Source: Akkermansia muciniphila (lineage in GTDB: Bacteria; Verrucomicrobiota; Verrucomicrobiia; Verrucomicrobiales; V1-33). Taken from it: DNA of 64,000 nucleotides. The position numbers and the translations under genes were made by a program. The stretch covers positions 15,512 to 79,511 of the forward strand of contig CAMDJM010000004.1 of NCBI GenBank assembly GCA_945900785.1. Direction: 5' to 3'. The notes under the pieces are model-generated. The model ran no database searches, had not been told where the DNA came from, and saw only the letters and a program-made list of their open reading frames with translations. Positions 1 through 64,000 of the stretch are shown piece after piece (the first letter of the stretch is position 1; every line of letters starts with the position of its first letter).

Positions 1-161
1 TATACTGTGGTTCCGCTGCCGCCGAGGAGGGCGATAATAGAAGTATTGGCAGCCGCACGGAAGGCGGTCGCTCCTGTGATATTCACGGTGAGATCGGCAG
101 AGGCGGCACCCGCGAGAACGAGGCTGACGAGACCGGTGAGGATGAGTTGCTTGTTTTTCAT
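1..161 (-). CDS. 5' part of a secreted hypothetical protein (gene runs off the window start)
   Basis: The complement ATG at 161..159 opens MKNKQLILTGLVSLVLAGAASADLTVNITGATAFRAAANTSIIALLGGSGTTV, which is a signal-peptide-like N-terminus. The frame stays open to position 1. It is absent from the ORF track only because it is truncated. Confidence 0.45.
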   Translation of the reverse strand, partial: MKNKQLILTGLVSLVLAGAASADLTVNITGATAFRAAANTSIIALLGGSGTTV

Positions 162-207
162 TTTTATTAAGTTATGGTGTGTTTTAGGTGGTATGGCAAA
201 GTTCTAT

Positions 208-1062
208 TCAGGCATTGCGGCGGCGGCGCAGCGCAGTGGCGGCCACACCAAGTCCGAGGAGCATCGCACTGGTCGGCTCGGGAACCGCGGTGATGATGCC
301 GGATGAAGTGATGGCGAAGGTGGTCACATAGAGGCCGTCTCCGGCTGGAGTGTTGGGGGTCGCGGCGGCGTTTCCACGTCCGAGCAAACGATAGAGATCA
401 AGATACTCCACGGCTCCACCACCAAGGGGGGCCTGCACGCCACCGGTGAGAATTCCGCCAAAGGCGGCTCCATTCACTGGATTGAATTCATCCCAACTGT
501 TGATGCTGGTGTCTTCCGTCTGAACGGTGCCGCGGCCGCCACTGGTGGCGGTCTCCGTTTTACCCTGAAAGCCGCCCTGCATGGTTGCGATGCTGGTAGC
601 AACGGAAACCGTGGTGGCAGATGACGTGGTGCTGGTGCCGGACTGGGGAAGGTCCCAAGCCGTGGAGGCCCCGGCGGCGCTGGCATCCTTGGAAATATAA
701 ATGGCAGCACGTGGGTCGCCATTCACGACGGTATTGGCTCCTGAACCAGCGGGGTCCCGGACGGCAGCGATGCCCCAATACAGATCGGTGCGGGAGAACC
801 AGTCGCTTCCAAAGGTAGCGCTGAGGTCCACGCTGAGGTCACTGCTCGTGACTAATTTGGTGGGGGTATTCCGGTATTCGTAGGCGGGTCCAAGATTGAA
901 GACATACGAGGAGTTGGAGCCTGTGCCGCCGTTGGTATGGAAACCGAGGAGCAAATCACCTGGATTATAGATCACTGCAGCGGAAGCATTCATGCCTCCT
1001 AGGAGGAATCCGCAGGCAGATACTGCCGCAGACAGATACCTGACAGAAGTGGGTAGTTTCAT
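208..1062 (-). CDS. PEP-CTERM-anchored secreted protein, paralogue of the 1433..2635 product
   Basis: 284-aa ORF with an N-terminal signal peptide. The C-terminus is VPEPTSAMLLGLGVAATALRRRRNA, i.e. PEP motif, TM helix and Arg cluster. The first ~260 aa align with the neighbouring divergent gene (shared GDLLLGF, DLYWGIAAVRDPAGSGANTVVNGDPRAAIY, INSWDEFNPV, LDLYRLLGR). Confidence 0.85.
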   Translation of the reverse strand: MKLPTSVRYLSAAVSACGFLLGGMNASAAVIYNPGDLLLGFHTNGGTGSNSSYVFNLGPAYEYRNTPTKLVTSSDLSVDLSATFGSDWFSRTDLYWGIAAVRDPAGSGANTVVNGDPRAAIYISKDASAAGASTAWDLPQSGTSTTSSATTVSVATSIATMQGGFQGKTETATSGGRGTVQTEDTSINSWDEFNPVNGAAFGGILTGGVQAPLGGGAVEYLDLYRLLGRGNAAATPNTPAGDGLYVTTFAITSSGIITAVPEPTSAMLLGLGVAATALRRRRNA

Positions 1063-1432
1063 AGCGTTTGTTTGGGTTGGTATTGGAATGGAACAAACCT
1101 CAGCGGAGCCGGGAGCAGATTTTCGGACGATACCTCGTCACTGTCACTGGTCTGGATCACTGGGGTGCTCCACCCTTAGGAGGCGGAGTTGGGTATGGCA
1201 AATGCTTCGGGGTGGCGTTTCTGTCACTGAAGGCAAAGGGCAAAAACCTTCTTTATTTTCCCAGAATGGCGAAGTCGGACGATTCGCGGCAACCGTTTGA
1301 ATGTTACGAAACCTTCACGCAGCCTGGGTTGCTGGGAATGATGGCCGCCGGATAAGGATTAAATTAGAGCATCAGGAAGGAGACCTGCCATCCGGCTGCC
1401 TGAATTTTACTTTCCCATATCATCACATCACT

Positions 1433-2635
1433 ATGAAATTGCCCCACTCATTCCCCTCCGTTATGCTGGCTGCCATCGGGTTTGCGATGCCTGCAGCCCC
1501 TGCTTTCGCACAGATGACCTATACTGCAGGTGATCTCATCCTGGGTTTCCAGGCCACCGCCGGAGACGGCTCCAGCAGCACCTATGTTTACAATTTAGGA
1601 GCGGGCACCGGCTTCCGGAGCCACACCACCACGGGGCAGATCGCGAATTTGAAGGCAGATCTTGATGCCATTTTTGGGGAAGGCTGGTATGGCCGGGACA
1701 ACATTTACTGGGGCATCGCCGGGGTGCGGGACCCTGCCGGTTCCGGAGCCAATACGGTCGTGAATGGTGACCCGCGTGCCGCCATCTACCTTTCCAAGGC
1801 AGCCTCCACTCCGGGCACTTCCACCGCCTGGGACCTGCCTGCAAGTTCGGCTACCCTCTCCCCTACCACGATTTCGGTGGCCAGTTCCATCGCCACCATG
1901 CAGGGCGGGTTTTTGACCATTACCGGCGAAACAACCGTAACGCCGCTCAACCGCCGCACCCCAACCGCAAACAGCAACGGCAGGGGCACCGAACAATTGA
2001 CGTCGGATATCAATAGCTGGGACGAATTCAATCCAGTGGCCGGAGCTGCTTTTGGGGGCTATCTCACGGGAGGCGTTCAGGGCCAGTTGGGTTCAGCCAG
2101 TGCCAAAACCCACCTTGATTTGTATCGTTTGCTGGGACGGTCCAGCGCCTCTGCCACCCCCAATACGCCGGCGGGAGATGGGTTGCTCGTCGGGACTTTC
2201 TCCATCACCGCCCAGGGCATCGTTACTTTTGCGGCAGCGGCTGCCGCTTCCGCCTATGACACCTGGGCTGATTCCTTTTCCCTGGCTGGCGCGGACCGCG
2301 CCGGAACGGCAGACCCTGAAAAGGATGGCATTGCCAATTACGTCGAGTTCGTCATCGGCGGAAACCCAAAAACAGGAAGTGATTCTGACAAAATGCCAAC
2401 GTTGAGTCCCATTTCAGGGGAAGCTGTTCAGTTTGTATTCCGACGCGCCGATGCGGCGGCCTACCTGAACCCGCGGGCTGAATACGATGCAGACCTTCTC
2501 GGAACCTGGACCCCGGCGATTCCAAGTGCGGTCACGGTCATTAACGACGGCTTTGGAGTTGGCATCGACCGGGTTACCGTGACGGTGCCTGCCCCTGATC
2601 CGATTCAGTTTGTGCGGCTCCGTGTCGGACAATAG
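1433..2635 (+). CDS. secreted protein with the same passenger domain as 208..1062 but a different C-terminal module (Ca-binding-like DxDxDG motif plus beta module)
   Basis: The tracked ORF is 1301..2635. I prefer the ATG at 1433, which gives MKLPHSFPSVMLAAIGFAMPAAPAFAQ (signal peptide). The C-terminus has DPEKDGIANYVEFVIGGNP followed by ...VQFVFRR...DLLGTWT...QFVRLRVGQ. Confidence 0.85.
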   Translation: MKLPHSFPSVMLAAIGFAMPAAPAFAQMTYTAGDLILGFQATAGDGSSSTYVYNLGAGTGFRSHTTTGQIANLKADLDAIFGEGWYGRDNIYWGIAGVRDPAGSGANTVVNGDPRAAIYLSKAASTPGTSTAWDLPASSATLSPTTISVASSIATMQGGFLTITGETTVTPLNRRTPTANSNGRGTEQLTSDINSWDEFNPVAGAAFGGYLTGGVQGQLGSASAKTHLDLYRLLGRSSASATPNTPAGDGLLVGTFSITAQGIVTFAAAAAASAYDTWADSFSLAGADRAGTADPEKDGIANYVEFVIGGNPKTGSDSDKMPTLSPISGEAVQFVFRRADAAAYLNPRAEYDADLLGTWTPAIPSAVTVINDGFGVGIDRVTVTVPAPDPIQFVRLRVGQ

Positions 2636-2660
2636 TCCCTGAGCACCATTTCAACACAAA

Positions 2661-2707
2661 CCAGGATTTTGGCGATGGCCCAGCTGTCGCCGGAATCCTG
2701 GTTTTCC
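2661..2707 (+). terminator. rho-independent terminator candidate after the 1433..2635 gene
   Basis: ccaggattttggcga (2661-2675) pairs with tcgccggaatcctgg (2687-2701), a 15-bp stem with two G-U pairs. It is followed by ttttcc. Confidence 0.6.
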
Positions 2708-2862
2708 TGTCTCCACGGTTTGGACCCGGCGCAATAATCCGTGAAGGGAAGAAGTAGTGGACCCAAGCCATTTCATCCTGGCCGCAGTGGCAGGGTAGCT
2801 GCGGGTGCGTGGCTATCCCTGCACCCCCCTGCTGATGGAATACCCATTGCTACTGCACTCAA

Positions 2863-3816
2863 TTAAAATTTCGCAGGCGATTCATGGGGCGGGGTGTTCG
2901 CCCAGCGGGTGCGGGTCGGTTCGTCTGATAACGACGCCTCAAACTTGGGCTTCCATGAGTCATAATCCTTTTGGCTGCTCCAGCCTTTGGGGGCACTCCC
3001 CAAGGGCTCAGCCGGAGTTGTGCCTTGCCTGCTGGATGATGCTGGAGGCAGGCTGGCGGCTGGAGAAGAACTGGCAATTTCGATCCCGCCAGCATCCGGT
3101 GTTTTTGGGGCATCAGCCGGAATGCCGCTGCTCGATGGACGGGTGTGAAATTGGGAGGCACTGGCGATGATGCTTCCCACCACCAGACAGGCCAACAAGG
3201 CCATCAGGGGTAAGGTCCGCCGTGGCGATTCCTCCAGGGCCATCATGGCCGGGTTTGACGTGGCATCAAAATCCAACCCGATGGGATGGTTGGCCTCCAT
3301 CTGGCTGACGTTTCTGCTCTGGCTGCCTGGCGCAACCTGAAGAGCCGCCAGCGGGGTATCGGGGATCAGGAGTTTGCGCATGTTTTCCAGAGGCTCCAGC
3401 GCGCCGGGGTTTTGGTTTTTGGTGGGGAGCACCCGCGAGGAGGTGCGGGGTGTGATGGCTTCGAGCTGGGGGTTGGTGTAGATCCGTTGCGTTTCGCGAC
3501 GGGCTGCAGCTGCTTCGCTGCGGGCGGTTTTGGGCTCAAGGCGGCGGGGGGTCAGGTCTTCAATGGGGGCTGCGTTGGGGAACTTGGTGGCGTAATCCAG
3601 ATAGAGACGGATGCCGGCTTCCACGGTGCGCCAGTCTGTTTCCAAGTCGCCGTTTTCGGTGGCTTGCTTGGCCTGCAACATTTCCCCAATCCGGGCGGCG
3701 ATCAGGTCCGGCGGGATTTGCTCCTGGATGGCACTGGTGGTTTGCGTCGGCAAACGAGGTGGCGCTCCAACAGCATCCTCATTTGACGGGGACCTACGGG
3801 TAATGGGGAATTTCAT
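2863..3816 (-). CDS. hypothetical single-pass membrane protein
   Basis: 317-aa ORF with an ATG at 3816. One hydrophobic helix (PLMALLACLVVGSIIASA) lies between a charged N-terminal region and a Pro/Ser-rich tail. I recognise no family motif. Confidence 0.6.
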   Translation of the reverse strand: MKFPITRRSPSNEDAVGAPPRLPTQTTSAIQEQIPPDLIAARIGEMLQAKQATENGDLETDWRTVEAGIRLYLDYATKFPNAAPIEDLTPRRLEPKTARSEAAAARRETQRIYTNPQLEAITPRTSSRVLPTKNQNPGALEPLENMRKLLIPDTPLAALQVAPGSQSRNVSQMEANHPIGLDFDATSNPAMMALEESPRRTLPLMALLACLVVGSIIASASQFHTRPSSSGIPADAPKTPDAGGIEIASSSPAASLPPASSSRQGTTPAEPLGSAPKGWSSQKDYDSWKPKFEASLSDEPTRTRWANTPPHESPAKF

Positions 3817-3954
3817 TCACACAACAAACACAGCGCCCTCTCCTGCTGCAACTTGCGCAATGCAACAAGCTCGACCGCCGCGCGGGGCGGGTATGTGACT
3901 GCTTTGTTGCAAAGGCTTCCGGAACCCGCCTGGATTTGGGAATCAAGGGGGGCT

Positions 3955-4941
3955 TCACCCCACCTTCACCTTCACGCCGTGACTGGCGGTGATGGTGCCC
4001 AGCACTTGACCTTTCAGGCCACAGGCGAGGGCGGCGTCCTTCTGCGCGGCGGGGATGATGACGACCCAGCCGTAGCCCATGTTGAAGGTGTTGAGGCGGT
4101 CGGCGGCATCGACGTGTTTGAGGACTTTGGGGATGGCTCCGAGGGTCCACTCGGGGATGGTGAGGTCGGCACCTTTGGTGCCGAGGAAGCGCTCGAGGTT
4201 TTCCACGAGGCCGCCGCCGGTGATGTGGGCCATGGCTTTGAGGTCGATGTTCGCGGCTTTGAGGGCGTTGACTTCCTCGTGATAGAGCCGGGTGGGGGCG
4301 AGCATGGCGATGATTTCCTCCTTCGTGAAATCGGCGGGGTTTTCGCGGAGGACGCGGCGGACGAGGCTCCAGCCGTTGGCGTGGAAGCCGTCGGAAGGAT
4401 AACCAATCACGGCATCGCCGGGCCCGACGCGGGAAGGGTCGAGGAGGTCGGGCTTTTCGACGGCTCCGATGGCGAAGCCGCTGAGTTCCACCATTCCTTC
4501 GGGGACGATGCCGGGCATTTCGGCGGTCTCGCCACCGGCGAGGATGCAGTTGCAGGCGCTCAACCACTCGGTCATGCCAGCGATGAGGCGGGAGATTTGT
4601 GGTTTGTCGATTTTCGGGATCCCGATGTAATCGAGGAACATGATGGGATCGCCACCAGTGGTCAGGACGTCGTTGACGTTCATGGCCACGAGGTCCTTGC
4701 CGGCGGTTTCGAGGAGGTCGTGCTCAAGGAGGAGTTCCAGCTTGGTGCCGACGCCGTCGCAGCCGGTCACGATGACGGGCTGTTTGTAATCGCTGAGGTC
4801 GTAGGCAGCGGCGAAGAGTCCGAACGCGCCGAGGAGCTTGCGTTTGCCTTCGGTGCGGCGGCGGAGGTCGCCGATATCGCCGACGAGTTCGGCGGCAGTT
4901 TTAATATCAACGCCGGAGTCTTTGTAGGTAAGGCCGCTCAT
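3955..4941 (-). CDS. purM: phosphoribosylformylglycinamidine cyclo-ligase (AIR synthetase)
   Basis: 328 aa. It starts MSGLTYKDSGVDI and contains GCDGVGTKL, DLVAMNVNDVLTTGGDP and LAGGETAEMPG, the typical PurM motifs. Confidence 0.95.
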   Translation of the reverse strand: MSGLTYKDSGVDIKTAAELVGDIGDLRRRTEGKRKLLGAFGLFAAAYDLSDYKQPVIVTGCDGVGTKLELLLEHDLLETAGKDLVAMNVNDVLTTGGDPIMFLDYIGIPKIDKPQISRLIAGMTEWLSACNCILAGGETAEMPGIVPEGMVELSGFAIGAVEKPDLLDPSRVGPGDAVIGYPSDGFHANGWSLVRRVLRENPADFTKEEIIAMLAPTRLYHEEVNALKAANIDLKAMAHITGGGLVENLERFLGTKGADLTIPEWTLGAIPKVLKHVDAADRLNTFNMGYGWVVIIPAAQKDAALACGLKGQVLGTITASHGVKVKVG

Positions 4942-5063
4942 GGGAGGTGGGGAAGTTATTAGTTATTGATTATTAGTTATCAGGACGGCGGGCGCTGCGT
5001 CGGGAAGTTCCGGAGCAAGGTCACTAATAACCAGTAACCATTAACTCCTCCACCCCCCTCCCA
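4942..5063. repeat. long imperfect inverted repeat filling the whole purQ-purM intergenic space
   Basis: The left arm is gggaggtggggaagttattagttattgattattagttat (4942-4980). The right arm is tcactaataaccagtaaccattaactcctccacccccctcc (5021-5062). The arms are roughly complementary over ~40 nt, AT-rich, and flank a GC-rich centre. Confidence 0.7.
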
Positions 5064-5801
5064 TCAGGCCACCAGCTTGCGTTGCCCGGAGATTTCGCGC
5101 CAGACGCTACGGAAGAGGTAATAGCCCCAGCCGTGGCGTTTGCGGGCACACCAGTCGGGGTCGTAGTGGTCTTCCGGTAGGATGAATCGCTCGGGATGGG
5201 GCATCAGGCCGAAGACGCGGCCGGTTTTGTCCTGAAGGGCGGCAATTTTCAGAGTGCTGCCATTGACATCGTCCTTGTAGGTGAGGGCGACGAGGCCTTC
5301 GTCCATGTATTGCTGGGCTTTGCCCTCAGCGGCGACGAAGCGCCCCTCTGCGTGGGCGATGGGGAGTTCGAAATCGTCCGGCAGATCGGCAAGATAAGGG
5401 CTGTGGGGGGCCACGTTTTTGAGCTTCACCCAGCGGCATTGGAAGCGGCCACTGGCGTTGTCGATCAGGCTGCCTTCGGGGAGGACGCCGAGCTTGGTCA
5501 TGATCTGGAAGCCATTGCAGATGCCGAGGACGTAGCCGCCGTTGGCAATGAATTTCTGGAGGGAGTCGCCGAGTTTCACCTCGCTGACGAGCTGGGCGAT
5601 GCGGCCGGCCATGACGTAGTCGCCGTAGCTGAACCCCCCGCTGAAGACCACGAGCTTCGCGGCGGCGAGGTGCTCCGGGGTGATCAGGGAGACGGGCACG
5701 ATGCTGGTGGAGAAACCGGCGGCTTCGAGGGCACGGGCGGTTTCGGCATCGCAGTTGGTGCCGGGAAATTTGATGAGAAGGGCGGGAGGAGTGGGCGACA
5801 T
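5064..5801 (-). CDS. purQ: phosphoribosylformylglycinamidine synthase, glutaminase subunit
   Basis: 245 aa. It contains KFPGTNCDAETA, FSGGFSYGDY, the nucleophile elbow LGICNGFQ, HAEGRF and MPHPER. Confidence 0.93.
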   Translation of the reverse strand: MSPTPPALLIKFPGTNCDAETARALEAAGFSTSIVPVSLITPEHLAAAKLVVFSGGFSYGDYVMAGRIAQLVSEVKLGDSLQKFIANGGYVLGICNGFQIMTKLGVLPEGSLIDNASGRFQCRWVKLKNVAPHSPYLADLPDDFELPIAHAEGRFVAAEGKAQQYMDEGLVALTYKDDVNGSTLKIAALQDKTGRVFGLMPHPERFILPEDHYDPDWCARKRHGWGYYLFRSVWREISGQRKLVA

Positions 5802-5963
5802 GGGGAGCAGGCGCGGGGCTAAAGCCTAAAAAGGGCGCGGGGGCAGGGATGGCAAGGGGGATTTCCTCGCCGATGCCGGGCCAGTGGGGGCCAGTCGGGG
5901 AAGATTTCTGCTTTTTTCGGGAAATCTGCTTCCTTCCCGTGTGGGAAGCGCTACGGTGCGCCC

Positions 5964-6704
5964 ATGGAAACGCCCCGTATGATTCGCTCCTGGACTTTGG
6001 TGTTGTTGGCTGCGGTGCTGGCTGCGCCGGTTCCGGCTACGGCACAACTCTTCAGCAAGCCCAGTGCCCTCTCCCGGGAAAAAGGAGCGCTCTATCTGGA
6101 GGACGCGACCAACCGGGAAATGAAGCTGCTCACCACGGCTGAGGCCCCCGTGTTTTCCAATCTGCGCGGTGAGCGGCGCCTGGGTGTTATTCCGGCGGGG
6201 CGCACGGTGGTGGTTATCGCGGTTAGTCCCAAGGCCCTGCGGGTGCGGGGCAGGGCGCTGCACGACAATGTAGTGGGGTGGATTTCCCGGAGCGCAGTCA
6301 CCCCCGTGCCGGAAAAGCTGGTCGACCAGATCCGGGCGGCCACGGAGCGCCGTCAGGCCGTGGAGGCCCTGATCGCCAAAAAGGAAATCGCCATGGGCAT
6401 GACGCCTGAGGAAGTGGAAGCATCCCTCGGGCCACCCTCCGAGCGCAACAGCCGGGTGGACGCCCAGGGCCGGCGCGAGTCCCTGGACTATATCACCTAC
6501 CGCACCGTTTCCCAACAGGTGCTGCAGTATGACCAATACGGGAGGGCCTACTACGTCCTCGTTCCTCAGAAAGTGGAGACGGGCCGGCGCAGTGTGGATT
6601 TTGTGAATGGAGTCGTAGCCTCCTACACCGAGAGCGAAAAACTCCGGGGCCGGGGCAACGGCCGCTTTGTCCCGCCACCGATAATTTTGGAAGGGGGATG
6701 GTGA
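5964..6704 (+). CDS. secreted hypothetical protein
   Basis: 246 aa with signal peptide METPRMIRSWTLVLLAAVLAAPVPATAQ. The middle region looks SH3b-like, and a GMTPEEVEASLGPP stretch resembles SmpA/BamE-type domains. This is a weak call. Confidence 0.6.
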   Translation: METPRMIRSWTLVLLAAVLAAPVPATAQLFSKPSALSREKGALYLEDATNREMKLLTTAEAPVFSNLRGERRLGVIPAGRTVVVIAVSPKALRVRGRALHDNVVGWISRSAVTPVPEKLVDQIRAATERRQAVEALIAKKEIAMGMTPEEVEASLGPPSERNSRVDAQGRRESLDYITYRTVSQQVLQYDQYGRAYYVLVPQKVETGRRSVDFVNGVVASYTESEKLRGRGNGRFVPPPIILEGGW

Positions 6705-6793
6705 TAGGCGGGTAGGGTGGGTTGGAATGAAGCCGGTGTTGGGTGGTGAGGTGAGTTGGGGAGAAATTCACGGGCCGGAGCCCCGTGCTCCTT

Positions 6794-6912
6794 TTTGGCA
6801 GGAACGGGGTAGGCCTTCATGGCAGCGGCGGCGTAGGCGGCGGGGCGCGAGTCGGTGGCAAGGGGGTTGTTTGACGATGAAGTGGTCGCTGGTTTCCAAC
6901 GTAGCCCGATGG
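6794..6912 (-). pseudogene. decayed fragment of a paralogue of the kinase-fold gene at 12719..13597
   Basis: The nucleotide stretch ttttggcaggaacggggtaggccttcatgg...tttgacgatgaagtggtcgc aligns with 12967..13091. It translates to DHFIVKQP...MKAYPVPAK versus DHLIVKQPLATDYRPAAYADRAAAAMRAYPVPAK. A 1-nt insertion after CAACCCC and a 2-nt indel break the frame, and there is no start or N-terminal part. Confidence 0.7.
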
Positions 6913-7036
6913 CAAAGTGAAGTTGGTGGTGAATTTTCTGTTGGCCTTCTTCCCCTGAGCGCAGTTCTGAAAATCACCTTGGAAACTGGGTTCGTAAATA
7001 GAATCCGTGGTTTACGACCCGCGGGGGAATGAGAAT

Positions 7037-7852
7037 TCAGGACAACAACTCGCCGATGACGACAGCGGATTCGCGACTGAAGAGCAGAGCGACCGCGCCG
7101 CCACGCGTCCAGGTGGCGAGGGTGCAGCCCTCCACGCTGCAGAAGCCGGGCAGCGCGCCCTCCGGCGGTGAGTCCAGCAAGGCGGCGGCGGGAGTGCAGA
7201 AGAGGTGCAGTTCCCTCATGCCGGGCAGGAGGAAGCACTCCAGGCTCACAGGATGGCCATCGACCTGATATAGGTGGCAGCCTTTCCGGGGCAGTGCCGC
7301 GAGTTTGTCAGGAAGAGGGCCGGCCCGGGGGGCCTTGTAATATCCCATCCAGCCATTGATGGCGGCGGGATCCATGCTCATGAGCGAAAGCTGGACTCCT
7401 GATTTACTGACACCCGCGAGTTCCCGTTTGAGGCGGTGCATGGAGAAAGCGGCAGTGCGCCACCAATGGACGGATCCGGCCACGAGGGCGGCCGCCGCTG
7501 CCGCGCCCCAGCCAAGCCAGGCCCGGCGGCGGAAGGGGACCACGTTGGACGTTTCAGAAACCGTTGGGATTTGCACGGCCCCGAGCACCGTTTTTTCCAG
7601 GAAAGCCGGGGGATCCGCCGCGCCCCGGGCCGCCCGCATTGCCGTTAACATGGCGGTCTCGAATCCAGGCGGCGGCTCTGCCCGGTGCAGCGCGCTGCCC
7701 ATGGCCACGTCCAAGGCGTGTTCTGTGGCGAGCTGTTCATTCATCCCGGGCAGCGCGGCGGCGGCAGCGCGGGCAGCCACCACCGCAGGCTCGTGCTCGT
7801 CCGCTCCGGACGGGCGCGCGGCGCGCAACAGATGGTATTGTTCCTGGTTCAT
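7037..7852 (-). CDS. anti-sigma factor (membrane-spanning), partner of the upstream ECF sigma
   Basis: 271 aa. Its start overlaps the sigma gene stop by 4 nt (ATGA at 7849-7852). A central TM segment (AWLGWGAAAAAALVAGSV) separates a cytoplasmic N-terminal part from an extracytoplasmic C-terminal domain. The call rests on position and topology. Confidence 0.7.
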   Translation of the reverse strand: MNQEQYHLLRAARPSGADEHEPAVVAARAAAAALPGMNEQLATEHALDVAMGSALHRAEPPPGFETAMLTAMRAARGAADPPAFLEKTVLGAVQIPTVSETSNVVPFRRRAWLGWGAAAAAALVAGSVHWWRTAAFSMHRLKRELAGVSKSGVQLSLMSMDPAAINGWMGYYKAPRAGPLPDKLAALPRKGCHLYQVDGHPVSLECFLLPGMRELHLFCTPAAALLDSPPEGALPGFCSVEGCTLATWTRGGAVALLFSRESAVVIGELLS

Positions 7853-8394
7853 ACAGCGGGTTGGAGGAGCCGGCGGAGGGCATCTTTGGCGCGGCTCAGG
7901 CGGGACATTACGGTGCCGGCGGGCACACCGAGGATTTCCGAGATTTCACGGTAACTAAGATCTTCCACATAGAAAAGCGACAACACGGAGCGGTGTGGTT
8001 CCTCCATTTTCGCCAGCGTCTCCACGGCGGTGCGGCTGTCCACGCGGAGTTCCTGGGCTGAGGAATAGCCGGGGTCCGGCTCGAGATGGATTTCCTGGAA
8101 TTCCACGGCGTGGCGCTCCCGCCGCCTCAGCAGGAGGAACTCCCGGTGCAGGGTGGTGTAAAGCCAGGATTTGATGGCCCCGTCCTCCCGGATGTCGTCA
8201 TATTTCCTGGCAAATTTCACGGCGGTCTGCTGCGTGAGATCGGCGGCATCGGACTCGTGTCCGGTCAAAGTCAGGGCATAGCGGTAGAGCTGCCGGTAGT
8301 ATTGCAGGATCACGGTTTCCAGCCACGCCTGCACTGCCGCCCCATCCGTTGCAGGAGGGCGGGGAGGCAGCGCGGGCGGGACCACGTGGAACAT
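7849..8394 (-). CDS. ECF-type RNA polymerase sigma-70 factor
   Basis: 181 aa. The region-2 motif is DAADLTQQTAVKF...SWLYTTLHREF. The region-4 HTH is LSYREISEILGVPAGTVMSRLSRAKDALR. Confidence 0.92.
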   Translation of the reverse strand: MFHVVPPALPPRPPATDGAAVQAWLETVILQYYRQLYRYALTLTGHESDAADLTQQTAVKFARKYDDIREDGAIKSWLYTTLHREFLLLRRRERHAVEFQEIHLEPDPGYSSAQELRVDSRTAVETLAKMEEPHRSVLSLFYVEDLSYREISEILGVPAGTVMSRLSRAKDALRRLLQPAV

Positions 8395-8408
8395 TGGTGG
8401 AGGGACTT

Positions 8409-9038
8409 TTAGCAGCGGCGGCGGCGCAAGGCGAGGGCCAATCCCGCGAGCATCAGCCCCCAGGAGGCCGGCTCCGGCACTACGGTCAGCCGCAGCACCG
8501 GGGTGCTGCCGGACACGGAAGCGGGGCCAGGCGTTATACTGTCAGGGAAGACCAGCGCCGGAGGGCCTCCGCCGGCACTTTCAAACCGGGCGATGGTCCC
8601 GGCGGTGAGGGTCAGGTCGAGTCCGGTGAACTGACCCGCTGGATCCGCCAGCACCGCCGTGCCGAACAATTCAGCGCCGAAATGGAGCGTGTTTTCCCCG
8701 AGCAGGTCCACGCCGCCAAGGGTGAAGGTCAGGCTATCCCCCGGCAGGAGCAATGGCAGTCCGGTGCCCCCGACCAGCGGCGGGAAGACGGCCGCCGCCG
8801 TATCCAATGTCAGGAGAAAACCCAATTGCGGCAGGGTTTCCATCCCACCCTCCGCCGGAGTGAAAATAACATCGGTGAAGTCCTGGACACCGCCCGTGAA
8901 GAGCGAGGGATCGAAGGCGAAGGAATCCGCCGGGGCGAGATTCGTCAGGGTGAATTGCAGCGTGGCGGCCGGGGCGGAGGCTGCTCCGCAGAGCAGCAAG
9001 GCGAGGGCGACGGAGCCGCAAGAGTATGGGAATAACAT
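8409..9038 (-). CDS. PEP-CTERM sorting-domain protein
   Basis: 209 aa with a signal peptide. The C-terminus is VVPEPASWGLMLAGLALALRRRRC. Confidence 0.85.
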   Translation of the reverse strand: MLFPYSCGSVALALLLCGAASAPAATLQFTLTNLAPADSFAFDPSLFTGGVQDFTDVIFTPAEGGMETLPQLGFLLTLDTAAAVFPPLVGGTGLPLLLPGDSLTFTLGGVDLLGENTLHFGAELFGTAVLADPAGQFTGLDLTLTAGTIARFESAGGGPPALVFPDSITPGPASVSGSTPVLRLTVVPEPASWGLMLAGLALALRRRRC

Positions 9039-9116
9039 GGGATAAAATGGGTGTGCGGGACCGCCCCGGCACGGAGCCGGAACGATCCCGCGGATTGCAG
9101 GCAGGGGGGATATGAA

Positions 9117-9944
9117 TCAGCCAGCTGGAGGCGCAGGCAGCAGCACGGCGGTGTTATCGAATTCGACATTGGTCCCACCGTTGACGGCGAGAGTGGCGGG
9201 CTCGCGGAAAGCCCCGGTGAAGGAGGCCAGGGTGTTGTCGTTGAACATATTGCTCACCGAGGCGCTGCTGATGGCGATGGCGAAACCGTAGCGGGCGATG
9301 TGGTTGTTATAAATACTGTCGCCGCTGGGACCAGCAGGGGTGCCGAGGCCATCCGGATTGTAGCAAATCCCGAGCAGATTGTTCCCGGCGATGGTGCCGC
9401 CGGTGACGATGTTTTGGCTAAGGCGGTTTCCGCTGCTGCCGCCGCCCCGGATGAAGAGGCCGAGATTTACGGCGGAGATCTGGTTATTCTTGATATCGCA
9501 GGCGCTGCTGTTGATGAGGGTGATGCCCACCTCGGTGGGGCCGCCGGCGGGGGCGAGGTTGCCCCCGGCGATCTGCAGGCCGTCAACCCTGACATTTTGA
9601 CTGTCCACGATGGTGACGCCGTTATTGAAACCGGCAATGTGGCCGTTTTTGATTTCCACATTCCGCGCCCCCTGCACGCTGATGCCGCGGGTGCCATTGG
9701 GTCCGGGAGCCGGAGCCGTCGTCGTGGCACTGGCCGTGGTGGTGGCGCTGAATCCATTCAGATCCAGGGTGACATTGGAGGCGGTGATGATGATGGCATG
9801 GCCGGCGGCCACCCGGTAGTTGCTGAACAATTTGTAGCTGCCGGGGCGGTTGATGGTCCACTGGGCGCAGGCGGAGCCGGCACAAAGCAGGGAGGCGGTG
9901 ACGGCGGCAAAGACCGTGGCGGTGGATCGGAGTTGAAGAGACAT
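9117..9944 (-). CDS. secreted right-handed parallel beta-helix repeat protein
   Basis: The tracked ORF is 9117..10187. The ATG at 9944 gives MSLQLRSTATVFAAVTASLLCAGSACAQ (signal peptide). Periodic N/G-rich coils (NVEIKNGHIAGFNNGVTIVDSQNVRVDGLQIAG, SACDIKNNQISAVNLGLFIRGG) are typical of pectate-lyase/NosD-like beta-helices. Confidence 0.8.
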   Translation of the reverse strand: MSLQLRSTATVFAAVTASLLCAGSACAQWTINRPGSYKLFSNYRVAAGHAIIITASNVTLDLNGFSATTTASATTTAPAPGPNGTRGISVQGARNVEIKNGHIAGFNNGVTIVDSQNVRVDGLQIAGGNLAPAGGPTEVGITLINSSACDIKNNQISAVNLGLFIRGGGSSGNRLSQNIVTGGTIAGNNLLGICYNPDGLGTPAGPSGDSIYNNHIARYGFAIAISSASVSNMFNDNTLASFTGAFREPATLAVNGGTNVEFDNTAVLLPAPPAG

Positions 9945-9950
9945 GAGGAG

Positions 9951-9970
9951 TTGGTTGGTTGGTTGGTTGG
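9951..9970. repeat. (TTGG)5 tetranucleotide repeat, read (CCAA)5 on the coding strand
   Basis: The sequence is ttggttggttggttggttgg, 7-26 nt upstream of the beta-helix gene start codon. A shorter copy, ggagttggttggttgg, sits upstream of the rhodanese gene at 32158-32173. Confidence 0.9.
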
Positions 9971-10259
9971 TGTTATAACGCTCCCTGGAACCCTGGCAGG
10001 AGATCTGTCGTTTTTTAAATTCCAGGGAACACCGCTGGGAGCACCGCCGCGCCGGGTCTATTCCATGGCCCGTAAAAAAAATTCCGGACGTGACCGCCGG
10101 GCTCTTTTTCGCCGCAGGAGAGGAATGAATTTCACCGGACAGGGAATTTTTCCTGCACCGCATGGAATAAATGTCCCGCATTGCCACTCCCTGAAGAGTG
10201 CGGTGCGTCAGATGAACCGAAAAACCGCAGCAAATTTAGCAACAAGACTCCAAACCATT

Positions 10260-11456
10260 ATGAAAATGCCTCATTCTCCGTCCCGCCATTGGGTTGTCTC
10301 CGTCTGCTGGCTGGCGATTTGGTTCGCCGCCGGTTGGCCTGCCGCCGCTCAATCGACCTATGCCAGAGCCGGTTGGCAGGCCACCTTATCCACCGTGTCG
10401 CACGGCGTGCGGGGCACGGCTACCATTCTGGATGAAAACACCTACCGGGTGGACAATTTTCATTATGACGGGTTTGGAATAACGGTTTATTTCTATCTGG
10501 GAGCCACGGATACGAGGGCGGATTTTCTCCAGGGATTGAGCACGGGTCCCGACCTCATTGGCACTCCCTACAATGGCGGCTCTATCACGATTGATCTGCC
10601 GCCGGGAAAAACGTTCGATGACTACCGGGCTGTTTCCGTTTGGTGCACGGCGGCCGGGGTGAGCTTCGGGTCCGGCACCTTCATGCCGTATGTCCGGGCT
10701 GGCTGGCAGGCCCCGCTTTCCACGGTTTCCCATGGTGTGCGCGGGACGGTGACGCTGGTCGATGCCGATACCTTCCGGGTGGATAACTTCTATTACGATG
10801 GTCTCGGCATCTCGGTCTTTTTCTACCTCGGAGCCACGGATCTCAGAGCATCATTCAGCGCGGGGCTGGCGGTCGGGCCTCAGTTACTGCGTTCCAACCC
10901 TTATGTGAATGAATCGCTGACGGTCCATCTCCCGGCAGGCCGGACTTTCACCGGCTATCAAGCCATCTCAGTGTGGTGCGTGGGCATCGGTTCCAGCTTC
11001 GGCTCCGGCACTTTTGTCAGTCCCCGGGAGAACTGGAGGAAGTCCCACTTCACCTCTTCCGCCAACTCCGGGAACGGCGCGGATCCCTTGGATTTCGATA
11101 AAGACGGGCAGGCCAACCTGCTGGAATACGCCACGCGCACGGATCCGCGCGCCCCCGGAGCCAGCCCGTGGAATCCCCCCGTTTCCATGATGCTGCCCGG
11201 ATCCGTTCCCGCCCTCCAATTCACCTTCAATTACCGGCCGGAATCACGGGACATCCGCTATCTTGTCCTGGCCAGTCCCGATCTGGCGACATGGACGGAA
11301 ATCTATCGCAATGACCCGAGGTCGGGTGTCGTCACCCGCGCGGGCAGTTTAGCCAGTCAGGAAAACCCGGCCACCCAGTCGGTCACCCTTACTGAACCCG
11401 CGCCTTCTGCTGGATTGCCGTTGTTCTGGCGGCTCGCGGTAGAACCCGTGCCGTAG
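10260..11456 (+). CDS. secreted protein with two tandem DM13 domains and the shared C-terminal module
   Basis: The long tracked ORF 9051..11456 is antisense to the beta-helix gene over its 5' part. A start at ATG 10260 (MKMPHSPSRHWVVSVCWLAIWFAAGWPAAAQ) or 10212 is plausible. There are two repeats of HGVRGT..L.D...FRVDNF.YDG.GI.V.FYLG...VSVWC...FGSGTF. The tail reads DPLDFDKDGQANLLEYATRTDP ... LQFTFNYR...SPDLATWTE...LFWRLAV. Confidence 0.8.
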   Translation: MKMPHSPSRHWVVSVCWLAIWFAAGWPAAAQSTYARAGWQATLSTVSHGVRGTATILDENTYRVDNFHYDGFGITVYFYLGATDTRADFLQGLSTGPDLIGTPYNGGSITIDLPPGKTFDDYRAVSVWCTAAGVSFGSGTFMPYVRAGWQAPLSTVSHGVRGTVTLVDADTFRVDNFYYDGLGISVFFYLGATDLRASFSAGLAVGPQLLRSNPYVNESLTVHLPAGRTFTGYQAISVWCVGIGSSFGSGTFVSPRENWRKSHFTSSANSGNGADPLDFDKDGQANLLEYATRTDPRAPGASPWNPPVSMMLPGSVPALQFTFNYRPESRDIRYLVLASPDLATWTEIYRNDPRSGVVTRAGSLASQENPATQSVTLTEPAPSAGLPLFWRLAVEPVP

Positions 11457-11596
11457 CAGCCTGTTGAAAAATCAGGAGCACGGCCATCCTGGCTGTGTGT
11501 TTCAGATCGCGATCAGGATTTTTCTCCGTTATCGGGCACGCAACAATCACGAAACACACAGGCGGGACGCCTGTGCTCCTGTTTTTCAATTCCGGG

Positions 11597-12157
11597 GTGG
11601 TCAAGTCAGCCCGGCAGGTGGGGGAGCAGGCACCGAAGTTTTCCCTGAGCAATGCCACGGGCAAGGCGGTCAGCCTGGATAGCCTGCTGGACCAAGGACC
11701 GGTGGTGGTGACGTGGTATCGCGGCGGGTGGTGCCCGTATTGCAGTATCACCCTGCGGGCGCTCCAGAAAGCCCTGCCTGACATCCATGCCGCCGGAGCC
11801 CAACTGGTGGCCCTGACTCCGGAACTGCCCGACAAGTCGGCCGCGACGGCGGGGAAGAACGAGGTGAAATTCGAAATCCTGACCGACCTTGACCACGCGG
11901 TGGCGAAGCAATATGGCGTCGTTTTTAAACTCACCCCGGAAGTCCACGACCTCTACCGGACGAAGTTCAATCTGACCGATTTCAACGGGGCCGGGGCCGG
12001 CAATGATGAACTGCCGCTGGCCGCCACCTACATCATCGGGCAGGACGGTGTGATCCGTTACGCCTTCCTGCATGCGGACTACCGGGAGCGGGCGGAACCC
12101 GCCGCGCTGATCACCTTTCTGAAGGAAAACAAAGCCATCCTGACGGTCAGACCCTGA
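11597..12157 (+). CDS. peroxiredoxin-like (AhpC/TSA, PRX-like2-type) thioredoxin-fold protein
   Basis: The motif VVVTWYRGGWCPYCSITLRAL and the overall AhpC/TSA layout support the call. The start is uncertain: GTG at 11597 (chosen) or GTG at 11495 (tracked ORF). There is no in-frame ATG. Confidence 0.8.
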   Translation: MVKSARQVGEQAPKFSLSNATGKAVSLDSLLDQGPVVVTWYRGGWCPYCSITLRALQKALPDIHAAGAQLVALTPELPDKSAATAGKNEVKFEILTDLDHAVAKQYGVVFKLTPEVHDLYRTKFNLTDFNGAGAGNDELPLAATYIIGQDGVIRYAFLHADYRERAEPAALITFLKENKAILTVRP

Positions 12158-12535
12158 TACTTCAAGACGCCCTGATCCCATCCGTCCTGGCCGACTCACC
12201 CATCGCTGCCGGAAGCATGGAGGTCACCGGATAAATTGCTATGCCGGTTCGCGCGGCCCGTCCCGGCTTCATTCGGTCTGGCCCGCTCCGCAAGGCAAGA
12301 GCAGCAAGGATACCATCATGCCGTCCAGGATTTTCATGACGGCGCAGCATTCGGGCCGGGCGGTGGGCAATGAGGAGCCCATGCTCTGCACACGGGTGGT
12401 CCGCGACACACCCATGCCATGATGTTTTATTTTTTATTTGTGCCGTCCATCTGGAGAAGTGCAAATTCCAAGGCGATTCGTTTTAACGGTGTCTTCGCAA
12501 GTTGAATTTAATGCCAGGTGCGATGCCGCAGGCAT

Positions 12536-12682
12536 TTTGGAGCGCGTGCGGCTTGCTACCGCTTTCCGCAGCGGGCTTGCCCGCGTCGATTTTAATTTAA
12601 GCTCCACCTGCCGTCCGAGCCCGCCGGATAACGGCCGCAAGCCGCCTTCGGAAAAGCGGCGGCAAACAACACGCGCTCCAAA
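12536..12682. repeat. composite GC-rich palindromic intergenic element
   Basis: A perfect 13-bp inverted repeat, tttggagcgcgtg (12536-12548) and cacgcgctccaaa (12670-12682), encloses smaller hairpins (gcgggcttgcccgc; gccgcc-ttcggaaaagc-ggcggc). It lies between two convergent genes. Confidence 0.7.
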
Positions 12683-12718
12683 TCACTTAGTTAGGATCAG
12701 GATTTGCGAAGACATCGC

Positions 12719-13597
12719 TTACTGGAATAGGCGGGGCTGTGCTGCTGCAGGGGCTTGAACTGCATCGGGTATTTCCTTGGGTTGGGGACCTTGGGCAGCG
12801 ATGATCAGTTCCGGGAAATCGGCCAGCAGGGCAGGGGGTGCTTCGCCGATCAGGGCATCGATCACGGTGGGTTTTCCCTGCCAGGTGAAGACATTGCCGG
12901 GATGGAGATCCGTCAGGAACCAGTGACGCCCGTCCCAGGCGACGAGGCGGAGATCGCCCAGACCGGTTTTGGCGGGAACGGGGTAGGCCCTCATGGCGGC
13001 GGCGGCGCGGTCGGCGTAGGCGGCGGGGCGGTAGTCGGTGGCGAGGGGTTGTTTGACGATGAGGTGGTCGCCGGTGTCCAACATGCCGATGATTTCGGTA
13101 GGCAAGGCCCCCGCGCCGTCCAGCGCCATGACTTTGTCGATCATGTCGAAGAGATTGCCGCTGCGGGTATCGACTTCCCATTTTCCGTGATGCCGCGTGG
13201 CAGCCAGCTTCAGTCCCATGCGGTAGCCGGAGGCGGCGGCGGGGGAAAGCCTTGGGCTTCCTGCGGGTTGGGCTGTCGCGGTGGCGGCGGCATCCGCGCC
13301 CCAATCGAACAGATTGCCGGAGGCTTCGCCGCCCCACCCCATGCCGCCCATGGTGCTGCTGCGGACGTTGTAGATTTTGTAAACCTGGCGGGTCGTCCCG
13401 TCCAGAAATGCCACCGCTTCCTGCCCGGCGGCGATGCGTTTTAACAAATCGCTGGAGACCGTGCCGTTGTCGGAAAAATGGAAACCAAACGCGGCAGGAG
13501 GGAGCAGGTCGAGACCTACTTCGCGGGCCACTTCACTAAATCGGCCCGCCCAGCCGCCAGCAGAAAGCGGTCGGTGGGGGTCAATTGTGCCCTCCAT
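12719..13597 (-). CDS. protein-kinase-like-fold protein (APH/Kdo-kinase-type catalytic loop), otherwise uncharacterised
   Basis: 292 aa. The catalytic-loop-like FLTDLHPGNVF is followed by a metal-binding-like VIDALIG. A candidate beta3 lysine sits in RQVYKIY. There is an unusual Gly/Ala-rich insert (MGGMGWGGEASGNLFDWGADAAATATAQPAG). Confidence 0.6.
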   Translation of the reverse strand: MEGTIDPHRPLSAGGWAGRFSEVAREVGLDLLPPAAFGFHFSDNGTVSSDLLKRIAAGQEAVAFLDGTTRQVYKIYNVRSSTMGGMGWGGEASGNLFDWGADAAATATAQPAGSPRLSPAAASGYRMGLKLAATRHHGKWEVDTRSGNLFDMIDKVMALDGAGALPTEIIGMLDTGDHLIVKQPLATDYRPAAYADRAAAAMRAYPVPAKTGLGDLRLVAWDGRHWFLTDLHPGNVFTWQGKPTVIDALIGEAPPALLADFPELIIAAQGPQPKEIPDAVQAPAAAQPRLFQ

Positions 13598-13826
13598 GGC
13601 CTAGATGATTTTTCGCTGTCGCTCACGGTTGAGAGCGGAACGGCGCGCGCTTCGTCCGGGGTCGTGTTCCCATCCGTCGCCGAAGAGGGTGGTGGGGATA
13701 CCTGAGCGGTGGTCGAGGGTTTCATAGGCGGGCGAGGGCGAGGATTGCAAGAGTTGGACCTGTTTCGCTATTCATAGCTTGGTTTTGCGTGGGGCGCGAT
13801 GGGATTTTTTGAAGGATCGGTTTTAT

Positions 13827-13891
13827 GTAGCTCGACATTCCAATGTCGAGTTGGCGGGGCGCTGGGACTCGACATTGGAATGTCGAGCTAC
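13827..13891. repeat. nested palindromic intergenic element
   Basis: gtagctcgacattccaatgtcgag (13827-13850) is the exact reverse complement of ctcgacattggaatgtcgagctac (13868-13891). Each arm is itself a hairpin (ctcgacat/atgtcgag). It is followed by gtggtagcgtcccgcgac. Confidence 0.85.
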
Positions 13892-14254
13892 GTGGTAGCG
13901 TCCCGCGACTGCGACTCGGCAACCTGTGCTCAAACGCGCGGTCTCAGCGCGTAAATTTCCGGGTAATTCGCTTTTCAATGGTATCACCACCAAGGATACG
14001 ACGGCCTCCTTTTCAAACTTATGTAGAACTCCGAGAAGCCCGATGAATTGATTAGTTTTTAATGAGTCGAAAAAACAACGGTGTCCGGGCAGAGGTCACA
14101 GGGAGGGGACAATCACAAATTTCCAGGTGAATTTCTTTGACCGGCGGAGTGAAGCATAGGGCCAAAAAGCAGCCAATGCTCCGCCAACGAGTGCTCTGCG
14201 GCACACCCCCACGCTGCGACGTCTGGCCCGTGGCTTGGCTGGGGGTCATTCCTC

Positions 14255-15982
14255 CTATCCGCGCCGGCCTTTGAAGGTGAGTTCCGCGATGCCGGATTTG
14301 TCGAGTTCGCCGAGGTTGAGTTCGATCATGCGGTCGTATTGGGCGGCGGTGGCGGCGGCGAGGGGGAGGTTGAGGCCGGCGTCCTTGGCGAGGGAGAGGG
14401 CGATGTGGCTGTCCTTGGCGGCGTGGTCGGCGCGGAAGAAACAGGAGTGCTCGCGCTGGATCATGTCGTCGCCATCGGTCTGGAGGACGCGGCTGTTGGC
14501 TCCGGTGACGCTGAATACTTTGGCGAGCATTTCGAGGTCGAGGCCGAGGGCGGCTCCGAGGCCGAGGCCTTCGGCGAGGCCGGCAGTGTTGATGTTCATG
14601 ACCATGTTGACGAGGGCTTTGACCTTGGCGGCCTGACCGGCGGAGCCGACGTAGGTGAGGACGGCGCTCATGGTTTTGAGGAGGGGTTCGACTTTATGGA
14701 AGACTGCTTCCTGACCGCCGATCATGAGCTGGAGGGTGCCTTCGCGGGCCTGGGGGATGCTGGAGGCCATGCAGCCTTCGATGGTGCTGGCCCCGATGGC
14801 GGCGGCGGCCGTTTCGAGGTCGATGTGGACCTGCGGGGTGAGGGTGGCGCAGTTGAGGAAGGTCTTGCCAGCGGCTCCCATGAAGAGGTTGTCTTCCTGG
14901 TTATAAAAGATGGCCTTCATGGCTTCGTCGTTGGTGACGACGGTGAAGATGATGTCGGCCGCAGCGGTGACATCGGCGAGTTTAGTGCAGACGGTGGCTC
15001 CGATTTCGGCGGCGACTTCGGCGGCAGCTTCCGGGCTGACATCATAGACGGCGGTGACCTGATAACCGACTTCCCGGACGCGGCGGGCCATGTTGCCGCC
15101 CATGCGGCCGACTCCAACGAAGGCAATTTTTTCTTTCATGGCAGGATTGGTGGAGGGTTTGAATTCTGGATAGAAGGGGTTGTGGGCTTTTTCTTCGGCG
15201 ATGGTGGTGAGGGGGCCGTGGCCGGGGGCGACGATGGTTTCGCCGGGCAGGGAGAAGAGGCGGTGGCGGTTGTGGTCGAGGGCTTGAGCCCATGAGGTGC
15301 GGGGGCCGCCCATGGAGCCGGCGAAGAGGGCATCGCCCACGATGACGAGGGGGGCGGTGAGGCCGCCAATCACATAACTCATGCCGCAGGTGGCGTGGCC
15401 GGAGGTTTCGCGGGCTTCGAGGGTGAGGGCACCGATGGTGGCTTTAAAGCCGAGGTCGATGGGCTGGGAATCCGGGAGGTTTTCCCTACGGCCGCAGAGG
15501 ACGGTAGCATTTGGCCACGCGGCACGCAGGGCGGGCAGGGCGACAATGTGGTCGATGTGGGTGTGGGTGATGTAGATGTGTTCGATCTTCAGCCCGTGTT
15601 CAGCGACGGCAGCCAGGGTGGGGGCGGGATCGGTGCCGGTGTCGAAGAGGGCAGCGGCTTTGCTGACCGGATCGAAGACGATGTAGTGATTCACCGTCAT
15701 GTCATGTTCCGCGAAATAGGTGTTGAAGTGCAGCAGGCCTGCCAATTCCACTTCTGCAGGTTGCCAAGCCTTCCGGGCAAGGGCGAGCATGGAGGTGGGA
15801 TCGATCTGGAGGAGGGGGGCGACCTGGCGGAGCGGGCCTTCGAGGAGGGTTCCGGAAAGGAGTGAGGTCAGGGAGGCGACGGGGATGCCGGCACGGAAGG
15901 CGAGGTCTTCGCTGGTGAGGCCATGGCCTTTTTGGGCTTTGCCAAGGAGGTCTTCAAAATTGTCTTCGAGGGGCAGTTTCAT
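14255..15982 (-). CDS. three-module fusion: XRE-like HTH, MBL-fold metallo-hydrolase and NAD(P)-dependent beta-hydroxyacid dehydrogenase (HIBADH/6PGDH-type)
   Basis: 575-aa uninterrupted ORF. The N-terminal LTSEDLAFRAGIPVASLTSLLSG looks like an HTH. THTHIDH is the HxHxDH motif of the MBL fold. After an internal Met (complement ATG at 15139) comes MKEKIAFVGVGRMGGNMA, a Rossmann GxGxxG, followed by a HIBADH-like C-terminal half. Confidence 0.8.
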   Translation of the reverse strand: MKLPLEDNFEDLLGKAQKGHGLTSEDLAFRAGIPVASLTSLLSGTLLEGPLRQVAPLLQIDPTSMLALARKAWQPAEVELAGLLHFNTYFAEHDMTVNHYIVFDPVSKAAALFDTGTDPAPTLAAVAEHGLKIEHIYITHTHIDHIVALPALRAAWPNATVLCGRRENLPDSQPIDLGFKATIGALTLEARETSGHATCGMSYVIGGLTAPLVIVGDALFAGSMGGPRTSWAQALDHNRHRLFSLPGETIVAPGHGPLTTIAEEKAHNPFYPEFKPSTNPAMKEKIAFVGVGRMGGNMARRVREVGYQVTAVYDVSPEAAAEVAAEIGATVCTKLADVTAAADIIFTVVTNDEAMKAIFYNQEDNLFMGAAGKTFLNCATLTPQVHIDLETAAAAIGASTIEGCMASSIPQAREGTLQLMIGGQEAVFHKVEPLLKTMSAVLTYVGSAGQAAKVKALVNMVMNINTAGLAEGLGLGAALGLDLEMLAKVFSVTGANSRVLQTDGDDMIQREHSCFFRADHAAKDSHIALSLAKDAGLNLPLAAATAAQYDRMIELNLGELDKSGIAELTFKGRRG

Positions 15983-16021
15983 GATAGCGATGAAGTTGGG
16001 CTGATGGGGAATAGTCAGGTC

Positions 16022-17404
<1,383 letters not shown>

Positions 17405-17663
17405 GCTGGGATTGGTGGATTTAAAGATCTAGGGAGGGGGAAAGCGTTCTGGGTGCTGCGTTTTACGGGCGGCCCATCGAGGCCTAAGGGGGCGGGAAGC
17501 AGTGGGGGGCGCAATCGGAAAATGCCGGGAGACGAAGCTCTGAGCGGGCTGGAGGAGGCGGATCGAAGCTTGGTTTTGGGATTCAATCCTTAAGTCGGAT
17601 AAACCTTCAGCTTTCACTTAGCAGTATCAAATTTGCAAAAACGATCACTTTCGCAAAAAATAT

Positions 17664-17692
17664 TTGCATGACAGGGGTAGATACCTTATAAT
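17664..17692 (+). promoter_or_regulatory. near-consensus sigma70-type promoter for the 17735.. operon
   Basis: TTGCAT (17664-17669), an exact 17-nt spacer, then TATAAT (17687-17692). It lies in a conspicuous AT-rich island. Upstream A-tracts (tttgcaaaaa, tttcgcaaaaaa) look UP-element-like. Two ATCGAT palindromes at 17699-17704 and 17710-17715 sit just downstream. Confidence 0.55.
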
Positions 17693-17734
17693 TTCCAGAT
17701 CGATTAACTATCGATGTTCTGAAAGCACGAGGAA

Positions 17735-19520
17735 ATGTCTGGAAATTATCGTTATCTTGGTTGGCTGCTCCTGCTTTGGGGGATGCTGCTTTGTGGGGCG
17801 GTGGAAGCAGCGGGCGTGAAGACCTATAACAAGGTAGGCTTGGAGATGCAGTGGCGTTGGAAACAGGAAAAACTGGGATTTGGCGGCGGCATGGCCAGGG
17901 AGGGTTGGGACGTGACCCGGGCGGATTTTTTGGATATCCGGTTTGGCGCTGCGGCGGGCGGACGGCAGTTGGTTGGAAACCGGTGGCTGGCAGGCTTGTT
18001 TTAAAGGCGCCGAGGGCCGGACGTCGGCTTTTTTGGAAGGCGTGCCAGGTCAGGTGTTTACGGGGTTGAGGTTTGTGATAGGGCTGGATCAGGTATTGAA
18101 TGAAGCCGACCCGAATCTTTGGCCTGCAGGCCATGCGCTGCACCCCACGGTGAATGGACTGCACTGGGGCTGGCAGGGGGGCCACATTTTTATGGCGCTG
18201 GAAGGGCACCGGCAACTGGCGCAGGGCGGACCGGATGGGTTTTCCTATCACTTGGCCGGCACGGGGAATCAGATGACGGTGGTGCTGGAGCAGCCCTTGG
18301 ACCTCACCCGTGGCGGCACCATTGGCCTTGGCTTTGATGTGGCAAAAGTCCTGGAGGGACTGGCTCCGGATTTCGGCGCTTCAACTCATTCACGGGCCGG
18401 GGATGAACGGGCGGACGCGCTGCGGAAGCGGGTGGAGCAGGCTTTTGTGGTGACCGGGATCAGTCCGGAAATTTGGCAGGCAGTGCCCCTGGCGGAGCGG
18501 GTTGCCAGGAGTCAGGTTCCCGCCGGCACGCCGTGGCCGATGCAGATTTCCAGCCGTCTGCCCAAGGTGGTGCTGCCGGCGGACAATGTGCCGGTAGTGG
18601 CGGGAGTGGAGCTGGGCCGGCGGCTGTTTCAGGAGAAGCGGCTATCTGTCAATCAGACCCAATCGTGCGCTTCCTGTCACGATCAAAAGGCGGCTTTCAC
18701 GGATCCGGGGAAACGTTATAGTGTGGGGGCAGAAGGCCGGACCGGGACGCGCAATGCCATGCCCCTGTTCAATCTGGCCTGGCAGAGCGAGTTCTTCTGG
18801 GACGGCCGGGTGAAGCGTCTGCGGGATCAGGTGCTGGTGCCCCTGCAGGATCCGGTGGAGATGCACGGCTCGCTGGAGGCTGCCGTTCAGGTCTTGTCAG
18901 GAGATGCCGGCTACCGGGAGGATTTTGGAAAAGTGTTTGGTCCCGGCGGAGTGACAGCGGAACGCCTTGGACTGGCTCTGGAGCAGTATTTACTGACGCT
19001 GGTGTCACAGGATTCGAAGTTTGACCAGGCGGTGCTGGGCCGCGCCAAATTGAGCCCGCAGGAGCAGCGCGGACTGGAGTTGTTTATTACAGAGTATGAT
19101 CCGCCAAGGAATTTGCGTGGGGCGGATTGTTTCCATTGTCATGGGGGGAATCTGTTTTCGAATCAGGGCTTTTCCAATAACGGACTGGAGGCGGCCCCGG
19201 AAGCCGGGCGGCAGGCGGTGACCGGGCAGGCAGCCGATCAGGGGAAGTTCCGGGTGCCCTCCCTGCGCAACGTGGCCTTGACAGCTCCTTACATGCATGA
19301 TGGCCGTTTCTCGACCCTGGAGGAAGTGATCGACCACTACGATCATGGGGTGCATCCCTCACCCACGCTGGATCCCAACCTCGCTAAACATCCTGCCGCC
19401 GGCCTCGCTCTGCCGGCAGCAGACAAGGGTGCCCTGGTGGCTTTTCTGAAATCTCTATCAGATAGCCAGTTTCCGGATTCCCGCCCGGCGGCTTCCATTT
19501 CATCCATTTCCAAGCCATGA
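17735..19520 (+). CDS. secreted MbnP-like domain fused to a di-heme cytochrome c peroxidase (MauG/MbnH-like); apparent 1-nt frameshift near 17940
   Basis: ORF 17735..18004 encodes a signal peptide (MSGNYRYLGWLLLLWGMLLCGAVEA) and the start of the domain (...WDVTRADFLDIR). ORF 17943..19520 continues in the next frame (LALRRADGSWLE...GLRFVIGLD...HPTVNGLHWGWQGGHIFMALEG). Removing one T from cgg-ttt-ggc joins them seamlessly. The heme motifs are CASCH (18666-18680) and CFHCH (19128-19142), and the tail reads PSLRNVALTAPYMHDGRFSTLEEVIDHY. Confidence 0.75.
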
Positions 19521-22500
19521 ATAAATCCAGAATTTTCGCTGCGACCCTCGCAGGGATGGTCACCTCCTTTCCAGCCAACACTGTCCATGCGGATGTGACC
19601 CATGCCCAGGACGATGCGTTTTATGCAGCGGCGGCGGCCCTGCTGCCGTCCTTCCAGGGCGTGCCGGCTCCCGTGAATCCAGCGGAGTCGGTGAATGCGG
19701 GTGCCTGGGCTGCTCCCATCAATTTTCCCCACGTGCCGGTGACCGCAGCGAATCTGCCGGATGGCCGCATCCTGACTTATGCTTCCAATCAGCGGACTTC
19801 GTTTCCGGCCGGCCCTGAATTTACCTATGCCGCGGTGTGGAATCCCAGCACCAACACCATCACGGAGATCAACTGGAACCAGCATGACATGTTCTGCGGG
19901 GGAACCGTATTGCGCTCGGATGGCCGGTTTCAGGTGATGGGAGGACGCAATATTGTTAGGTCCTCCAGTATCTTCAATTGGCAAACCAATGCCTGGAGCC
20001 GCACGGCGGACATGAACGATCCCCGCTGGTATACTTCTTCCGCGATCCTGCCAGGCGGGGATGTGTTTACGCTGTCAGGCAGTGGCGGCGACAATACCGC
20101 CGAGCGCTTCAATGGCACCTCATGGCGGAAGTTTTCCAATATCAACTGGAGCCCTGTCGCCAGCCAGGCCGTGATCGAGGCCAACTGGACACCGATGATT
20201 TTCCTGGCTCCGGATGGACGGCTGTTCCATGCGGGTCCTACCAAAACCATGAATTGGGTGAACCCGGAGGGCAATGGCCTCATCAACACTTCCGGGGCGG
20301 TCTATCCTGGAACCTGGTATCCCAAGGATGCTGCCATTGTGATGTATGAGCCGGGCAAACTCCTCGTCGCGGGCGGCCTCGCCACGGGAACGGCGGAAAC
20401 GCCCACCAACCTGGCCTGTAAAATCGATCTCTACACCGATCCGCCCACCGTGACGCCCCTGCCAGCTATGGCGAACCTCCGGCGGTTTTCCAACGGCATC
20501 GTGCTGCCCACGGGGGAGGTCCTTGTGATGGGAGGCAATACGTCCGGCCAGAAATTCAGCGATGCCGGTTCCTTCCTGGCTGCTGAAATCTGGAATCCCC
20601 GCACCGGTCTCTGGCGCACCGTGGCCAGTCAGGCGGTGCCCCGGAACTATCACTCGGTCGCCCTGCTCCTGACGGATGGGAAAGTCATGTCAGGAGGCAG
20701 TGGGCTCGCCGGCAATGCGGCGGTGGATCACAGCAATATCGAAGTTTACAGCCCGCCCGCGCTGTTCACCGGCACGGGCCAGGCTGCGGTGCAGCCCTCC
20801 CTCACAGCGGCACCTTCCACCATCGGCTCCACCGGGCGCTTTACCGTCCAGGGCACCGCAGGGCTGTTGCGCTTTGCCATGATCCGGATGGCCTCCACGA
20901 CCCACGGACTTTCCACGGACCAGCGGTATTTCAGCCCGGCCTTTGCCGAAACCGCCCCCGGCAGCTACGAACTGTCCCCGCATGATAACATCAATGTGAT
21001 GAATCCCGGCTATTGGATGCTCTTTGGGGTGGATGCCAATGGCGTGCCCTCCCGGGCCCGCGTGATCCTCGTCAGCGCCACCGCCACCGTCGCATTGCCT
21101 GGGGTCAATCTCGCGCTGGGCAAGGCGACCTCCCAATCCTCCAACTTCGATGGTAGCCTGACCTCCAACCGGGCGGTGGATGGGGTCACCAATGGTGATT
21201 TTGGGGTCGCACCAGGGGTGCATACCCAGTCCGAAGCCAATGCTTGGTGGCAGGTGGATCTGGGGGCGGTCTATCCGCTGAATGCGGTGCGCATTTTCAA
21301 CCGGGGCAATAACCTCGGGTCCCACCTGACGGATTTTTCGGTTCATGTCAGCAATTTTCCGTTTGATGATGCCAACACGGATACCACCAGCTACCGCTAC
21401 CTGAGCACGCCCGGGCCGGAGACGGTGGTCAATCTCTACCGCAGCGCCCGCTACCTGCGCGTCCAGCTCAATGGGACCAACTTCCTGCAACTGGCCGAAG
21501 TCCAGGTGATGGGGACCAATGCACCGGTCACTGGAGTCGTGGTGCAAAACCCGGGACCGCAGTATAGCCCCCGGCTGGGCACGGTCAGCTTCCTTCCTGC
21601 TGCCACCGCACCCAGCCCGGTGACCTGGACTGCCACCGGCCTGCCGGCAGGACTCAATATCGATGCCGGCACCGGCCGTATCACCGGCACCCCCACCACC
21701 CTGGGGGATCAAACTGTGACCCTCACCGCAGCCATGGCCAATGGCGTGAATAACAGTCAGTCCTTCCTATGGACGGTTCATGCTCCCGGGGAAGTCCCCG
21801 GCCTGACCTACCGGTATTATGAAGGATCGTGGACTGTCCTCCCTGACTTCAGTTTGCTGACACCGCTGCGTTCCGGGGTGGTGCCGGCGTTCTCCATCGC
21901 GCCACGGGAGCGGGAGAGCAATTACGCCCTGACCTTTGAGGGGAATCTGCGCATCCCCACCGCCGGGACCTGGACTTTCTACAGCAACTCCGACGATGGC
22001 AGCCAGGTCTGGATCGATGGCCGCCTGGTGGTGAATCATGATGGCGTGCACACCGCCAGTGAAGCCAATGGCAGCATCACCCTGCCAGCCGGGGTGCACC
22101 GCATCACGGTGGCTTATTTCCAGAGCACGGGGACGATGGGGCTCGACGTGAGCTATGCCGGCCCGGGCACCGCCAGGCAGCCCATCCCTGTGAATGCGCT
22201 CTACCAGCCATTGCCTGGAGTGCGTTTTGACTATTACGAGGGCGTATGGAATGCGCTGCCTAACTTTAATTCCCTTGTTCCGTTCCTTTCGGGCGATACA
22301 GACACCTTCAATCTTGCCGGGAGGCTCAGGGATGACAATTTCGCAATGCGCTTCCGTGCCTCCCTGCGCACTCCGGTGGCTGGCAGCTACACCTTTTATA
22401 CCGCCTCCGACGATGGCAGCCGTCTCCTGATTGATGGTGCGGTGGTGGTGAATAATGATGGCCTTCATGCCACGGCGGAGCAGCAGGGGACGGTAAACCT

Positions 22501-25500
22501 AACGGATGGCGTTCATGATATTGAAGTGCAGTTTTTCGAACAGGGCGGCGATCAGGTGCTGGTGGTGAGTTATGCCGGACCGGGTCTCACGCGGCGCGTG
22601 ATTCCGGAGAGCGTCCTCGCCGCGCCCGGTGTCCCTGGCACCGCGCCCGTGGTGACGGCTCTGGCTGCCCGCACGACTTTGAAGGGGACGGCGGTTTCAG
22701 TGCCTGTGATCGGCACAGATGCCAACAATGATCCCCTGAGCTATTCCGCCAGCGGCCTGCCCACCGGTTTGGGCATCAATGCCAGCACGGGCCTCATTTC
22801 CGGCACCCCCACGACGGCGGGCAGCTTCGCCGTCACCGTGACCGTGAATGATGGCACGGGCCGGAATGGCAGCACTTCGTTCAATTGGACCATCGTCAAT
22901 CCCCTGACGCTTTCTCCCATGACGGCTGTTGCCCGGCCGGCCGGCACAGCGATCAGCTATAGCGCGATTTCCACCGGGGGACTGAATCCGAAATTCCGTT
23001 GGAATTTTGGCGATGGCACCGGTGACACCGTGGCCAGCAGCAGCTTGGTCATCTCCAGGACCTTTGCCCAGCCGGGACGTTATCAGATCTCGGTGATTGC
23101 CTCGGATGATAGCGGAGCAAATCTCGCCCAGGTCTTTATCCAGGCGGTCCACGGGACCCTCGCCGCCACGCCTCCGGTAAGTTCCAGCCCCCTGGCATGG
23201 CAGACCAGGACCGGAGTGAACCGGATCTGGGTGGTGAATCCCGATGCCAATTCCGTCAGTGTGTTCAACGCGGCCACCAATGCCAAACTGGCGGAAACGG
23301 CCGTAGGCCTCCAGCCCGTCAGCGTCGCCATTGCGCCGGATGGCCGGGCCTGGGTGGTGAATAAAAAGTCCGCCACCATCAGCCTGCTCAATCCTGACAC
23401 CTTCGCCGTGGCGGCCACGGTTTCCTTGGCAAGGGCCTCACAGCCGCATGGTCTCGCCTTTGCCCCCAATGGCGGCGCGGCTTTCCTTGCCCTGGAAGGG
23501 ACGGGCCAGTTGTTGAAACTGAACCCAGCTACCGCCGCTATCACCGGCACCCTGGCGGCCGGGCCGGATGTCAGGCACCTTTCTGTCAGTGCAGACAGCG
23601 GCAAGGTTTACCTCTCCCGGTTTATCACGCCGGCGCTGCCGGGCGAATCCACGTCCGTGGTGCAATCCACCGTGGGATCGGTGAATCACGGGGGACAGGT
23701 CCTCGTGGTGACAGCGGCATCCATGGCCCTGTCAAAAACCATCATCCTGCAGCACAGCGAACGCCCGGATGCGGAAAATGCCGGACGTGGTATTCCCAAT
23801 TATCTCGGCCCTCCCGTGCTGTCGCCGGATGGCACGGCGGCGTGGGTTCCTGGCAAGCAGGATAACATTAAGCGAGGGGTGCTGCGGGACACCCGGCAGT
23901 TGGGGCACGATTCCACGGTGCGGGCCATCAATTCCCGCATCAATACCCTGACCGATACTGAGGACTACGCCTCCCGGATTGACTTCGACGATTCTGCGGT
24001 GCCGTCCCATGCCGTCTTCGATCCCACCGGATTGTTGCTCTACGCGGCCATGGAAGGCAGCCGCCAGGTGGCGGTGGTGGATGCCATGGCCCGCAGCGTC
24101 CTTTTCAAAATCGATGCCGGGCGGGCTCCCCAGGGGCTGGCGCTTTCGCCGGATGGGACCCGCCTCTTTGTGCAAAACTTCATGGACCGCACGGTGCAGG
24201 CCTTTGATCTGACTGTTCTGGTGAATGGCGGGCGTCCCGCCGGTTCGGATATTACACCGGTGGCCACCTGGAACACCGTCGCCGTGGAGCCGCTGCCGGC
24301 CAATATCCTGACTGGGAAACGCTTCTTCTACGATGCCCGGGATCCGCGGATTTCCCTGCAAAGTTATATCAGCTGTGCGGCCTGTCACAATGATGGCGGC
24401 CACGATGGCCGCGTCTGGGATTTCACCGGCATGGGCGAAGGTCTGCGCAATACCACCGACCTGCGCGGCAAAGCCGGCACCGGGCAGGGGCCCGCCCATT
24501 GGACGGGAAATTTTGATGAGGTCCAGGACTTCGAAAAACAAATCCGTGATCTCGGACGCGGCACCGGATTGATGGCGGACAGTGACTTCAATGCTGGCAC
24601 CCGCAGCCAACCACTGGGCGCGCCCAAGGCAGGACTGAGTGCCGATCTCGATGCCCTCGCGGCCTATGTCAGTTCCCTGACTGCTGCGGTCCCCAGCCCC
24701 AACCGGAATGCCGATAGTTCCCTCACTGCTGCTGCCGTGGCCGGACGGGAGGTCTTCCGCAGTGCCAACTGCGCCCAGTGCCACAGCGGCACGGGATTCA
24801 CCAACAGCGCCCTGAATAACCTGCGGAACATCGGCACCATCAAGCCTTCCAGTGGTCAGCGTCTCGGAGCTGTCCTGACTGGATTGGACACGCCGACACT
24901 CCGGAGCCTGTGGAACACGGCACCCTATTTGCATGATGGATCCGCCGCCACCCTCACCGCCGCCGTGCAAGCCCACCAGGGGGTTACCCTGACACCGGCC
25001 AAACTGGTCAGCCTTGTCGCCTATCTGGCCCAAGCCGATGACGCCGAAACCACCGCGCCGGTCCCTGCTGTCACTGGGGGGAGCGGTCCAGGCCTGTTGG
25101 GCGAATACTTCCCGGGGATGACTCCAGGCGTGGCGGCACCGGTCCTGACGCGCACCGATCCTGGCATTGATTTCGATTGGGGGGGCGGTTCCCCCGGGCC
25201 TGCGGTGCCGGTGGATAACTTCTCCGCCCGCTGGACGGGGTTCATTACGGCCGCCTACAGCGAAACCTACACGTTCTTTGTGCCCTCCGACAATGGTGTG
25301 CGGGTCTGGATCAATAACCAACTGGTGCTGGACAAATGGACTCCGCTCGACATTGCCGCCTGGCACAATTTCACCCTGCCGATGACGGCGAATCAGGCAG
25401 TTCCCCTAAAAGTGGAATATGCCGAACTGTCCGGCGGTGCGAATATCACCCTGTTCTGGTTCAGCAATACCCAGCTTTGGGAAAGTGTTGGCGCCAACCG

Positions 25501-26815
25501 CCTGAGCACCGGTCCGGCGGTGAACCGGGAACCGCTCCTGACCACGCCTGCCGCCCAATCCACGGTGCGCGGCCGCGCCGCCTCCCTCACGGTGCAGGCC
25601 AGCGATCCTGACTTCAATCCCCTGACTTATTCAGCCGCCGGTTTGCCGGCCGGCCTGTCCATCAGCAGCACCAGTGGACTCATCTCCGGCACCGTCACCC
25701 TGACGGCATCGTCTTCCCATACCGTCAGCCTGACTGTTTCCGATGGCACCCTTTCCGCCACCACCTCCTTTGCCTGGAGCACCACGGCTCCGCCCGCGAA
25801 CCGGGCTCCGGTGTTGAACAATCCAGGCACCCAGTCAGCGGTGCGGGGTTCTGTGGTCGTCCTGCGGCCACTGGCTTCGGATCCGGATTCCGATCCCCTG
25901 ACATGGAGCGCGGTGGGCCTGCCCCCGGGCCTGACCCTGAATGTCACGACCGGCCAGATCTCCGGGATTCTGGATAGCAATGCGGCTGCTGCCTACACGG
26001 TTTCCCTTGCGGTGCAGGACCCAGGTGGCCTGACTTCCAATGCCACCTTCATCTGGAATACGACAGCGCCGCCTATCAATGGGCTGCGGGGTGAATATTT
26101 TGGCGGCATGGAGCCCGGAGTGGGTGCCCCTCTGCTGGTCCGCACGGATGCCACGATCAACTTTGACTGGGGCGGGGGATCGCCCAGTCCCGCCGTTCCG
26201 GTGGATTATTTCTCCGCCCGCTGGACCGGCACCCTGACCGCTCCCTTCACTGAAACTTACACTATCTATGTGCCGTCGGACAATGGGGTGCGGGTTTGGA
26301 TCAATAACCAATTGGTGCTCGACAAGTGGACGCCCCTGGACATCTCGGGATGGCATAATTTCACGATCAATCTAACCGCTGGTCAGGTCGTGCCGGTCAA
26401 GGTGGAATATGCTGAACTCTACGGCGGGGCCGGCATCACGCTCTACTGGTTCAGTCCCAGCCTGCCATGGGAGGTCATCGCCTCCAGCCGTCTCAGCCCT
26501 GCGGTCACGGTGACGCCAGGATCCTCCTCCGGGGCGTTGGAAATGGTGCAGGCGACCCAGCGGATGACGGCTTCACAGGGCCATCTCTTCTTCACTTTCA
26601 GGCGTCCCTCCTCTTCCGCTGCTGAAGTCGCGATCCTGGTGCAGAGCAGCAGCGATCTGAAGCAATGGAGTCCTGTCAATTTGCCGGCCCAGGTGGTGCA
26701 GTCGCTGGATGGCATGGATGAAATCAGGATTGCGGTGCCGCCCCCCGCCGGTCCGGAGGGAGCCCATTATTTCCGGCTCCAACTGGTGACGCCGGATCCC
26801 GTGGCGGATCCCTGA
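19517..26815 (+). CDS. giant secreted multidomain protein: galactose-oxidase-type copper radical oxidase, lectin/PA14/Ig/PKD modules, beta-propeller and a di-heme peroxidase domain
   Basis: 2432-aa ORF whose ATG overlaps the upstream stop (ATGA at 19517-19520). The signal peptide is MNKSRIFAATLAGMVTSFPANTVHA. Approximate domain map from motifs:
- galactose-oxidase-like propeller plus Ig-like domain, 19.70-21.08 kb (HDMFCGG Cys codon 19895; WY 20027-20032; YH 20648-20653; TTH 20897-20905);
- F5/8-type-C lectin, 21.10-21.52 kb;
- Ig-like, 21.54-21.78 kb;
- PA14 x2, 21.80-22.61 kb;
- Ig-like, 22.64-22.89 kb;
- PKD, 22.89-23.14 kb;
- YVTN-type beta-propeller, 23.2-24.3 kb;
- CCP/MauG-like domain, 24.3-25.03 kb (CAACH 24374-24388, CAQCH 24770-24784, TAPYLHDGS);
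- PA14, 25.09-25.51 kb;
- Ig-like x2;
- PA14, 26.08-26.50 kb;
- C-terminal beta module. Confidence 0.88.
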   Translation: MNKSRIFAATLAGMVTSFPANTVHADVTHAQDDAFYAAAAALLPSFQGVPAPVNPAESVNAGAWAAPINFPHVPVTAANLPDGRILTYASNQRTSFPAGPEFTYAAVWNPSTNTITEINWNQHDMFCGGTVLRSDGRFQVMGGRNIVRSSSIFNWQTNAWSRTADMNDPRWYTSSAILPGGDVFTLSGSGGDNTAERFNGTSWRKFSNINWSPVASQAVIEANWTPMIFLAPDGRLFHAGPTKTMNWVNPEGNGLINTSGAVYPGTWYPKDAAIVMYEPGKLLVAGGLATGTAETPTNLACKIDLYTDPPTVTPLPAMANLRRFSNGIVLPTGEVLVMGGNTSGQKFSDAGSFLAAEIWNPRTGLWRTVASQAVPRNYHSVALLLTDGKVMSGGSGLAGNAAVDHSNIEVYSPPALFTGTGQAAVQPSLTAAPSTIGSTGRFTVQGTAGLLRFAMIRMASTTHGLSTDQRYFSPAFAETAPGSYELSPHDNINVMNPGYWMLFGVDANGVPSRARVILVSATATVALPGVNLALGKATSQSSNFDGSLTSNRAVDGVTNGDFGVAPGVHTQSEANAWWQVDLGAVYPLNAVRIFNRGNNLGSHLTDFSVHVSNFPFDDANTDTTSYRYLSTPGPETVVNLYRSARYLRVQLNGTNFLQLAEVQVMGTNAPVTGVVVQNPGPQYSPRLGTVSFLPAATAPSPVTWTATGLPAGLNIDAGTGRITGTPTTLGDQTVTLTAAMANGVNNSQSFLWTVHAPGEVPGLTYRYYEGSWTVLPDFSLLTPLRSGVVPAFSIAPRERESNYALTFEGNLRIPTAGTWTFYSNSDDGSQVWIDGRLVVNHDGVHTASEANGSITLPAGVHRITVAYFQSTGTMGLDVSYAGPGTARQPIPVNALYQPLPGVRFDYYEGVWNALPNFNSLVPFLSGDTDTFNLAGRLRDDNFAMRFRASLRTPVAGSYTFYTASDDGSRLLIDGAVVVNNDGLHATAEQQGTVNLTDGVHDIEVQFFEQGGDQVLVVSYAGPGLTRRVIPESVLAAPGVPGTAPVVTALAARTTLKGTAVSVPVIGTDANNDPLSYSASGLPTGLGINASTGLISGTPTTAGSFAVTVTVNDGTGRNGSTSFNWTIVNPLTLSPMTAVARPAGTAISYSAISTGGLNPKFRWNFGDGTGDTVASSSLVISRTFAQPGRYQISVIASDDSGANLAQVFIQAVHGTLAATPPVSSSPLAWQTRTGVNRIWVVNPDANSVSVFNAATNAKLAETAVGLQPVSVAIAPDGRAWVVNKKSATISLLNPDTFAVAATVSLARASQPHGLAFAPNGGAAFLALEGTGQLLKLNPATAAITGTLAAGPDVRHLSVSADSGKVYLSRFITPALPGESTSVVQSTVGSVNHGGQVLVVTAASMALSKTIILQHSERPDAENAGRGIPNYLGPPVLSPDGTAAWVPGKQDNIKRGVLRDTRQLGHDSTVRAINSRINTLTDTEDYASRIDFDDSAVPSHAVFDPTGLLLYAAMEGSRQVAVVDAMARSVLFKIDAGRAPQGLALSPDGTRLFVQNFMDRTVQAFDLTVLVNGGRPAGSDITPVATWNTVAVEPLPANILTGKRFFYDARDPRISLQSYISCAACHNDGGHDGRVWDFTGMGEGLRNTTDLRGKAGTGQGPAHWTGNFDEVQDFEKQIRDLGRGTGLMADSDFNAGTRSQPLGAPKAGLSADLDALAAYVSSLTAAVPSPNRNADSSLTAAAVAGREVFRSANCAQCHSGTGFTNSALNNLRNIGTIKPSSGQRLGAVLTGLDTPTLRSLWNTAPYLHDGSAATLTAAVQAHQGVTLTPAKLVSLVAYLAQADDAETTAPVPAVTGGSGPGLLGEYFPGMTPGVAAPVLTRTDPGIDFDWGGGSPGPAVPVDNFSARWTGFITAAYSETYTFFVPSDNGVRVWINNQLVLDKWTPLDIAAWHNFTLPMTANQAVPLKVEYAELSGGANITLFWFSNTQLWESVGANRLSTGPAVNREPLLTTPAAQSTVRGRAASLTVQASDPDFNPLTYSAAGLPAGLSISSTSGLISGTVTLTASSSHTVSLTVSDGTLSATTSFAWSTTAPPANRAPVLNNPGTQSAVRGSVVVLRPLASDPDSDPLTWSAVGLPPGLTLNVTTGQISGILDSNAAAAYTVSLAVQDPGGLTSNATFIWNTTAPPINGLRGEYFGGMEPGVGAPLLVRTDATINFDWGGGSPSPAVPVDYFSARWTGTLTAPFTETYTIYVPSDNGVRVWINNQLVLDKWTPLDISGWHNFTINLTAGQVVPVKVEYAELYGGAGITLYWFSPSLPWEVIASSRLSPAVTVTPGSSSGALEMVQATQRMTASQGHLFFTFRRPSSSAAEVAILVQSSSDLKQWSPVNLPAQVVQSLDGMDEIRIAVPPPAGPEGAHYFRLQLVTPDPVADP

Positions 26816-26892
26816 CCTGGGTATCCTCTTCCATCCGGGAAAAGCAGGGATTTCCGGTTTCCAAAGCCGCCGTTTTCTGGGAGAGGGGGAGC

Positions 26893-28380
26893 ATGTCTGC
26901 GCTCCCCCCTGCTTACTCCCATCTCCGTGCCCGATTCCGCGAAGCCGCGCTGCTGCGCTCGACGGAAGGCGTGCTGGGCTGGGATCAGGAAACGGGGATG
27001 CCGGCCAAGGCGGTGGCGTGGCGGGCCGGGCAGATGTCCTATCTGTCAGGGCAGGTGCATCGTCTCACCACCGCACCGGAAGTCGGTGCCTGGCTGGCGG
27101 CGTGTGAAGCGCAGGGCACGGCCAGCGGGGCCGCGGCGGTGAATCTCCGGGGTTGGCGGCGGGACTATGACCGGGAGACAAAGCTGCCGGCGGAACTGGT
27201 GGAGGAATTTTCCCTGACTACTTCTGCCGGGATGCATGCCTGGGCGGCTGCGCGGAAGGCGTCGGATTTTGCCGCCTTCCAACCCGTCCTCGAAAAGCTG
27301 GTGCGCCTTTGCCAGGAAAAAGCCGATCATCTGGGCTGGACCTCCTGCCGTTATGATGCGCTGATGGACATCTATGAACCCGGAGCCCGCAGTGCGGATA
27401 TCGGGGCCTTGTTTGCCGACCTGGGACCCCGGATCGCGGCGATGATCGGGCCGGCCGTGGAAAAGGCGAAGTCCCAGCCGGCGGATCTGCTGGCTGGTCA
27501 CTATCCGATCGCCGCCCAGCAGGCCTTCAACCGTGAGGTGGCGGAAGCCATTGGCTTTGATTTTGAGGCTGGCCGGATTGATACCACCACCCATCCGTTC
27601 TGCACCGGCCTGGGGCCAGGCGATACCCGGCTGACGACCCGTTATGATGAGGCCGATTTTTTCAGCTCGCTCTATGGGGTGCTGCACGAGGCGGGCCATG
27701 GTTTGTATGATCAGGGACTGCCGGCGGATGAGTGGGGCCTGCCTGCCGGTGAAGCGGTTTCCCTGGGCATCCATGAGAGCCAGAGCCGGCTCTGGGAAAA
27801 TCACATCGGTGGCAGCGATGCCTTTTGGCGGCATTGGCATCCCCGGGCCTCTCATCATTTTGCAGGATTGAACGCCTTCACGCCGGAGCAGGTCGCCGCC
27901 GCGGCCCGTCAGGTTTCGCCCTCCTTCATCCGGGTGGAGGCCGATGAGGTGACCTATGACCAGCATATCATTCTGCGGTTTCAGTTGGAGCGCTCGCTCA
28001 TCAATGGCGATCTGGCGGTGCGCGATGTGCCGGAAGCCTGGAACGCCGGCTTCAGGGAACTGTTGGGCCTTACGGTTCCTGACGATGCCCGGGGCTGTCT
28101 CCAGGACATCCATTGGAGCATGGGCAGCCTCGGTTATTTCTGCACGTATTCCCTGGGAAATCTGAATGCCTCGCAACTGATGCGTGCCGCGCGCGGGGCC
28201 ATGCCCTCGCTGGATGCGGACCTGGAGCGTGGGGTCTATCAAAACCTGCTCGCCTGGCTGCGCACCCACATTCACTCCGCCGGCCGTAGCCTGGATCCCC
28301 AGGACCTGATGGTGCAGGCCACCGGCGGGCCCACCCGGGCCGAGTATCACCTGGACTACCTGAAAGACAAATTTTTGTAG
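26893..28380 (+). CDS. carboxypeptidase Taq-type (M32) metallopeptidase
   Basis: 495 aa. It contains the HExxH motif LHEAGHGLYDQG, plus HESQSRLWEN and IRVEADEVTY. Confidence 0.92.
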   Translation: MSALPPAYSHLRARFREAALLRSTEGVLGWDQETGMPAKAVAWRAGQMSYLSGQVHRLTTAPEVGAWLAACEAQGTASGAAAVNLRGWRRDYDRETKLPAELVEEFSLTTSAGMHAWAAARKASDFAAFQPVLEKLVRLCQEKADHLGWTSCRYDALMDIYEPGARSADIGALFADLGPRIAAMIGPAVEKAKSQPADLLAGHYPIAAQQAFNREVAEAIGFDFEAGRIDTTTHPFCTGLGPGDTRLTTRYDEADFFSSLYGVLHEAGHGLYDQGLPADEWGLPAGEAVSLGIHESQSRLWENHIGGSDAFWRHWHPRASHHFAGLNAFTPEQVAAAARQVSPSFIRVEADEVTYDQHIILRFQLERSLINGDLAVRDVPEAWNAGFRELLGLTVPDDARGCLQDIHWSMGSLGYFCTYSLGNLNASQLMRAARGAMPSLDADLERGVYQNLLAWLRTHIHSAGRSLDPQDLMVQATGGPTRAEYHLDYLKDKFL

Positions 28381-28424
28381 GAAAAACCGGGCGCGGTGCC
28401 GCTTCCTGAAAAATTATACCCCTG

Positions 28425-28979
28425 ATGGAACCTGATCCCCCCACCTTGCAAGGCCATCTGCTCCTGGCAGATCCGTCGCTGCGGGCCTCGTGGTTCGGGC
28501 GTTGTGTGATCCTGATTACCAGCCATGTGCAAGGGAAGGGCACCCAGGGTTTTGTGCTGAACCGCCCGGTAGAAGGCCGTGTTTTGGAGGATCTCCTGCC
28601 ATCCCCGGATTTCAAGCACCTGCGCCGGGTGCCGGTTTACGAAGGCGGCCCCGTCGCTCCGAATGAGATGATCCTCATGGCCCTGCGCTGGAATGAAGCC
28701 AGCGGCACCATGGAATCGAAATCCCCCCTGGGCATCGCCGGGGCCACCCGCGCCCTCGCGGATGGCTGGGAAGTCAGGGCGTTTACCGGATACACCGGTT
28801 GGGGCGCAGGGCAGTTGGAGGGAGAGTTGAAGGAATCCTCCTGGATCATTGCCCGGCCCATCCCAACTGCGCTGACCGGCCCTGCCGGTCCTGACTTGTG
28901 GGCCGCAGTGCTGCGCAGTGGGGAGGATCCCCGGCAGGCACTGCTGGCGGGTCTTCCCGATGATCCCGGGCTGAACTAA
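28425..28979 (+). CDS. YqgE/AlgH family protein
   Basis: 184 aa. It contains GHLLLADPSL, GFVLNRP, VYEGGPV and GYTGWGAGQLEGELKESSW. Confidence 0.88.
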   Translation: MEPDPPTLQGHLLLADPSLRASWFGRCVILITSHVQGKGTQGFVLNRPVEGRVLEDLLPSPDFKHLRRVPVYEGGPVAPNEMILMALRWNEASGTMESKSPLGIAGATRALADGWEVRAFTGYTGWGAGQLEGELKESSWIIARPIPTALTGPAGPDLWAAVLRSGEDPRQALLAGLPDDPGLN

Positions 28980-29169
28980 ATCAGGAATTCGGTCCCGCCA
29001 CGGCATGCTGCCAGTCCCATGCGGAGGGTGGCGCTTCCTCTTGATCCTTCAGGATGTGGATTTTGCAGAGGATTTGTTCTGGACAATAATGATTTGGGCA
29101 TGTTGATTTTCGCGGCTATTTGAAGGGTTTTCCCCTCATTGCCGGATTTCCTCATTATCATTTCCATCC

Positions 29170-30585
29170 ATGCCCATGCAAAAAACCTTTCTCGCGTATC
29201 CTCTCATCGCCATTGCCTCCAGCCTCATGGGCCTATCGCTCATGGCCAAGGAATCCGCTCCGGCCAAATCTGCCCCCAAAGCCCCCGCCAAGGCTTCTGC
29301 CGCCCTCAAAGCTGCCCCCAAGCCTATCTCCAAAGGCAAAACCGCGCGTTATAACAAAAAGGGGGCCAAACCCACCCCCGCTTCCCTGGTGCACGACATG
29401 CAGGAAGCGATCGCCTACATCGCCATCGAAGGCAAAAAGGACCTGAACCCCAAATCCAAACAGGAGCGCCCCTTTTGGGGAGGGCTGAAACTGGCCAGCG
29501 AATCCGTCGACTTGATGGAAAGTGGCATCAAGGCCAAGGACAGCTCCATGTTGAAAGGGTTGGATGGATTGGGGCGGGGGATCGGGCAGATAGGGGCCGC
29601 CTGGGGCGTGCTGCGGGGCGGCGCAAAAACTTCCAAAATCGGGCGCGGAGTGCTGGCGCTCCATGCTGCCTATGAAACTTACCTGACCAATTTTGGACCG
29701 GTGGTGGCCCGCTATAAAAAGGCCGGACCAGTGAGCAAAGGCGAAAAAGTCTCCCTGCTCAAGGCGCAGGGCGAAGCGAAAAAGCTGAGAGCAAGCCTGA
29801 CCAAACTCCAGGCCAAAGCCGGCAAGTCTTCCCTCGAAGCCCGCATGGTCACCGACCTGCTGCGCCTTCTCGCAGAATTGGCCAAAATCTCCGTGGATAA
29901 CTCCTCCCACTACTGCCAATACATGCACTACTGGGAGCGCTTCAGCGTCACCTTCTACTCCTACAACGAATGCATCGAAGTCTGGTATCCCGTCTTTTAC
30001 TCCAATTGGAAGACAGTCTATACTGATTACAGCGTAGTTAGCACCGTATTCTCCTCCGGCGCCTGGTCCTGGTATGAAAGCTGGGACTACACTTCCGAAA
30101 GCGTGGAATCCTACGGCGACTACTATGAATCCACCGTGGAGGTGGAGACCAGCGAATTGACCGAAGAGGAAACCTTTGTGGAAAGTTATGAGGAAAGTTC
30201 CGCCACCGAGGACTCCGAACTGGAAGCAGAATATGAAGTGGGCAGTGCCGACGGGGAGGTCGATGGATCCTTCTCTGACGAGGCCATGGATGATTCCGAC
30301 GATGCCGATGCTGACGGCGTGGAGGATGAAGCCGACACCGATGACGACAACGACGGCACCGCCGACGCAGCCGATACTGATGATGACGGCGATGGCGTGT
30401 CCGATGCCGAGGATGTCGACATGGGCCCCGGGGCCGATCAGGATAGCGAAGACTCCGATGACGACGGCGTCTCCGATGCTGACGATACCGATGACGACAA
30501 TGACGGCACGATGGACACCAATGACGGCGACGACGACGGAGACGGCGTTGATGATTCTGCCGACGATGCTGGCGACGACGGTTGA
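29170..30585 (+). CDS. secreted protein with a Lys/Ala-rich N-terminal half, a Tyr/Trp-rich segment and a hyperacidic TSP3-like (DxDxDG) repeat tail
   Basis: 471 aa with a signal peptide (MPMQKTFLAYPLIAIASSLMGLSLMA). The aromatic block is HYCQYMHYWERFSVTFYSYNECIEVWYPVFYSNWKTVYTDY. The tail contains DADADGVEDEADTDDDNDGTADAADTDDDGDGVSDAEDVD... It ends at a TGA (30583-30585) that is followed by in-frame repeats. Confidence 0.75.
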   Translation: MPMQKTFLAYPLIAIASSLMGLSLMAKESAPAKSAPKAPAKASAALKAAPKPISKGKTARYNKKGAKPTPASLVHDMQEAIAYIAIEGKKDLNPKSKQERPFWGGLKLASESVDLMESGIKAKDSSMLKGLDGLGRGIGQIGAAWGVLRGGAKTSKIGRGVLALHAAYETYLTNFGPVVARYKKAGPVSKGEKVSLLKAQGEAKKLRASLTKLQAKAGKSSLEARMVTDLLRLLAELAKISVDNSSHYCQYMHYWERFSVTFYSYNECIEVWYPVFYSNWKTVYTDYSVVSTVFSSGAWSWYESWDYTSESVESYGDYYESTVEVETSELTEEETFVESYEESSATEDSELEAEYEVGSADGEVDGSFSDEAMDDSDDADADGVEDEADTDDDNDGTADAADTDDDGDGVSDAEDVDMGPGADQDSEDSDDDGVSDADDTDDDNDGTMDTNDGDDDGDGVDDSADDAGDDG

Positions 30586-30735
30586 GGAGCAGAAGAGGAC
30601 GCCGGTGGCGGTGACGGTGGCGGAGCGGAAGAGGACGCTGGTGGCGGCGACGACGGCGGCGGAGCGGAAGAGGATGCTGGCGGCGGTGACTGCGGCGGAG
30701 CAGAAGAGGATGCCGGCGGCGGTGACGACGGCAAC
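30586..30735 (+). repeat. four tandem 36/39-nt repeats, in frame with the preceding gene
   Basis: The units start at 30586, 30622, 30661 and 30697 (ggagc[a/g]gaagagga[c/t]gc.gg.ggcgg.gac...). In the frame of the 29170 gene they read GAEEDAGGGDGG / GAEEDAGGGDDGG / GAEEDAGGGDCG / GAEEDAGGGDDGN and stop at the TGA at 30736-30738. Confidence 0.9.
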
Positions 30736-30771
30736 TGATTCACCTTACAGATTCACAGATGCACTGCAGCG

Positions 30772-30806
30772 AGCGGCGGAGTCCAGACACTCCGCCGCTC
30801 TTTTTT
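30772..30806 (+). terminator. rho-independent terminator
   Basis: agcggcggag (30772-30781) pairs perfectly with ctccgccgct (30790-30799) across an 8-nt loop. It is followed by cttttttgg. It lies downstream of the repeat extension, not of the annotated TGA. Confidence 0.8.
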
Positions 30807-31175
30807 GGCTTAGGATTTCCTCCTGTCGATTTCTTGCATCCTGGCCAATCTACTCCACTATAACGGTGATACCTGCCCCTTGGTCCACCATCTGCTCTGC
30901 AAGATTAGCCGCCGCCCGGGGTGGGACCCGCTCCATACCCGCCTACGACAGCTCCAGGAAACCTTGATTGATCCGGCAAAATGAGCACCACCCCGTGTTG
31001 CGTCTGATTACCAGGCTATGCCAGGGCGCGGACAGCCTCTCGGCCGATCTGCTGCAGGGACTCGCCAGCCACGGGAAGTTATCCCCCATCTGCTCACCGA
31101 ACTTGCCGCCGTCATAAGCCCCAAGTTTTGCTAGAACAGCCCGTGCCCCGGCTTATAATGACTTGCCGGCAAAGC

Positions 31176-31630
31176 CTACTTTTTGGCGGTGGCAGGCGCT
31201 GGAGTGGCTTTGGCCAGCATCGCTTCCAGTTTTTTAGCAAAATCCGCGGGGCTGCTGCTGCCCACCTGCTGGCCGAGGGACTCTCCGGTGCTGTCGAGGA
31301 ATTCGATGTGGGGGATGCCCTTCACCGCATATTTTTCCTTGGCTTTTTTGTTTTGGGAGTCGTCGGAGTCCAGGTAGGCCCAGATGAATTTGTCGTGGAA
31401 GGGGGTAATGTCTGCGCTGGGGTAGACCTTCTTTTTCATTTCCTGACAGGGGCCGCACCATGTAGCGGAGAAGATGAGGACGGCGGGCTTGCCGGTTTCT
31501 TTCTGTTCAGAAAGGACTTTGCGGTAGCTGGTGACGAACTTGGGGCTAATTCCCCGGCAGGGGCAGGCTGCGGCAGCAGGGTGGCGGTGATGGCAGCGAG
31601 GGCGAGAGTGAGGAAGGCGCGGGTTTTCAT
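31176..31630 (-). CDS. secreted thioredoxin-family protein (WCGPC); apparent 1-nt frameshift in a G4 run
   Basis: The Trx frame (tracked ORF 31176..31745) has AVLIFSATWCGPCQEMKKKVY but no signal peptide. The complement ATG at 31630 gives MKTRAFLTLALAAITATLLPQPAPAG in the adjacent frame (tracked ORF 31436..31714). Adding one G to the run at 31552-31555 would join ...PAPAGG to ISPKFVTSYRKVL. Confidence 0.75.
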
Positions 31631-31757
31631 GGGGATATAAAATGCAATCTTGAGTTGGTGGGCAGGGTTTCCTGGGGAGGGGCAAGGGATTAACAGATAA
31701 AAAAACAGCGCCATCCCTTGGACGGGATGGCGCTGAAGGATTCATGGAAGCAGGGAA

Positions 31758-32144
31758 TTACTTGCCAGCTTCGGTCTTCTCACCGGCGCTCTTCCAGCCG
31801 GAGAGGCCAGCCGCCATGTGTTTCACGTTGGTATAGCCGAGTTCCTTGGCTTTTTTGGCAGCGGCTTTGTAGGCTCCGCAGGAAGGACCACCGCAATAAG
31901 CTACGACAAGGGCAGCCTTGTCTTTGGGAAGTTGGGAGGCGAGCTTGTCACCAGCTCCTTCGAAATCGATGGCGGAAGGGACGTGGCCTTCTTTCCAGGA
32001 ATCACTGCCATTGACGTCAATGATGGTGATTTTCTTCTCAGTGATGGCTTTCTTGACATCGGTGATGGCGATATCAGGGAATTCGCCGGCGAAGACACTG
32101 GCGGTGAAGAGGAGGCTGAACAGGAGGGTAATGATTTTTTTCAT
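31758..32144 (-). CDS. secreted rhodanese-domain sulfurtransferase
   Basis: 128 aa with signal peptide MKKIITLLFSLLFTASVFA. It contains IIDVNGSDSWKEGHVPSAI and an active-site-loop-like VAYCGGPSCGA. Confidence 0.85.
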   Translation of the reverse strand: MKKIITLLFSLLFTASVFAGEFPDIAITDVKKAITEKKITIIDVNGSDSWKEGHVPSAIDFEGAGDKLASQLPKDKAALVVAYCGGPSCGAYKAAAKKAKELGYTNVKHMAAGLSGWKSAGEKTEAGK

Positions 32145-32388
32145 GACTTATCGTGATGGAGTTGGTTGGTTGGGGTGCGGTTTTTCCAAGCGGCCTTCGC
32201 AGCGGAAGGCCGGGAGGAAACATTCCTCACCAGGGCTTTGACGCGTCCTGAAGCGGGAATATTCCGGCTTTTTTAAAAATCACCGGAACTCCACGATGAC
32301 AGCGTTTTCATCCTGGGCGGTTTGTCTGGAATTCTTGCCAAAAACAGAAAATCACCCCAAGTGGTTTCCGGGGTTCAGAACTGAGGGA

Positions 32389-32667
32389 CTATCCCGACTT
32401 CGATGGCTTGCCCGACACGCATGAAGATCGGTTGCACTCGGGACGGATCTCGGTGGCGCGCTTGTTGATAAGGCCCCAGTGCTTGCGGACATGGCGCAGG
32501 CCAAGGGCGCATAACCCGGCGGCAAAGGCGGGACATTGCTTGGATTCAAAGATGGTGATCAGTTTGCCGTGGGCGGGGCCGGCATCGTAGCTGGTCTGAA
32601 AGCCGGCTTCGGCGTTGTCGGAGGCGGTATTGGTGGCGGCGACATTGCGGCCTTCAGCCATTTCCAT
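32389..32667 (-). CDS. hypothetical small Cys-containing protein
   Basis: 92-aa ORF with plausible composition. I recognise no motif beyond scattered Cys residues (KQCPAF, LCALG, ECNRSSC). It may not be real. Confidence 0.3.
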   Translation of the reverse strand: MEMAEGRNVAATNTASDNAEAGFQTSYDAGPAHGKLITIFESKQCPAFAAGLCALGLRHVRKHWGLINKRATEIRPECNRSSCVSGKPSKSG

Positions 32668-32868
32668 GGTGGTCAGAAGCGGCAGCGGTTGGAACTTTTT
32701 TAGCGGGCATAGAGTTGGTTGATGGAGTGTGGAGGAAATTCGGAGCCTGCTGCCGTTTTGCCCTGGAAACGCCGCGTCCGAATTTTCGATTACGCAATTT
32801 TGATGGCCGCGTTACGCTGAATAACCTGGGATTTTTTTCTGAAGGAGCAGGGCTGACCCCCGGCTTGA

Positions 32869-35091
<2,223 letters not shown>

Positions 35092-35125
35092 ACAGCCGAT
35101 GATGCCAAGGTAAGTCCTGCCGTCA

Positions 35126-36043
35126 TCATGCCGCCAGCGGTTCGTGATCCCCGCAGGCCGCGCGGCACAGGCCGGCGAAGGTTTCCTCTGCCAGGCTGAG
35201 GCGGCGGTCTTTGTGATAGAGCACGCCCCAGTTCCGTTGCAGATCCAAGCCGGGCACGGACAGCGCCACCACGGAGCCGCGGGCCAATTCATGTGAGGCG
35301 ATCCAGCGCGGGGCAATCCCCACGCCCAGCCCCAGTTTGACCAATTCCACCAGGGCTTCGGAGCTGCTCAGTTCCACGAAGGAATGCAGCCGCACGCCCT
35401 GGCGCAGGAAGTGGGTTTCCACCTCCCGGAAGGCAGCGGCGCGGCGGTCCTGCAGAATGAAATGCTCTGCGGCAAGGCGTTCCCGGTCAGGCGGGCGTCC
35501 GTCATTCCAGGGGTGCATGGCGCTTACCAGAAAGACAAGATGGTCCGCAAACATGCGGCGGCTGGCAAGGCCCGCAAGATCTGCAGGCTCGATGCCCAGC
35601 ACCAGATCCGCCGCATGGTCATCGAGCAGCCGGCTGGGCTCCAGGCCATCGCCCGGCTGGACCATCACCGAGTAGTGAGGAAAGCATTCGCGGAACTCCC
35701 GCAGGACCGGAGGCAGCAGATGGCGGGCGGCATCCGCCGGGCAGGCCAGACGCAGGGTGCCGCGGAACCCGGTGTCGATATTTGTCAGGTCGGAACGGGC
35801 TTTACTCATTTGCAGCAGCACAGCATCCGCACACAACAGGAGACGTTTGCCGGCGGGCGTCAGGCCCAGACTGCGGCCGGCGCGGTAGAGGAGCTTGCTC
35901 CCCATGTCCTGCTCCAGCTTCCGCAGGGCATGGCTCACGGCGCTCTGGGTCAGGCTGAGGTGCCGCGCCGTTTCGGTAAAGCTGCCCGTGCGGGAGAGGG
36001 TGGAGAACATCCTGAGCTGCCACGAGTCGATCACATCATCCAT
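35126..36043 (-). CDS. LysR-family transcriptional regulator
   Basis: The start is taken at ATG 36043 (MDDVIDSWQLRMFSTLSRTGSFTETARHLSLTQSAVSHALRKLE), a LysR winged HTH followed by a substrate-binding domain. It is divergent from the 36166 gene. Confidence 0.9.
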   Translation of the reverse strand: MDDVIDSWQLRMFSTLSRTGSFTETARHLSLTQSAVSHALRKLEQDMGSKLLYRAGRSLGLTPAGKRLLLCADAVLLQMSKARSDLTNIDTGFRGTLRLACPADAARHLLPPVLREFRECFPHYSVMVQPGDGLEPSRLLDDHAADLVLGIEPADLAGLASRRMFADHLVFLVSAMHPWNDGRPPDRERLAAEHFILQDRRAAAFREVETHFLRQGVRLHSFVELSSSEALVELVKLGLGVGIAPRWIASHELARGSVVALSVPGLDLQRNWGVLYHKDRRLSLAEETFAGLCRAACGDHEPLAA

Positions 36044-36165
36044 ATAGCCCAATGTTTTAGCAGCTCCCAGGCCAGAACATGAAACGTTTTCATCGGATCT
36101 GTCGGATCTTGGACAGATCGTTCTAAAATCCTTAAGTGGCACATCCTGTGCTTGGACTTTTCTTC

Positions 36166-37269
36166 ATGCCCCCACCCCCGCCCCCGTCTTCCAGAGTCCC
36201 CCGTGCCCCCTTCCGGTCCCGGACGACGGTCAAGCTCGGATTCGTTCCACTGTCGGACAGTGCTCCGCTCACGGTGGCGCGCGAGCTGGGCCTCTACAGC
36301 AAAGAAGGGCTGGATGTCGTCCTGACGCGGGAGCTGGGCTGGGCCTCCATCCGGGAAAAGCTCGCTTATCAGGACCTTGATGCTGCCCATGCCCCCGCGC
36401 CCATGCTCTTCCGCATGGCCATGGGGCTGGATGGCAGACCCGTGGATGTCTTCACCAGTTATTATCTCAATGCCGGCGGCAATGCCGTGACCCTGAGCGC
36501 CGCGCTCCGGCGCATGGGCATCCGCAGCGCGGCGGATCTGAAGCGCCTTGTCCGCAGCAAGCACCCGGAACGCCTCATCTTCGCCGTCGTTTCCCTTTAC
36601 TCCTGTCATTATTTCCTGCTCCGCCGCTGGCTGCTTTCCGGCGGGATCGATCCTGACAAGGAGGTGCTGATCGCCGTCCTGCCGCCGGAACAAATGCTCA
36701 GCAGCCTGCAGAACGGCCACATTGAAGGATTTTGCTCCGGCGAGCCCTGGAACAGCGCGGCGGTGCTGGCCGGGGCGGGCTGGTGTCCCTCCACCAGTGT
36801 CAGTCTGGCCCCGGCCCATCCGGAAAAAATCCTCCTCACGCGCACCGCTTTTGCAGAGCGATGGCCGGATGAAAATGCCGCCCTCCTGCGGGCCATTGAT
36901 CAAGCCTGCCAATGGTGTGAGGATCCGGCCAACCGTCCCTCCCTGGTGGATCTCCTGGCCTCCTGCCGCTGCTTCCGGGACAGCCGGGCCGCGCTCCGTC
37001 CGGCCTTGCTGGGACCTTTTGATTGCGGGGATGGCAACCGCATCGCCGCGCAGGATCTGCTGCGCTTCCATGGTCCGGCCATCAATGCCCCCACCGAGGA
37101 AAAAACCCAATGGCTGCTCGCCCAGATGCGCCATGCCAAACTCCTCACTGCCGAGCGCGCTCCCCAGGGGGCCTTCCGTCCGGACTTTTTGGAGGAAGCC
37201 CTCGGCCCGCCCCCTCCGGCTCCGAAAGCGGTGGCCGCCCCCAAAAAACGCAAGGTGGCGATGGCTTGA
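36166..37269 (+). CDS. NrtA/CmpA/SsuA-like (NMT1-type) substrate-binding-domain protein without an obvious signal peptide
   Basis: KLGFVPLSDSAPLTVARELGLYSKEGLDVVLTRELGWASIREKLAYQDLDAAH is typical of nitrate/bicarbonate/sulfonate-binding proteins and NasS-like sensors. The N-terminus is Pro-rich rather than a signal peptide. Confidence 0.7.
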   Translation: MPPPPPPSSRVPRAPFRSRTTVKLGFVPLSDSAPLTVARELGLYSKEGLDVVLTRELGWASIREKLAYQDLDAAHAPAPMLFRMAMGLDGRPVDVFTSYYLNAGGNAVTLSAALRRMGIRSAADLKRLVRSKHPERLIFAVVSLYSCHYFLLRRWLLSGGIDPDKEVLIAVLPPEQMLSSLQNGHIEGFCSGEPWNSAAVLAGAGWCPSTSVSLAPAHPEKILLTRTAFAERWPDENAALLRAIDQACQWCEDPANRPSLVDLLASCRCFRDSRAALRPALLGPFDCGDGNRIAAQDLLRFHGPAINAPTEEKTQWLLAQMRHAKLLTAERAPQGAFRPDFLEEALGPPPPAPKAVAAPKKRKVAMA

Positions 37270-37281
37270 ATTTTCAGCCTT

Positions 37282-37866
37282 TCAGCCTTTCAGCCAGCGC
37301 ACCATGGGCACCTCCGCCAGGCCAGCCTGCGTCACAATATGCCGCAGCAGGATCAGGCTCGCATAACAATCGAAAAGCGCATCATGGAACCGCCGCCCGG
37401 GACAGGCCTGCTCCAGCTCGGCGCTCAAACCTCCGGCTTGAATCAGCGTTTCCAGCGAATAGTCCCGGACCCCCGGCCAAAACCGCCGTGCCAGCACCAG
37501 GGTGTCCAGCCATGGCCCGAAGCCATGCATTGGAAAGGCGCGTAAATACCGTTTCTCCGTCCCGGCTCCGTGCGCCACTACGATCCGCCCGCCCAGCCGG
37601 GATTTTACCTCCGGCCACAGGCTGGAAAATACGGGCGCGCCCTTCAGATCCTCCGTCGTAATGCCATGAACCTGACCCGCCTGCCAGGTCACCGGCTGGT
37701 CCGTGTGCAGGTAGGAGACAAAAGGCTCCACCCTTGTCAGGTCCAGTCCTGGCATGACCGCCATGCCGATCTGGATCGGCGTGTCCGTGCCTCCCCGGAT
37801 CACGCCGGCGGATTCAAAATCCACCGCTGCAAAAACGCTTTGCTCCGGAGTTCGTTCCAAGGGCAT
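37282..37866 (-). CDS. DnaQ-like 3'-5' exonuclease domain protein
   Basis: 194 aa. It contains FAAVDFESAG (Exo I), HGITTEDL, VVAHGAGTEKRYL and HDALFDCYASLILL (Exo III). Confidence 0.75.
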   Translation of the reverse strand: MPLERTPEQSVFAAVDFESAGVIRGGTDTPIQIGMAVMPGLDLTRVEPFVSYLHTDQPVTWQAGQVHGITTEDLKGAPVFSSLWPEVKSRLGGRIVVAHGAGTEKRYLRAFPMHGFGPWLDTLVLARRFWPGVRDYSLETLIQAGGLSAELEQACPGRRFHDALFDCYASLILLRHIVTQAGLAEVPMVRWLKG

Positions 37867-37896
37867 GGTGACAGCAAATCCGCGCGGCCTTCCGCA

Positions 37897-39531
37897 TCAG
37901 ACTGGTTTCAGATCATCCGGCCCCAGTTTCTTTTTCTCCGTCAGAAAGTCGATCAGCGCATCCCTGGATTCACTGGAGTGCAGCTTCAGATTCGCCCCGG
38001 CCTGATAGCAGGTTTCATTCAGCTGTCCGTAGCGCCGGCCGCCGGACTGGGCGTCGTAGGCATTGAGGGCAATCCGGTATTTTTTGGCAGGATCCACCGG
38101 CGCTCCATCCGGGGTAAAAATGCCCGTCACTTTGATTTTGGTCTTCGGCCCTTCCGTTGTCACCCGGAAGCCGTCCAATTGGTGAGTGGAATATTTGGCG
38201 GAATACATCTCCTCCATGACCGGTCCCAGCTCCGCGCCGGTGAACTCCGCTGTGGCAAGGCGGTTTTCGTAGGGGATGATTTCCCACATATGACCGATCG
38301 TCTGCGGGCCGGCCGCCAGATCCCGGTCATCCACAAAAAGTCCGTGCAGCACTCCATCCACTTTTTCTCCGCGGGATTCCAGCGCCTGACGGATCGCCCG
38401 GGTGATGAAGAGCAGGGCAGCCGGAGGCGCGCCAGGCTTGCCTTTGTGCGGCAGGGGGGCGGTGAATCCGCCGATCTCCCGTGACATCAGCGCCCTGGCA
38501 TCCGCCAGCTCCATCGCGCAGGAGGATAACACCATGGGGTCCTCCGCCACGGAGGCATCCATCAGTTTGGTGGAAACCTCTTTGCTGACCAATTTCCGCG
38601 TTGCCAGATCGAAGGTCAAATCCACCCGCCCGGTGTGGATGCCGTAATAACTGGCCTGGGTGTAGGGGATTCCGTTGACCGTGCCTTTGCCAATATCCTT
38701 GTGGGTATGCCCCGCCACCACCACATCGATTTCACGGCAGGTTTGGGTGAGTTCGTTCACCCGGTTGGCGAAATCGTCAGGAGCCGGCTTGCCGCCGAAC
38801 AGGCCCTTCAATCCGAAATGACAGGCGAGGATGATGGCATCCACTTTTTCCGCCTGGAGTTTTTTGATGGCAAACTGCACGGATTTGAGAGGATCCGCCG
38901 CCACAAAGTCCGAGAGCAATCCCTTGTTCAACCAGGCCGGCAGCCCCGGGGTCACCGTGCCGACGATGCCGATTTTAAATCCCGCCACTTCCTTGATCAG
39001 ATAGGGGGCCACCTTGCTCATGGGGTGGCCAGGTTCCAGTTTGTTGGTCCACTTGCCGCCCACCTTGGCATTGGAGGCCAGCACCGGCATGGTGGAAGCC
39101 TGCACGCTTTTCACCACGGTGCCGAATCCCCAGTCAAACTCATGGTTGCCGATCACCCAGGCATCATATTTCAGCTTGTTGAAGAGGTTGATCATGATCT
39201 GGCCATCGCTGGCCCGGCTTTCCGGCGTGCCTTGATAGACATCGCCCACATCGATCAGGATCGAGTTCGGCTGTTCCGCCTGCCACTTGCGGATCTGCGT
39301 CGCACAACGTGCCATGCCGCCCACGTTCTCCACGCCTTCATACGTTTTGGTGGGCAGGATATGGCCATGCAGGTCTGTGGTATTAAAAAGGGAAATGGTC
39401 ACCTTGCCGTCCTTCGCCTCCTCTTCCGCGCGGGCTTGCCACGGCTCCAAGCCGGCCGCTACGGCTGCGGTGAGACTTAGTCCTTTCAGAAAACGCCGCC
39501 GGGGCAGCTGGGGAGGGAAGGGGGTAATCAT
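37897..39531 (-). CDS. bifunctional metallophosphatase/5'-nucleotidase with a Tat-type signal
   Basis: 544 aa. It has a twin-arginine leader (RRRFLKGLSLTAAVAAG), plus TTDLHGHI, GDVYQG, GNHEFD and a C-terminal nucleotidase domain. Confidence 0.9.
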   Translation of the reverse strand: MITPFPPQLPRRRFLKGLSLTAAVAAGLEPWQARAEEEAKDGKVTISLFNTTDLHGHILPTKTYEGVENVGGMARCATQIRKWQAEQPNSILIDVGDVYQGTPESRASDGQIMINLFNKLKYDAWVIGNHEFDWGFGTVVKSVQASTMPVLASNAKVGGKWTNKLEPGHPMSKVAPYLIKEVAGFKIGIVGTVTPGLPAWLNKGLLSDFVAADPLKSVQFAIKKLQAEKVDAIILACHFGLKGLFGGKPAPDDFANRVNELTQTCREIDVVVAGHTHKDIGKGTVNGIPYTQASYYGIHTGRVDLTFDLATRKLVSKEVSTKLMDASVAEDPMVLSSCAMELADARALMSREIGGFTAPLPHKGKPGAPPAALLFITRAIRQALESRGEKVDGVLHGLFVDDRDLAAGPQTIGHMWEIIPYENRLATAEFTGAELGPVMEEMYSAKYSTHQLDGFRVTTEGPKTKIKVTGIFTPDGAPVDPAKKYRIALNAYDAQSGGRRYGQLNETCYQAGANLKLHSSESRDALIDFLTEKKKLGPDDLKPV

Positions 39532-39639
39532 TTCCGGAAACTACCGGACATCGCGCCCCGGGCAACTTGTTTCCTCCATGATCAAAGCTGGACCACGGCG
39601 CGTATCCGTGATTACCTGCCGACCTATTCCCTGCATTTT

Positions 39640-40782
39640 ATGAAGCGCCCTCTCCTATCCCTCATGCTCTCCTGTCTCATCGCCTCCCCCGCCATCGCCG
39701 GCTCCTCCTGGCATGTCTACTTCGGCTGCTACACCGGTGAAAAAACCGGCAGCAAAGGAATCCTGGTCTCCAAATTCAACAGTGACACCGGTGCCCTGAG
39801 CGAACCCGCGCTGGCCGCCGAAACCGGCAGCCCCAGCTTCCTCGCGATCCACCCGGATGGAAAGCACCTCTACTCTGTCGGCGAAATGAACGTGCCCGGC
39901 TATAAAGGCGGGCCGGTGAGTGCCTGGTCCATCCATCAGCCGGAGGGCACCCTGACATTTATCAACAAAGCCGACTCCGGTGGTGGGGCACCCTGCCACA
40001 TCTCCCTGGATGCCACTGGAAAAATGGCCATGGTGTCCAATTACGGTGGCGGCAGCATCGCTTCCTATCCTGTCAAGGAGGATGGATCCCTGGGCAACGC
40101 CGCCACCTTCATCCAGCACCAGGGCTCCGGCGCGGATCCGGGCCGGCAAAAGGGACCTCACGCCCACAGCCTGAACCGCAGTCCGGATAACCGCTATGCC
40201 TTCGCCTGCGATCTCGGGCTGGATAAGGTCTTCACCTATAAACTGGACCCTGCTGCGGCCACCATGACCGCCAGCGGCTCCGTCGCCACCCCTCCCGGGG
40301 CCGGCCCCCGGCACTTCGCCTTCCATCCCGGCGGCAAATTCGCCTTCGTGAATAACGAAATGCTCATGTCCGTCTCCACCTACGCCTACGCCGCAGAATC
40401 CGGCACCTTAACTCTGATGGATACGGTCTCCACCTTGCCTCCAGCCGATCAGGGAAAACCTGGCCTCAGCACCGCTGAAACCGTGGCCCATCCCAATGGG
40501 AAATTTGTCTATGTCTCCAACCGCACTCACGACACGATCGCCGTCTTCACCTGCGATTCCGCCACTGGCAGGCTCACCCTCATCCAAAACGCCCCCGCTG
40601 AAGGCCGGATCCCCCGCAATTTCTGTCTCGACCCCAGTGGCCGCTGGATGATCGTGGCCCACCAGGACAGCAATTCGGCCGCCCTCTTCAAAGTGGATCC
40701 TGACACTGGCAAGCTCAGCTTCACCGGCACCCGCATCAAGGCCGGGGGAGCCGTTTGCGTGCGGTTCCTCGCCGCCGAATGA
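39640..40782 (+). CDS. lactonase-family 7-bladed beta-propeller protein (6-phosphogluconolactonase-like)
   Basis: 380 aa with a signal peptide. It contains GGGAPCHISLDATGKMAMVSNYGGGSIASY, PHAHS and GAGPRHFAFHPGGKFAFVNNE. Confidence 0.85.
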   Translation: MKRPLLSLMLSCLIASPAIAGSSWHVYFGCYTGEKTGSKGILVSKFNSDTGALSEPALAAETGSPSFLAIHPDGKHLYSVGEMNVPGYKGGPVSAWSIHQPEGTLTFINKADSGGGAPCHISLDATGKMAMVSNYGGGSIASYPVKEDGSLGNAATFIQHQGSGADPGRQKGPHAHSLNRSPDNRYAFACDLGLDKVFTYKLDPAAATMTASGSVATPPGAGPRHFAFHPGGKFAFVNNEMLMSVSTYAYAAESGTLTLMDTVSTLPPADQGKPGLSTAETVAHPNGKFVYVSNRTHDTIAVFTCDSATGRLTLIQNAPAEGRIPRNFCLDPSGRWMIVAHQDSNSAALFKVDPDTGKLSFTGTRIKAGGAVCVRFLAAE

Positions 40783-40869
40783 GTTCAGGCCCGCCGTTGA
40801 CCCGGCCCGCCAGGGACACCACAGGCAGTGCTCCCCTTTCCTGTGGCCGTCCGGCTGCGGCCCGCCTGC

Positions 40870-41538
40870 ATGAAGCCTATCACCACCCTAGCCACCTGCG
40901 ATACCCCGGAGGGGGTCCCCCTGCGTCTCGTCCACCACGACCGCGATCACTATCTCATGATCGGGGCCACCCAGCTCATGAGCACCGACGCCTGCCACTC
41001 CGAGCAGCACATGGCCGAGCTGGCCTGCAGCCTCCTGCCGCCGAAATCCCGCGTCCTGATTGGCGGTCTCGGTTTTGGCTTCACCCTGCGCCGCGTCCTC
41101 CAATTGGCCCCGGCGGACGCCACGGTGCACGTCGCCGAGCTGCTGCCTATCATTATCCAGTGGAACCGGGAATTCCTCAGCGGCGTGAACGGCCTGCTCA
41201 TGGATGACCCCCGCACCACCGTCAAACTGGACGACGTTTACAACCTCATGGACGGCAACCCCGCCCACCGCTATCACGCCATTTTACTGGATGTAGATAA
41301 CAGCCCGGATCCCCTCGTCCAGCGGGGCAATGCCCGCCTCTACGCCCGCAGCGGCCTTGCCCGGGTGCGCGATGCCCTGCACCCCGGCGGGCGCGTCATC
41401 TTCTGGTCCGCCAACCGCGACGAAGCCTTCGCCCGGGCCCTCCGCAGCGTCTTTGCCCGCGTCGAATGCGTCGCCGCCAAATCCTACCCCAAAGCCAAGC
41501 GCTACTGCTACACCCTCTTCATCGCTGACCGGGACTGA
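40870..41538 (+). CDS. spermidine-synthase-like methyltransferase-fold protein
   Basis: The start is taken at ATG 40870 (MKPITTLATCDT). It contains RVLIGGLGFGFTLRRVL, VHVAELLPIII and YHAILLDVDNSPD. Confidence 0.75.
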   Translation: MKPITTLATCDTPEGVPLRLVHHDRDHYLMIGATQLMSTDACHSEQHMAELACSLLPPKSRVLIGGLGFGFTLRRVLQLAPADATVHVAELLPIIIQWNREFLSGVNGLLMDDPRTTVKLDDVYNLMDGNPAHRYHAILLDVDNSPDPLVQRGNARLYARSGLARVRDALHPGGRVIFWSANRDEAFARALRSVFARVECVAAKSYPKAKRYCYTLFIADRD

Positions 41539-41612
41539 GCCAGCCGCGGAAGCCGTATCCAGGCGGGGGCCCAGCGGTGAACCAGGTCTCCGGAGCCTCT
41601 CCGGGCATCAGA

Positions 41613-42392
41613 TCACCCGCCGTGGAGGGCACGCACCAGCCGGAGGGAGAGGAGGTGTGGCGTCCAATGCGACAGGAGGGCGGTGAGTTTGGTTTTCCAG
41701 CCCGGGAGGATGACGCGCTGGCCGCGTTGGAAGCCGCGCCAGGCGGCGCGGGCGACGGATTCGGCGGTGGCGGTGCCCTGGCGGAAGAGCCGGGATTGTT
41801 CCATCTGGGCTTCCCGGGCGAAACCGGTGCTGGTGGCTCCAGGGCAAAGGCAGGAGATGCGCACGCCGGTGCCCCGGGTTTCCTCATGGAGGGCTTCGCT
41901 GAAGCTGAGCCCATAGGCCTTTGAAGCGTAATAGGCCGCCATGAGCGGGCCGGGCTGGAAAGCGGCCAGGGAGGCCACGTTGAGGACGCCGCCGTGGCCC
42001 CGGGCCAGCATGGAAGGAAGCAGGAGCCGGGTGAGGGTGGTCAGGCTGACGAGATTGACCTGAAGCAGTCCGGTGAGTTGCGCCGGTGGCATTTCGGCCA
42101 AAGGGCCACTGGCCCCGAGGCCGGCGTTGTTGATCAGTTGATCCACGTGCCAGCCACTGGCGAGGATTTCGTTGACCAATTGATCCGCCCCGTCCGGCTC
42201 AGCCAGATCGGCCGCGATGGTGAGGACGCGGCCACCGTGGCGGGCAGTAAGGGCTTCTGCCAGAGTGGCGAGCAGGTCACCGCGGCGGGCGGTGAGGATG
42301 AGGTCGTGTCCAGCGCCAGCGGCGCACCAGGCGAGGGCCGCGCCGATGCCGCTGGAGGCTCCGGTGATAAGGGTGACAGGGCGTTCCGTCAT
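41613..42392 (-). CDS. SDR-family oxidoreductase
   Basis: 259 aa. It contains TLITGASSGIGAALA, NNAG and YYASKAY. Confidence 0.9.
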   Translation of the reverse strand: MTERPVTLITGASSGIGAALAWCAAGAGHDLILTARRGDLLATLAEALTARHGGRVLTIAADLAEPDGADQLVNEILASGWHVDQLINNAGLGASGPLAEMPPAQLTGLLQVNLVSLTTLTRLLLPSMLARGHGGVLNVASLAAFQPGPLMAAYYASKAYGLSFSEALHEETRGTGVRISCLCPGATSTGFAREAQMEQSRLFRQGTATAESVARAAWRGFQRGQRVILPGWKTKLTALLSHWTPHLLSLRLVRALHGG

Positions 42393-42406
42393 GGCGGGGG
42401 GAGAAG

Positions 42407-45004
42407 CTAGCCGGCATCCGGCGGCGGTTCCGGCAGGGTGGGCTGGGGTTTCCAGGATTTCAGTTGGCAGCGGGTGGCGGCCCCGATGGTGAGGGCGGCG
42501 GCGCGGGAGATGAGACGATAATGGATCATTTCAAAAATTACACTCCAGACAAAGAAGGCACCTACCGCCCACAGGGGGTGAATTTTGGCTGCGGCGATGA
42601 GGGCGATGCAGGCCAGGGCAGCGATCCCCTGCAGGGCGAACCACGCCGCCGTGACGCGGCTGCCCAGGCGCACGCGGGTGAGGCGTCCGGGGGCGGCGTG
42701 GTATTCCGTGACGGTGCCAAGGCGGATCTTCCACCACCGGCTGAGCCGGGCTTCCAGATCCCAATCCCGCCAGCCATCATCCGTTTCCGGCGTGGCCCCG
42801 AGGGTGCTCAGGCTGGTGGTTAGTTCTGCGAGCAATTCATCGCGCCCGGTGCCGCTATCGCTCCAAAAGGCCAATTGGGTGATGGATTTTGCGGCGCTCT
42901 GCCGGAAGCCAGGGCACCGCAGGCGGGGCAGCCAGGGGCCACGGGGGGCCGAGCCCAGCCGGATGTTCCAAATAAAGCGCGACCAGCCCCGGACCAGCGG
43001 TTGGACGATGAGGAGGAACCACAGCAGGAAAAATCCCTGCCCCTGGGGCCAGGGTTTGGCGGTGCGCAGGATCCAGACCTGGCGGGCGGAATACGTCAGG
43101 GTGGCCAGCAGCATCAGGACCGCAGCCCAGCGGGCAGCGGGGAAGAAGTAGCCATTTCCAGCGGCGGCGAGCAGCAGGAGCCACCAGGGGAATCCTGTCA
43201 GGAGCCACCCGGCTTCGGAGAGGACGGGGCGGTAGATGGCCTGAAAGGGAGCGTAGCCAAAAACCCCGGTATAGATGCGCCCGGCGGTTTGGCTGAGGCG
43301 CTGCACGGCGGGTTGATAGACGATCCCGCGCCAGCGGGCTCCTCCCATCTGCCCAAAGCGCCCGGCGTGCCGCGCCATGAGCAGGGCTTCCGCCTTGCCA
43401 TAGCCGCGCTGCTGCCGCAGGAAGGCCCCCACGGTAGCGCGCCGCTCATGCCAGACCATGGCAGCAGGGGAGAAGGCGATGCCGCCCCCGGTTTCCTGCA
43501 GCCGCCAGCAGAAATCGACATCATCCCCGGCGGCGTGGTATTTGGGGCGGAACCCGCCGATGCTGTCAAAAGCGCTGCGCCTGACAGCGAGATTGCAGCC
43601 CGGGATGTGTTCGGCCAGGCGGTCGGTGAGAAGGACGTGGGCGGGGCCGCCTGGCGCGGCAATGATGCAGGCCTGGGTGAGGGAGCGGGCGGGGGGAGGG
43701 ACGTTGGGGCCCCCGGCGGCGACCATGGCAGGATCGCTCAGGGCATGGCTGAGATGGATCAGCCAGTCCGGGTCTGCGGTGCAGTCATCATCCGTATAGA
43801 CGAGAATGCTGCCGGTGGCAGCCGCCGCACCGGTATTCCGGGCGACACTCAGTCCGGCTGCCTCCTGGCGGAGGTATTTGATTTTGGGAAAATCTTCGGC
43901 GATCTCCGGGACGGTATCCGTGGAGCCATCGTCCACCAGCAGCACTTCGTAGTCCGGATAGTGCAGGTGGCCCAGGCTTTCGAGGCAGGCGCGGAGCGTG
44001 GGGGCTCCATTCCGGGTGCAGACGATGACGGATATCCGTGGAGGGTGCACCGCGAGCAGACCGGAGGGTAAGGGCGGCCCTCCGGAGAGGGCGTGGCAGG
44101 CAGGGCGGGGCGCACGGCTGCGGGCGGTGAGGCCAAAGGCCCAGCCACTGACGAATCCACCGCCGCGGAACCATTCGTCGGTCCAGGAAAAAATGAGGTT
44201 GCCGGCAATACCCAATTCCTGGCAGGCTTCGCGCTCCCATTGCAGAATCACGGCCTGCTGCTCCACCCCGTGGCTGAGGGAGTCCACACCGAATTCCGTG
44301 ATCACGAGCGGCAGATCGCCCGCGAGATTTTGCAGGCGGGCAAAGTAACGGAACAGGGCAGGGCGCTCCTCCAGATAGACATTGAAGGCGATGAAATCCG
44401 CGTTGCGGGGCTGGAGGAATTCCGTGCCAGGGTAGTTTGCATAACTGATCAGGGTATCCGGCGCGGCCCCATGCGCGGTGTCGATCAGTTCCTCCAGAAA
44501 GTGCTGCACCTGGGCTGGCCCCATCCACCGGACGAGGGTGGCGGGGATTTCATTGCCGACAAGAATGGCGGCGATCACCGGCCAGTTTGACAACTGTTTG
44601 GCGGCGGCTTTGACCTCTTCCAGGATGGTCTTCCGGGCCGCTGCCTGACTGATAAAATCAACGTGATCTCCCCAGGGGATGGAGACCACCAGTCTCAGGC
44701 CGTGCTCCACACAGAGATCCATGAACCATCCGGGCGGCAGGTGATAGAGGCGGACGGTGTTGGCACCCCAGCCGCGCATTCGAGCGAGGTCACGCGCGGC
44801 GGTGTCCGGGTGGGGCAGGCCATGATTGCGCCCGGCAGGTCCGAAGGGCCCATAGGTGGCACCGTGGAGAAAAAACTTGTCGTTCCCCGCCCAAAGGAAC
44901 TTTCCCCTGGCCCGGATGCGGGGCAGCGTCTGCCCGGCGGCACGGCCATCCGCAGCGGGAGGGGCCCCGGATGCAGCGGGGGAAGGATGGGAGGATTCAG
45001 ACAC
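42407..45004 (-). CDS. fusion of a clan GH-A-like TIM-barrel glycosidase domain, a family-2 glycosyltransferase and a multi-pass membrane domain
   Basis: 865 aa. The N-terminal part has ANTVRLYH, LVGNEIP and VITEFGVDS, which resemble GH-A acid/base and nucleophile motifs. The middle part has ISVIVCTRNGA, LLVDDGSTD, VYTDDDC, GCNLAVRR and LRQQRGYGKAE (a GT2 with a variant QxxRW). The C-terminal part has several hydrophobic helices. Confidence 0.8.
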   Translation of the reverse strand: MSESSHPSPAASGAPPAADGRAAGQTLPRIRARGKFLWAGNDKFFLHGATYGPFGPAGRNHGLPHPDTAARDLARMRGWGANTVRLYHLPPGWFMDLCVEHGLRLVVSIPWGDHVDFISQAAARKTILEEVKAAAKQLSNWPVIAAILVGNEIPATLVRWMGPAQVQHFLEELIDTAHGAAPDTLISYANYPGTEFLQPRNADFIAFNVYLEERPALFRYFARLQNLAGDLPLVITEFGVDSLSHGVEQQAVILQWEREACQELGIAGNLIFSWTDEWFRGGGFVSGWAFGLTARSRAPRPACHALSGGPPLPSGLLAVHPPRISVIVCTRNGAPTLRACLESLGHLHYPDYEVLLVDDGSTDTVPEIAEDFPKIKYLRQEAAGLSVARNTGAAAATGSILVYTDDDCTADPDWLIHLSHALSDPAMVAAGGPNVPPPARSLTQACIIAAPGGPAHVLLTDRLAEHIPGCNLAVRRSAFDSIGGFRPKYHAAGDDVDFCWRLQETGGGIAFSPAAMVWHERRATVGAFLRQQRGYGKAEALLMARHAGRFGQMGGARWRGIVYQPAVQRLSQTAGRIYTGVFGYAPFQAIYRPVLSEAGWLLTGFPWWLLLLAAAGNGYFFPAARWAAVLMLLATLTYSARQVWILRTAKPWPQGQGFFLLWFLLIVQPLVRGWSRFIWNIRLGSAPRGPWLPRLRCPGFRQSAAKSITQLAFWSDSGTGRDELLAELTTSLSTLGATPETDDGWRDWDLEARLSRWWKIRLGTVTEYHAAPGRLTRVRLGSRVTAAWFALQGIAALACIALIAAAKIHPLWAVGAFFVWSVIFEMIHYRLISRAAALTIGAATRCQLKSWKPQPTLPEPPPDAG

Positions 45005-45308
45005 AGGAATGAGAGGAAAGCTGATTCATGCCGGGCCTTCCGGCTGCGGGCAAGGAAAAGGTTGACAGCAAAAGCGGCCGGGCGTGGCCTTTCCTGGCCG
45101 AAGGGGGGGCCGGGTCATACTTCCTTCGCCTATTCTGCTATAATCCTGCGCTCCGGGTCTTATGATTTTCGGTATCCCGCCCCGTTGATCGGGGAAGATG
45201 GCGCATTTTCAGATAAAAGAGGGTGCAATCCTGGGTATTTGCATGCCTTGTTGCCGTAATATTCCACGCGCCGCGTGCGCTTCAGATTTTCCTTCCGAAT
45301 TCCTACCC

Positions 45309-48300
45309 ATGAAACTCACCTTTTTTTCCCTCGGCCTGCTGGTGCTCAGCGGGATGGCCTCCCTGGCAGCAGATCCGCTGCGGGTGTTCATCCGCGGTGG
45401 TGTCAAATCCCACGCCCCCGGCGCTCATGAGCACGCACGCTTTTTGAAGGATTGGCAGCCCCTGCTGGCCTCACGTGGCATGAAAGTGGACGGCGGCATG
45501 GACTTGCCTTCGGATGATCAGTTGAAGCAAACGGATGTGCTGCTGATGTATGCGCAGGATGGAGGCACCGTGCCACCTTCGCGCTGGGCTTCGTTTGACG
45601 AATATCTGAAACGCGGCGGTGGCCTTGTGGTGGTGCACACCGCCGCCGTCAGCCTCCAGGAGGATCATTGGAAAACGACCATCGGCGGCTGCTGGCGCCG
45701 GAATGCCACCAAGTGGAAGGAAGGTCCCATGGATCTTTATTATGTGGAAAACCAGCGGCCGGACGGCGGCAGCCCGATCACGCGCAATGCCTCCAACTTC
45801 CACATCGACGATGAAATCTACTATGACATGGATGTCTCTCCAGACGTCCGGGTGCTGGCCACCAGCTATACCCCAAATGTCAAGGAAGGCCGTCAGCCTG
45901 CCGAGGGGAACAAGACCCACATTTACGACATCCAGCCGCAGATGTGGACTTACGAGCGCACCGTGGAAGGCGGCAGCACGCCCTACCGGGCCTTTGTCAG
46001 CATCCCGGGCCATCTTTACACGACTTTTGAAAAGCCACACTACCGCGCCATCCTGATGCGCGGCATCGCCTGGGCCGGGAAGCGGGCCAACACGGATGAG
46101 TTTTGTTCGCCGGAGGAATTGTCTTCCCTGACCTATCCGGAGGGCGGCCCGCAGAAGCCTGCGGAGACTCTGAAACATCTCGAAATCCATCCGGACTTTG
46201 ACATGACGCTGGTGACCGCAGAGCCGCTTATCACCAAGCCGATGAATTTTGACTGGGATCCGGCGGGACGCCTTTGGGTGGCGGAAACGCCCGAATACCC
46301 GAATGGCCGCCGCGGCATGCGCCCCGATTACCGGGGGAAGGAATGGAAGGATCACGGTGGGCTGGAGCCCCAGCCCGGCAAGCAGGACCGCCCCGGCATT
46401 GACAAGGTCAGCATTCTGACGGATACCAATGGCGACGGCGTGATGGACAAAAAGGACGTTTTCTATCAGGGTCTGGATCTCGTCACCGGCCTCGTCTTCC
46501 ACAAGGACGGTGTCATCGTGACCCAGGCCCCGGACATTCTTTTCCTCCGCGATACCGACGGCGACGGCAAAGCGGACAAGGTGGAAAAACTCTACACTGG
46601 TCTGGGCACCGGCGACACCCACGCGGTGATCAATAACCCCCGCATGGGCTGGGACGGCTGGATTTACGCCACCCATGGCTACAGTGCTTCCCCCGACGTG
46701 ACCAGCGGCGATGGCTCACAGCACTTCGGCGGCATCGGCAGCGGGGTGGTGCGCTTCAAGCCGGATGGCTCCAAGATCGAACAATTCTCCTCCAAAGGCG
46801 GCAACACCTGGGGCCTCACGATCACGGGCGATAACCGCTTCATGTGGACCCAGCCGACCAGCGGCACCCTGCTGAATCAGGTGGTCCTGCCGGAATATGT
46901 CCTTGCCCGCGGCAAGGTGGCCAACACCGCCAGCTTCAAGACCATCATCGCGGACCGGAAAAGTTATCCCTCCATTCCCTATGAGAATCTTCCCTACGTG
47001 CAAATCGACCGCGTGGGGGATTTCACCGCCGCAGCGGGATCGGTGGTTTATGACGGCGGGGCATGGCCTGCAGAATACAACGGGGATTACTTCACCACGG
47101 AGCCCACGATCAATGTCATCCATCACGAGCGCCTCACCGCCAAAACCACCAGCTATGAAGCGGCCAAACTGCCCGGCCGCGAGGAAACAGAATTCGTCCG
47201 CAGCACCGACATGTGGTGGCGTCCGATCGAAGTGCGCACCGGCCCCGATGGTGCCATGTATGTAGGCGATTTCTACAATCAGGCCGTGATCCATAACGAC
47301 ACCCGCGGCCCGGACCACAACGCCGTCAACGCCGCCGTCCGCCCGGACCGCGACCATTACTTTGGCCGCATCTGGCGCATCCAGCACAAGCAGGCGAAAA
47401 AATTGGAAGTGCCGGATCTGGCCAAGGCCGGTGCCACCCAACTCGCCGCTGCCCTGGGCCATGTGAATAGCAATATCCGCATGACGGCCAGCCGCCTCCT
47501 GATTCAAGGGGGCAAGGGCGCTGAACTGGTCATCCCGCTTCTGAAAGATACCGCTCCAGAAACCCGCATCGCCGCCATCTGGACCCTGAAAGGCCTGCGC
47601 GCTCTCGAAGCCTGGATGCTCAAGGACGCGATTGAATCCGATGGCAGCATCCTCGTCCGCCGCAACGCCTGCAACGTCGCCGAATCCGTCAACATGGATG
47701 GACAAGGTCTGGTTCAAGGGGTGAAATCTTCCGTCGGTGGCTCCAATGGCCTCAACGATGAAGACGCCACGGTGCGCCTTGCCACCCTGCGGTTGCTCGC
47801 CTCCATGGAAATCAGTGATGGCACTGCCCGGCAGATCATCGCCGCATGGCCGAAGTTGGATGACGATTTCCAGCGCAGCGCTGCCATCGGGGCTGCCTCC
47901 CGCAATCCGGCTGCCAGCATCGCTGCTGCTTTGGATAGTCCGGATGCTCCCGCCCTCACGCCCCTCGTGGCCCAATTGGTGGAAACGATGTGCCGCGAGC
48001 ACAACGCCGCTGGCGCAGCGGCCCTCGTGTTGAAACTGGCCGACAAGCCGGCCTCTGTGGATGCCATCAAGCAAACCATATTGGATACCTTCGCGGTGAA
48101 ACTGGATGAAGCCCCCGCGATGAGCCCCGAATTGACCGCCGCCCTCGGCAAGTTGCTCTCCAGCGGCGTTTCCGGCAGTGCCTTGCCCGTCGCGGCCAAG
48201 TGGGACCGCGCCGGCACCCTGAAGCCGGAGATTGAAAAAATCACCACCGGCATTGTCGCCAAATTGGGAGACGCCAGTGCCTCTGAAGAGGTCCGTTTTG

Positions 48301-50468
48301 CTGCCGCCACCAGCCTCCTCGGCCTTCGCGCTGCCAATCCCGCAGTCATCGGCATGGTGACCAAAATCCTTGGCACCGATGCCAGCCCGTCCCTGCAAAG
48401 CAATCTGATCACGACCTTGGGAACCCTGAACGAACCCAGCCTCGGTCCGGTCATCTGCGGCCTTTACAGCAAACTCCCCGCGCCCGTCCAATCGGCTGCG
48501 TTCGAAATGCTGCTGAAGCGCGCCGATTGGTCCATCGCCCTGCTCGACGCCTTGGCCGCCAAACAGGTGGACGCCAGCTCCTTCGGTCCTGCCAGTGCCT
48601 ACCGCCTGCGCACCTACCCTGACAAAGCTGTGGCGAAGCGCGCGACCGAGATGCTCGATCAGTTGAACCCTATGGCCAAAGCCAAGGATGAGATCATCGC
48701 CAGGCTCTCCCCCCTCGTTTCCAAACAAGGTGACGCCGCCCGCGGCAAGCTGATGTTCACCGCCAGTTGTGCCACCTGCCACAAGCTGGGCAAGGATGGA
48801 GCCGACATTGGACCGGCCCTCACCGGCATGGGCAGCCATGGCCCAGCGGAACTCCTCACCGCGATTGTCGACCCCAACCGCGAAGTCGATCCTTCGTTCC
48901 TCGCTTGGAATATCGAAACCAAGGACGGCCAGTTTTACGCCGGAGCCATCGCCCGCGAGAACTCCGCCAGCATCACCCTGAAGAGCCTCGCCGGCCAGCA
49001 GGAAATCAAAGTCGCCGACATCAGGAGCCGCACCAACACCGGCCGTTCCCTGATGCCGGAAGGTTTCGACGGCCTTGGTGAGGAAATGCTCCGCGACATC
49101 CTGACTTACATCGTCTCCAGCGATGGCGGGAAGTTCCGCACTCTCGACCTCCGTCCCGCCTTTACCAGCAGCACCTCCGGCGGCCTTTACATCAGCCCCG
49201 AAAACAAGGATGACACCATCATGCTGCGGAAAGCCGGCACCGTAATGGTCGAAGGCGTCCCCTTCAATGTCATCACCCCGGAGAAAAATCCCTCCGGCAA
49301 CGTCGTGGTGCTCAAAGGTGGCGGCGGCTTCGCCTTGTCCATGCCGCAGAAGGTGGAAGTTTCTGGAGGAGGCTTCAAGGCGAACCGCCTGCACTTCCTC
49401 GGCGGCATTGCTGGCTGGGGTGCCCAAGGCCCCGGGAAAAAATCTCCGGCCATGAAGGTTACCGTCAATTTTGCCGACGGACAAAAAGAGGAGATCATGG
49501 CTTATGATGGCGTGGAATTTGCCGACTACATCGGCCGCTACGAAGTGCCCGGTTCCAAGTTCGTTCCCGGTTTGCTCCGCAACGGTGCCCAACTCCGCTG
49601 GTATACCAAGCTCCTCCAGCACACCGGAGAGATCGCCACGGTGATCATGGAAAGCTTCGGCAATGAAGTGGCTCCCACCACGCTAGCGGTCACGGCCGAA
49701 CTGGCCGATCCCGGCGCACCTTCTCCTGGGGTGCTGACTCCTGCTACTCCCGCTCCATCCAAGGCTCCTGCCCCCGCACCAGCACCGAAAGTCAGTGCTG
49801 CCGAAGCCCCCCAGGCCTGGGGACAGGGCACTAAGGTATTGTTAGCTGGCGGGGGATCTTCCCACGACTTCCAGAAGTTCTTCAACCAAGCGGATACCGC
49901 CATCCTCAAAGCCGGTGGATACGCCGTTCAATACACGGAAAACTTCCAGACTGCCGCAGACAAGCTGGCTGAGGCAGATGTGCTGGTCTTCAGCACCAAT
50001 CAGGGCAGCTTCGCCAACGTCACTTTTCGTGCCGCGCTCGATCAGTTTGCCGCCAAAGGCAAAGGCATCGTCCTCCTGCATGCCGGTATGTGGTATAACT
50101 TCAAGGACTGGCCCGAGTTCAACAAGGTCTACGCCGGTGGCGGCTCCCGTGGCCACGACAACTTATCCAAACCCTTCAGCGTCACCGTGAGGCAGCCCGC
50201 CCATCCCATCATGAAGGGCGTCCCTGCCACCTTTGAACTGACTGACGAACTCTACTACATGATCCCGGATCCCGCTGGTTCCCCCATCGACGTCCTCGCC
50301 GAAGCCACCAGCGTGCAAAGCGGCAAGGTCTTCCCCAGCATCTTCACCGTGAAGCACGACAAAGCCCGCATCGCCGGCGTCGCTCTCGGCCACGACGCCC
50401 GCGCCCACGACCTGCCTGCTTTCCAGACCCTTCTGAAAAATGCCGTGGCCTGGGCTGCCGGCCCGTAA
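45309..50468 (+). CDS. giant PVC-type heme-binding (CxxCH) membrane-bound-dehydrogenase-domain protein flanked by ThuA-like domains at both ends
   Basis: The start is taken at ATG 45309 (MKLTFFSLGLLVLSGMASLAA). An N-terminal ThuA-like region reads LRVFIRGG...GGLVVVHTA. The dehydrogenase-domain motif is FDWDPAGRLWVAETPEYPNG. HEAT-like repeats follow. The heme motif CATCH is at 48768-48782, with SLMPEGF. The C-terminal ThuA-like region reads KVLLAGGGSSHDF...GIVLLHAG. Confidence 0.85.
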   Translation: MKLTFFSLGLLVLSGMASLAADPLRVFIRGGVKSHAPGAHEHARFLKDWQPLLASRGMKVDGGMDLPSDDQLKQTDVLLMYAQDGGTVPPSRWASFDEYLKRGGGLVVVHTAAVSLQEDHWKTTIGGCWRRNATKWKEGPMDLYYVENQRPDGGSPITRNASNFHIDDEIYYDMDVSPDVRVLATSYTPNVKEGRQPAEGNKTHIYDIQPQMWTYERTVEGGSTPYRAFVSIPGHLYTTFEKPHYRAILMRGIAWAGKRANTDEFCSPEELSSLTYPEGGPQKPAETLKHLEIHPDFDMTLVTAEPLITKPMNFDWDPAGRLWVAETPEYPNGRRGMRPDYRGKEWKDHGGLEPQPGKQDRPGIDKVSILTDTNGDGVMDKKDVFYQGLDLVTGLVFHKDGVIVTQAPDILFLRDTDGDGKADKVEKLYTGLGTGDTHAVINNPRMGWDGWIYATHGYSASPDVTSGDGSQHFGGIGSGVVRFKPDGSKIEQFSSKGGNTWGLTITGDNRFMWTQPTSGTLLNQVVLPEYVLARGKVANTASFKTIIADRKSYPSIPYENLPYVQIDRVGDFTAAAGSVVYDGGAWPAEYNGDYFTTEPTINVIHHERLTAKTTSYEAAKLPGREETEFVRSTDMWWRPIEVRTGPDGAMYVGDFYNQAVIHNDTRGPDHNAVNAAVRPDRDHYFGRIWRIQHKQAKKLEVPDLAKAGATQLAAALGHVNSNIRMTASRLLIQGGKGAELVIPLLKDTAPETRIAAIWTLKGLRALEAWMLKDAIESDGSILVRRNACNVAESVNMDGQGLVQGVKSSVGGSNGLNDEDATVRLATLRLLASMEISDGTARQIIAAWPKLDDDFQRSAAIGAASRNPAASIAAALDSPDAPALTPLVAQLVETMCREHNAAGAAALVLKLADKPASVDAIKQTILDTFAVKLDEAPAMSPELTAALGKLLSSGVSGSALPVAAKWDRAGTLKPEIEKITTGIVAKLGDASASEEVRFAAATSLLGLRAANPAVIGMVTKILGTDASPSLQSNLITTLGTLNEPSLGPVICGLYSKLPAPVQSAAFEMLLKRADWSIALLDALAAKQVDASSFGPASAYRLRTYPDKAVAKRATEMLDQLNPMAKAKDEIIARLSPLVSKQGDAARGKLMFTASCATCHKLGKDGADIGPALTGMGSHGPAELLTAIVDPNREVDPSFLAWNIETKDGQFYAGAIARENSASITLKSLAGQQEIKVADIRSRTNTGRSLMPEGFDGLGEEMLRDILTYIVSSDGGKFRTLDLRPAFTSSTSGGLYISPENKDDTIMLRKAGTVMVEGVPFNVITPEKNPSGNVVVLKGGGGFALSMPQKVEVSGGGFKANRLHFLGGIAGWGAQGPGKKSPAMKVTVNFADGQKEEIMAYDGVEFADYIGRYEVPGSKFVPGLLRNGAQLRWYTKLLQHTGEIATVIMESFGNEVAPTTLAVTAELADPGAPSPGVLTPATPAPSKAPAPAPAPKVSAAEAPQAWGQGTKVLLAGGGSSHDFQKFFNQADTAILKAGGYAVQYTENFQTAADKLAEADVLVFSTNQGSFANVTFRAALDQFAAKGKGIVLLHAGMWYNFKDWPEFNKVYAGGGSRGHDNLSKPFSVTVRQPAHPIMKGVPATFELTDELYYMIPDPAGSPIDVLAEATSVQSGKVFPSIFTVKHDKARIAGVALGHDARAHDLPAFQTLLKNAVAWAAGP

Positions 50469-50514
50469 ATTCCCTGAGATTGCCGCAAGGCCCTCGCCCT
50501 TGGCATCCCGTGAT

Positions 50515-51369
50515 TCAAGGCTTGCCCGGGGTGATGGGCACCGCGATGGAGGCGTAGGGGGAGCTTTGAGTGTTTTGCCAGGAACCTGGGGAATAGAGAA
50601 GGCCGCAGAGTTTGGTTTGGTCCGCCGGCAGGAAGTCAGACAGTTCGAGCCGGACCCGCCAGGCGGTGGCGGATTTTTCCCAGTGCTGGACCGGATGGGA
50701 GCAGATCAGGTTATCGAAGGAGAAGAACTGGGGGGAGTCCGGCAACAGAGTGCCGGCGGGAGGAGTGGCCGTTAACTCAATTTCCTTTTCCAGCCGCTGG
50801 GCGGTGAGGGTCCAGCCTTGCAGGGCCGGCGGCTGGGAGTGGAGAAGCTCTTTGAACTTTGAGGACCAGAGGGGGTCCGCCACGGTGGCCGGTCCGGCAT
50901 TCAGCGTGAGGGAAAGGGTGGCAAAGCCAGGATTGCAGGTGCGCTGACAGGCCATCCAGGTGGTGGCGACGGGGATGTTGACCGGTCCAGGCGGGAGGCT
51001 GGCGGGAGCGGTGATGGGCAGGGCGATGAGGACATCGTGCTCATAGCCGTGCACGCGGATGCTGGCCATCCTGACTTTGTCAGGAGGCGGATAGATCAGC
51101 GCCCCGGCGGTGAAACCTGGGGGCAGGGTGGGGACGGGTTTGGTGGCGACGCCGGCCAGTCCGGGATTTTGCCAATAGGTGTGGTAGCCGGGATCATGGC
51201 GGAGCCAGAGCCCAAGGTGGAAGGTCTGGCCGGGCTGGATGGTGGTGGCATCGGAGATCAGCTGGACGCTAAGGCCTTTGCCCGTGAAGCTGGCGGGAGC
51301 TTCTGCGGCGCACGATGGGCTGGCAGGGAGGGCACAACTCAGGAGCAGGACTGGCAGGAATCGGAACAT
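50515..51369 (-). CDS. DsbD N-terminal-domain-like (thiol:disulfide interchange) secreted protein
   Basis: 284 aa with a signal peptide. It contains HLGLWLRHDPGYHTYWQNPGLAGVATK and WMACQRTCNPG. Confidence 0.75.
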   Translation of the reverse strand: MFRFLPVLLLSCALPASPSCAAEAPASFTGKGLSVQLISDATTIQPGQTFHLGLWLRHDPGYHTYWQNPGLAGVATKPVPTLPPGFTAGALIYPPPDKVRMASIRVHGYEHDVLIALPITAPASLPPGPVNIPVATTWMACQRTCNPGFATLSLTLNAGPATVADPLWSSKFKELLHSQPPALQGWTLTAQRLEKEIELTATPPAGTLLPDSPQFFSFDNLICSHPVQHWEKSATAWRVRLELSDFLPADQTKLCGLLYSPGSWQNTQSSPYASIAVPITPGKP

Positions 51370-51474
51370 GGAGCAAATACCGGGAGGTGCGGGGGTTTTT
51401 TTCAGGAGGGAAAGACGCGCGGGTGGGAGGAAACCTCTGGAAGTGGCGTAGTTCCAGTCTTATTCCATTCTTTT

Positions 51475-53811
51475 ATGCGAGCGTCTTTGCAGTATTCTTT
51501 TTTGCCACTGATTTCCCTGCTGGTAGTGACTGCGTCCCTGCGGGCGCAGGACACGGCGGCGCGGCCGGAGCCGGGGCATTCCCTGCATGGGGAGCCTTTC
51601 AGTGAGGGGCCGAGGCGGCGTGGACCACTCTTGTCAGGCATGGGGCAGGTTTCCTTTCCGGTGACGGCGTCGAACGTGGAAGCGCAACAATGGTTCAATC
51701 AGGGCGTGGCCCAATTGCATGGATTCTGGTGGTGGGAGGCAGAGCGCTCGTTCCGCACCGTGCTGGCGCTGGATCCGGAATGCCGGATGGCGAATTGGGG
51801 CCTGGCGATGGCGAATCTGGAGAATGAACCCCGGGCCCGGGCCTTTCTCGCCAAGGAAACCGGGGCGGTGCTGGACAAGCTAACCCCGCGTGAGAAGGCC
51901 TGGATGGCAGCGCTGCGGAAGTTTCTTGAGGAGACCAAGGACGACGATGGGCGGAAAAAGTCGGCCCGGCAATTCTTGTCAGATCTCGAACAGATCGCCA
52001 CGGATTTTCCGGATGATTTGGAGGCGAAGGCCTTTGTGCTGGGGCAGCAGTGGAGCCTGAAGAGCCGCCTGGGCCTGGATAGCGCCAGTCATTTCGCGAT
52101 GGATCTGATCGGCCGGGCGGTGCTGGAGGAACAGGCGGATCATCCGGTGCATCACTATCTGATTCACCTCTGGGACGGTGATAAAACGGCGCGGGCGCTC
52201 GCCGCGGCAGCGCAGTGTGGTCCGGCAGCTCCGGGGATTGCCCACATGTGGCATATGCCTGGACATATTTATTCCGGCCTGCAGCGCTGGAGGGATGCAG
52301 CATGGCAGCAGGAGGCGGCGGCGCGGGTGGATCATGAGCGGATGATCCGCTCCCACACCATGCCGGACCAGATCCACAACTTTGCCCATAACAGTGAATG
52401 GCTGGTGCGGAACCTGAACAATCTGGGCCGGGTGGCGGATGCCCTCACGATTTCTTCGAATCTGATCGAAATGCCGCGCATCCCCCGATCGGGCAAGGTG
52501 ACGGATCATCCTGACCAGAAGTATGCGGAAAAGGGTGCCTGGGAACAGGGCCGGAACCGCCTGCGGGATACCCTGCTGGCCTGGGAGCGCTGGGACCTCG
52601 CGCTGGAATTGGCGGAGACTCCCTGGCTGGTGGAGGCAGGCCATGAAAAGGAACGTTGGCAGCGGGCGCAACTGCTGGCGCTGGCGGCTTTCCGCACCGG
52701 GGACGTGGTGAAGGGGGAGGCGGGCCTGGCGGATTTTGAAAAACGGGTGGCCGCGGTGCGGGCCGAACGCGCGGCGGCGGTAGACGCGGCTGACCGAGCG
52801 GCACGTGATGGGAAAAAGGACGCCAAGGCGGTTCAGGAAGCGATGGCAGAGGCGCTGAAGCCTTTCACGCCGCGGTTGGATGCGATGGAGCCGGCCATGG
52901 CGGAGTTGCAGGTGCTGGCGGATCTGGCGCAGGGGAGGAAGGCAGAGGCCCGGGCAAAACTGGACCGCTTGAACGGGATTCACGATCAGCGGCTCATCGC
53001 GATCCGGATGGAGCTGACGGATTTTGACAAGGCGGTGGAACTGGCCGTGAACTATGCGAACCGCAGCGACAGCCAGGTGCAGCCGCAGGCGATCCTGACG
53101 GAAGTGCGCTGGCGGGCCGGGCAGCACGGGGAAGCGGTCAAAGTCTTTGCGGAGTTGCGGAAGATGGCGGGTGCGGCGGATTTGGACACGCCGCTGCTGG
53201 CCAGGCTGGCTCCGGTCGCAGCGGCGGCGGGAGTGACCGGGGATTGGCGGCAACCCGCTCCGCCAGCGGCGGATTTGGGAGCCCGGCCTGCGCTGGAGGT
53301 GTTGGGCCCGATGCGTTGGGAAGGCTGGATGGCTCCGGCCTGGACGGCGGTGGCCCCGGATGGATCAGTCAAAGGGCACGCTGCCTTGGCGGGGCGGCCC
53401 TACGTGGCGCTGCTGGTGCTGGGCGGAACCTGTGGCCACTGCAACGAGCAGATCAAGGCCTTCGGGGATCAGACAGCAGCCTATAAGTCTGCGGACCTGC
53501 CAGTGGTGGTGGTCACCGTGGACAAGCCGGAGGATCTGCCGGCGGATCCGGCGCTGCCGGTCTGGAGTGGTGTGGACACCACCGCGTTCAAGGCGCTGGA
53601 TGCCTGGGATGATTTTGAAAACCAGCCCCTGCACACCACGGTGCTGGTGGATGCCACAGGCCGGATCCGCTGGCAGCATAGCGGTTATGAACCCTTCATG
53701 CGCCCTGACTTTTTGCTGGAGGAAGCGCAGCGCTTGTTTAAATTCGACCGCACCCGCCCGGCGGCCCTGGCGGCGGTGGCGGCATTGCCAAAACAGGCTA
53801 ACGGAAAATGA
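51475..53811 (+). CDS. secreted TPR-like repeat protein with a C-terminal thioredoxin-fold (redoxin) domain
   Basis: The start is taken at ATG 51475 (MRASLQYSFLPLISLLVVTASLRAQD); the tracked ORF 51037.. is antisense to the neighbouring gene over its 5' part. A helical repeat body is followed by a C-terminal YVALLVLGGTCGHCNEQIKAF...TVLVDATGRIRW. Confidence 0.75.
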   Translation: MRASLQYSFLPLISLLVVTASLRAQDTAARPEPGHSLHGEPFSEGPRRRGPLLSGMGQVSFPVTASNVEAQQWFNQGVAQLHGFWWWEAERSFRTVLALDPECRMANWGLAMANLENEPRARAFLAKETGAVLDKLTPREKAWMAALRKFLEETKDDDGRKKSARQFLSDLEQIATDFPDDLEAKAFVLGQQWSLKSRLGLDSASHFAMDLIGRAVLEEQADHPVHHYLIHLWDGDKTARALAAAAQCGPAAPGIAHMWHMPGHIYSGLQRWRDAAWQQEAAARVDHERMIRSHTMPDQIHNFAHNSEWLVRNLNNLGRVADALTISSNLIEMPRIPRSGKVTDHPDQKYAEKGAWEQGRNRLRDTLLAWERWDLALELAETPWLVEAGHEKERWQRAQLLALAAFRTGDVVKGEAGLADFEKRVAAVRAERAAAVDAADRAARDGKKDAKAVQEAMAEALKPFTPRLDAMEPAMAELQVLADLAQGRKAEARAKLDRLNGIHDQRLIAIRMELTDFDKAVELAVNYANRSDSQVQPQAILTEVRWRAGQHGEAVKVFAELRKMAGAADLDTPLLARLAPVAAAAGVTGDWRQPAPPAADLGARPALEVLGPMRWEGWMAPAWTAVAPDGSVKGHAALAGRPYVALLVLGGTCGHCNEQIKAFGDQTAAYKSADLPVVVVTVDKPEDLPADPALPVWSGVDTTAFKALDAWDDFENQPLHTTVLVDATGRIRWQHSGYEPFMRPDFLLEEAQRLFKFDRTRPAALAAVAALPKQANGK

Positions 53812-53815
53812 TGGT

Positions 53816-54337
53816 GTGACCGAGCTGATCCTGAACCGCGAACACTACACGCGACTGATTGCGGAGGAGGTGCCGCAGGCGAAGGTGTTTTTGTGGATCG
53901 CGACGGCGGATTTAAAGGATCTGCATGTCTCCCGGGGGAAGCGGTTCGTGCCGTTTCTCGCCGTGCTCGCGGATCTGGTGGGGCAGGGGGTTTATGTTAG
54001 GCTGATGCACGCCAGGGAGCCCGGCCCGCGCTTCCGGGAGGACTTTGACAAATATCCGGACCTGCTGCACCCGGAACTGTTCGAACGCATCCTTTGCCCC
54101 CGGCTGCACACCAAGGCAGTGATCATTGATGGGCGGCTGGCTTACCTGGGCAGTGCCAACCTGACCGGGGCCGGTATCGGGGCCAAGAACGACCACCGCC
54201 GGAACTGGGAAGCGGGGATTTTAACGGATGATCCCAAGCTGGTGGAGCCGCTGATGGAGGAGCTGGATACCCTGTGGCGCGGGGAACATTGCCCATCCTG
54301 CCAGCGGCGGGAGGTTTGTCCGGATCCCATTGCCTGA
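53816..54337 (+). CDS. single-HKD phospholipase-D-superfamily protein (Nuc-like size)
   Basis: The HKD motif is HTKAVIIDGRLAYLGSANLTGAG. I take the start at GTG 53816, 5 nt after the upstream stop; the tracked ORF start at 53360 overlaps the previous gene. The C-terminal tail is HCPSCQRREVC. Confidence 0.7.
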   Translation: MTELILNREHYTRLIAEEVPQAKVFLWIATADLKDLHVSRGKRFVPFLAVLADLVGQGVYVRLMHAREPGPRFREDFDKYPDLLHPELFERILCPRLHTKAVIIDGRLAYLGSANLTGAGIGAKNDHRRNWEAGILTDDPKLVEPLMEELDTLWRGEHCPSCQRREVCPDPIA

Positions 54338-54347
54338 AGGGGCAGCG

Positions 54348-55793
54348 TCAGGGTTTTACCCAGGCATCCAAGGCGGTGGCGAAGGCAGGGTCGGTGGCGT
54401 GGGAGAGGGTGACGGAGGTGTTGTCCGCGCTGAGGGTGAGGCGGAGGATGCGGCGGGGATCGTCGACACGGAATTGGCCGGGGGTGGCATCGTATTCCCT
54501 TCGCCAGGGGATGGAGAAGCGCTGCATGAGGACGCGGCGCAGGTAGTCGAAGAATTCCCGGGCTTCGGCGGGGCTGCGCCAGGCGGTTTTCCAGTAAAGG
54601 TGATCGCCGAAGCCGGTTTCGCCAGGCCAGATGGCGTAGCGGTCGCCAGCCCAGCCTTCGCTGGCTTTGGCGGATTCCTCTACGGTGAGCCAGCCATGGA
54701 GGGCGAGGTAGGTGCCGAATTCCCCGGCGGTATTCTGGTAAAGGGGGGCGGTGCCGGCGATTCCGGCCTGGGGCAGCTCGATGGCGAGAGGCTCAAAGGG
54801 GGGATTGCTGAAGTAGAGTTCTTCCGGGTGGAGAATTTCGGCAGAGGAGCGGGGCGGGCGGCGATAGGCGGCATCGATGGCGGCATTGCCTCCCTTGCCG
54901 GCGAGGGTTTCGATGAAATGGCTGCCGCGGTCCTGGGCAAATTTCCAGATTTCAGCAAGGTAGGCGGGGGCGCTGTAGTTAGGTGGCGGGGCGGCGGGGG
55001 CTCCGTTGCGGTCGAAGTTGAGATTGAGCTGGTCGGAGATGCTGAAGCGCACGCGGGTGGTGTTGGCGTCGCCATTGGCGAGGCAGCGGGCGGCAAGGGC
55101 GGCGTCATCGTTGGGGGTTTCGGCCCAGGGCAGGGGGCCGCCGATTTTCTGGGAAGTGAGGGCGTTGGCCAGGCCTCCGATGAAGGCCTCGCGTCCATCG
55201 GCCCGGCCAAGCGAGGCTTCCGCGCGGTAGAAGAAGCGCTTTGCCCCCGCATCGTAAAATCCGCCATTGGACATCTGGGCGAGACTGATGGCAGCGGCAG
55301 GATAGTCGAAAATCTCCGGGGTGAAGCCCATCGCGACAGCGGCGCGGCTGCGGGCTTCTGCCAAGGTAAGGGGAAGCTGGGCTTCGACCTGGGTTTTGAT
55401 TTTTTCCAGGATGGCGTCCATGGCCACGGCTTCCCAGGTGGCCCCGGGATCCAAGGCGAGACCCCGCTGGGTGTTGAGCTGTTGGGCCAGATCGCCCGGG
55501 GTGGGGGGCGGCTTGGCGGCTTCGGCAGCCTTTTTGAGGTTTTGCACCTCGGCGGTCAGGGTGCTGAGGCGGGATTCGGTATCGGTGAGTTTTTTTTGCA
55601 GGCTTTCGCCTTGAGCGCGTAAAGTCACGGCTTTCTCCTGATCTGCGGTGGAGACTTCTCTGCGGTCGGATGCAAGTCGGCTGTCGGGCGCTTGCTGGAG
55701 ACGGGTTTGCCACACATTTTCCCGCCAGAGCAGGACGCCGGCGATGGAGGCGAAGGCGAGCAGATTTAAAAAAGGCCGGATCGGTGAACTCAT
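54348..55793 (-). CDS. membrane-anchored coiled-coil protein with a large uncharacterised extracytoplasmic domain
   Basis: 481 aa. The N-terminal anchor is MSSPIRPFLNLLAFASIAGVLLW, followed by a coiled coil (LQKKLTDTESRLSTLTAEVQNLKK) and a C-terminal ~350 aa with an EGWAGDRY motif. Confidence 0.7.
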   Translation of the reverse strand: MSSPIRPFLNLLAFASIAGVLLWRENVWQTRLQQAPDSRLASDRREVSTADQEKAVTLRAQGESLQKKLTDTESRLSTLTAEVQNLKKAAEAAKPPPTPGDLAQQLNTQRGLALDPGATWEAVAMDAILEKIKTQVEAQLPLTLAEARSRAAVAMGFTPEIFDYPAAAISLAQMSNGGFYDAGAKRFFYRAEASLGRADGREAFIGGLANALTSQKIGGPLPWAETPNDDAALAARCLANGDANTTRVRFSISDQLNLNFDRNGAPAAPPPNYSAPAYLAEIWKFAQDRGSHFIETLAGKGGNAAIDAAYRRPPRSSAEILHPEELYFSNPPFEPLAIELPQAGIAGTAPLYQNTAGEFGTYLALHGWLTVEESAKASEGWAGDRYAIWPGETGFGDHLYWKTAWRSPAEAREFFDYLRRVLMQRFSIPWRREYDATPGQFRVDDPRRILRLTLSADNTSVTLSHATDPAFATALDAWVKP

Positions 55794-55876
55794 GGGAAAA
55801 GGGGGGGCTGCCGGAGGATTCCTCCAAGCCTTGGCGAGCCGCCAAAGGAATTAGCGCAGGGATGGGGTTTCTCTGC

Positions 55877-56338
55877 TCAGGATTTTTTCCTTGGAATCCA
55901 AGGCAGGATGGGCCCGGACGTTTTGCTGGTATTTCCATTTAATTCAAACAGGCGGCCGCTCCGGAGCACGTTTTTTGAGTCGTAGGCCCATTGGGCGATC
56001 ATGTTGGAACCGATTTTCCGGGTCCCGGTGCTTTTGCCCTGGGTGGGACGGGGCTTGGCGGTTTCGACGGCTTTTTTCAGGGTCTCCGCCTCCGTCGTAA
56101 GAGCGTTGAGGCGGGTCTCGGCTTCGGCGAGCTTTTTCTGAAGGACTTCTGCTTCCACGCGCAGGGCCATTGTTTCATCCCGTCCGGCGGCGTAGATTTC
56201 CTTGGGGACATCGGGATCCACAGGGCTGGCGGAGGCCTGCTGGAGCCGGGACTGCCACACATTTTCCCGCCAAAGCAGGACTCCGGTGATGGAGGCGAAG
56301 GCGAGGAGATTAACTAAAGACCGGATGGGGGAAGACAT
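55877..56338 (-). CDS. small membrane-anchored coiled-coil protein, a mosaic of its two neighbours
   Basis: 153 aa. Of the first 35 residues, 30 are identical to the 54348..55793 product, and the coiled coil is homologous. The C-terminal KIGSNMIAQWAYDSKNVLRSGRLFELNGN matches NKISEWVYDRNNILCGGRLFSLNEKG of the 56425..57048 product. Confidence 0.7.
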   Translation of the reverse strand: MSSPIRSLVNLLAFASITGVLLWRENVWQSRLQQASASPVDPDVPKEIYAAGRDETMALRVEAEVLQKKLAEAETRLNALTTEAETLKKAVETAKPRPTQGKSTGTRKIGSNMIAQWAYDSKNVLRSGRLFELNGNTSKTSGPILPWIPRKKS

Positions 56339-56424
56339 GGGGAGGGAATGGGCTGCTGGAGGTTCAGCTTCTACAGCCGGAGGGGGGCCTGAGGTGGGAT
56401 TCAGCGCCGGAGGGGCAGGGTGGC

Positions 56425-57048
56425 TTAACGTTTTCTCCCGGGAAGCCAGGAACGGGGTGCGGTCTTGGCGGTCCGCTCACGGCTGGGGGCTGCCTCCTGC
56501 AAGGTTGGGGCACCGGTGCCCGTAGGCAAGCCGGGCTCGAATTCGTCCTCGTCCTTGGTCACGGGCACGATGGGCCGGACGGTGCCGGTGACCTGTCTGG
56601 GCGGGGCCGCCTTGTTATTGGGATCGAGATTGAAGGCGACCATGCGCCTGGCAAAGCGGGGGTCCTCCAAGGCTCCGGGGTAGTAGAGAATGCGGATGAG
56701 TTGGCCCTGGGCGTTCTTCAGTTCTTCCTTCAACATCTGTCCGGTTTGGGGATGGAAGGTGTTGATGGTGCTTCCGACGGGGTGTTTCTTTCCGTCGTAG
56801 ATCACGCCGTTGGTGATTTGGCCCTTCTCATTCAGGGAAAACAGGCGGCCGCCGCAGAGGATGTTGTTCCGGTCGTAGACCCACTCCGAGATTTTGTTGG
56901 ATCCGCCCATTTTCTGGGTTTCGGTGCGTTTCCCGTCGTTGTGCTTGAAGATGCGGCTCAGGGCGTCCGGCTCCTCCTGCTGGGCGGGGACAGCAGAGGG
57001 GAGTGCCAGGGCCAGAAGTAGACTGCAGGGGATCCAGGAAAAATTCAT
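56425..57048 (-). CDS. secreted hypothetical protein
   Basis: 207 aa with signal peptide MNFSWIPCSLLLALALPSAVPAQ. It shares a module with the 55877..56338 product. Confidence 0.7.
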   Translation of the reverse strand: MNFSWIPCSLLLALALPSAVPAQQEEPDALSRIFKHNDGKRTETQKMGGSNKISEWVYDRNNILCGGRLFSLNEKGQITNGVIYDGKKHPVGSTINTFHPQTGQMLKEELKNAQGQLIRILYYPGALEDPRFARRMVAFNLDPNNKAAPPRQVTGTVRPIVPVTKDEDEFEPGLPTGTGAPTLQEAAPSRERTAKTAPRSWLPGRKR

Positions 57049-57184
57049 GACTTTTCCAATATCACCAATCTGCGGACAGGGAAACCTTTTTGTGATCAGT
57101 ATTTGTTCATTTCAATCTCTTGCTCCTGGCGCGGAAATCCTTTAGAACTCACCGGAAATTCACCCACGCGATTTCTCCAAAACC

Positions 57185-58489
57185 ATGAACACCGGCATCC
57201 GAAACAAACTTTTCCTGATGATGATTCTCGAGTTTTTCATTTGGGGGGCTTGGCTTCCGCTGATTTTCGGGTATTTGCCGGCCATGGGATTGTCGGAGGC
57301 CGAGCAAAAGCTTATTTTGAGTGCCTTCCCGGTCGCGGCGATCATTGGCATGTTTTTCAGCAATCAGTTTGCGGACCGGAATTTTGCGGCGGAGAAATTC
57401 ATGGCTTTCAGCCATCTGGTAGGAGGGCTGGCCATCGCGGGTCTGGCGTTTGTAAAATTCTCCCGCCCCGTAGTGGAAGCGGGTGCCGTTGCCCCGGCCC
57501 TGTGGGACACTTCCTTCTGGATCTTCTTTGCCCTGATGGCGCTGCACTGTCTCCTCTACGTGCCGACGATCTCGATTGCCAATTCCATCGCCTTCTCCCA
57601 CATGAAGAGCGCGGACAAGGAATTTGGCTTTGTCCGCATGGGCGGCACGGTTGGTTGGATTCTCGCGGCATGGCCCATAGCCTTCATCCTGCACGGGAAA
57701 ACGGCTGCGGCGGTCGTCGCTGCCACGGGCAACATCTTCCTCATTTCCGGGGTCGCCAGTCTCATCCTCGCTGTCTTCAGCCTGACGCTCCCCCACACGC
57801 CTGCCAACAAGGGAGCAGGATCCGATTCTCTGGCTTGGCTCAAAGCCGGGAAATTGCTCGCCATTCCCGCCATCCTGGTGCTTTTCATTGCCACCTTTAT
57901 TGATGCCATCATCCACAATGGTTACTTCGTGATGGCGGGTGGATTTATTGGAAAATCGCTGACCGCGTCCGGGATCGATCCGGCTTGGACCACGGTCGTG
58001 ATGAGTATTGGTCAGGTGGCGGAAATGCTCACCATGCTGATCCTGGGCGGAGTCCTGGCGAAGTTCGGCTGGCGCGCCACCCTCATTGTCGGCATCCTTG
58101 GCCACACCGCCCGTTTCCTCGTCTTCGCTTTCTTCCCCTCTGCGGCACCGCTCATCATTGTAATTCAACTCCTCCACGGGATTTGTTATGCTTTCTTCTT
58201 TGCCACGGTCTACATTTACATTGATGCGGCCTTCCCCAAGGACATCCGCACCAGTGCCCAGGGTTTGTTCAACTTCCTCATTCTCGGCCTTGGCGACCTC
58301 GCAGCGAAGTGGATCTTTATCCCACTCAGTGGCAAGTTCCTCACCGGCAATGGCTTCGAGGGTTACCGCGAACTCTTCCTCGTGCCAGTCGGCATGTCCC
58401 TGGCTGCCGTAGTGCTCCTCGCGCTCTTCTTCCGTCCGTCTGCCTTCGGTCCTTCGGGGAATGCCACTCCGGCGGCGGCTCCGCACTGA
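57185..58489 (+). CDS. MFS transporter, nucleoside:H+ symporter (NHS)-like
   Basis: 434 aa with about 12 hydrophobic helices. The N-terminal KLFLMMILEFFIWGAWLPLIFGYL resembles the NupG/XapB-type signature. Confidence 0.8.
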   Translation: MNTGIRNKLFLMMILEFFIWGAWLPLIFGYLPAMGLSEAEQKLILSAFPVAAIIGMFFSNQFADRNFAAEKFMAFSHLVGGLAIAGLAFVKFSRPVVEAGAVAPALWDTSFWIFFALMALHCLLYVPTISIANSIAFSHMKSADKEFGFVRMGGTVGWILAAWPIAFILHGKTAAAVVAATGNIFLISGVASLILAVFSLTLPHTPANKGAGSDSLAWLKAGKLLAIPAILVLFIATFIDAIIHNGYFVMAGGFIGKSLTASGIDPAWTTVVMSIGQVAEMLTMLILGGVLAKFGWRATLIVGILGHTARFLVFAFFPSAAPLIIVIQLLHGICYAFFFATVYIYIDAAFPKDIRTSAQGLFNFLILGLGDLAAKWIFIPLSGKFLTGNGFEGYRELFLVPVGMSLAAVVLLALFFRPSAFGPSGNATPAAAPH

Positions 58490-58720
58490 TTTGCCGCCAG
58501 GAAATAACCGGACCGGAATCGGCCTCTCTGGAGGACGTCCAGTCCGCCCGGTTCCGCGCCGGGTGGTTCAAGCCTCCACAATGAACCGGGAAATTCCCTC
58601 ATGGTATTGGCATCCTGACCTATGTGCCCGTCGGTTCCAATCATTTCGGTTTTATTGTTGAGGCGATCAGCCACCTGCTCTCAACTCTCATCCCGCAACC
58701 CTCAACTTCCGTTGAAGGGA

Positions 58721-59128
58721 TTACTCCTCCAACTCCCGGGCTTCGGCTTCGAAACCATCCAGGAAGGCGTCGATATCACGGCGGTCGCGTTTGGTGGGCC
58801 GCAGGGGAGGGCTGGTGGCCAGATTGAGGGCGTGTTCCTCCCGGCTGAGGCGGGCCTTTTCGTATTCCTCCGGCGGGGTCAGGTCTTCGAGAAATCCCGG
58901 CACCAGCCTGGCGGCGACGCGCTTGTCCAGCAGGGCCAGCACCCGCACGCGTTTCGTCAGTTCATCGGAAACCACCGTAATCACTTCGCCGACGCGCACT
59001 TCCCGGCCGGCTTTGACGGGTTGTCCTCCCATCTCCACCCGGCCCAGACGGCAGGCGTCCGCCGCATCGCCCCGTGTCTTGTGCAGGCGGACGGCCCAGA
59101 GGAATTTATCGAGCCTTACGGAAAGCAT
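58721..59128 (-). CDS. S4-domain RNA-binding protein (Hsp15/HslR-like)
   Basis: The start is taken at ATG 59128. The sequence MLSVRLDKFLWAVRLHKTRGDAADACRLGRVEMGGQPVKAGREVRVGEVI is an S4 domain. Confidence 0.8.
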   Translation of the reverse strand: MLSVRLDKFLWAVRLHKTRGDAADACRLGRVEMGGQPVKAGREVRVGEVITVVSDELTKRVRVLALLDKRVAARLVPGFLEDLTPPEEYEKARLSREEHALNLATSPPLRPTKRDRRDIDAFLDGFEAEARELEE

Positions 59129-59230
59129 CTTGCCAAAATTCCCAAGGTGGCCGGATTTGCAAGGGAGCACGGGGCTCCGGCCCGTGTGTTTCTTTATTCA
59201 TAAAATCTCCCGGACCGCAAAATAAGTCTG

Positions 59231-59373
59231 CTTTGTCACTTGGTGGCGCGGGCATCCTGCCTGCGCGGCCAGTGGGCTTCCAGCCTGCTGATTCCTCGTG
59301 TTATCCGGCCTGGAAGGCCGGATGCCGCGCAGGCTGGAAGACCGCGCCACCTGGTAGCGTTAAGGTGACAAAG
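59231..59373. repeat. composite palindromic element with nested and mutually exclusive pairings
   Basis: The outer stem is ctttgtcac (59231-59239) with gtgacaaag (59365-59373). The next stem is ggtggcgcg (59242-59250) with cgcgccacc (59343-59351). The central hairpin is atccggcc-tggaa-ggccggat (59303-59323). Segment 59325-59340 can pair either with 59256-59268 or, perfectly over 12 bp, with cttccagcctgc (59277-59288). Confidence 0.8.
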
Positions 59374-59640
59374 TAGTTATAACATAAGACATGACTCCGT
59401 TTCCCCCGTGGGGCAGCTGCAGATGAAAAATAAACCTAAAAACGGCAGCAGAATTTGGATAGAGGGACGCGAAGCCCACAAAATCAGTAACTTGCGAAGG
59501 TCCCGCCCAAATCTGATCGTCACTCTGCAGGTGAGTGCATCTATTCCCATAAATCTGTGAATATCAGTCATATCCGTGCCATTTGCCTTCGGCTGTCTCC
59601 GCTGCGCTCCGGCTGTGGCCCGTCAGCGTCCTTTTCAGGA

Positions 59641-59671
59641 TAAAAAAGCCCGGACCCACCAGGCCCGGGCT
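59641..59671 (-). terminator. rho-independent terminator of the rapA-like gene (potentially bidirectional)
   Basis: On the minus strand the sequence is gcccgg-gcctggtgggt-ccgggc followed by tttttta, 33 nt after the stop at 59704. The plus strand also has a T-run after the hairpin. Confidence 0.75.
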
Positions 59672-59703
59672 TTTCCAAGGGGAAGGTTGCCTTAAACCGC
59701 TGC

Positions 59704-62634
59704 TCAAATGCCCTTGCCGCTGGGGCCGCGGCGGAGGAGGCGCAACTGATCGAGGCTGAGCACCGGCTCGTTCAGGAGCGGCTTCAGCGTGGCGATGAGG
59801 GTTTCCAAGCGGGTGATTTCCTCCTCCCGGCGGGTGGTGGAGGGCAGGCGGCGCAGGCGCGTCACATCCGCCGTGAACATGGCTTCCATCTGGTGGGCAG
59901 CCTTGCTGGAAAGTTCCTTCATCTTGATCGCGGCCCGCTGGGTGAGGATGCGCATCATGCTGGGGATGATGTTGTAAAGCGGGCGGGCGTTGTTCCGGAG
60001 CCACTCCCGGCGGCCATTGCGCACGATCTTGTTCACCATTTCACTGGTGTATTCCGCGCTCAGGTCTTCGAAATCATGGCTGAGCACCACGCGGACCGGA
60101 GTCGGCGGCATGTGCCGGGAGGCTTGCAGGGAAGCATCCGGGGAATCCGGCGTGGCAAGGAAAATACCTTCCAGGAGGACAATCTGGGCGCGTTCGTCTT
60201 CCCAGACGACATAGGCGGTATTGCCGATCGCGGTGGACAGCAGGCGGTCTGTGGCGCGGAAGACCAGCGGGTGATCCCAAGTCAGGTAGTCGGCGTCCTC
60301 GCGGATCATCGCGGTGGTGCGGCTGTAACAGAGTTTCATTCCTTCCTTCGGGATTTCCTCCAAGCGGAAGCTGGCCTCGGGATTGGGCTTCACCACCACG
60401 GTGCGGCCGCTCTTGGTTTCCACCAGGATGCCCAGCTGCTCCAAGGTGCGGTTCATGAAGAGGTCCAGCGATTCGTCCTCGTCGGTGGATTTCAGGCGGG
60501 ACGTGGCTTGCTCGGCTCCATTTTTCCGGCAGGAGACGGCTTCGAGGAAGTGATCGCGGTGTTTATCATACCGTTTCAGATGCGACTCGTGGCTGGCGGC
60601 GGACTTCTTGATGAGTGCCTTCAGTTCGTCATCCAGCTTCGGATTGTGTTTCACGCCAAGGCGTTTGGCGATGTCGTGCACGGGTTTGGCGTATTCGGCG
60701 GCGGTTTCCGCTTGGGCGGGGGACCAGGTGGAGAAGCCGTGCAGACCTTGCTCCAGCCAAAGGGCGGTCATTTCCTGCGGGGTGTCTTCGACCACGGGCA
60801 CGAGCACCTTCAAGGCATCGCGGCGCTTGGAGTTTTCGGCCGTGAAAATGCGGCCCTGGACTTCCTCAAGGCTCAGCGGCGTGTCCCACAGGACGGTGAT
60901 ATCCATGCCGGGAAAGCTGCGGCCGGTCATGTCTTCCTCACCGACCACGACCACGCTGGGCGCAATGTCATCGCTGCCCCGAATGTCCGGGCCGACGAGT
61001 TCGACCAGGCCTTGGACTTTCTTGGAGAGGACTTTTTCCACGGCGAGGGCGCGGTTGCGGCTGGCGCAGATGACCAACGCCGTAGGCAGTGCGGCGGGGG
61101 GCTGCACTTCATCCGCCGGCACGGGCGGCACGCTGGGAGGAGCGGGCGGGGCAGGGTTCACCAAGGTCCCGAGCCAGGTGGCGAGCGCAGCGTCCGCTGC
61201 CGAAGGCAGGGCCTTGGCCTTGGCTTTGCTATCCACGGCCTTGCCATGGAGCTTGAATTCTTCCTTCAAGCCATCGCGCACTTCCGGTTTCAGGCTTTCC
61301 ACGCGGACGATGGAGATTTCACGGGTGGGGATGCCGAGGGCAGATTGGCGGGTATTGCGGAACACCATGCGGCCTTGTTCCTGACCATCCAGCAGGAAGT
61401 CGATGATCTGGTCGCGGGCTTCCTCGCGGCCTTCTTTCCAGAGTTTCAGGATGTCCTTCATCTTCGTCTCGCCGGCGAGGAGCGGTTTGGCAAGGGCTTC
61501 CGATTCCTTATCCCAGGTGGTGGCGGTGAGCAGGTGGGTGATCGCCGCCTCGCTGGCCTCATGGGCCTTGCGGTAGGCAGAATATTTCCGGGGCGTGGCG
61601 AAGGCTTCCGCATCCAGCAGATGCAGGCGTCCAAAGTGGCTTCTGGCGTCCTGTTCCTGGCCGGCGTCGCTTAAAATGATCAGGCTTTTGGTGGCTTCGG
61701 CCACGGTTTGCACCGCCGTCCAAGCGGCATTGCCCCCTTCTTCGCTCCACTCCAGGGTCTCCCCACCAGCGACGATGACCACGTCCCATCCAGCTTCCGC
61801 AGCGGCGGCAGCGCGCTTGCCCCGGCCTCCGGAAAAGTCTTCGAGGGTGCAGGACTCCCAGGGCCATTCTTCGCCGAAGAAGGGATTGGTGGATTCCTGG
61901 CCTTTTTTGGATGATTTTTTGGCTGGCTTGGCCGTGGTGGCAAAGTCATCCGCACTCACCCGGGCGAAGGCGTAGCCGAAACGGCGGGACAGCTCCAATT
62001 CGAGGTTATCGATCAAATATTGCGGAGCCAGCAGGAGCACCCGCTCAGCGCTGCCAAAAATCTGCAGCCGCTGCAGGATCAGGCCAGCCTCGACGGTTTT
62101 GCCCATGCCGGGCTCATCTGCCAGCAGCACTCGGGGATGGGCCTGCCGGGTGGCCTGCACCGCGACGTAAAGCTGGTGCGGCCGTGGATTGTAGCGGCCA
62201 TTGAAAAAGCCCCGCAGCGGAGCGCGCAGGGTCTTGAAGCGGCGGTAGAGGGCCCGGTGGCGCAGATTATACACCGGCTTGTCATCCACCTGGGCATTCA
62301 ACAGGCGGTCAAAGGGCTTGCTGAACGTCAGGGAGTCGGAAAGACGGCTTTCCTCCACCTTTTTGCCTTTGTTGATGTAGGTCACCAGCCCGTCCTTTTC
62401 GATCAGGTCCTCCACGGTAAATTCCTTGCCATCCTGGGTTTTGAGCACGTCTCCCACAGAGAAACTCACCCGCGTCAGCGGAGGGTTCTCAATCGTGTAA
62501 ACCCGCGTGGTTTCGCTGGAGGGAAACACGATGTTGACCCGGTCTGGCTCTACTTTCAGCACCAATCCCAGTCCTAACTCCGGCTCCGTCTGGCTTAACC
62601 AACGCTGCCCTGATACAAATCGATTCGCTACCAT
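59704..62634 (-). CDS. rapA: RapA/HepA-like SNF2-family RNA-polymerase-associated protein with degenerate ATPase motifs
   Basis: 976 aa. The N-terminus (FVSGQRWLSQTEPELGLGLVLKVE) and the overall collinearity are RapA-like. Walker A is intact (LLADEPGMGKTVEAG). At the motif II position the sequence reads WDVVIVAGGETLEW (codons 61747-61788) instead of a DExH box. Motif III reads LIILSDAG, and the motif VI region reads EEVQGRIFTAENSKRRD. Confidence 0.8.
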   Translation of the reverse strand: MVANRFVSGQRWLSQTEPELGLGLVLKVEPDRVNIVFPSSETTRVYTIENPPLTRVSFSVGDVLKTQDGKEFTVEDLIEKDGLVTYINKGKKVEESRLSDSLTFSKPFDRLLNAQVDDKPVYNLRHRALYRRFKTLRAPLRGFFNGRYNPRPHQLYVAVQATRQAHPRVLLADEPGMGKTVEAGLILQRLQIFGSAERVLLLAPQYLIDNLELELSRRFGYAFARVSADDFATTAKPAKKSSKKGQESTNPFFGEEWPWESCTLEDFSGGRGKRAAAAAEAGWDVVIVAGGETLEWSEEGGNAAWTAVQTVAEATKSLIILSDAGQEQDARSHFGRLHLLDAEAFATPRKYSAYRKAHEASEAAITHLLTATTWDKESEALAKPLLAGETKMKDILKLWKEGREEARDQIIDFLLDGQEQGRMVFRNTRQSALGIPTREISIVRVESLKPEVRDGLKEEFKLHGKAVDSKAKAKALPSAADAALATWLGTLVNPAPPAPPSVPPVPADEVQPPAALPTALVICASRNRALAVEKVLSKKVQGLVELVGPDIRGSDDIAPSVVVVGEEDMTGRSFPGMDITVLWDTPLSLEEVQGRIFTAENSKRRDALKVLVPVVEDTPQEMTALWLEQGLHGFSTWSPAQAETAAEYAKPVHDIAKRLGVKHNPKLDDELKALIKKSAASHESHLKRYDKHRDHFLEAVSCRKNGAEQATSRLKSTDEDESLDLFMNRTLEQLGILVETKSGRTVVVKPNPEASFRLEEIPKEGMKLCYSRTTAMIREDADYLTWDHPLVFRATDRLLSTAIGNTAYVVWEDERAQIVLLEGIFLATPDSPDASLQASRHMPPTPVRVVLSHDFEDLSAEYTSEMVNKIVRNGRREWLRNNARPLYNIIPSMMRILTQRAAIKMKELSSKAAHQMEAMFTADVTRLRRLPSTTRREEEITRLETLIATLKPLLNEPVLSLDQLRLLRRGPSGKGI

Positions 62635-62862
62635 TTACTATTTTTTGTCAAGTTGAAACCGCAAGCTATAGGGAGGCTTCCGGCCCGGTCAAGATATTCC
62701 GTTTTAAAAGATGCTCCTGTATTCTCAACTGTATGACCGTCAATGGTTTGAAAATTTGTCTACCCGATTTGATGAGAGACAAAATGTCGCACTGTCCCGC
62801 TTTTTCATGCGATTTCACGGGATCCAGCGCCCGCCGTGCCTGCCGCCCCTGCGTTATCCCGC

Positions 62863-63405
62863 TCAGGCTAGTCCTTCCGGCAATTCCGCCACCTGATCCA
62901 CCCGGCAGGACAGCATGGTATCCCCATCAAAATCGAAATAGCCCACAAATTTCTGACGGGCCAGGAGCAGGTGGAACCACTCGCGGTCATCCGCCCACAT
63001 TTCTTCATAAGGCATCTGATCCACCGGAGTCCAGCGGGGGATGGCTTCATCCGTTTCCTGCGGCTCGCCCACGCAGTCGTCCGCGCGGAACACATGGCAA
63101 TAGAGCTTCATGCCATCCACAAATTGGAAGAAAAGCCGGCCGATCTCGGACACCCCGGTGGCCTGCACGCAGAGTTCCTCCCCGGTCTCGCGCACCGCGC
63201 ACTGCTCCGGGGTCTCGCCCGGATCCAATTTTCCACCCGGCCCATTGATCTTCCCCGCCCCCAGGCCCCTTTTTTTCCGGATCAGCAGCACCTGACCTTC
63301 GCGCACCACGAATAACAAAGTAGCGGTGAGCCCAGGCTGCCAGTGGGACCAGTCGGTTGGGGTAAAGTCAGGGGTGGGATCGGTCACGTGCTGGTGATGC
63401 GCCAC
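62863..63405 (-). CDS. NUDIX hydrolase (MutT-like)
   Basis: 180 aa with a GTG start. The Nudix box is GPGGKLDPGETPEQCAVRETGEELCV. Confidence 0.88.
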   Translation of the reverse strand: MAHHQHVTDPTPDFTPTDWSHWQPGLTATLLFVVREGQVLLIRKKRGLGAGKINGPGGKLDPGETPEQCAVRETGEELCVQATGVSEIGRLFFQFVDGMKLYCHVFRADDCVGEPQETDEAIPRWTPVDQMPYEEMWADDREWFHLLLARQKFVGYFDFDGDTMLSCRVDQVAELPEGLA

Positions 63406-63474
63406 GATGGGCGGACGGGCAATCTGTTTTTCGCGTTAACCTCCGAATTGCCGCGCCGGCTGAGCGCCGCCTAT

Positions 63475-64000
63475 TCAGCGGGCGATGAGTTCCCCGATCA
63501 GGGGATTCACAGAGTGCTGGATCATTTCCGTGGCGACCCGCAGGGCGTTTTGCATGGCCAGGGGGGAGGAGGAACCGTGAGCGATGATGACGACGCCATT
63601 CACGCCCAGCAGGGGGCTGCCGCCGTAGCTTTCGTAGGACATGCGGGCGGCAGCGGCTTTGAAGGCGGGCTTCAGCAGGCCGGCGAGGGCTTTGCGGGGC
63701 AGGGTGGCGGTGAGCTGCTGCTTCAGGACCGTGAGGAAGGCCTTGGCCGTGCCCTCGCAGCCTTTCAGCAGGATGTTGCCGACAAAGCCATCGCAGACGG
63801 CCACGTGGAGCGGCATGTTAAGAATGTCCCGGCCTTCCACGTTGCCTTTGAAGTTCAAAAACGGGACCGCTTTAAGCAATTCGAAGACTTCCTTGCTCAG
63901 TTCGCTGCCCTTGCCCTCCTCCTCGCCATTGCTCATCAGGCCGACAATCGGGCTGGCGACCTGGTGGATGGCCCGGGAAAAGACGTGGCCCATGATGGCG
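63475..64000 (-). CDS. plsX: phosphate acyltransferase PlsX, C-terminal part (gene continues beyond the window end)
   Basis: It contains VGLMSNGEEEGKGSEL, KGNVEGRDI, VAVCDGFVGNILLK and GVVIIAHGSSS. The frame is open to position 64000. Confidence 0.9.
   Translation of the reverse strand, partial: AIMGHVFSRAIHQVASPIVGLMSNGEEEGKGSELSKEVFELLKAVPFLNFKGNVEGRDILNMPLHVAVCDGFVGNILLKGCEGTAKAFLTVLKQQLTATLPRKALAGLLKPAFKAAAARMSYESYGGSPLLGVNGVVIIAHGSSSPLAMQNALRVATEMIQHSVNPLIGELIAR

What the first reader, a model, noticed from the sequence alone, without database searches (positions are those of the whole stretch)
17664..26815. Two-gene operon coupling an MbnP/MbnH-like fusion to a giant galactose-oxidase-family protein
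Seen in the sequence:
- A near-consensus promoter lies in an AT-rich island.
- The first gene carries a signal peptide, an MbnP-like domain and two CxxCH heme motifs.
- Its stop overlaps the ATG of the giant gene (ATGA at 19517-19520), implying co-transcription and translational coupling.
- The giant protein opens with a copper-radical-oxidase domain that keeps every cofactor residue I can align.

Established knowledge: MbnH-type di-heme (MauG-like) peroxidases convert a Trp of their partner MbnP into kynurenine to build a copper site. These pairs are usually linked to copper acquisition.

Inference: here the pair is fused into one chain and wired to a copper enzyme rather than to a transporter. 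It could therefore be a dedicated copper-delivery or cofactor-maturation module for an extracellular oxidase. I am not aware of that arrangement having been described.
Basis: partly seen in the sequence, partly recalled or inferred. Interest (0 to 1): 0.78.

Follow-up and report, generated by a model that had tools for sequence, protein, structure and literature searches.

The report
Copper oxidase operon with MbnPH partner
A Verrucomicrobia-type bacterium carries a tightly coupled gene pair: a fused copper-binding/di-haem "MbnP-MbnH" protein, broken by a one-base frameshift in this genome, followed by a 2,432-residue secreted copper-radical (galactose-oxidase-like) enzyme with its own built-in di-haem module. 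The pairing recurs in many relatives and looks like a new bacterial version of the known oxidase-plus-helper theme.

Summary
The domains and the ATGA overlap are real, but gene 1 is not one ORF here. An extra G at 17932/17933 separates the signal peptide (17735-17932) from the MbnP/MbnH body (17934-19520). A second assembly shows the same base. With the G removed, the 594-aa protein matches Pfam MbnP (1e-22) and CCP_MauG (3e-53). Its best solved relatives are M. trichosporium MbnH and MbnP. It keeps the WxW motif and the MauG Tyr294 equivalent.

The giant keeps all five galactose-oxidase cofactor residues.

MbnP-MbnH fusions are common in Verrucomicrobiota and already annotated. Most follow a YHYH-domain gene. 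A single clade precedes this oxidase, across Verrucomicrobiales, Pedosphaera/Limisphaerales and Opitutaceae. In 27 pairs the gap is -20 to +66 nt, and 15 of them have the exact ATGA overlap. About 40% of oxidase orthologs lack the partner nearby.

My best reading is that the fusion is an accessory factor that loads copper and/or oxidatively activates the oxidase. This parallels Streptomyces GlxA-Sco-DtpA and the fungal peroxidase-AlcOx tandems. The function itself is untested. I rate it a new variant of a known kind.

The parts
17663..17692 (+). Sigma-70-like promoter (-35 TTTGCA/TTGCAT, -10 TATAAT at 17687-17692)
   Evidence: It is the best consensus match in 17300-29200 (10/12) and lies in a GC 0.34 island. 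The -10 and the TTG of the -35 are invariant in L001, L002 and L003.
17729..17733 (+). Shine-Dalgarno-like GAGGA just upstream of the gene 1 ATG (17735)
   Evidence: Read directly from the sequence. This is an inference only.
17735..17932 (+). Gene 1, part A: signal peptide (MSGNYRYLGWLLLLWGMLLCGAVEA) and the first MbnP strands, in frame 1
   Evidence: ORF list. It aligns to the N-termini of the intact relatives.
17932..17933 (+). GG where relatives have a single G: a 1-bp insertion causing a +1 frameshift, directly after a T6 run (17926-17931)
   Evidence: DNA alignment with L001 and L002. The base is identical in the Logan assembly L086.
17934..19520 (+). Gene 1, part B: the rest of the MbnP domain, a linker and the MbnH (MauG-like di-haem) domain, through to the stop codon
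   Evidence: On the repaired protein, Pfam gives MbnP at aa 33-209 (E 1e-22) and CCP_MauG at aa 290-436 (E 3e-53), and TIGR04039 MbnH scores 227 bits. The best PDB hits are MbnH 6e1c and MbnP 7l6g.
18165..18173 (+). WxW motif (W144-G-W146) of the MbnP domain, the candidate kynurenine precursor
   Evidence: It is invariant in the fusions and aligns to the WxW of 7L6G. The role of WxW/Kyn174 is taken from PMC11951088.
18666..18680 (+). First haem-binding motif, CASCH (aa 311-315)
19128..19142 (+). Second haem-binding motif, CFHCH (aa 465-469)
19338..19340 (+). Tyr535, the equivalent of MauG Tyr294 (axial ligand of the six-coordinate haem)
   Evidence: It aligns to residue 294 of the MauG chains and to the matching Tyr of MbnH 6e1c. 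It is invariant in relatives.
19517..19520 (+). ATGA: the gene 1 stop overlaps the start codon of the giant gene
   Evidence: The same 4-nt overlap occurs in 15 of 27 orthologous pairs.
19517..26815 (+). Giant gene, 2,432 aa, with a signal peptide (aa 1-25, ...NTVHA/DV)
   Evidence: Relatives L001 and L002 encode proteins of the same length.
19685..21076 (+). Copper-radical-oxidase catalytic domain plus E-set domain (aa about 57-520). Cofactor residues: C127 (19895), Y172 (20030), Y378/H379 (20648-20653), H463 (20903)
   Evidence: PDB galactose oxidases match at E 8e-79 (9g8h) and 6e-58 (1gof), with all five residues aligned. The residues are invariant in 9 orthologs. Pfam hits: Glyoxal_oxid_N, Kelch_6 and GO-like_E_set.
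21131..23131 (+). Carbohydrate-binding and spacer block: F5/8 type C (aa 539-657), He_PIG, two PA14/GLEYA domains, PKD
   Evidence: Pfam. In orthologs this block is replaced by legume-lectin, H-lectin or PA14 modules.
23132..24286 (+). YVTN/YncE-like beta-propeller (aa about 1206-1590)
   Evidence: PDB 1l0q at 7e-30. Also TIGR02276 and Pfam YNCE.
24308..25006 (+). Internal di-haem CCP-superfamily module (CAACH at 24374-24388, CAQCH at 24770-24784, PYLHDG motif)
   Evidence: Hydrazine synthase gamma 5c2v_C at 1.5e-12 and bacterial CCPs at 3e-10. Pfam CCP_MauG scores 28 bits against a cut-off of 25.6. The module is conserved at 55-70% identity in orthologs.
25184..26812 (+). C-terminal PA14 - He_PIG x2 - PA14 block, plus about 118 aa with no family match
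   Evidence: Pfam
26855..26879 (+). Weak terminator-like hairpin plus T-tract after the giant gene
   Evidence: The number of such sites in the region is not above chance.

Best explanation
This is a promoter-driven, translationally coupled two-gene unit for a secreted copper enzyme and its dedicated helper.

Gene 2 encodes a Sec-exported, 2,432-aa copper-radical oxidase. It carries lectin-like targeting modules, and a beta-propeller plus di-haem peroxidase-superfamily module sits on the same chain. It most likely oxidises a glycan or other alcohol at the cell surface and releases H2O2.

Gene 1, in its intact form, encodes an exported MbnP-MbnH fusion. By analogy with M. trichosporium MbnPH, its MauG-type di-haem half uses H2O2 to convert a Trp of the WxW motif in its own MbnP half into kynurenine, which creates a copper site. 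The matured fusion then serves the oxidase by handing it copper, by performing the one-electron oxidation that produces the active Cu(II)-tyrosyl radical state, or both. H2O2 made by the oxidase would feed the haem modules.

Shown here: domain identities, cofactor residues, the conserved adjacency and overlap, and clade-specific co-inheritance.
Inferred: kynurenine formation, copper transfer, radical activation, the substrate and the cellular location.

In this particular genome the helper gene carries a recent 1-bp frameshift and is probably not made in functional form.
For: Domain identities:
- Pfam MbnP at 1e-22 and CCP_MauG at 3e-53.
- The best solved relatives are MbnH 6e1c (8e-45 by sequence; Foldseek 7.5e-18) and MbnP 7l6g (Foldseek 1.1e-9, probability 1.0).
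- The WxW motif is invariant.
- The MauG Tyr294 equivalent is kept, so the haem domain is of the protein-oxidising type rather than the H2O2-detoxifying type.
- The oxidase keeps C127, Y172, Y378, H379 and H463 in all 9 orthologs examined.

Coupling of the two genes:
- The oxidase lies directly downstream of the fusion in genome loci L003-L006, L008 and L036, from three verrucomicrobial lineages, and in metagenome contigs L001 and L002.
- About 24-27 of about 45 metagenome loci with an orthologous oxidase also show the pair.
- Gaps range from -20 to +66 nt, and 15 of 27 pairs have the exact ATGA overlap.
- Outside close relatives the flanking genes differ: fumC is found only in L001-L003 and L087.
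- Oxidase-linked fusions form one clade, distinct from the YHYH-linked fusions.
- Both genes are under purifying selection (dN/dS 0.125 and 0.08).

Precedents:
- The Streptomyces copper-radical oxidase GlxA needs the copper chaperone Sco and the haem peroxidase DtpA to mature (PMC4736821).
- Fungal alcohol oxidases of this class are encoded next to a peroxidase that activates them by one-electron oxidation (PMC9770985, PMC12951238).
- MbnH makes Kyn174 in MbnP to build a copper site (PMC11951088).
Against: - No experiment or structure here links the two proteins physically.
- About 15-18 orthologous oxidase loci with 2-8 kb of upstream sequence have no MbnP-MbnH gene. Where sampled, their upstream neighbours are housekeeping genes or ORFs with no family match. 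The helper is therefore dispensable, replaceable or encoded elsewhere.
- The oxidase already has an in-cis di-haem module that could do the activating on its own.
- The MbnP domain is only marginally similar in sequence to characterised MbnP (E 0.03-0.05). It lacks the four-Cys motif (one Cys) and is far below the TIGR04052 cut-off. Its copper ligands could not be mapped.
- In this genome the gene is frameshifted while the oxidase is intact, so the oxidase may work without it.
Confidence: 0.55

Rival explanations
1. In this genome gene 1 is a recently inactivated pseudogene. The frameshift detaches the signal peptide, so the haem domains cannot be exported or matured. The oxidase functions alone or with a helper encoded elsewhere.
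For: There is one extra G relative to two relatives, and a second assembly is identical. ORF 2 starts without a signal peptide. Many orthologous oxidases lack the partner nearby.
Against: dN/dS of 0.125 and the absence of any other lesion mean the change is very recent or is an error in the reads. Both assemblies may derive from the same reads. The T6 run directly upstream could allow a low level of +1 slippage, which would give ...ADFWISG....
Confidence: 0.55
2. The dependency runs the other way. The pair is a copper-acquisition device in which the oxidase mainly supplies the H2O2 that the MauG-type haems need to make or maintain the kynurenine-copper site, and the MbnP domain passes copper on to the cell rather than to the oxidase.
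For: MbnH-type enzymes need H2O2 (PMC11951088) and copper-radical oxidases make it. MbnP/MbnH and MopE/CorA systems are linked to copper uptake (PMC3621798, PMC11951088).
Against: A 2,432-aa lectin-decorated enzyme is an extravagant source of peroxide. No transporter is linked to the pair. Kynurenine formation is a one-off modification. The oxidase occurs widely without the fusion.
Confidence: 0.12
3. The MbnH half acts on the giant protein itself, installing or repairing a modified residue there as MauG does on pre-methylamine dehydrogenase, and the fused MbnP half is a docking or copper-sensing domain.
For: The haem domain is MauG-type, with the Tyr294 equivalent kept. The two genes are co-inherited as a clade.
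Against: The Tyr-Cys cofactor of galactose oxidases forms autocatalytically with copper and O2 (established knowledge). The WxW target is kept in cis. No candidate target motif was found in the giant.
Confidence: 0.08
4. The adjacency has no functional meaning: two secreted redox proteins happen to share a promoter, and the arrangement was inherited by descent.
For: About 40% of orthologous oxidases lack the fusion upstream. Most fusions sit next to other genes.
Against: The pair persists down to 45% identity of the fusion and about 49% identity of the oxidase domain, while flanking genes change. The 4-nt overlap is retained in 15 of 27 pairs. The linked fusions are a distinct clade.
Confidence: 0.08

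Closest known systems
MbnP / MbnH of Methylosinus trichosporium OB3b (PDB 7L6G, 6E1C)
   Same: The MbnP fold and WxW motif are shared. The partner is likewise a di-haem MauG-type enzyme with a Tyr-ligated haem. These are the best structural and sequence relatives in the PDB for both halves.
   Different: - Here the two proteins are fused in one chain.
- The MbnP half is very divergent (15% identity, no four-Cys motif, below the TIGR04052 cut-off).
- The genomic partner is a copper-radical oxidase rather than a methanobactin or TonB-transporter cluster.
Streptomyces lividans GlxA with Sco/ECuC chaperones and the DyP peroxidase DtpA (PMC4736821)
   Same: A bacterial secreted copper-radical oxidase whose maturation depends on a copper-supplying protein and a haem peroxidase that uses the oxidase's H2O2.
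   Different: - The helper families are unrelated (Sco and DyP there, MbnP and MauG-like di-haem here).
- The helpers there are separate proteins rather than one fused, translationally coupled protein.
- The giant is not a GlxA ortholog (NF052501 scores 149 bits against a cut-off of 800).
Fungal tandem peroxidase-alcohol oxidase pair (Colletotrichum/Magnaporthe; PMC9770985, PMC12951238)
   Same: A copper-radical oxidase is encoded next to a dedicated haem peroxidase. The pairing is conserved, the peroxidases form a distinct clade, and the peroxidase activates the oxidase by one-electron oxidation.
   Different: - That system is eukaryotic, with head-to-head genes and a mono-haem class II peroxidase, and has no copper-binding module.
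- Here the system is bacterial and operonic with an overlap, uses c-type di-haem domains, and has a further di-haem module fused to the oxidase.
Galactose oxidase of Fusarium graminearum and other AA5_2 oxidases (1GOF, 9G8H)
   Same: A seven-bladed kelch domain plus an E-set domain. The Cys228, Tyr272, Tyr495, His496 and His581 equivalents are all present.
   Different: - The stacking Trp290 has no aligned counterpart.
- The domain sits at the N-terminus of a 2,432-aa chain with PA14, F5/8C and He_PIG modules, a beta-propeller and a di-haem module.
- The substrate is unknown.
MopE/CorA with the MauG-like CorB of methanotrophs
   Same: A surface or secreted kynurenine-copper protein paired with a di-haem MauG-like enzyme (PMC11951088, PMC3621798).
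   Different: The copper protein has a different fold. The two are not fused, and no oxidase partner is involved.
Hydrazine synthase beta/gamma subunits (5C2V)
   Same: The architecture of a beta-propeller followed by a CCP-superfamily di-haem domain. This is the best named match for the giant's internal module.
   Different: The similarity is weak (64 bits against a cut-off of 1250). Nothing suggests anammox chemistry. Here the module is fused to a copper oxidase.

Membership tests
MbnP family (Pfam PF20243) | Match to the family HMM above the curated cut-off | tested here: met
   81.4 bits against a cut-off of 27, E 1e-22, aa 33-209 of the repaired protein.
MbnP family (NCBIfam TIGR04052 equivalog, 'MbnP_like_WxW') | Score above the equivalog cut-off | tested here: not met
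   24.6 bits against a cut-off of 140. The domain is a divergent relative, not an equivalog.
MbnP family | Conserved WxW motif containing the Trp that becomes kynurenine | tested here: met
   HW144GW146QGG is invariant in relatives and aligns to AWNWQAG of 7L6G.
MbnP family | Four-Cys motif (the depositors named 7L6G a 'four-Cys motif protein') | tested here: not met
   The domain has a single Cys (C88) in aa 28-250.
MbnP family | MbnP fold | tested here: met
   The AF2 model of P0001 (89% identical; MbnP part pLDDT 80-95) hits 7l6g_B with Foldseek E 1.1e-9, probability 1.0 and TM(target) 0.49. The test was done on the relative, not on the window protein itself.
MbnP family | Kynurenine formation and copper binding (His, Met, Kyn ligands) | not testable with these tools
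   The ligand positions could not be mapped at 15% identity. Mass spectrometry and metal analysis are needed.
MbnH / MauG-like di-haem enzymes | Two c-type haem motifs in a CCP_MauG fold | tested here: met
   CASCH at 311 and CFHCH at 465. PF03150 scores 181 bits against a cut-off of 25.6.
MbnH (NCBIfam TIGR04039) | Score above the curated cut-off | tested here: not met
   227 bits against a cut-off of 362.85. It is nevertheless the best-scoring NCBIfam model.
MbnH / MauG-like di-haem enzymes | Tyr axial ligand (MauG Tyr294) instead of the Met of canonical peroxidases | tested here: met
   Tyr535 aligns to residue 294 of the MauG chains and to the corresponding Tyr of MbnH 6e1c. It is invariant in 34 relatives.
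MbnH / MauG-like di-haem enzymes | bis-Fe(IV) chemistry on a protein substrate | not testable with these tools
   Spectroscopy is required.
Copper radical oxidases (AA5; galactose/glyoxal oxidase) | Cys-Tyr cross-link pair, axial Tyr and two His copper ligands | tested here: met
   C127, Y172, Y378, H379 and H463 align to C228, Y272, Y495, H496 and H581 of 1GOF-type chains. They are invariant in 9 orthologs.
Copper radical oxidases (AA5) | Kelch beta-propeller plus C-terminal E-set domain | tested here: met
   Glyoxal_oxid_N 40.7 bits, Kelch_6 39 bits and GO-like_E_set 58.6 bits, all above their cut-offs. PDB galactose oxidases match over aa 57-520.
Copper radical oxidases (AA5_2 galactose oxidase proper) | Stacking Trp290 over the Tyr-Cys cofactor | tested here: not met
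   The position falls in a gap of the alignments to 9g8h and 2eid. A Trp precedes Y172 instead (RW171Y).
GlxA (NCBIfam NF052501 equivalog) | Score above the equivalog cut-off | tested here: not met
   149.5 bits against a cut-off of 800.
Bacterial di-haem cytochrome c peroxidase superfamily (internal module of the giant) | Two CxxCH motifs, the PYxHxG motif and a CCP_MauG HMM match | tested here: met
   CAACH at 1620, CAQCH at 1752 and PYLHDG at 1813. PF03150 scores 28 bits against a cut-off of 25.6, which is marginal. PDB CCPs match at 3e-10.
Operon / translational coupling | Same strand, overlapping stop and start, conserved across relatives | tested here: met
   ATGA at 19517-19520. The gap is -4 nt in 15 of 27 orthologous pairs, and all gaps lie between -20 and +66 nt. 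Co-transcription itself was not tested.

The most novel reading that the evidence does not exclude
The pair is a self-contained extracellular redox machine not yet described in bacteria. A lectin-targeted copper-radical oxidase would pass its own H2O2 to an in-cis beta-propeller/di-haem module, for a second oxidative step on the substrate or for self-activation. A dedicated MbnP-MbnH fusion would combine, in one polypeptide, the two helper functions that Streptomyces splits between Sco and DtpA: copper insertion through a kynurenine-copper site, and haem-driven generation of the tyrosyl radical. If so, MbnP-type kynurenine-copper proteins would be metallochaperones for secreted cuproenzymes in general, with the YHYH-domain partners as a second client class, rather than parts of copper import.
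Probability: 0.25. Interest if true: 0.8.

Novelty: new variant of a known kind. Interest (0 to 1): 0.6.

Why it matters
- The physiological role of MbnP/MbnH pairs outside methanobactin operons is still open. A conserved, translationally coupled link to a defined copper enzyme offers a concrete client and a testable assay: copper loading, Tyr-Cys cross-link formation and radical activation of the oxidase domain, with and without the fusion.
- It extends the 'copper-radical oxidase plus helper peroxidase or chaperone' theme, known from Streptomyces and from plant-pathogenic fungi, to Verrucomicrobiota with unrelated protein families.
- It exposes a widespread, uncharacterised architecture (copper-radical oxidase, beta-propeller and di-haem module on one chain) in several bacterial phyla. 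This could interest work on glycan oxidation and biocatalysis, where copper-radical oxidases currently need added peroxidase for activation.
- For this particular genome the finding is weaker, because the helper gene is frameshifted.

Tried and rejected
- Frameshift repair. I first repaired the frameshift by deleting a T from the T6 run, which gives ...ADFWISG.... The DNA alignment with relatives shows the extra base is a G, and removing it gives ...ADFLISG..., which matches the family consensus.
- PDB entry 6e1c. I first took it to be BthA. The entry title shows it is MbnH, and BthA is 6nx0.
- Key MbnP/MbnH papers. The Manesis 2021 and 2023 papers are not held, so the copper ligand positions of MbnP could not be transferred.
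- Profile search of the MbnP domain against the PDB. This gave no better alignment than the single sequence (E 0.048).
- YHYH domain. A literature search found nothing relevant and there is no solved relative.
- Literature search for di-heme + galactose oxidase + MauG. It returned 0 papers. A search on copper radical oxidase + Verrucomicrobia returned nothing relevant.
- Search for an alternative helper upstream of oxidase orthologs that lack the fusion. I found only housekeeping genes (topoisomerase IV/gyrase subunit A, exonuclease VII) or ORFs with no family match.
- Second copies in the window. There is no second MbnP-MbnH, oxidase or YHYH copy.
- Neighbouring genes. The window neighbours (fumarase C, a metallo-beta-lactamase/NAD-binding protein, M32 carboxypeptidase, an AlgH-like protein) are unrelated housekeeping genes.
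- ORF 15923-17593 (+). It is the antisense shadow of fumC.
- Stand-alone propeller/di-haem proteins. Their neighbours (a GMC oxidoreductase, dioxygenases) gave no clear lead.

Full report
**1. What is in the sequence**

The interval holds two same-strand ORFs downstream of a 130-bp AT-rich gap (GC 0.34 against about 0.6). That gap separates them from a divergent fumarase C gene (16022-17404, minus strand).

The best sigma-70-like match in 17300-29200 lies in this gap (17663-17692, TTTGCA-18-TATAAT, 10/12). The total number of such matches in the region is not above chance. However, the -10 element (TATAATTTCCAGA) and the TTG of the -35 are invariant in three relatives whose gene 1 proteins are 64-89% identical, while the 17-nt spacer varies in sequence. 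I therefore accept the promoter as likely.

The ATGA overlap at 19517-19520 is as described.

**2. Gene 1 is frameshifted here**

It is split into an 89-aa ORF carrying the signal peptide (17735-18004) and a 525-aa ORF (17943-19520) in another frame.

- Alignment with the orthologous DNA of two metagenome relatives shows TTTTTTGGATATCC in the window against TTTTTT-GATGTCC. That is one extra G at 17932/17933.
- Removing it restores ...RADFLISGLALRR..., which matches the family consensus ADFLxSGLALRR.
- The same extra G is present in an independently built Logan assembly of run ERR5863116. That assembly is 100% identical to window 16520-32815, and its gene caller splits the gene in the same way.
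- Apart from this base the gene looks healthy. dN/dS against the 89% relative is 0.125, compared with 0.08 for the giant and 0.035 for fumC.

The lesion is therefore either very recent or an error in the reads. If it is real, the haem-containing body has no signal peptide and cannot be matured. A +1 slip on the preceding T6 run is conceivable but unsupported.

**3. What gene 1 encodes**

The repaired 594-aa protein has the following features.

- It matches Pfam MbnP (aa 33-209, 81 bits, cut-off 27) and CCP_MauG (aa 290-436, 181 bits).
- The best NCBIfam model is MbnH TIGR04039 (227 bits, below its cut-off of 363). The MbnP equivalog TIGR04052 scores only 24.6 bits against a cut-off of 140.
- By sequence, the C-terminal half is closest to M. 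trichosporium MbnH (6e1c, 8e-45), then to bacterial peroxidases and MauG.
- Tyr535 aligns with MauG Tyr294 and with the corresponding Tyr of MbnH. This marks the protein-oxidising MauG type rather than the Met-ligated peroxidases.
- The N-terminal half is only marginally similar in sequence to MbnP 7L6G (E 0.03-0.05), although the WxW motif aligns.
- An AlphaFold model of the 89%-identical relative (MbnP part pLDDT 80-95) matches 7L6G by fold (Foldseek 1.1e-9, probability 1.0, TM 0.49, 15% identity).
- The domain has one Cys, so the 'four-Cys' feature of the characterised protein is absent.

It is thus a genuine but divergent MbnP-family domain fused to an MbnH-type enzyme.

**4. What the giant encodes**

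From N- to C-terminus the domains are:

- Signal peptide.
- Copper-radical-oxidase domain (aa about 57-520). It matches solved galactose oxidases at 8e-79 (9g8h) and 6e-58 (1gof). C127, Y172, Y378, H379 and H463 align to C228, Y272, Y495, H496 and H581 and are invariant in nine orthologs. The stacking Trp290 has no counterpart. The protein is not a GlxA equivalog.
- F5/8 type C, He_PIG, PA14 and PKD modules.
- Further PA14 and He_PIG modules, and about 118 residues with no family match.

Across orthologs from other verrucomicrobial orders the lectin and Ig modules are swapped (legume lectin, H-lectin, YDG/MBG). The oxidase domain and the propeller/di-haem module are retained.

The propeller/di-haem module is 50-60% identical to modules in proteins from Proteobacteria, Acidobacteria, Chloroflexi and Myxococcota. 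Many of these also carry the oxidase E-set domain. The oxidase-propeller-di-haem architecture is therefore widespread and, as far as I could find, uncharacterised.

**5. How special the fusion is, and how conserved the adjacency is**

MbnP-MbnH fusions of about 600 aa are abundant. One search returned 3,292 hits at E <= 1e-10. Nearly all of the top 120 carry both Pfam domains, most of those that carry a source name are named as Verrucomicrobiota, and some are named 'MbnP family protein' by NCBI. Fusions also occur in Bacteroidota. The fusion is not new as a database object.

I examined 37 fusion loci: L001 and L002 from metagenome contigs, and L003-L037, most of which are labelled Verrucomicrobiota.

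- Eight have the oxidase immediately downstream: L001-L006, L008 and L036. They span Verrucomicrobiales/Verrucomicrobiaceae, Pedosphaera/Limisphaerales and Opitutaceae, with gene 1 identity down to 45%.
- In about 17 others the fusion lies directly downstream of, or close to, a gene for a roughly 590-aa YHYH-domain (PF14240) protein, sometimes fused to a sulfatase domain.
- In a neighbour-joining tree the oxidase-linked fusions form a single clade. One nested member, L007, has no oxidase nearby.

I then searched from the oxidase side in metagenomes.

- About 24-27 of about 45 loci with an oxidase domain at >=42% identity have the fusion directly upstream.
- About 15-18 loci with enough upstream sequence do not. 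Where sampled, their upstream neighbours are housekeeping genes or ORFs with no family match.
- In 27 pairs the gap between the fusion's stop and the oxidase's start is -20 to +66 nt. Fifteen of them show the exact ATGA overlap.
- Flanking genes are shared only among close relatives.

The pairing is therefore a selected, probably co-translated unit in one lineage of fusions. It is frequent rather than obligatory for the oxidase.

**6. Mechanism**

Established knowledge:

- MbnH, a MauG-like di-haem enzyme, converts Trp174 of the WxW motif of MbnP into kynurenine. This is required for copper binding (PMC11951088).
- Copper-radical oxidases need copper for autocatalytic Tyr-Cys formation, and then a one-electron oxidation to the active radical state. 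The latter is typically provided by a peroxidase (PMC12951238).
- In Colletotrichum and Magnaporthe the activating peroxidase is encoded next to the oxidase (PMC9770985).
- In Streptomyces, maturation of GlxA requires the copper chaperone Sco and the haem peroxidase DtpA, which uses GlxA-derived peroxide (PMC4736821).

The verrucomicrobial fusion contains, in one chain, a candidate copper-handling domain and a haem enzyme built for long-range protein oxidation. It is coupled to a copper-radical oxidase that produces the peroxide such haems consume.

I therefore favour an accessory role, meaning copper loading and/or radical activation, with confidence 0.55. I cannot separate the two sub-functions with these data.

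The in-cis di-haem module may be the primary peroxide sink or activator. That would fit the fact that many orthologs do without the fusion.

The rival readings are given separately with their weights. They are a reverse dependency (the oxidase as peroxide source for copper acquisition), modification of the giant by MbnH, and meaningless adjacency.

**7. Verdict**

- Observation: partly confirmed. The frameshift and the second di-haem module were missed.
- Interpretation: partly supported. The family assignments and the synteny hold. 'Fusion is unusual' and 'instead of a transporter' do not hold. Copper delivery is plausible but untested, and it competes with peroxidase-type activation.
- Novelty: a new variant of a known kind, namely a copper-radical oxidase with a dedicated helper and an MbnPH-type kynurenine-copper system. 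The genomic link is not found in the searchable literature.
- Interest: 0.6.

Noticed in passing
L009, L012, L014-L021, L023, L024, L030, L031, L034, L035 (upstream of, or close to, the fusion gene): In Verrucomicrobiota the usual neighbour of MbnP-MbnH fusions is a roughly 590-aa YHYH-domain (PF14240) protein, typically encoded directly upstream. It is sometimes fused to a sulfatase domain (L015, L024), and sometimes a second, short YHYH gene lies downstream (L012, L023). No literature or solved relative was found. This may be a second 'client' class for these fusions.
   Followed up: partly
window 23132-25006 (giant aa about 1206-1830); proteins P0241-P0360: The beta-propeller plus di-haem module is 50-60% identical to modules in proteins from Gammaproteobacteria, Burkholderiales, Polyangiaceae, Caldilineaceae, Blastocatellia and Vicinamibacterales. 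Many of these also carry the galactose-oxidase E-set domain. This is a widespread, uncharacterised oxidase-propeller-di-haem architecture.
   Followed up: partly
L167 7001-9037; L169 7001-9046: Stand-alone 680-aa propeller/di-haem proteins (51% identical to the giant's module) sit among genes for a GMC oxidoreductase, protocatechuate dioxygenase, a Mo-hydroxylase and a carboxymuconolactone-decarboxylase-family protein.
   Followed up: no
window 24950-24964 (giant aa about 1812-1831, APYLHDG...AVQAH): At the position 14 residues after the PYxHDG histidine, where MauG has Tyr294 and canonical peroxidases have Met, the internal di-haem module has a His that is at least 80% conserved in 39 orthologs. 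This hints at a bis-His haem.
   Followed up: partly
L085 8001-15545: An oxidase ortholog (47% identical, fragmented by assembly frameshifts) is followed, not preceded, by a separate CCP_MauG gene with no detectable MbnP domain.
   Followed up: partly
L001 4100-4180: The gene caller's start for P0001 omits the signal peptide. The ATG of the window is ATA in L001, but an in-frame ATG two codons upstream (ATG GAA ATA CCC...) restores a signal peptide.
   Followed up: partly
window 15923-17593 (+): This 556-aa ORF is the antisense shadow of fumarase C (16022-17404, minus strand) and is not a gene.
   Followed up: yes
window 26459-26812 (giant aa about 2315-2432): The C-terminal ~118 residues, ending ...HYFRLQLVTPDPVADP, match no Pfam or NCBIfam family. 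They may be a sorting or anchoring domain.
   Followed up: no
window 45198-50468 (+) and 9051-11456 (+): Two other large putative secreted redox proteins lie in the window. One is a 1,756-aa protein with DUF7133, HEAT, cytochrome c and ThuA domains. The other is an 801-aa protein with two DM13 'electron transfer' domains.
   Followed up: no
window 17926-17931: A T6 run lies directly before the frameshifting G. A +1 ribosomal or transcriptional slip there would restore the frame, giving ...ADFWISG.... L001 has the same T6 run, while L002 has TTTTCT, so the run is not specific to the frameshifted allele.
   Followed up: partly

Follow-up and report, generated by a model that had tools for sequence, protein, structure and literature searches.

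We analyzed a window of 64,000 nt, the whole stretch of DNA considered here, which contains an ATG-initiated open reading frame (ORF) of 2432 amino acids at 19517..26815 (+), exactly where an earlier note on this DNA had placed it. From the N- to the C-terminus, the encoded protein comprises a copper radical oxidase (CRO) domain, lectin domains with Ig-like spacers, a PKD domain, a seven-bladed YVTN propeller, a di-heme domain and an accessory block. Neighbors in the window are a fumarase gene, an MbnP-MbnH gene, an M32 carboxypeptidase gene and an AlgH-like gene. A 556-amino acid ORF at 15923..17593 (+) was discarded, since the true gene there lies on the minus strand and encodes fumarase C (16022..17404). 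The features of the locus are:

17663..17692 (+), promoter-like sequence TTTGCA-18-TATAAT, ~43 nt 5′ of the first gene of the putative operon (10 of 12 positions matched)
17735..19520 (+), MbnP-like copper-binding domain fused to an MbnH-like di-heme MauG/CCP domain (Pfam, tblastn)
19517..26815 (+), 2432-amino acid ORF (ORF listing, translation, Pfam)
19517..19591 (+), Sec-type signal peptide, MNKSRIFAATLAGMVTSFPANTVHA (inferred from the translation by eye)
19685..21076 (+), CRO domain, seven-bladed kelch propeller plus E-set (Pfam, PDB search, BLASTP)
19895-19897, 20030-20032, 20648-20653 and 20903-20905 (+), cofactor and copper residues Cys127, Tyr172, Tyr378/His379 and His463, respectively
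21131..22894 (+), variable spacer/lectin block between CRO and PKD (Pfam, motif positions)
21131-21487, ~21536-21796 and ~21800-22207 (+), F5/8 type C, He_PIG and PA14 domains of this block (Pfam; He_PIG and PA14 bounds approximate)
~22217-22624 and 22646-22894 (+), its second PA14 (bounds approximate) and second He_PIG domain (Pfam)
22907..23146 (+), PKD domain (Pfam; AF2 pLDDT >90)
23147..24292 (+), seven-bladed YVTN-type beta-propeller (AF2 pLDDT mostly >90, Foldseek)
24293..25021 (+), di-heme domain of the bCCP/MauG superfamily (Pfam, PDB profile search, hhalign)
24374-24388 (+), heme 1 motif CAACH, aa 1620-1624
24500-24502 (+), inter-heme Trp1662
24770-24784 (+), heme 2 motif CAQCH, aa 1752-1756
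24893-24943 (+), PTLR..PYLHDG motif, PTLRSLWNTAPYLHDGS, aa 1793-1809
24974-24976 (+), His1820, predicted sixth ligand of the second heme (alignment)
25091..26458 (+), C-terminal accessory block (Pfam, motif positions)
25091-25486, ~25523-26080 and 26081-26458 (+), PA14, two He_PIG/Big_9 and PA14 domains of this block (Pfam)
26489..26812 (+), C-terminal domain of ~108 amino acids without a family match (profile searches, homologue comparison)
26855..26869 (+), weak terminator-like hairpin 3′ of the stop codon (site count in the region not above shuffle expectation)

The translation suggests that the 2432-amino acid protein is exported by the Sec pathway; attachment of c-type hemes requires export. 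Pfam detected an F5/8 type C domain (aa 539-657), four PA14 domains, four He_PIG domains, some of them scored a second time as Big_9, a PKD domain (aa 1154-1209) and a YNCE-type propeller starting at aa 1206. All scaffold elements listed in the earlier note (an F5/8C lectin, four PA14, at least four Ig-like and a PKD domain) were thereby recovered. The two PA14 domains of the spacer/lectin block are 47% identical. Those of the C-terminal accessory block share 72% identity, which points to a recent internal duplication.

The gene directly upstream, which the earlier note had missed, combines an MbnP domain (Pfam, 63.6 bits) with a CCP_MauG domain (181.7 bits). HWGW, a WxW motif as defined for MbnP (PMC11951088), is visible in its translation. 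A +1 frameshift in a T6 run at ~17925-17930 splits this gene and cuts off the signal-peptide ORF 17735..18004; we located it by tblastn with an intact 598-amino acid orthologue from another locus (L002) and by reading the DNA. The frameshift could be an assembly error. The stop codon of the MbnP-MbnH gene overlaps the start of the 2432-amino acid ORF (ATGA), and the two genes constitute a putative, translationally coupled operon. Promoter-like sites were not more frequent in the region than expected from shuffling, and for the site at 17663..17692 it is the position alone that is suggestive.

The copper radical oxidase and di-heme domains

At aa ~60-520, Pfam assigned Glyoxal_oxid_N (40.7 bits), Kelch_6 and GO-like_E_set (58.6 bits). 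BLASTP of the CRO domain against the Fusarium graminearum galactose oxidase (E = 1e-64) aligned Cys127 (HDMFC) with Cys228, the cysteine of the thioether cross-link, and Tyr172 (RWY) with Tyr272, the cross-linked equatorial tyrosine. Tyr378/His379 (NYH) were aligned with the axial Tyr495 and His496, and His463 (TTH) with His581. This alignment reproduces the one that the earlier note had read from the letters, and none of the copper ligands was lost on proper alignment, a failure that the note had allowed for. A PDB sequence search retrieved 9g8h (“galactose oxidase”, E = 4e-79) and 1gof (E = 2.5e-58). The five cofactor and copper residues are invariant at 66 of 66 loci, and in a set of 120 proteins their conservation is 97% or higher. 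Judged by these residues and the fold match, the domain is an intact AA5-type copper radical oxidase.

Two narrower assignments were rejected. Trp290, the stacking residue of galactose oxidase, has no counterpart in the alignment, where TLSGS--GG with a gap stands opposite TIGGSWSGG (Trp290-Ser291), and the domain is therefore no galactose 6-oxidase in the strict sense (AA5_2, FgGalOx-like). A conserved Trp instead lies immediately before the cross-link Tyr (RWY); it is invariant in the closer CRO clade and found in 29 of 38 members of the distant clade. Nor is the domain a GlxA equivalog (NCBIfam NF052501), as it scored 149.5 bits at a cut-off of 800.

In the di-heme domain, Pfam recognized CCP_MauG with partial coverage at aa 1598-1667 (28.0 bits, cut-off 25.6) and a RoxA-like cytochrome c motif at aa 1792-1817. 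The best solved relative in a profile search of the PDB was HZS-gamma (E = 5e-20), and CcpA was found with an E-value of 4e-18. A comparison with the neighboring MbnH domain by hhalign yielded a probability of 98.6%. The profile search and hhalign together rule out a generic cytochrome c, a possibility raised in the earlier note. Homologues show little or no variation in the two CXXCH motifs, the inter-heme Trp and the motif PxLR..PYLHDG. According to these comparisons, the domain is a true, if non-canonical, member of the bCCP/MauG superfamily.

Its departure from the canonical types concerns His1820. This residue is invariant and occupies the alignment position of the Met in So CcpA and Ne CCP (AVxxM) and, at profile position 228, that of MauG residue 294, the Tyr ligand. 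The second heme is thus predicted to be bis-His ligated. With the Met ligand replaced by His1820, the domain is no canonical bCCP, and with His1820 at the Tyr position it does not belong to the MauG/MbnH/BthA type, which has a His/Tyr-ligated heme. The earlier label “CCP/MauG-type” consequently stands for the superfamily and for the motifs CAACH, CAQCH and the third motif, but not for a canonical CCP/MauG enzyme. For the distal residues of a peroxidatic heme (Gln/Glu, distal His loop), the comparison was limited: around the first CXXCH, HMMER aligned only ~30 residues with bCCPs, and the AF2 pLDDT there is <50. The ~70 residues downstream were unalignable to bCCPs; the first-heme region instead has a motif in common with HZS-gamma, CH..G..G.(I/V)WD(L/F). 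Membership in hydrazine synthase itself was rejected on model scores far below the cut-offs (hydrazine_BC, 63.9 bits vs 1250; gamma, 54 vs 625; beta, 35.4 vs 560). No HZS-alpha-like or nitrogen-cycle genes adjoining the ORF were found among the neighbors examined.

We modeled PKD-propeller-di-heme with AF2 from a 34-sequence alignment; a deeper alignment would be unlikely to improve the model, as the available relatives are all at least 58% identical. The model was confident for the PKD domain and the propeller but not for the heme domain, where a low pLDDT of 23-60 makes heme pockets and domain packing not interpretable. In Foldseek, the propeller model matched 1l0q (E = 2e-18) and, as second-best fold, the hydrazine synthase beta subunit 5c2v_B (E = 3e-17, TM 0.74), and it also resembles 1jju_B, the beta subunit of quinohemoprotein amine dehydrogenase. 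Pfam, AF2 and Foldseek hence agree on the YVTN-like beta-propeller that had been recognized ahead of the heme domain. Dozens of polar residues of this propeller do not vary among homologues, and an insertion in it, GRGIPNYLG...WVPGKQDN..., is conserved as well.

Distribution and conservation of the fusion

The order CRO...PKD-propeller-di-heme recurs in each of the 120 best homologues, with the PKD domain always immediately N-terminal of the propeller. We further collected 80 genome loci from six phyla (Verrucomicrobiota, Proteobacteria, Acidobacteriota, Chloroflexota, Myxococcota and Planctomycetota), and in almost all of them the CRO lies in the same ORF as PKD-propeller-di-heme. The comparison with other genomes that the earlier note had suggested was therefore positive. 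The fusion is kept in hundreds of bacterial species, and isolate genomes with it include Steroidobacter agaridevorans, Rhizobacter sp. Root1221, Haloferula sargassicola and Leucothrix pacifica; presumably, the hosts include cultured aerobes. The constant order in the homologues and at nearly all loci argues that the fusion is selected, and the sequence data support the view that selection keeps the two catalytic modules intact.

These data also bear on whether the ORF could be an artefact, be it a chimeric assembly, a pseudogene or an adhesin whose enzyme-like domains are dead. The homopolymer frameshift in the neighboring MbnP-MbnH gene does indicate errors or decay at the locus. However, the 7.3-kb frame is free of interruptions and uniform in GC content, the contig was also recovered in an independent Logan assembly, and full-length orthologues with 71-84% identity occur in several further assemblies, which argues against mis-assembly. 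The same architecture in many independent assemblies and isolate genomes, together with the invariance of all catalytic residues, effectively refutes this reading, to which we assign a negligible probability. The mis-assembly chimera about which the earlier note had cautioned is excluded as well. We searched the literature for CROs in combination with di-heme, CCP or YVTN proteins and for PDB entries 9G8H and 9G43, and found no description of the fusion. The single-chain CRO-di-heme fusion is apparently undescribed to date, in agreement with the first impression that this is not a described architecture.

Outside the constant core, the proteins vary. The make-up of the spacer/lectin block differs from homologue to homologue, and the C-terminal domain of ~108 amino acids occurs mainly in the 16 closest homologues, with weak partial matches in four others. 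Short proteobacterial forms of about 1460-1750 amino acids mostly lack the glycan-binding scaffold; one short homologue is the 1478-amino acid protein of Steroidobacter agaridevorans SA29-B. Because this scaffold is variable and largely absent in the short forms, the carbohydrate tethering proposed in the earlier note does not belong to the core of the family.

Giant mosaic exoproteins are common in Verrucomicrobiota, and their accessory domains shuffle freely. The two activities, or one activity and a binding module, might accordingly share a surface scaffold with no functional coupling. For example, the heme module could handle nitrogen oxides or hydroxylamine like the hydrazine synthase relatives, given HZS-gamma as its best solved match and HZS-beta as second-best fold of the propeller. 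We consider this unlikely, as the order CRO...PKD-propeller-di-heme is held across six phyla while all else shuffles, the HZS-model scores are far under their cut-offs and the examined neighbors include no HZS-alpha-like or nitrogen-cycle genes.

The propeller-di-heme module is not confined to the fusion. Its branch of the di-heme peroxidase superfamily contains >1100 clusters at 50% identity, and a CRO is present in 85 of 146 cluster representatives. In some full-length proteins the CRO is replaced by an LVIVD propeller or just lectin domains, and at one locus (L066) a CRO-less paralogue lies directly upstream of the CRO-bearing one. Across 38 loci, the propeller-di-heme module showed identities of 64% and 53%, compared with 32% for the CRO. 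Median identities were 64-66% for the heme module and 32-50% for the CRO, making the heme domain the most conserved part.

Among the neighboring genes, only those related to copper recur. The MbnP-MbnH fusion lies directly upstream in 16 Verrucomicrobiota loci. SCO1/SenC adjoins the fusion gene, often with an overlapping stop codon, in 27 of the 80 loci, which are other than those with MbnP-MbnH. Clustering of 710 flanking ORFs revealed, copper genes aside, nothing common to more than eight loci. We found no Sco gene in the 64-kb window; an AhpC/TSA-family ORF at 11495-12154 was considered, but is not SCO1/SenC by Pfam.

Possible coupling of the two redox centers

Copper radical oxidases release H2O2, and CCP/MauG enzymes consume it. 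An H2O2 generator-consumer link between the two domains is plausible, since CROs have heme-peroxidase partners in two studied systems, the fungal Perox-AlcOx tandem (PMC9770985) and Streptomyces GlxA-DtpA-Sco (PMC4736821). Our tentative preference, held with slightly less than even confidence, is for two redox catalysts on one exported chain that are coupled by H2O2, with the heme unit as the peroxidase partner of the CRO. For substrates, peroxide transfer, CRO activation and cellular location, we infer the following scheme. The CRO, with copper and a predicted Cys127-Tyr172 cofactor, would oxidize a primary alcohol or aldehyde and convert O2 to H2O2; the F5/8C and PA14 lectin-type domains make a glycan-borne substrate probable. 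The H2O2 would then react at the first heme of the propeller-di-heme unit, while the second heme, predicted to be bis-His, would relay electrons. In this way the heme unit could remove peroxide beside its site of production, and the oxidizing equivalents could reactivate off-cycle oxidase by converting Cu(II)-Tyr back to the Cu(II)-Tyr radical. Periplasmic copper for the CRO might come from the putatively co-transcribed MbnP-MbnH protein and, in other lineages, from a Sco chaperone.

The coupling is supported by the copper-supply genes adjoining the fusion, which match the Streptomyces GlxA-DtpA-Sco pattern. In addition, the spacer between the two catalysts ranges from about 90 to >900 amino acids among the homologues, which would be easier to reconcile with a diffusible mediator than with a fixed interface for electron transfer. 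The latter would be expected if the hemes acted as an electron wire, in direct exchange with the copper site or with redox partners in the periplasm. The outcome would be a cytochrome-linked dehydrogenase (cf. quinohemoprotein and cellobiose dehydrogenase) or a four-electron reduction of O2 without free H2O2. Fusions of a catalytic domain and a cytochrome c domain are a common wiring of dehydrogenases, the predicted bis-His ligation of the second heme is typical for electron transfer, and a propeller lies beside a di-heme cytochrome in quinohemoprotein amine dehydrogenase, the source of the fold match 1jju_B. Yet long, highly variable spacers disfavor a fixed short-range path, and an ordinary bis-His heme could not regenerate the Cu(II)-Tyr radical couple, which lies at ~+0.4 V in galactose oxidase. 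The heme domain is, moreover, of the peroxide-reactive bCCP/MauG type and no simple class I cytochrome c. We consider direct wiring very unlikely.

Several points speak against coupling of the CRO to a peroxidase partner. Peroxidase chemistry of the heme domain is not assured, because the domain lacks the Met of bCCPs and the Tyr of MauG and its first-heme pocket is unalignable to bCCPs. Removing one H2O2 per turnover would demand a plentiful electron donor, which counts against scavenging, and the many invariant residues of the propeller would not be explained by a plain scavenger or activator role. The propeller-di-heme module is also better conserved than the CRO and exists without it as well, and may thus do the main catalysis itself instead of serving as an accessory scavenger. 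It could be an H2O2-dependent oxidase, peroxygenase or cleaving enzyme with an external substrate on the propeller, such as a glycan, a CRO-made aldehyde or another polymer, and the CRO would supply the H2O2, as fungal AA5/AA3 oxidases feed peroxidases or LPMOs.

We regard such a main-catalyst role as a real possibility, although less than probable. It is consistent with the strong constraint on the heme module, with the invariant polar residues and the insertion of the propeller, and with the CRO-less full-length proteins, including the L066 paralogue. Its superfamily also holds oxygenases and protein-modifying enzymes (RoxA motif; MauG, MbnH, BthA), and the solved relatives HZS beta and gamma form a substrate-channelling catalytic pair, no scavenger (PMC12758564). 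On the other side, the gene neighborhoods, unconserved beyond the copper genes, yield no candidate substrate, the carbohydrate-binding domains are largely absent from the short proteobacterial forms, and the experimental precedents for CRO-heme pairs are activation and scavenging. The bis-Fe(IV) oxidant is stabilized by His/Tyr ligation in MauG, and bis-His ligation differs from this set. A more specific claim, that PKD-propeller-di-heme represents an unrecognized class of H2O2-dependent enzymes akin to HZS beta-gamma that oxidize an external substrate held by the propeller, appears possible but doubtful to us. If true, the protein would be a self-fuelled two-step oxidative machine, with O2 converted to H2O2 at copper and H2O2-driven oxidation at heme. 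It would be a single-chain bacterial counterpart of fungal oxidase-plus-peroxidase/LPMO consortia, with substrates such as CRO-made glycan-borne aldehydes or alcohols.

The H2O2-coupled pair that we tentatively prefer would be of practical interest, too. CROs are valued biocatalysts that in practice have to be activated by added peroxidase and protected by catalase from the H2O2 they make. Only recently were natural pairs of CRO and peroxidase recognized, in plant-pathogenic fungi and Streptomyces. A single-chain fusion in at least six phyla, culturable isolates among them, provides a Rosetta-stone argument for a general partnership and a lead for self-activating or self-detoxifying oxidase designs. 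The propeller-di-heme module is a large, strongly conserved and unstudied superfamily branch with a predicted bis-His heme and an obligate propeller partner. Finally, the fusion provides a defined client enzyme for copper proteins of the MbnP/MbnH and Sco types and could clarify the role of MbnP/MbnH outside methanobactin operons.

Comparison with known systems

With the galactose oxidase 1gof and the bacterial-type 9g8h, the CRO domain shares the seven-bladed kelch propeller and E-set, the Cys-Tyr cofactor residues, the axial Tyr, the two His and a CBM32-like F5/8C domain. It differs from 1gof in its 31% identity, the missing Trp290 and the F5/8C domain, which follows the catalytic domain instead of preceding it. 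Compared with galactose oxidase, the fusion has ~1900 extra residues, the heme module among them.

The heme domain resembles bCCP, MauG, MbnH and BthA, all H2O2-reactive periplasmic enzymes, in its two c-type hemes, two lobes, inter-heme Trp, the motif PxLR..PY(F/L)HDG and an RN motif at the position of the Ca-site Asn of bCCPs. At the second heme, the predicted sixth ligand is an invariant His in the fusion, whereas it is Met in bCCP and Tyr in MauG and, by alignment, also in MbnH. Unlike in these enzymes, the heme domain is always placed behind PKD and propeller.

This arrangement is reminiscent of the beta and gamma subunits of hydrazine synthase (5c2v), where a seven-bladed propeller is likewise followed by a CCP-like di-heme domain with a bis-His second heme, and in some anammox bacteria both subunits are fused. 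At the fusion locus, in contrast, there is no alpha subunit or anammox context, and the module is fused to an O2-dependent oxidase. A recent paper on hydrazine synthase homologues treats other, anaerobic lineages (PMC12758564).

In Streptomyces lividans, the CRO GlxA depends for its maturation and function on Sco and on the heme peroxidase DtpA, which uses GlxA-made H2O2 (PMC4736821). The same three functions cluster in the systems described here, with CRO and heme in one ORF and SCO1/SenC alongside in those loci that carry it. In Streptomyces, however, they reside in three separate proteins, DtpA is DyP-type and Tat-exported, and GlxA works with the glycan synthase CslA. The copper partner in our window is the MbnP-MbnH fusion instead of a Sco protein.

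A further parallel is the fungal Perox-AlcOx tandem, in which a CRO is activated through one-electron oxidation by the secreted peroxidase dedicated to it (PMC9770985, PMC12951238). In Colletotrichum and Magnaporthe, too, selection has paired an AA5 CRO with its own heme peroxidase, and both are exported; the peroxidase brings the CRO to the Cu(II)-radical form, and the H2O2 from the CRO is the oxidant of the peroxidase. The tandem acts on cuticular long-chain alcohols and consists of two proteins from head-to-head genes with a class II, b-type heme peroxidase. The fusion, in contrast, is one polypeptide of a bacterial host, in which a c-type di-heme domain follows a beta-propeller.

Architecture and spread of the fusion protein

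The open reading frame (ORF) at 19517..26815 (+) comprises 2432 codons without interruption, and its GC content is even throughout. Pfam and NCBIfam models gave the following layout of the protein, in which every element listed by the earlier note was recovered where that note had placed it.

N-terminus (+): signal peptide
aa ~57-520: copper radical oxidase (CRO) of the galactose/glyoxal oxidase family (Glyoxal_oxid_N, Kelch, GO-like_E_set)
aa 539-657: F5/8 type C domain
between F5/8 type C and PKD: He_PIG, PA14, PA14, He_PIG, in that order
aa ~1131-1210: PKD domain
aa ~1211-1592: YVTN/YncE-type propeller
aa ~1593-1835: di-heme CCP_MauG-type domain
C-terminal to the di-heme domain: PA14, two He_PIG/Big_9, PA14, in that order
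end of protein: domain of ~108 aa without family assignment

From their family annotation, the accessory domains are predicted to bind glycans. Identity is 72% between the two C-terminal PA14 domains (window 25091-25486 and 26081-26458) and 51% between the two He_PIG units that separate them, indicating a recent duplication of a PA14-Ig unit inside the ORF. Assembly collapse at these repeats is unlikely because the orthologues are equal in total length.

The CRO-di-heme fusion is genuine, ancient and found in many lineages. An independent assembly has a contig encoding the identical protein, and the order of CRO followed by PKD, propeller and di-heme domain was found in 120 of the 120 best homologues, among them proteins of Verrucomicrobiota, Chloroflexota and Acidobacteriota and that of the isolate Leucothrix pacifica. 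The mis-assembly chimera that the earlier note had considered was thus not borne out, and an artefact is exceedingly improbable. Scanning one genome per species gave 580 or more encoding stretches. The 80 best loci are spread over Verrucomicrobiota, Gammaproteobacteria (with Burkholderiales and Steroidobacteraceae), Acidobacteriota, Planctomycetota, Chloroflexota and Myxococcota, and nearly all of those with sufficient flank carry the CRO within the same ORF; isolates are represented by Steroidobacter agaridevorans, Rhizobacter sp. Root1221, Methylibium sp. Root1272 and Haloferula sargassicola. What changes from one homologue to another is the set of accessory domains, both between the catalytic modules and at the C-terminus (PA14, F5/8C, legume-lectin, NPCBM, CBM6/35 and others). 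At about 1460-1750 aa the proteobacterial proteins are short, and the minimal core consists of CRO, a single Ig-like domain, PKD, propeller and di-heme domain. In a planctomycetotal homologue (L048:6667-7392) an in-frame stop lies within the di-heme domain and the second heme part carries on in the next ORF, which has PA14 too; this points to a pseudogene or else to a sequencing error.

Oxidase, di-heme domain and propeller

Searched against PDB sequences, the CRO region matched the solved 'galactose oxidase' 9g8h (E 4e-79) and, across the entire catalytic region, Fusarium 1gof (E 2.5e-58). A BLASTP alignment with the Fusarium enzyme, in agreement with its textbook numbering, upheld the five cofactor and copper residues proposed previously: Cys127 corresponds to Cys228, Tyr172 to Tyr272, Tyr378/His379 to Tyr495/His496, and His463 to His581. 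These are invariant in all 66 loci with an alignable CRO, including a distant clade at ~32% identity, and reach 97% conservation or more among the 120 best homologues in the databases. The second shell is different in one respect: galactose oxidase has a stacking Trp290, which aligns with a gap here, and the fusion family instead conserves a Trp just N-terminal to the cross-link Tyr (RWY), without exception in the closer CRO clade and in 29 of the 38 distant-clade loci. Since the GlxA equivalog model scored 149.5 bits against a cut-off of 800, this CRO represents a bacterial lineage separate from GlxA.

The di-heme domain carries two CXXCH motifs (CAACH, aa 1620-1624; CAQCH, aa 1752-1756), Trp1662, which in the alignment matches the Trp between the two hemes of bacterial peroxidases, and a PTLR..PYLHDG motif. 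A profile built from 28 family members and run against solved proteins matched, in descending order, hydrazine synthase (HZS) gamma (5e-20), Shewanella CcpA (4e-18), Nitrosomonas CCP (6.5e-16), BthA (7e-12) and MauG (about 1e-8). Together with an hhalign pairing to the MbnH-like domain of the neighbouring gene (98.6% probability, 225 columns), these matches rule out a generic cytochrome c. The CCP/MauG-type assignment of the earlier note therefore stands as to relatives and heme motifs, but not as a canonical peroxidase: an invariant His1820 occupies the site of the Met ligand of bacterial di-heme cytochrome c peroxidases (bCCPs) and of MauG Tyr294, and the stretch of ~70 residues beyond the first heme motif aligns with HZS gamma (CH..G..G.(V/I)WD(F/L)...G.G...NT), not with bCCPs. 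Because His1820 replaces the Met/Tyr ligand, the second heme is predicted to be bis-His, a feature of HZS gamma (PMC12758564).

The AF2 model placed PKD and a seven-bladed propeller at pLDDT above 90 and the heme domain at low confidence. The propeller's best fold matches were 1l0q, an archaeal S-layer fragment made up of YVTN+PKD, and HZS beta (TM 0.74). Given the gamma sequence match and the beta fold match, propeller and di-heme domain resemble the HZS beta-gamma architecture; scores are, however, far under the HZS family cut-offs, and no anammox gene context surrounds the large ORF.

Copper-gene neighbours

Besides the fusion gene, the window contains the following genes of interest.

9051-11456 (+): 801-aa protein with two DM13 'electron transfer' domains
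11495-12157 (+): AhpC/TSA-family thiol peroxidase or redoxin, adjoining the DM13 gene
15923-17593 (+): 556-aa ORF, the longest there, without family match; rejected as a shadow of fumarase C
16022-17404 (-): fumarase C, upstream neighbour in the orthologous locus L002 too
17735..19520 (+): MbnP-like domain (WxW motif HWGW) fused to an MbnH-like di-heme enzyme
42407-45004 (-): 864-aa family-2 glycosyltransferase
45198-50468 (+): 1756-aa protein with DUF7133, HEAT repeats, cytochrome c and C-terminal ThuA, a further large heme-containing mosaic protein
51037-53811 (+): 924-aa protein with a C-terminal AhpC/TSA domain

For the CRO GlxA of Streptomyces, the GT2 glycan synthase CslA is a working partner; the glycosyltransferase here lies about 16 kb downstream of the large ORF, so that one operon is unlikely.

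The MbnP-MbnH gene ends in an ATGA in which its stop codon and the start codon of the large ORF overlap; there is a promoter-like site 43 nt before the pair and a weak terminator-like hairpin 3′ of it. Such a fusion was found in 16 of the 80 loci, Verrucomicrobiota only and always directly upstream (L005, L006, L008, L010, L013, L014, L019, L020, L022-L025, L046, L055, L074, L079). MbnP and MbnH are two proteins in the literature; in most of these loci they form one ORF of about 570-620 aa. MbnH turns a Trp of MbnP into kynurenine, making a copper site (PMC11951088). The arrangement suggests the CRO as a defined client of MbnP/MbnH outside methanobactin operons.

In this assembly, a one-base insertion in a T6 run (about 17925-17930) shifts the MbnP-MbnH frame, so that ORF 17735..18004 encodes the signal peptide and the initial ~60 aa, and the frame of 17943..19520 the remainder. 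A T5 run would give RADFWISGLAL, as in the intact 598-aa orthologue of L002. Gene calls are split likewise on an independent Logan contig (L001); the frameshift may be a sequencing error.

An SCO1/SenC copper chaperone gene adjoins the fusion gene in 27 other loci, on the same strand in 26, all from Proteobacteria, Myxococcota and Planctomycetota (L027, L028, L033, L036, L039, L040, L042-L045, L047-L049, L056, L058-L062, L069, L071, L075, L077, L078, L083, L084), often overlapping its stop codon by 3-13 nt. No other conserved neighbours were found in the flanks of the 80 loci, and the gene context points to copper supply. Downstream of the Leucothrix pacifica homologue (L004, 15592-21296) lie genes for a separate 504-aa CCP_MauG protein, a 185-aa ORF without assignment and two copper amine oxidases, a further cluster of H2O2-producing copper enzymes with a di-heme enzyme.

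Proposed coupling of oxidase and heme unit

CROs reduce O2 to H2O2 and drift to an inactive Cu(II)-Tyr state, from which peroxidases reactivate them. In the fungal Perox-AlcOx system, whose genes are kept head-to-head, the peroxidase activates the CRO via one-electron oxidation (PMC9770985). Streptomyces GlxA requires Sco and the DyP peroxidase DtpA, which uses GlxA-made H2O2 (PMC4736821). By analogy, the CRO of the fusion protein would make H2O2 that is relayed in cis to the heme unit, which quite possibly acts as the oxidase's own built-in peroxidase partner; this is our preferred, though tentative, reading. The length of the spacer differs widely, which speaks for a diffusible mediator rather than a fixed electron path, and a direct electron wire between the modules is very improbable.

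Median identities relative to the window protein were 50% (CRO), 52% (propeller) and 66% (di-heme) in 25 loci, and 32%, 53% and 64% in 38 mostly proteobacterial loci; in the propeller, polar residues are invariant at dozens of positions and an insertion is conserved. The heme domain alone returned 1129 clusters (50% identity, E≤1e-30) from a library of 1.84 billion proteins. A CRO was present in 85 of 146 cluster representatives, the remainder being mostly fragments. In ~15-20 full-length proteins, however, an LVIVD-repeat propeller plus Big_5 replaces the CRO at the N-terminus (proteins P0199, P0211, P0244, P0260 and P0248), or only lectin domains precede PKD, propeller and di-heme domain (P0176: PA14, F5/8C, He_PIG). 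One CRO-less paralogue (L066:3338-7321) lies 28 nt upstream of a CRO-bearing one. The heme module therefore exists independently of the CRO, its commonest but not sole partner. These relatives, and the strongest constraint falling on the di-heme domain, fit the main rival, in which H2O2 is likewise relayed but the propeller-di-heme unit is the principal catalyst on an external substrate and the CRO its peroxide source. We consider this doubtful but credible; against it stand the absence of a candidate substrate and the experimental precedents, in which the heme peroxidase activates the CRO or uses up its H2O2. Uncoupled activities sharing one scaffold are improbable.

In the fusion family the three functions of GlxA-DtpA-Sco again occur together, CRO and heme enzyme as one chain and a copper chaperone gene adjoining. 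As the earlier note had supposed, we found no literature account of a CRO joined in one protein with a di-heme or propeller module, and homologues bear generic names ('YVTN family beta-propeller protein', 'DUF1929 domain-containing protein', 'putative Ig domain-containing protein'). That a CRO can have both a heme peroxidase and a copper chaperone as partners is already known; new are the CRO-heme partnership as a single polypeptide, a c-type di-heme domain with an obligate HZS-beta-gamma-like propeller as CRO partner, and the link to MbnP/MbnH.
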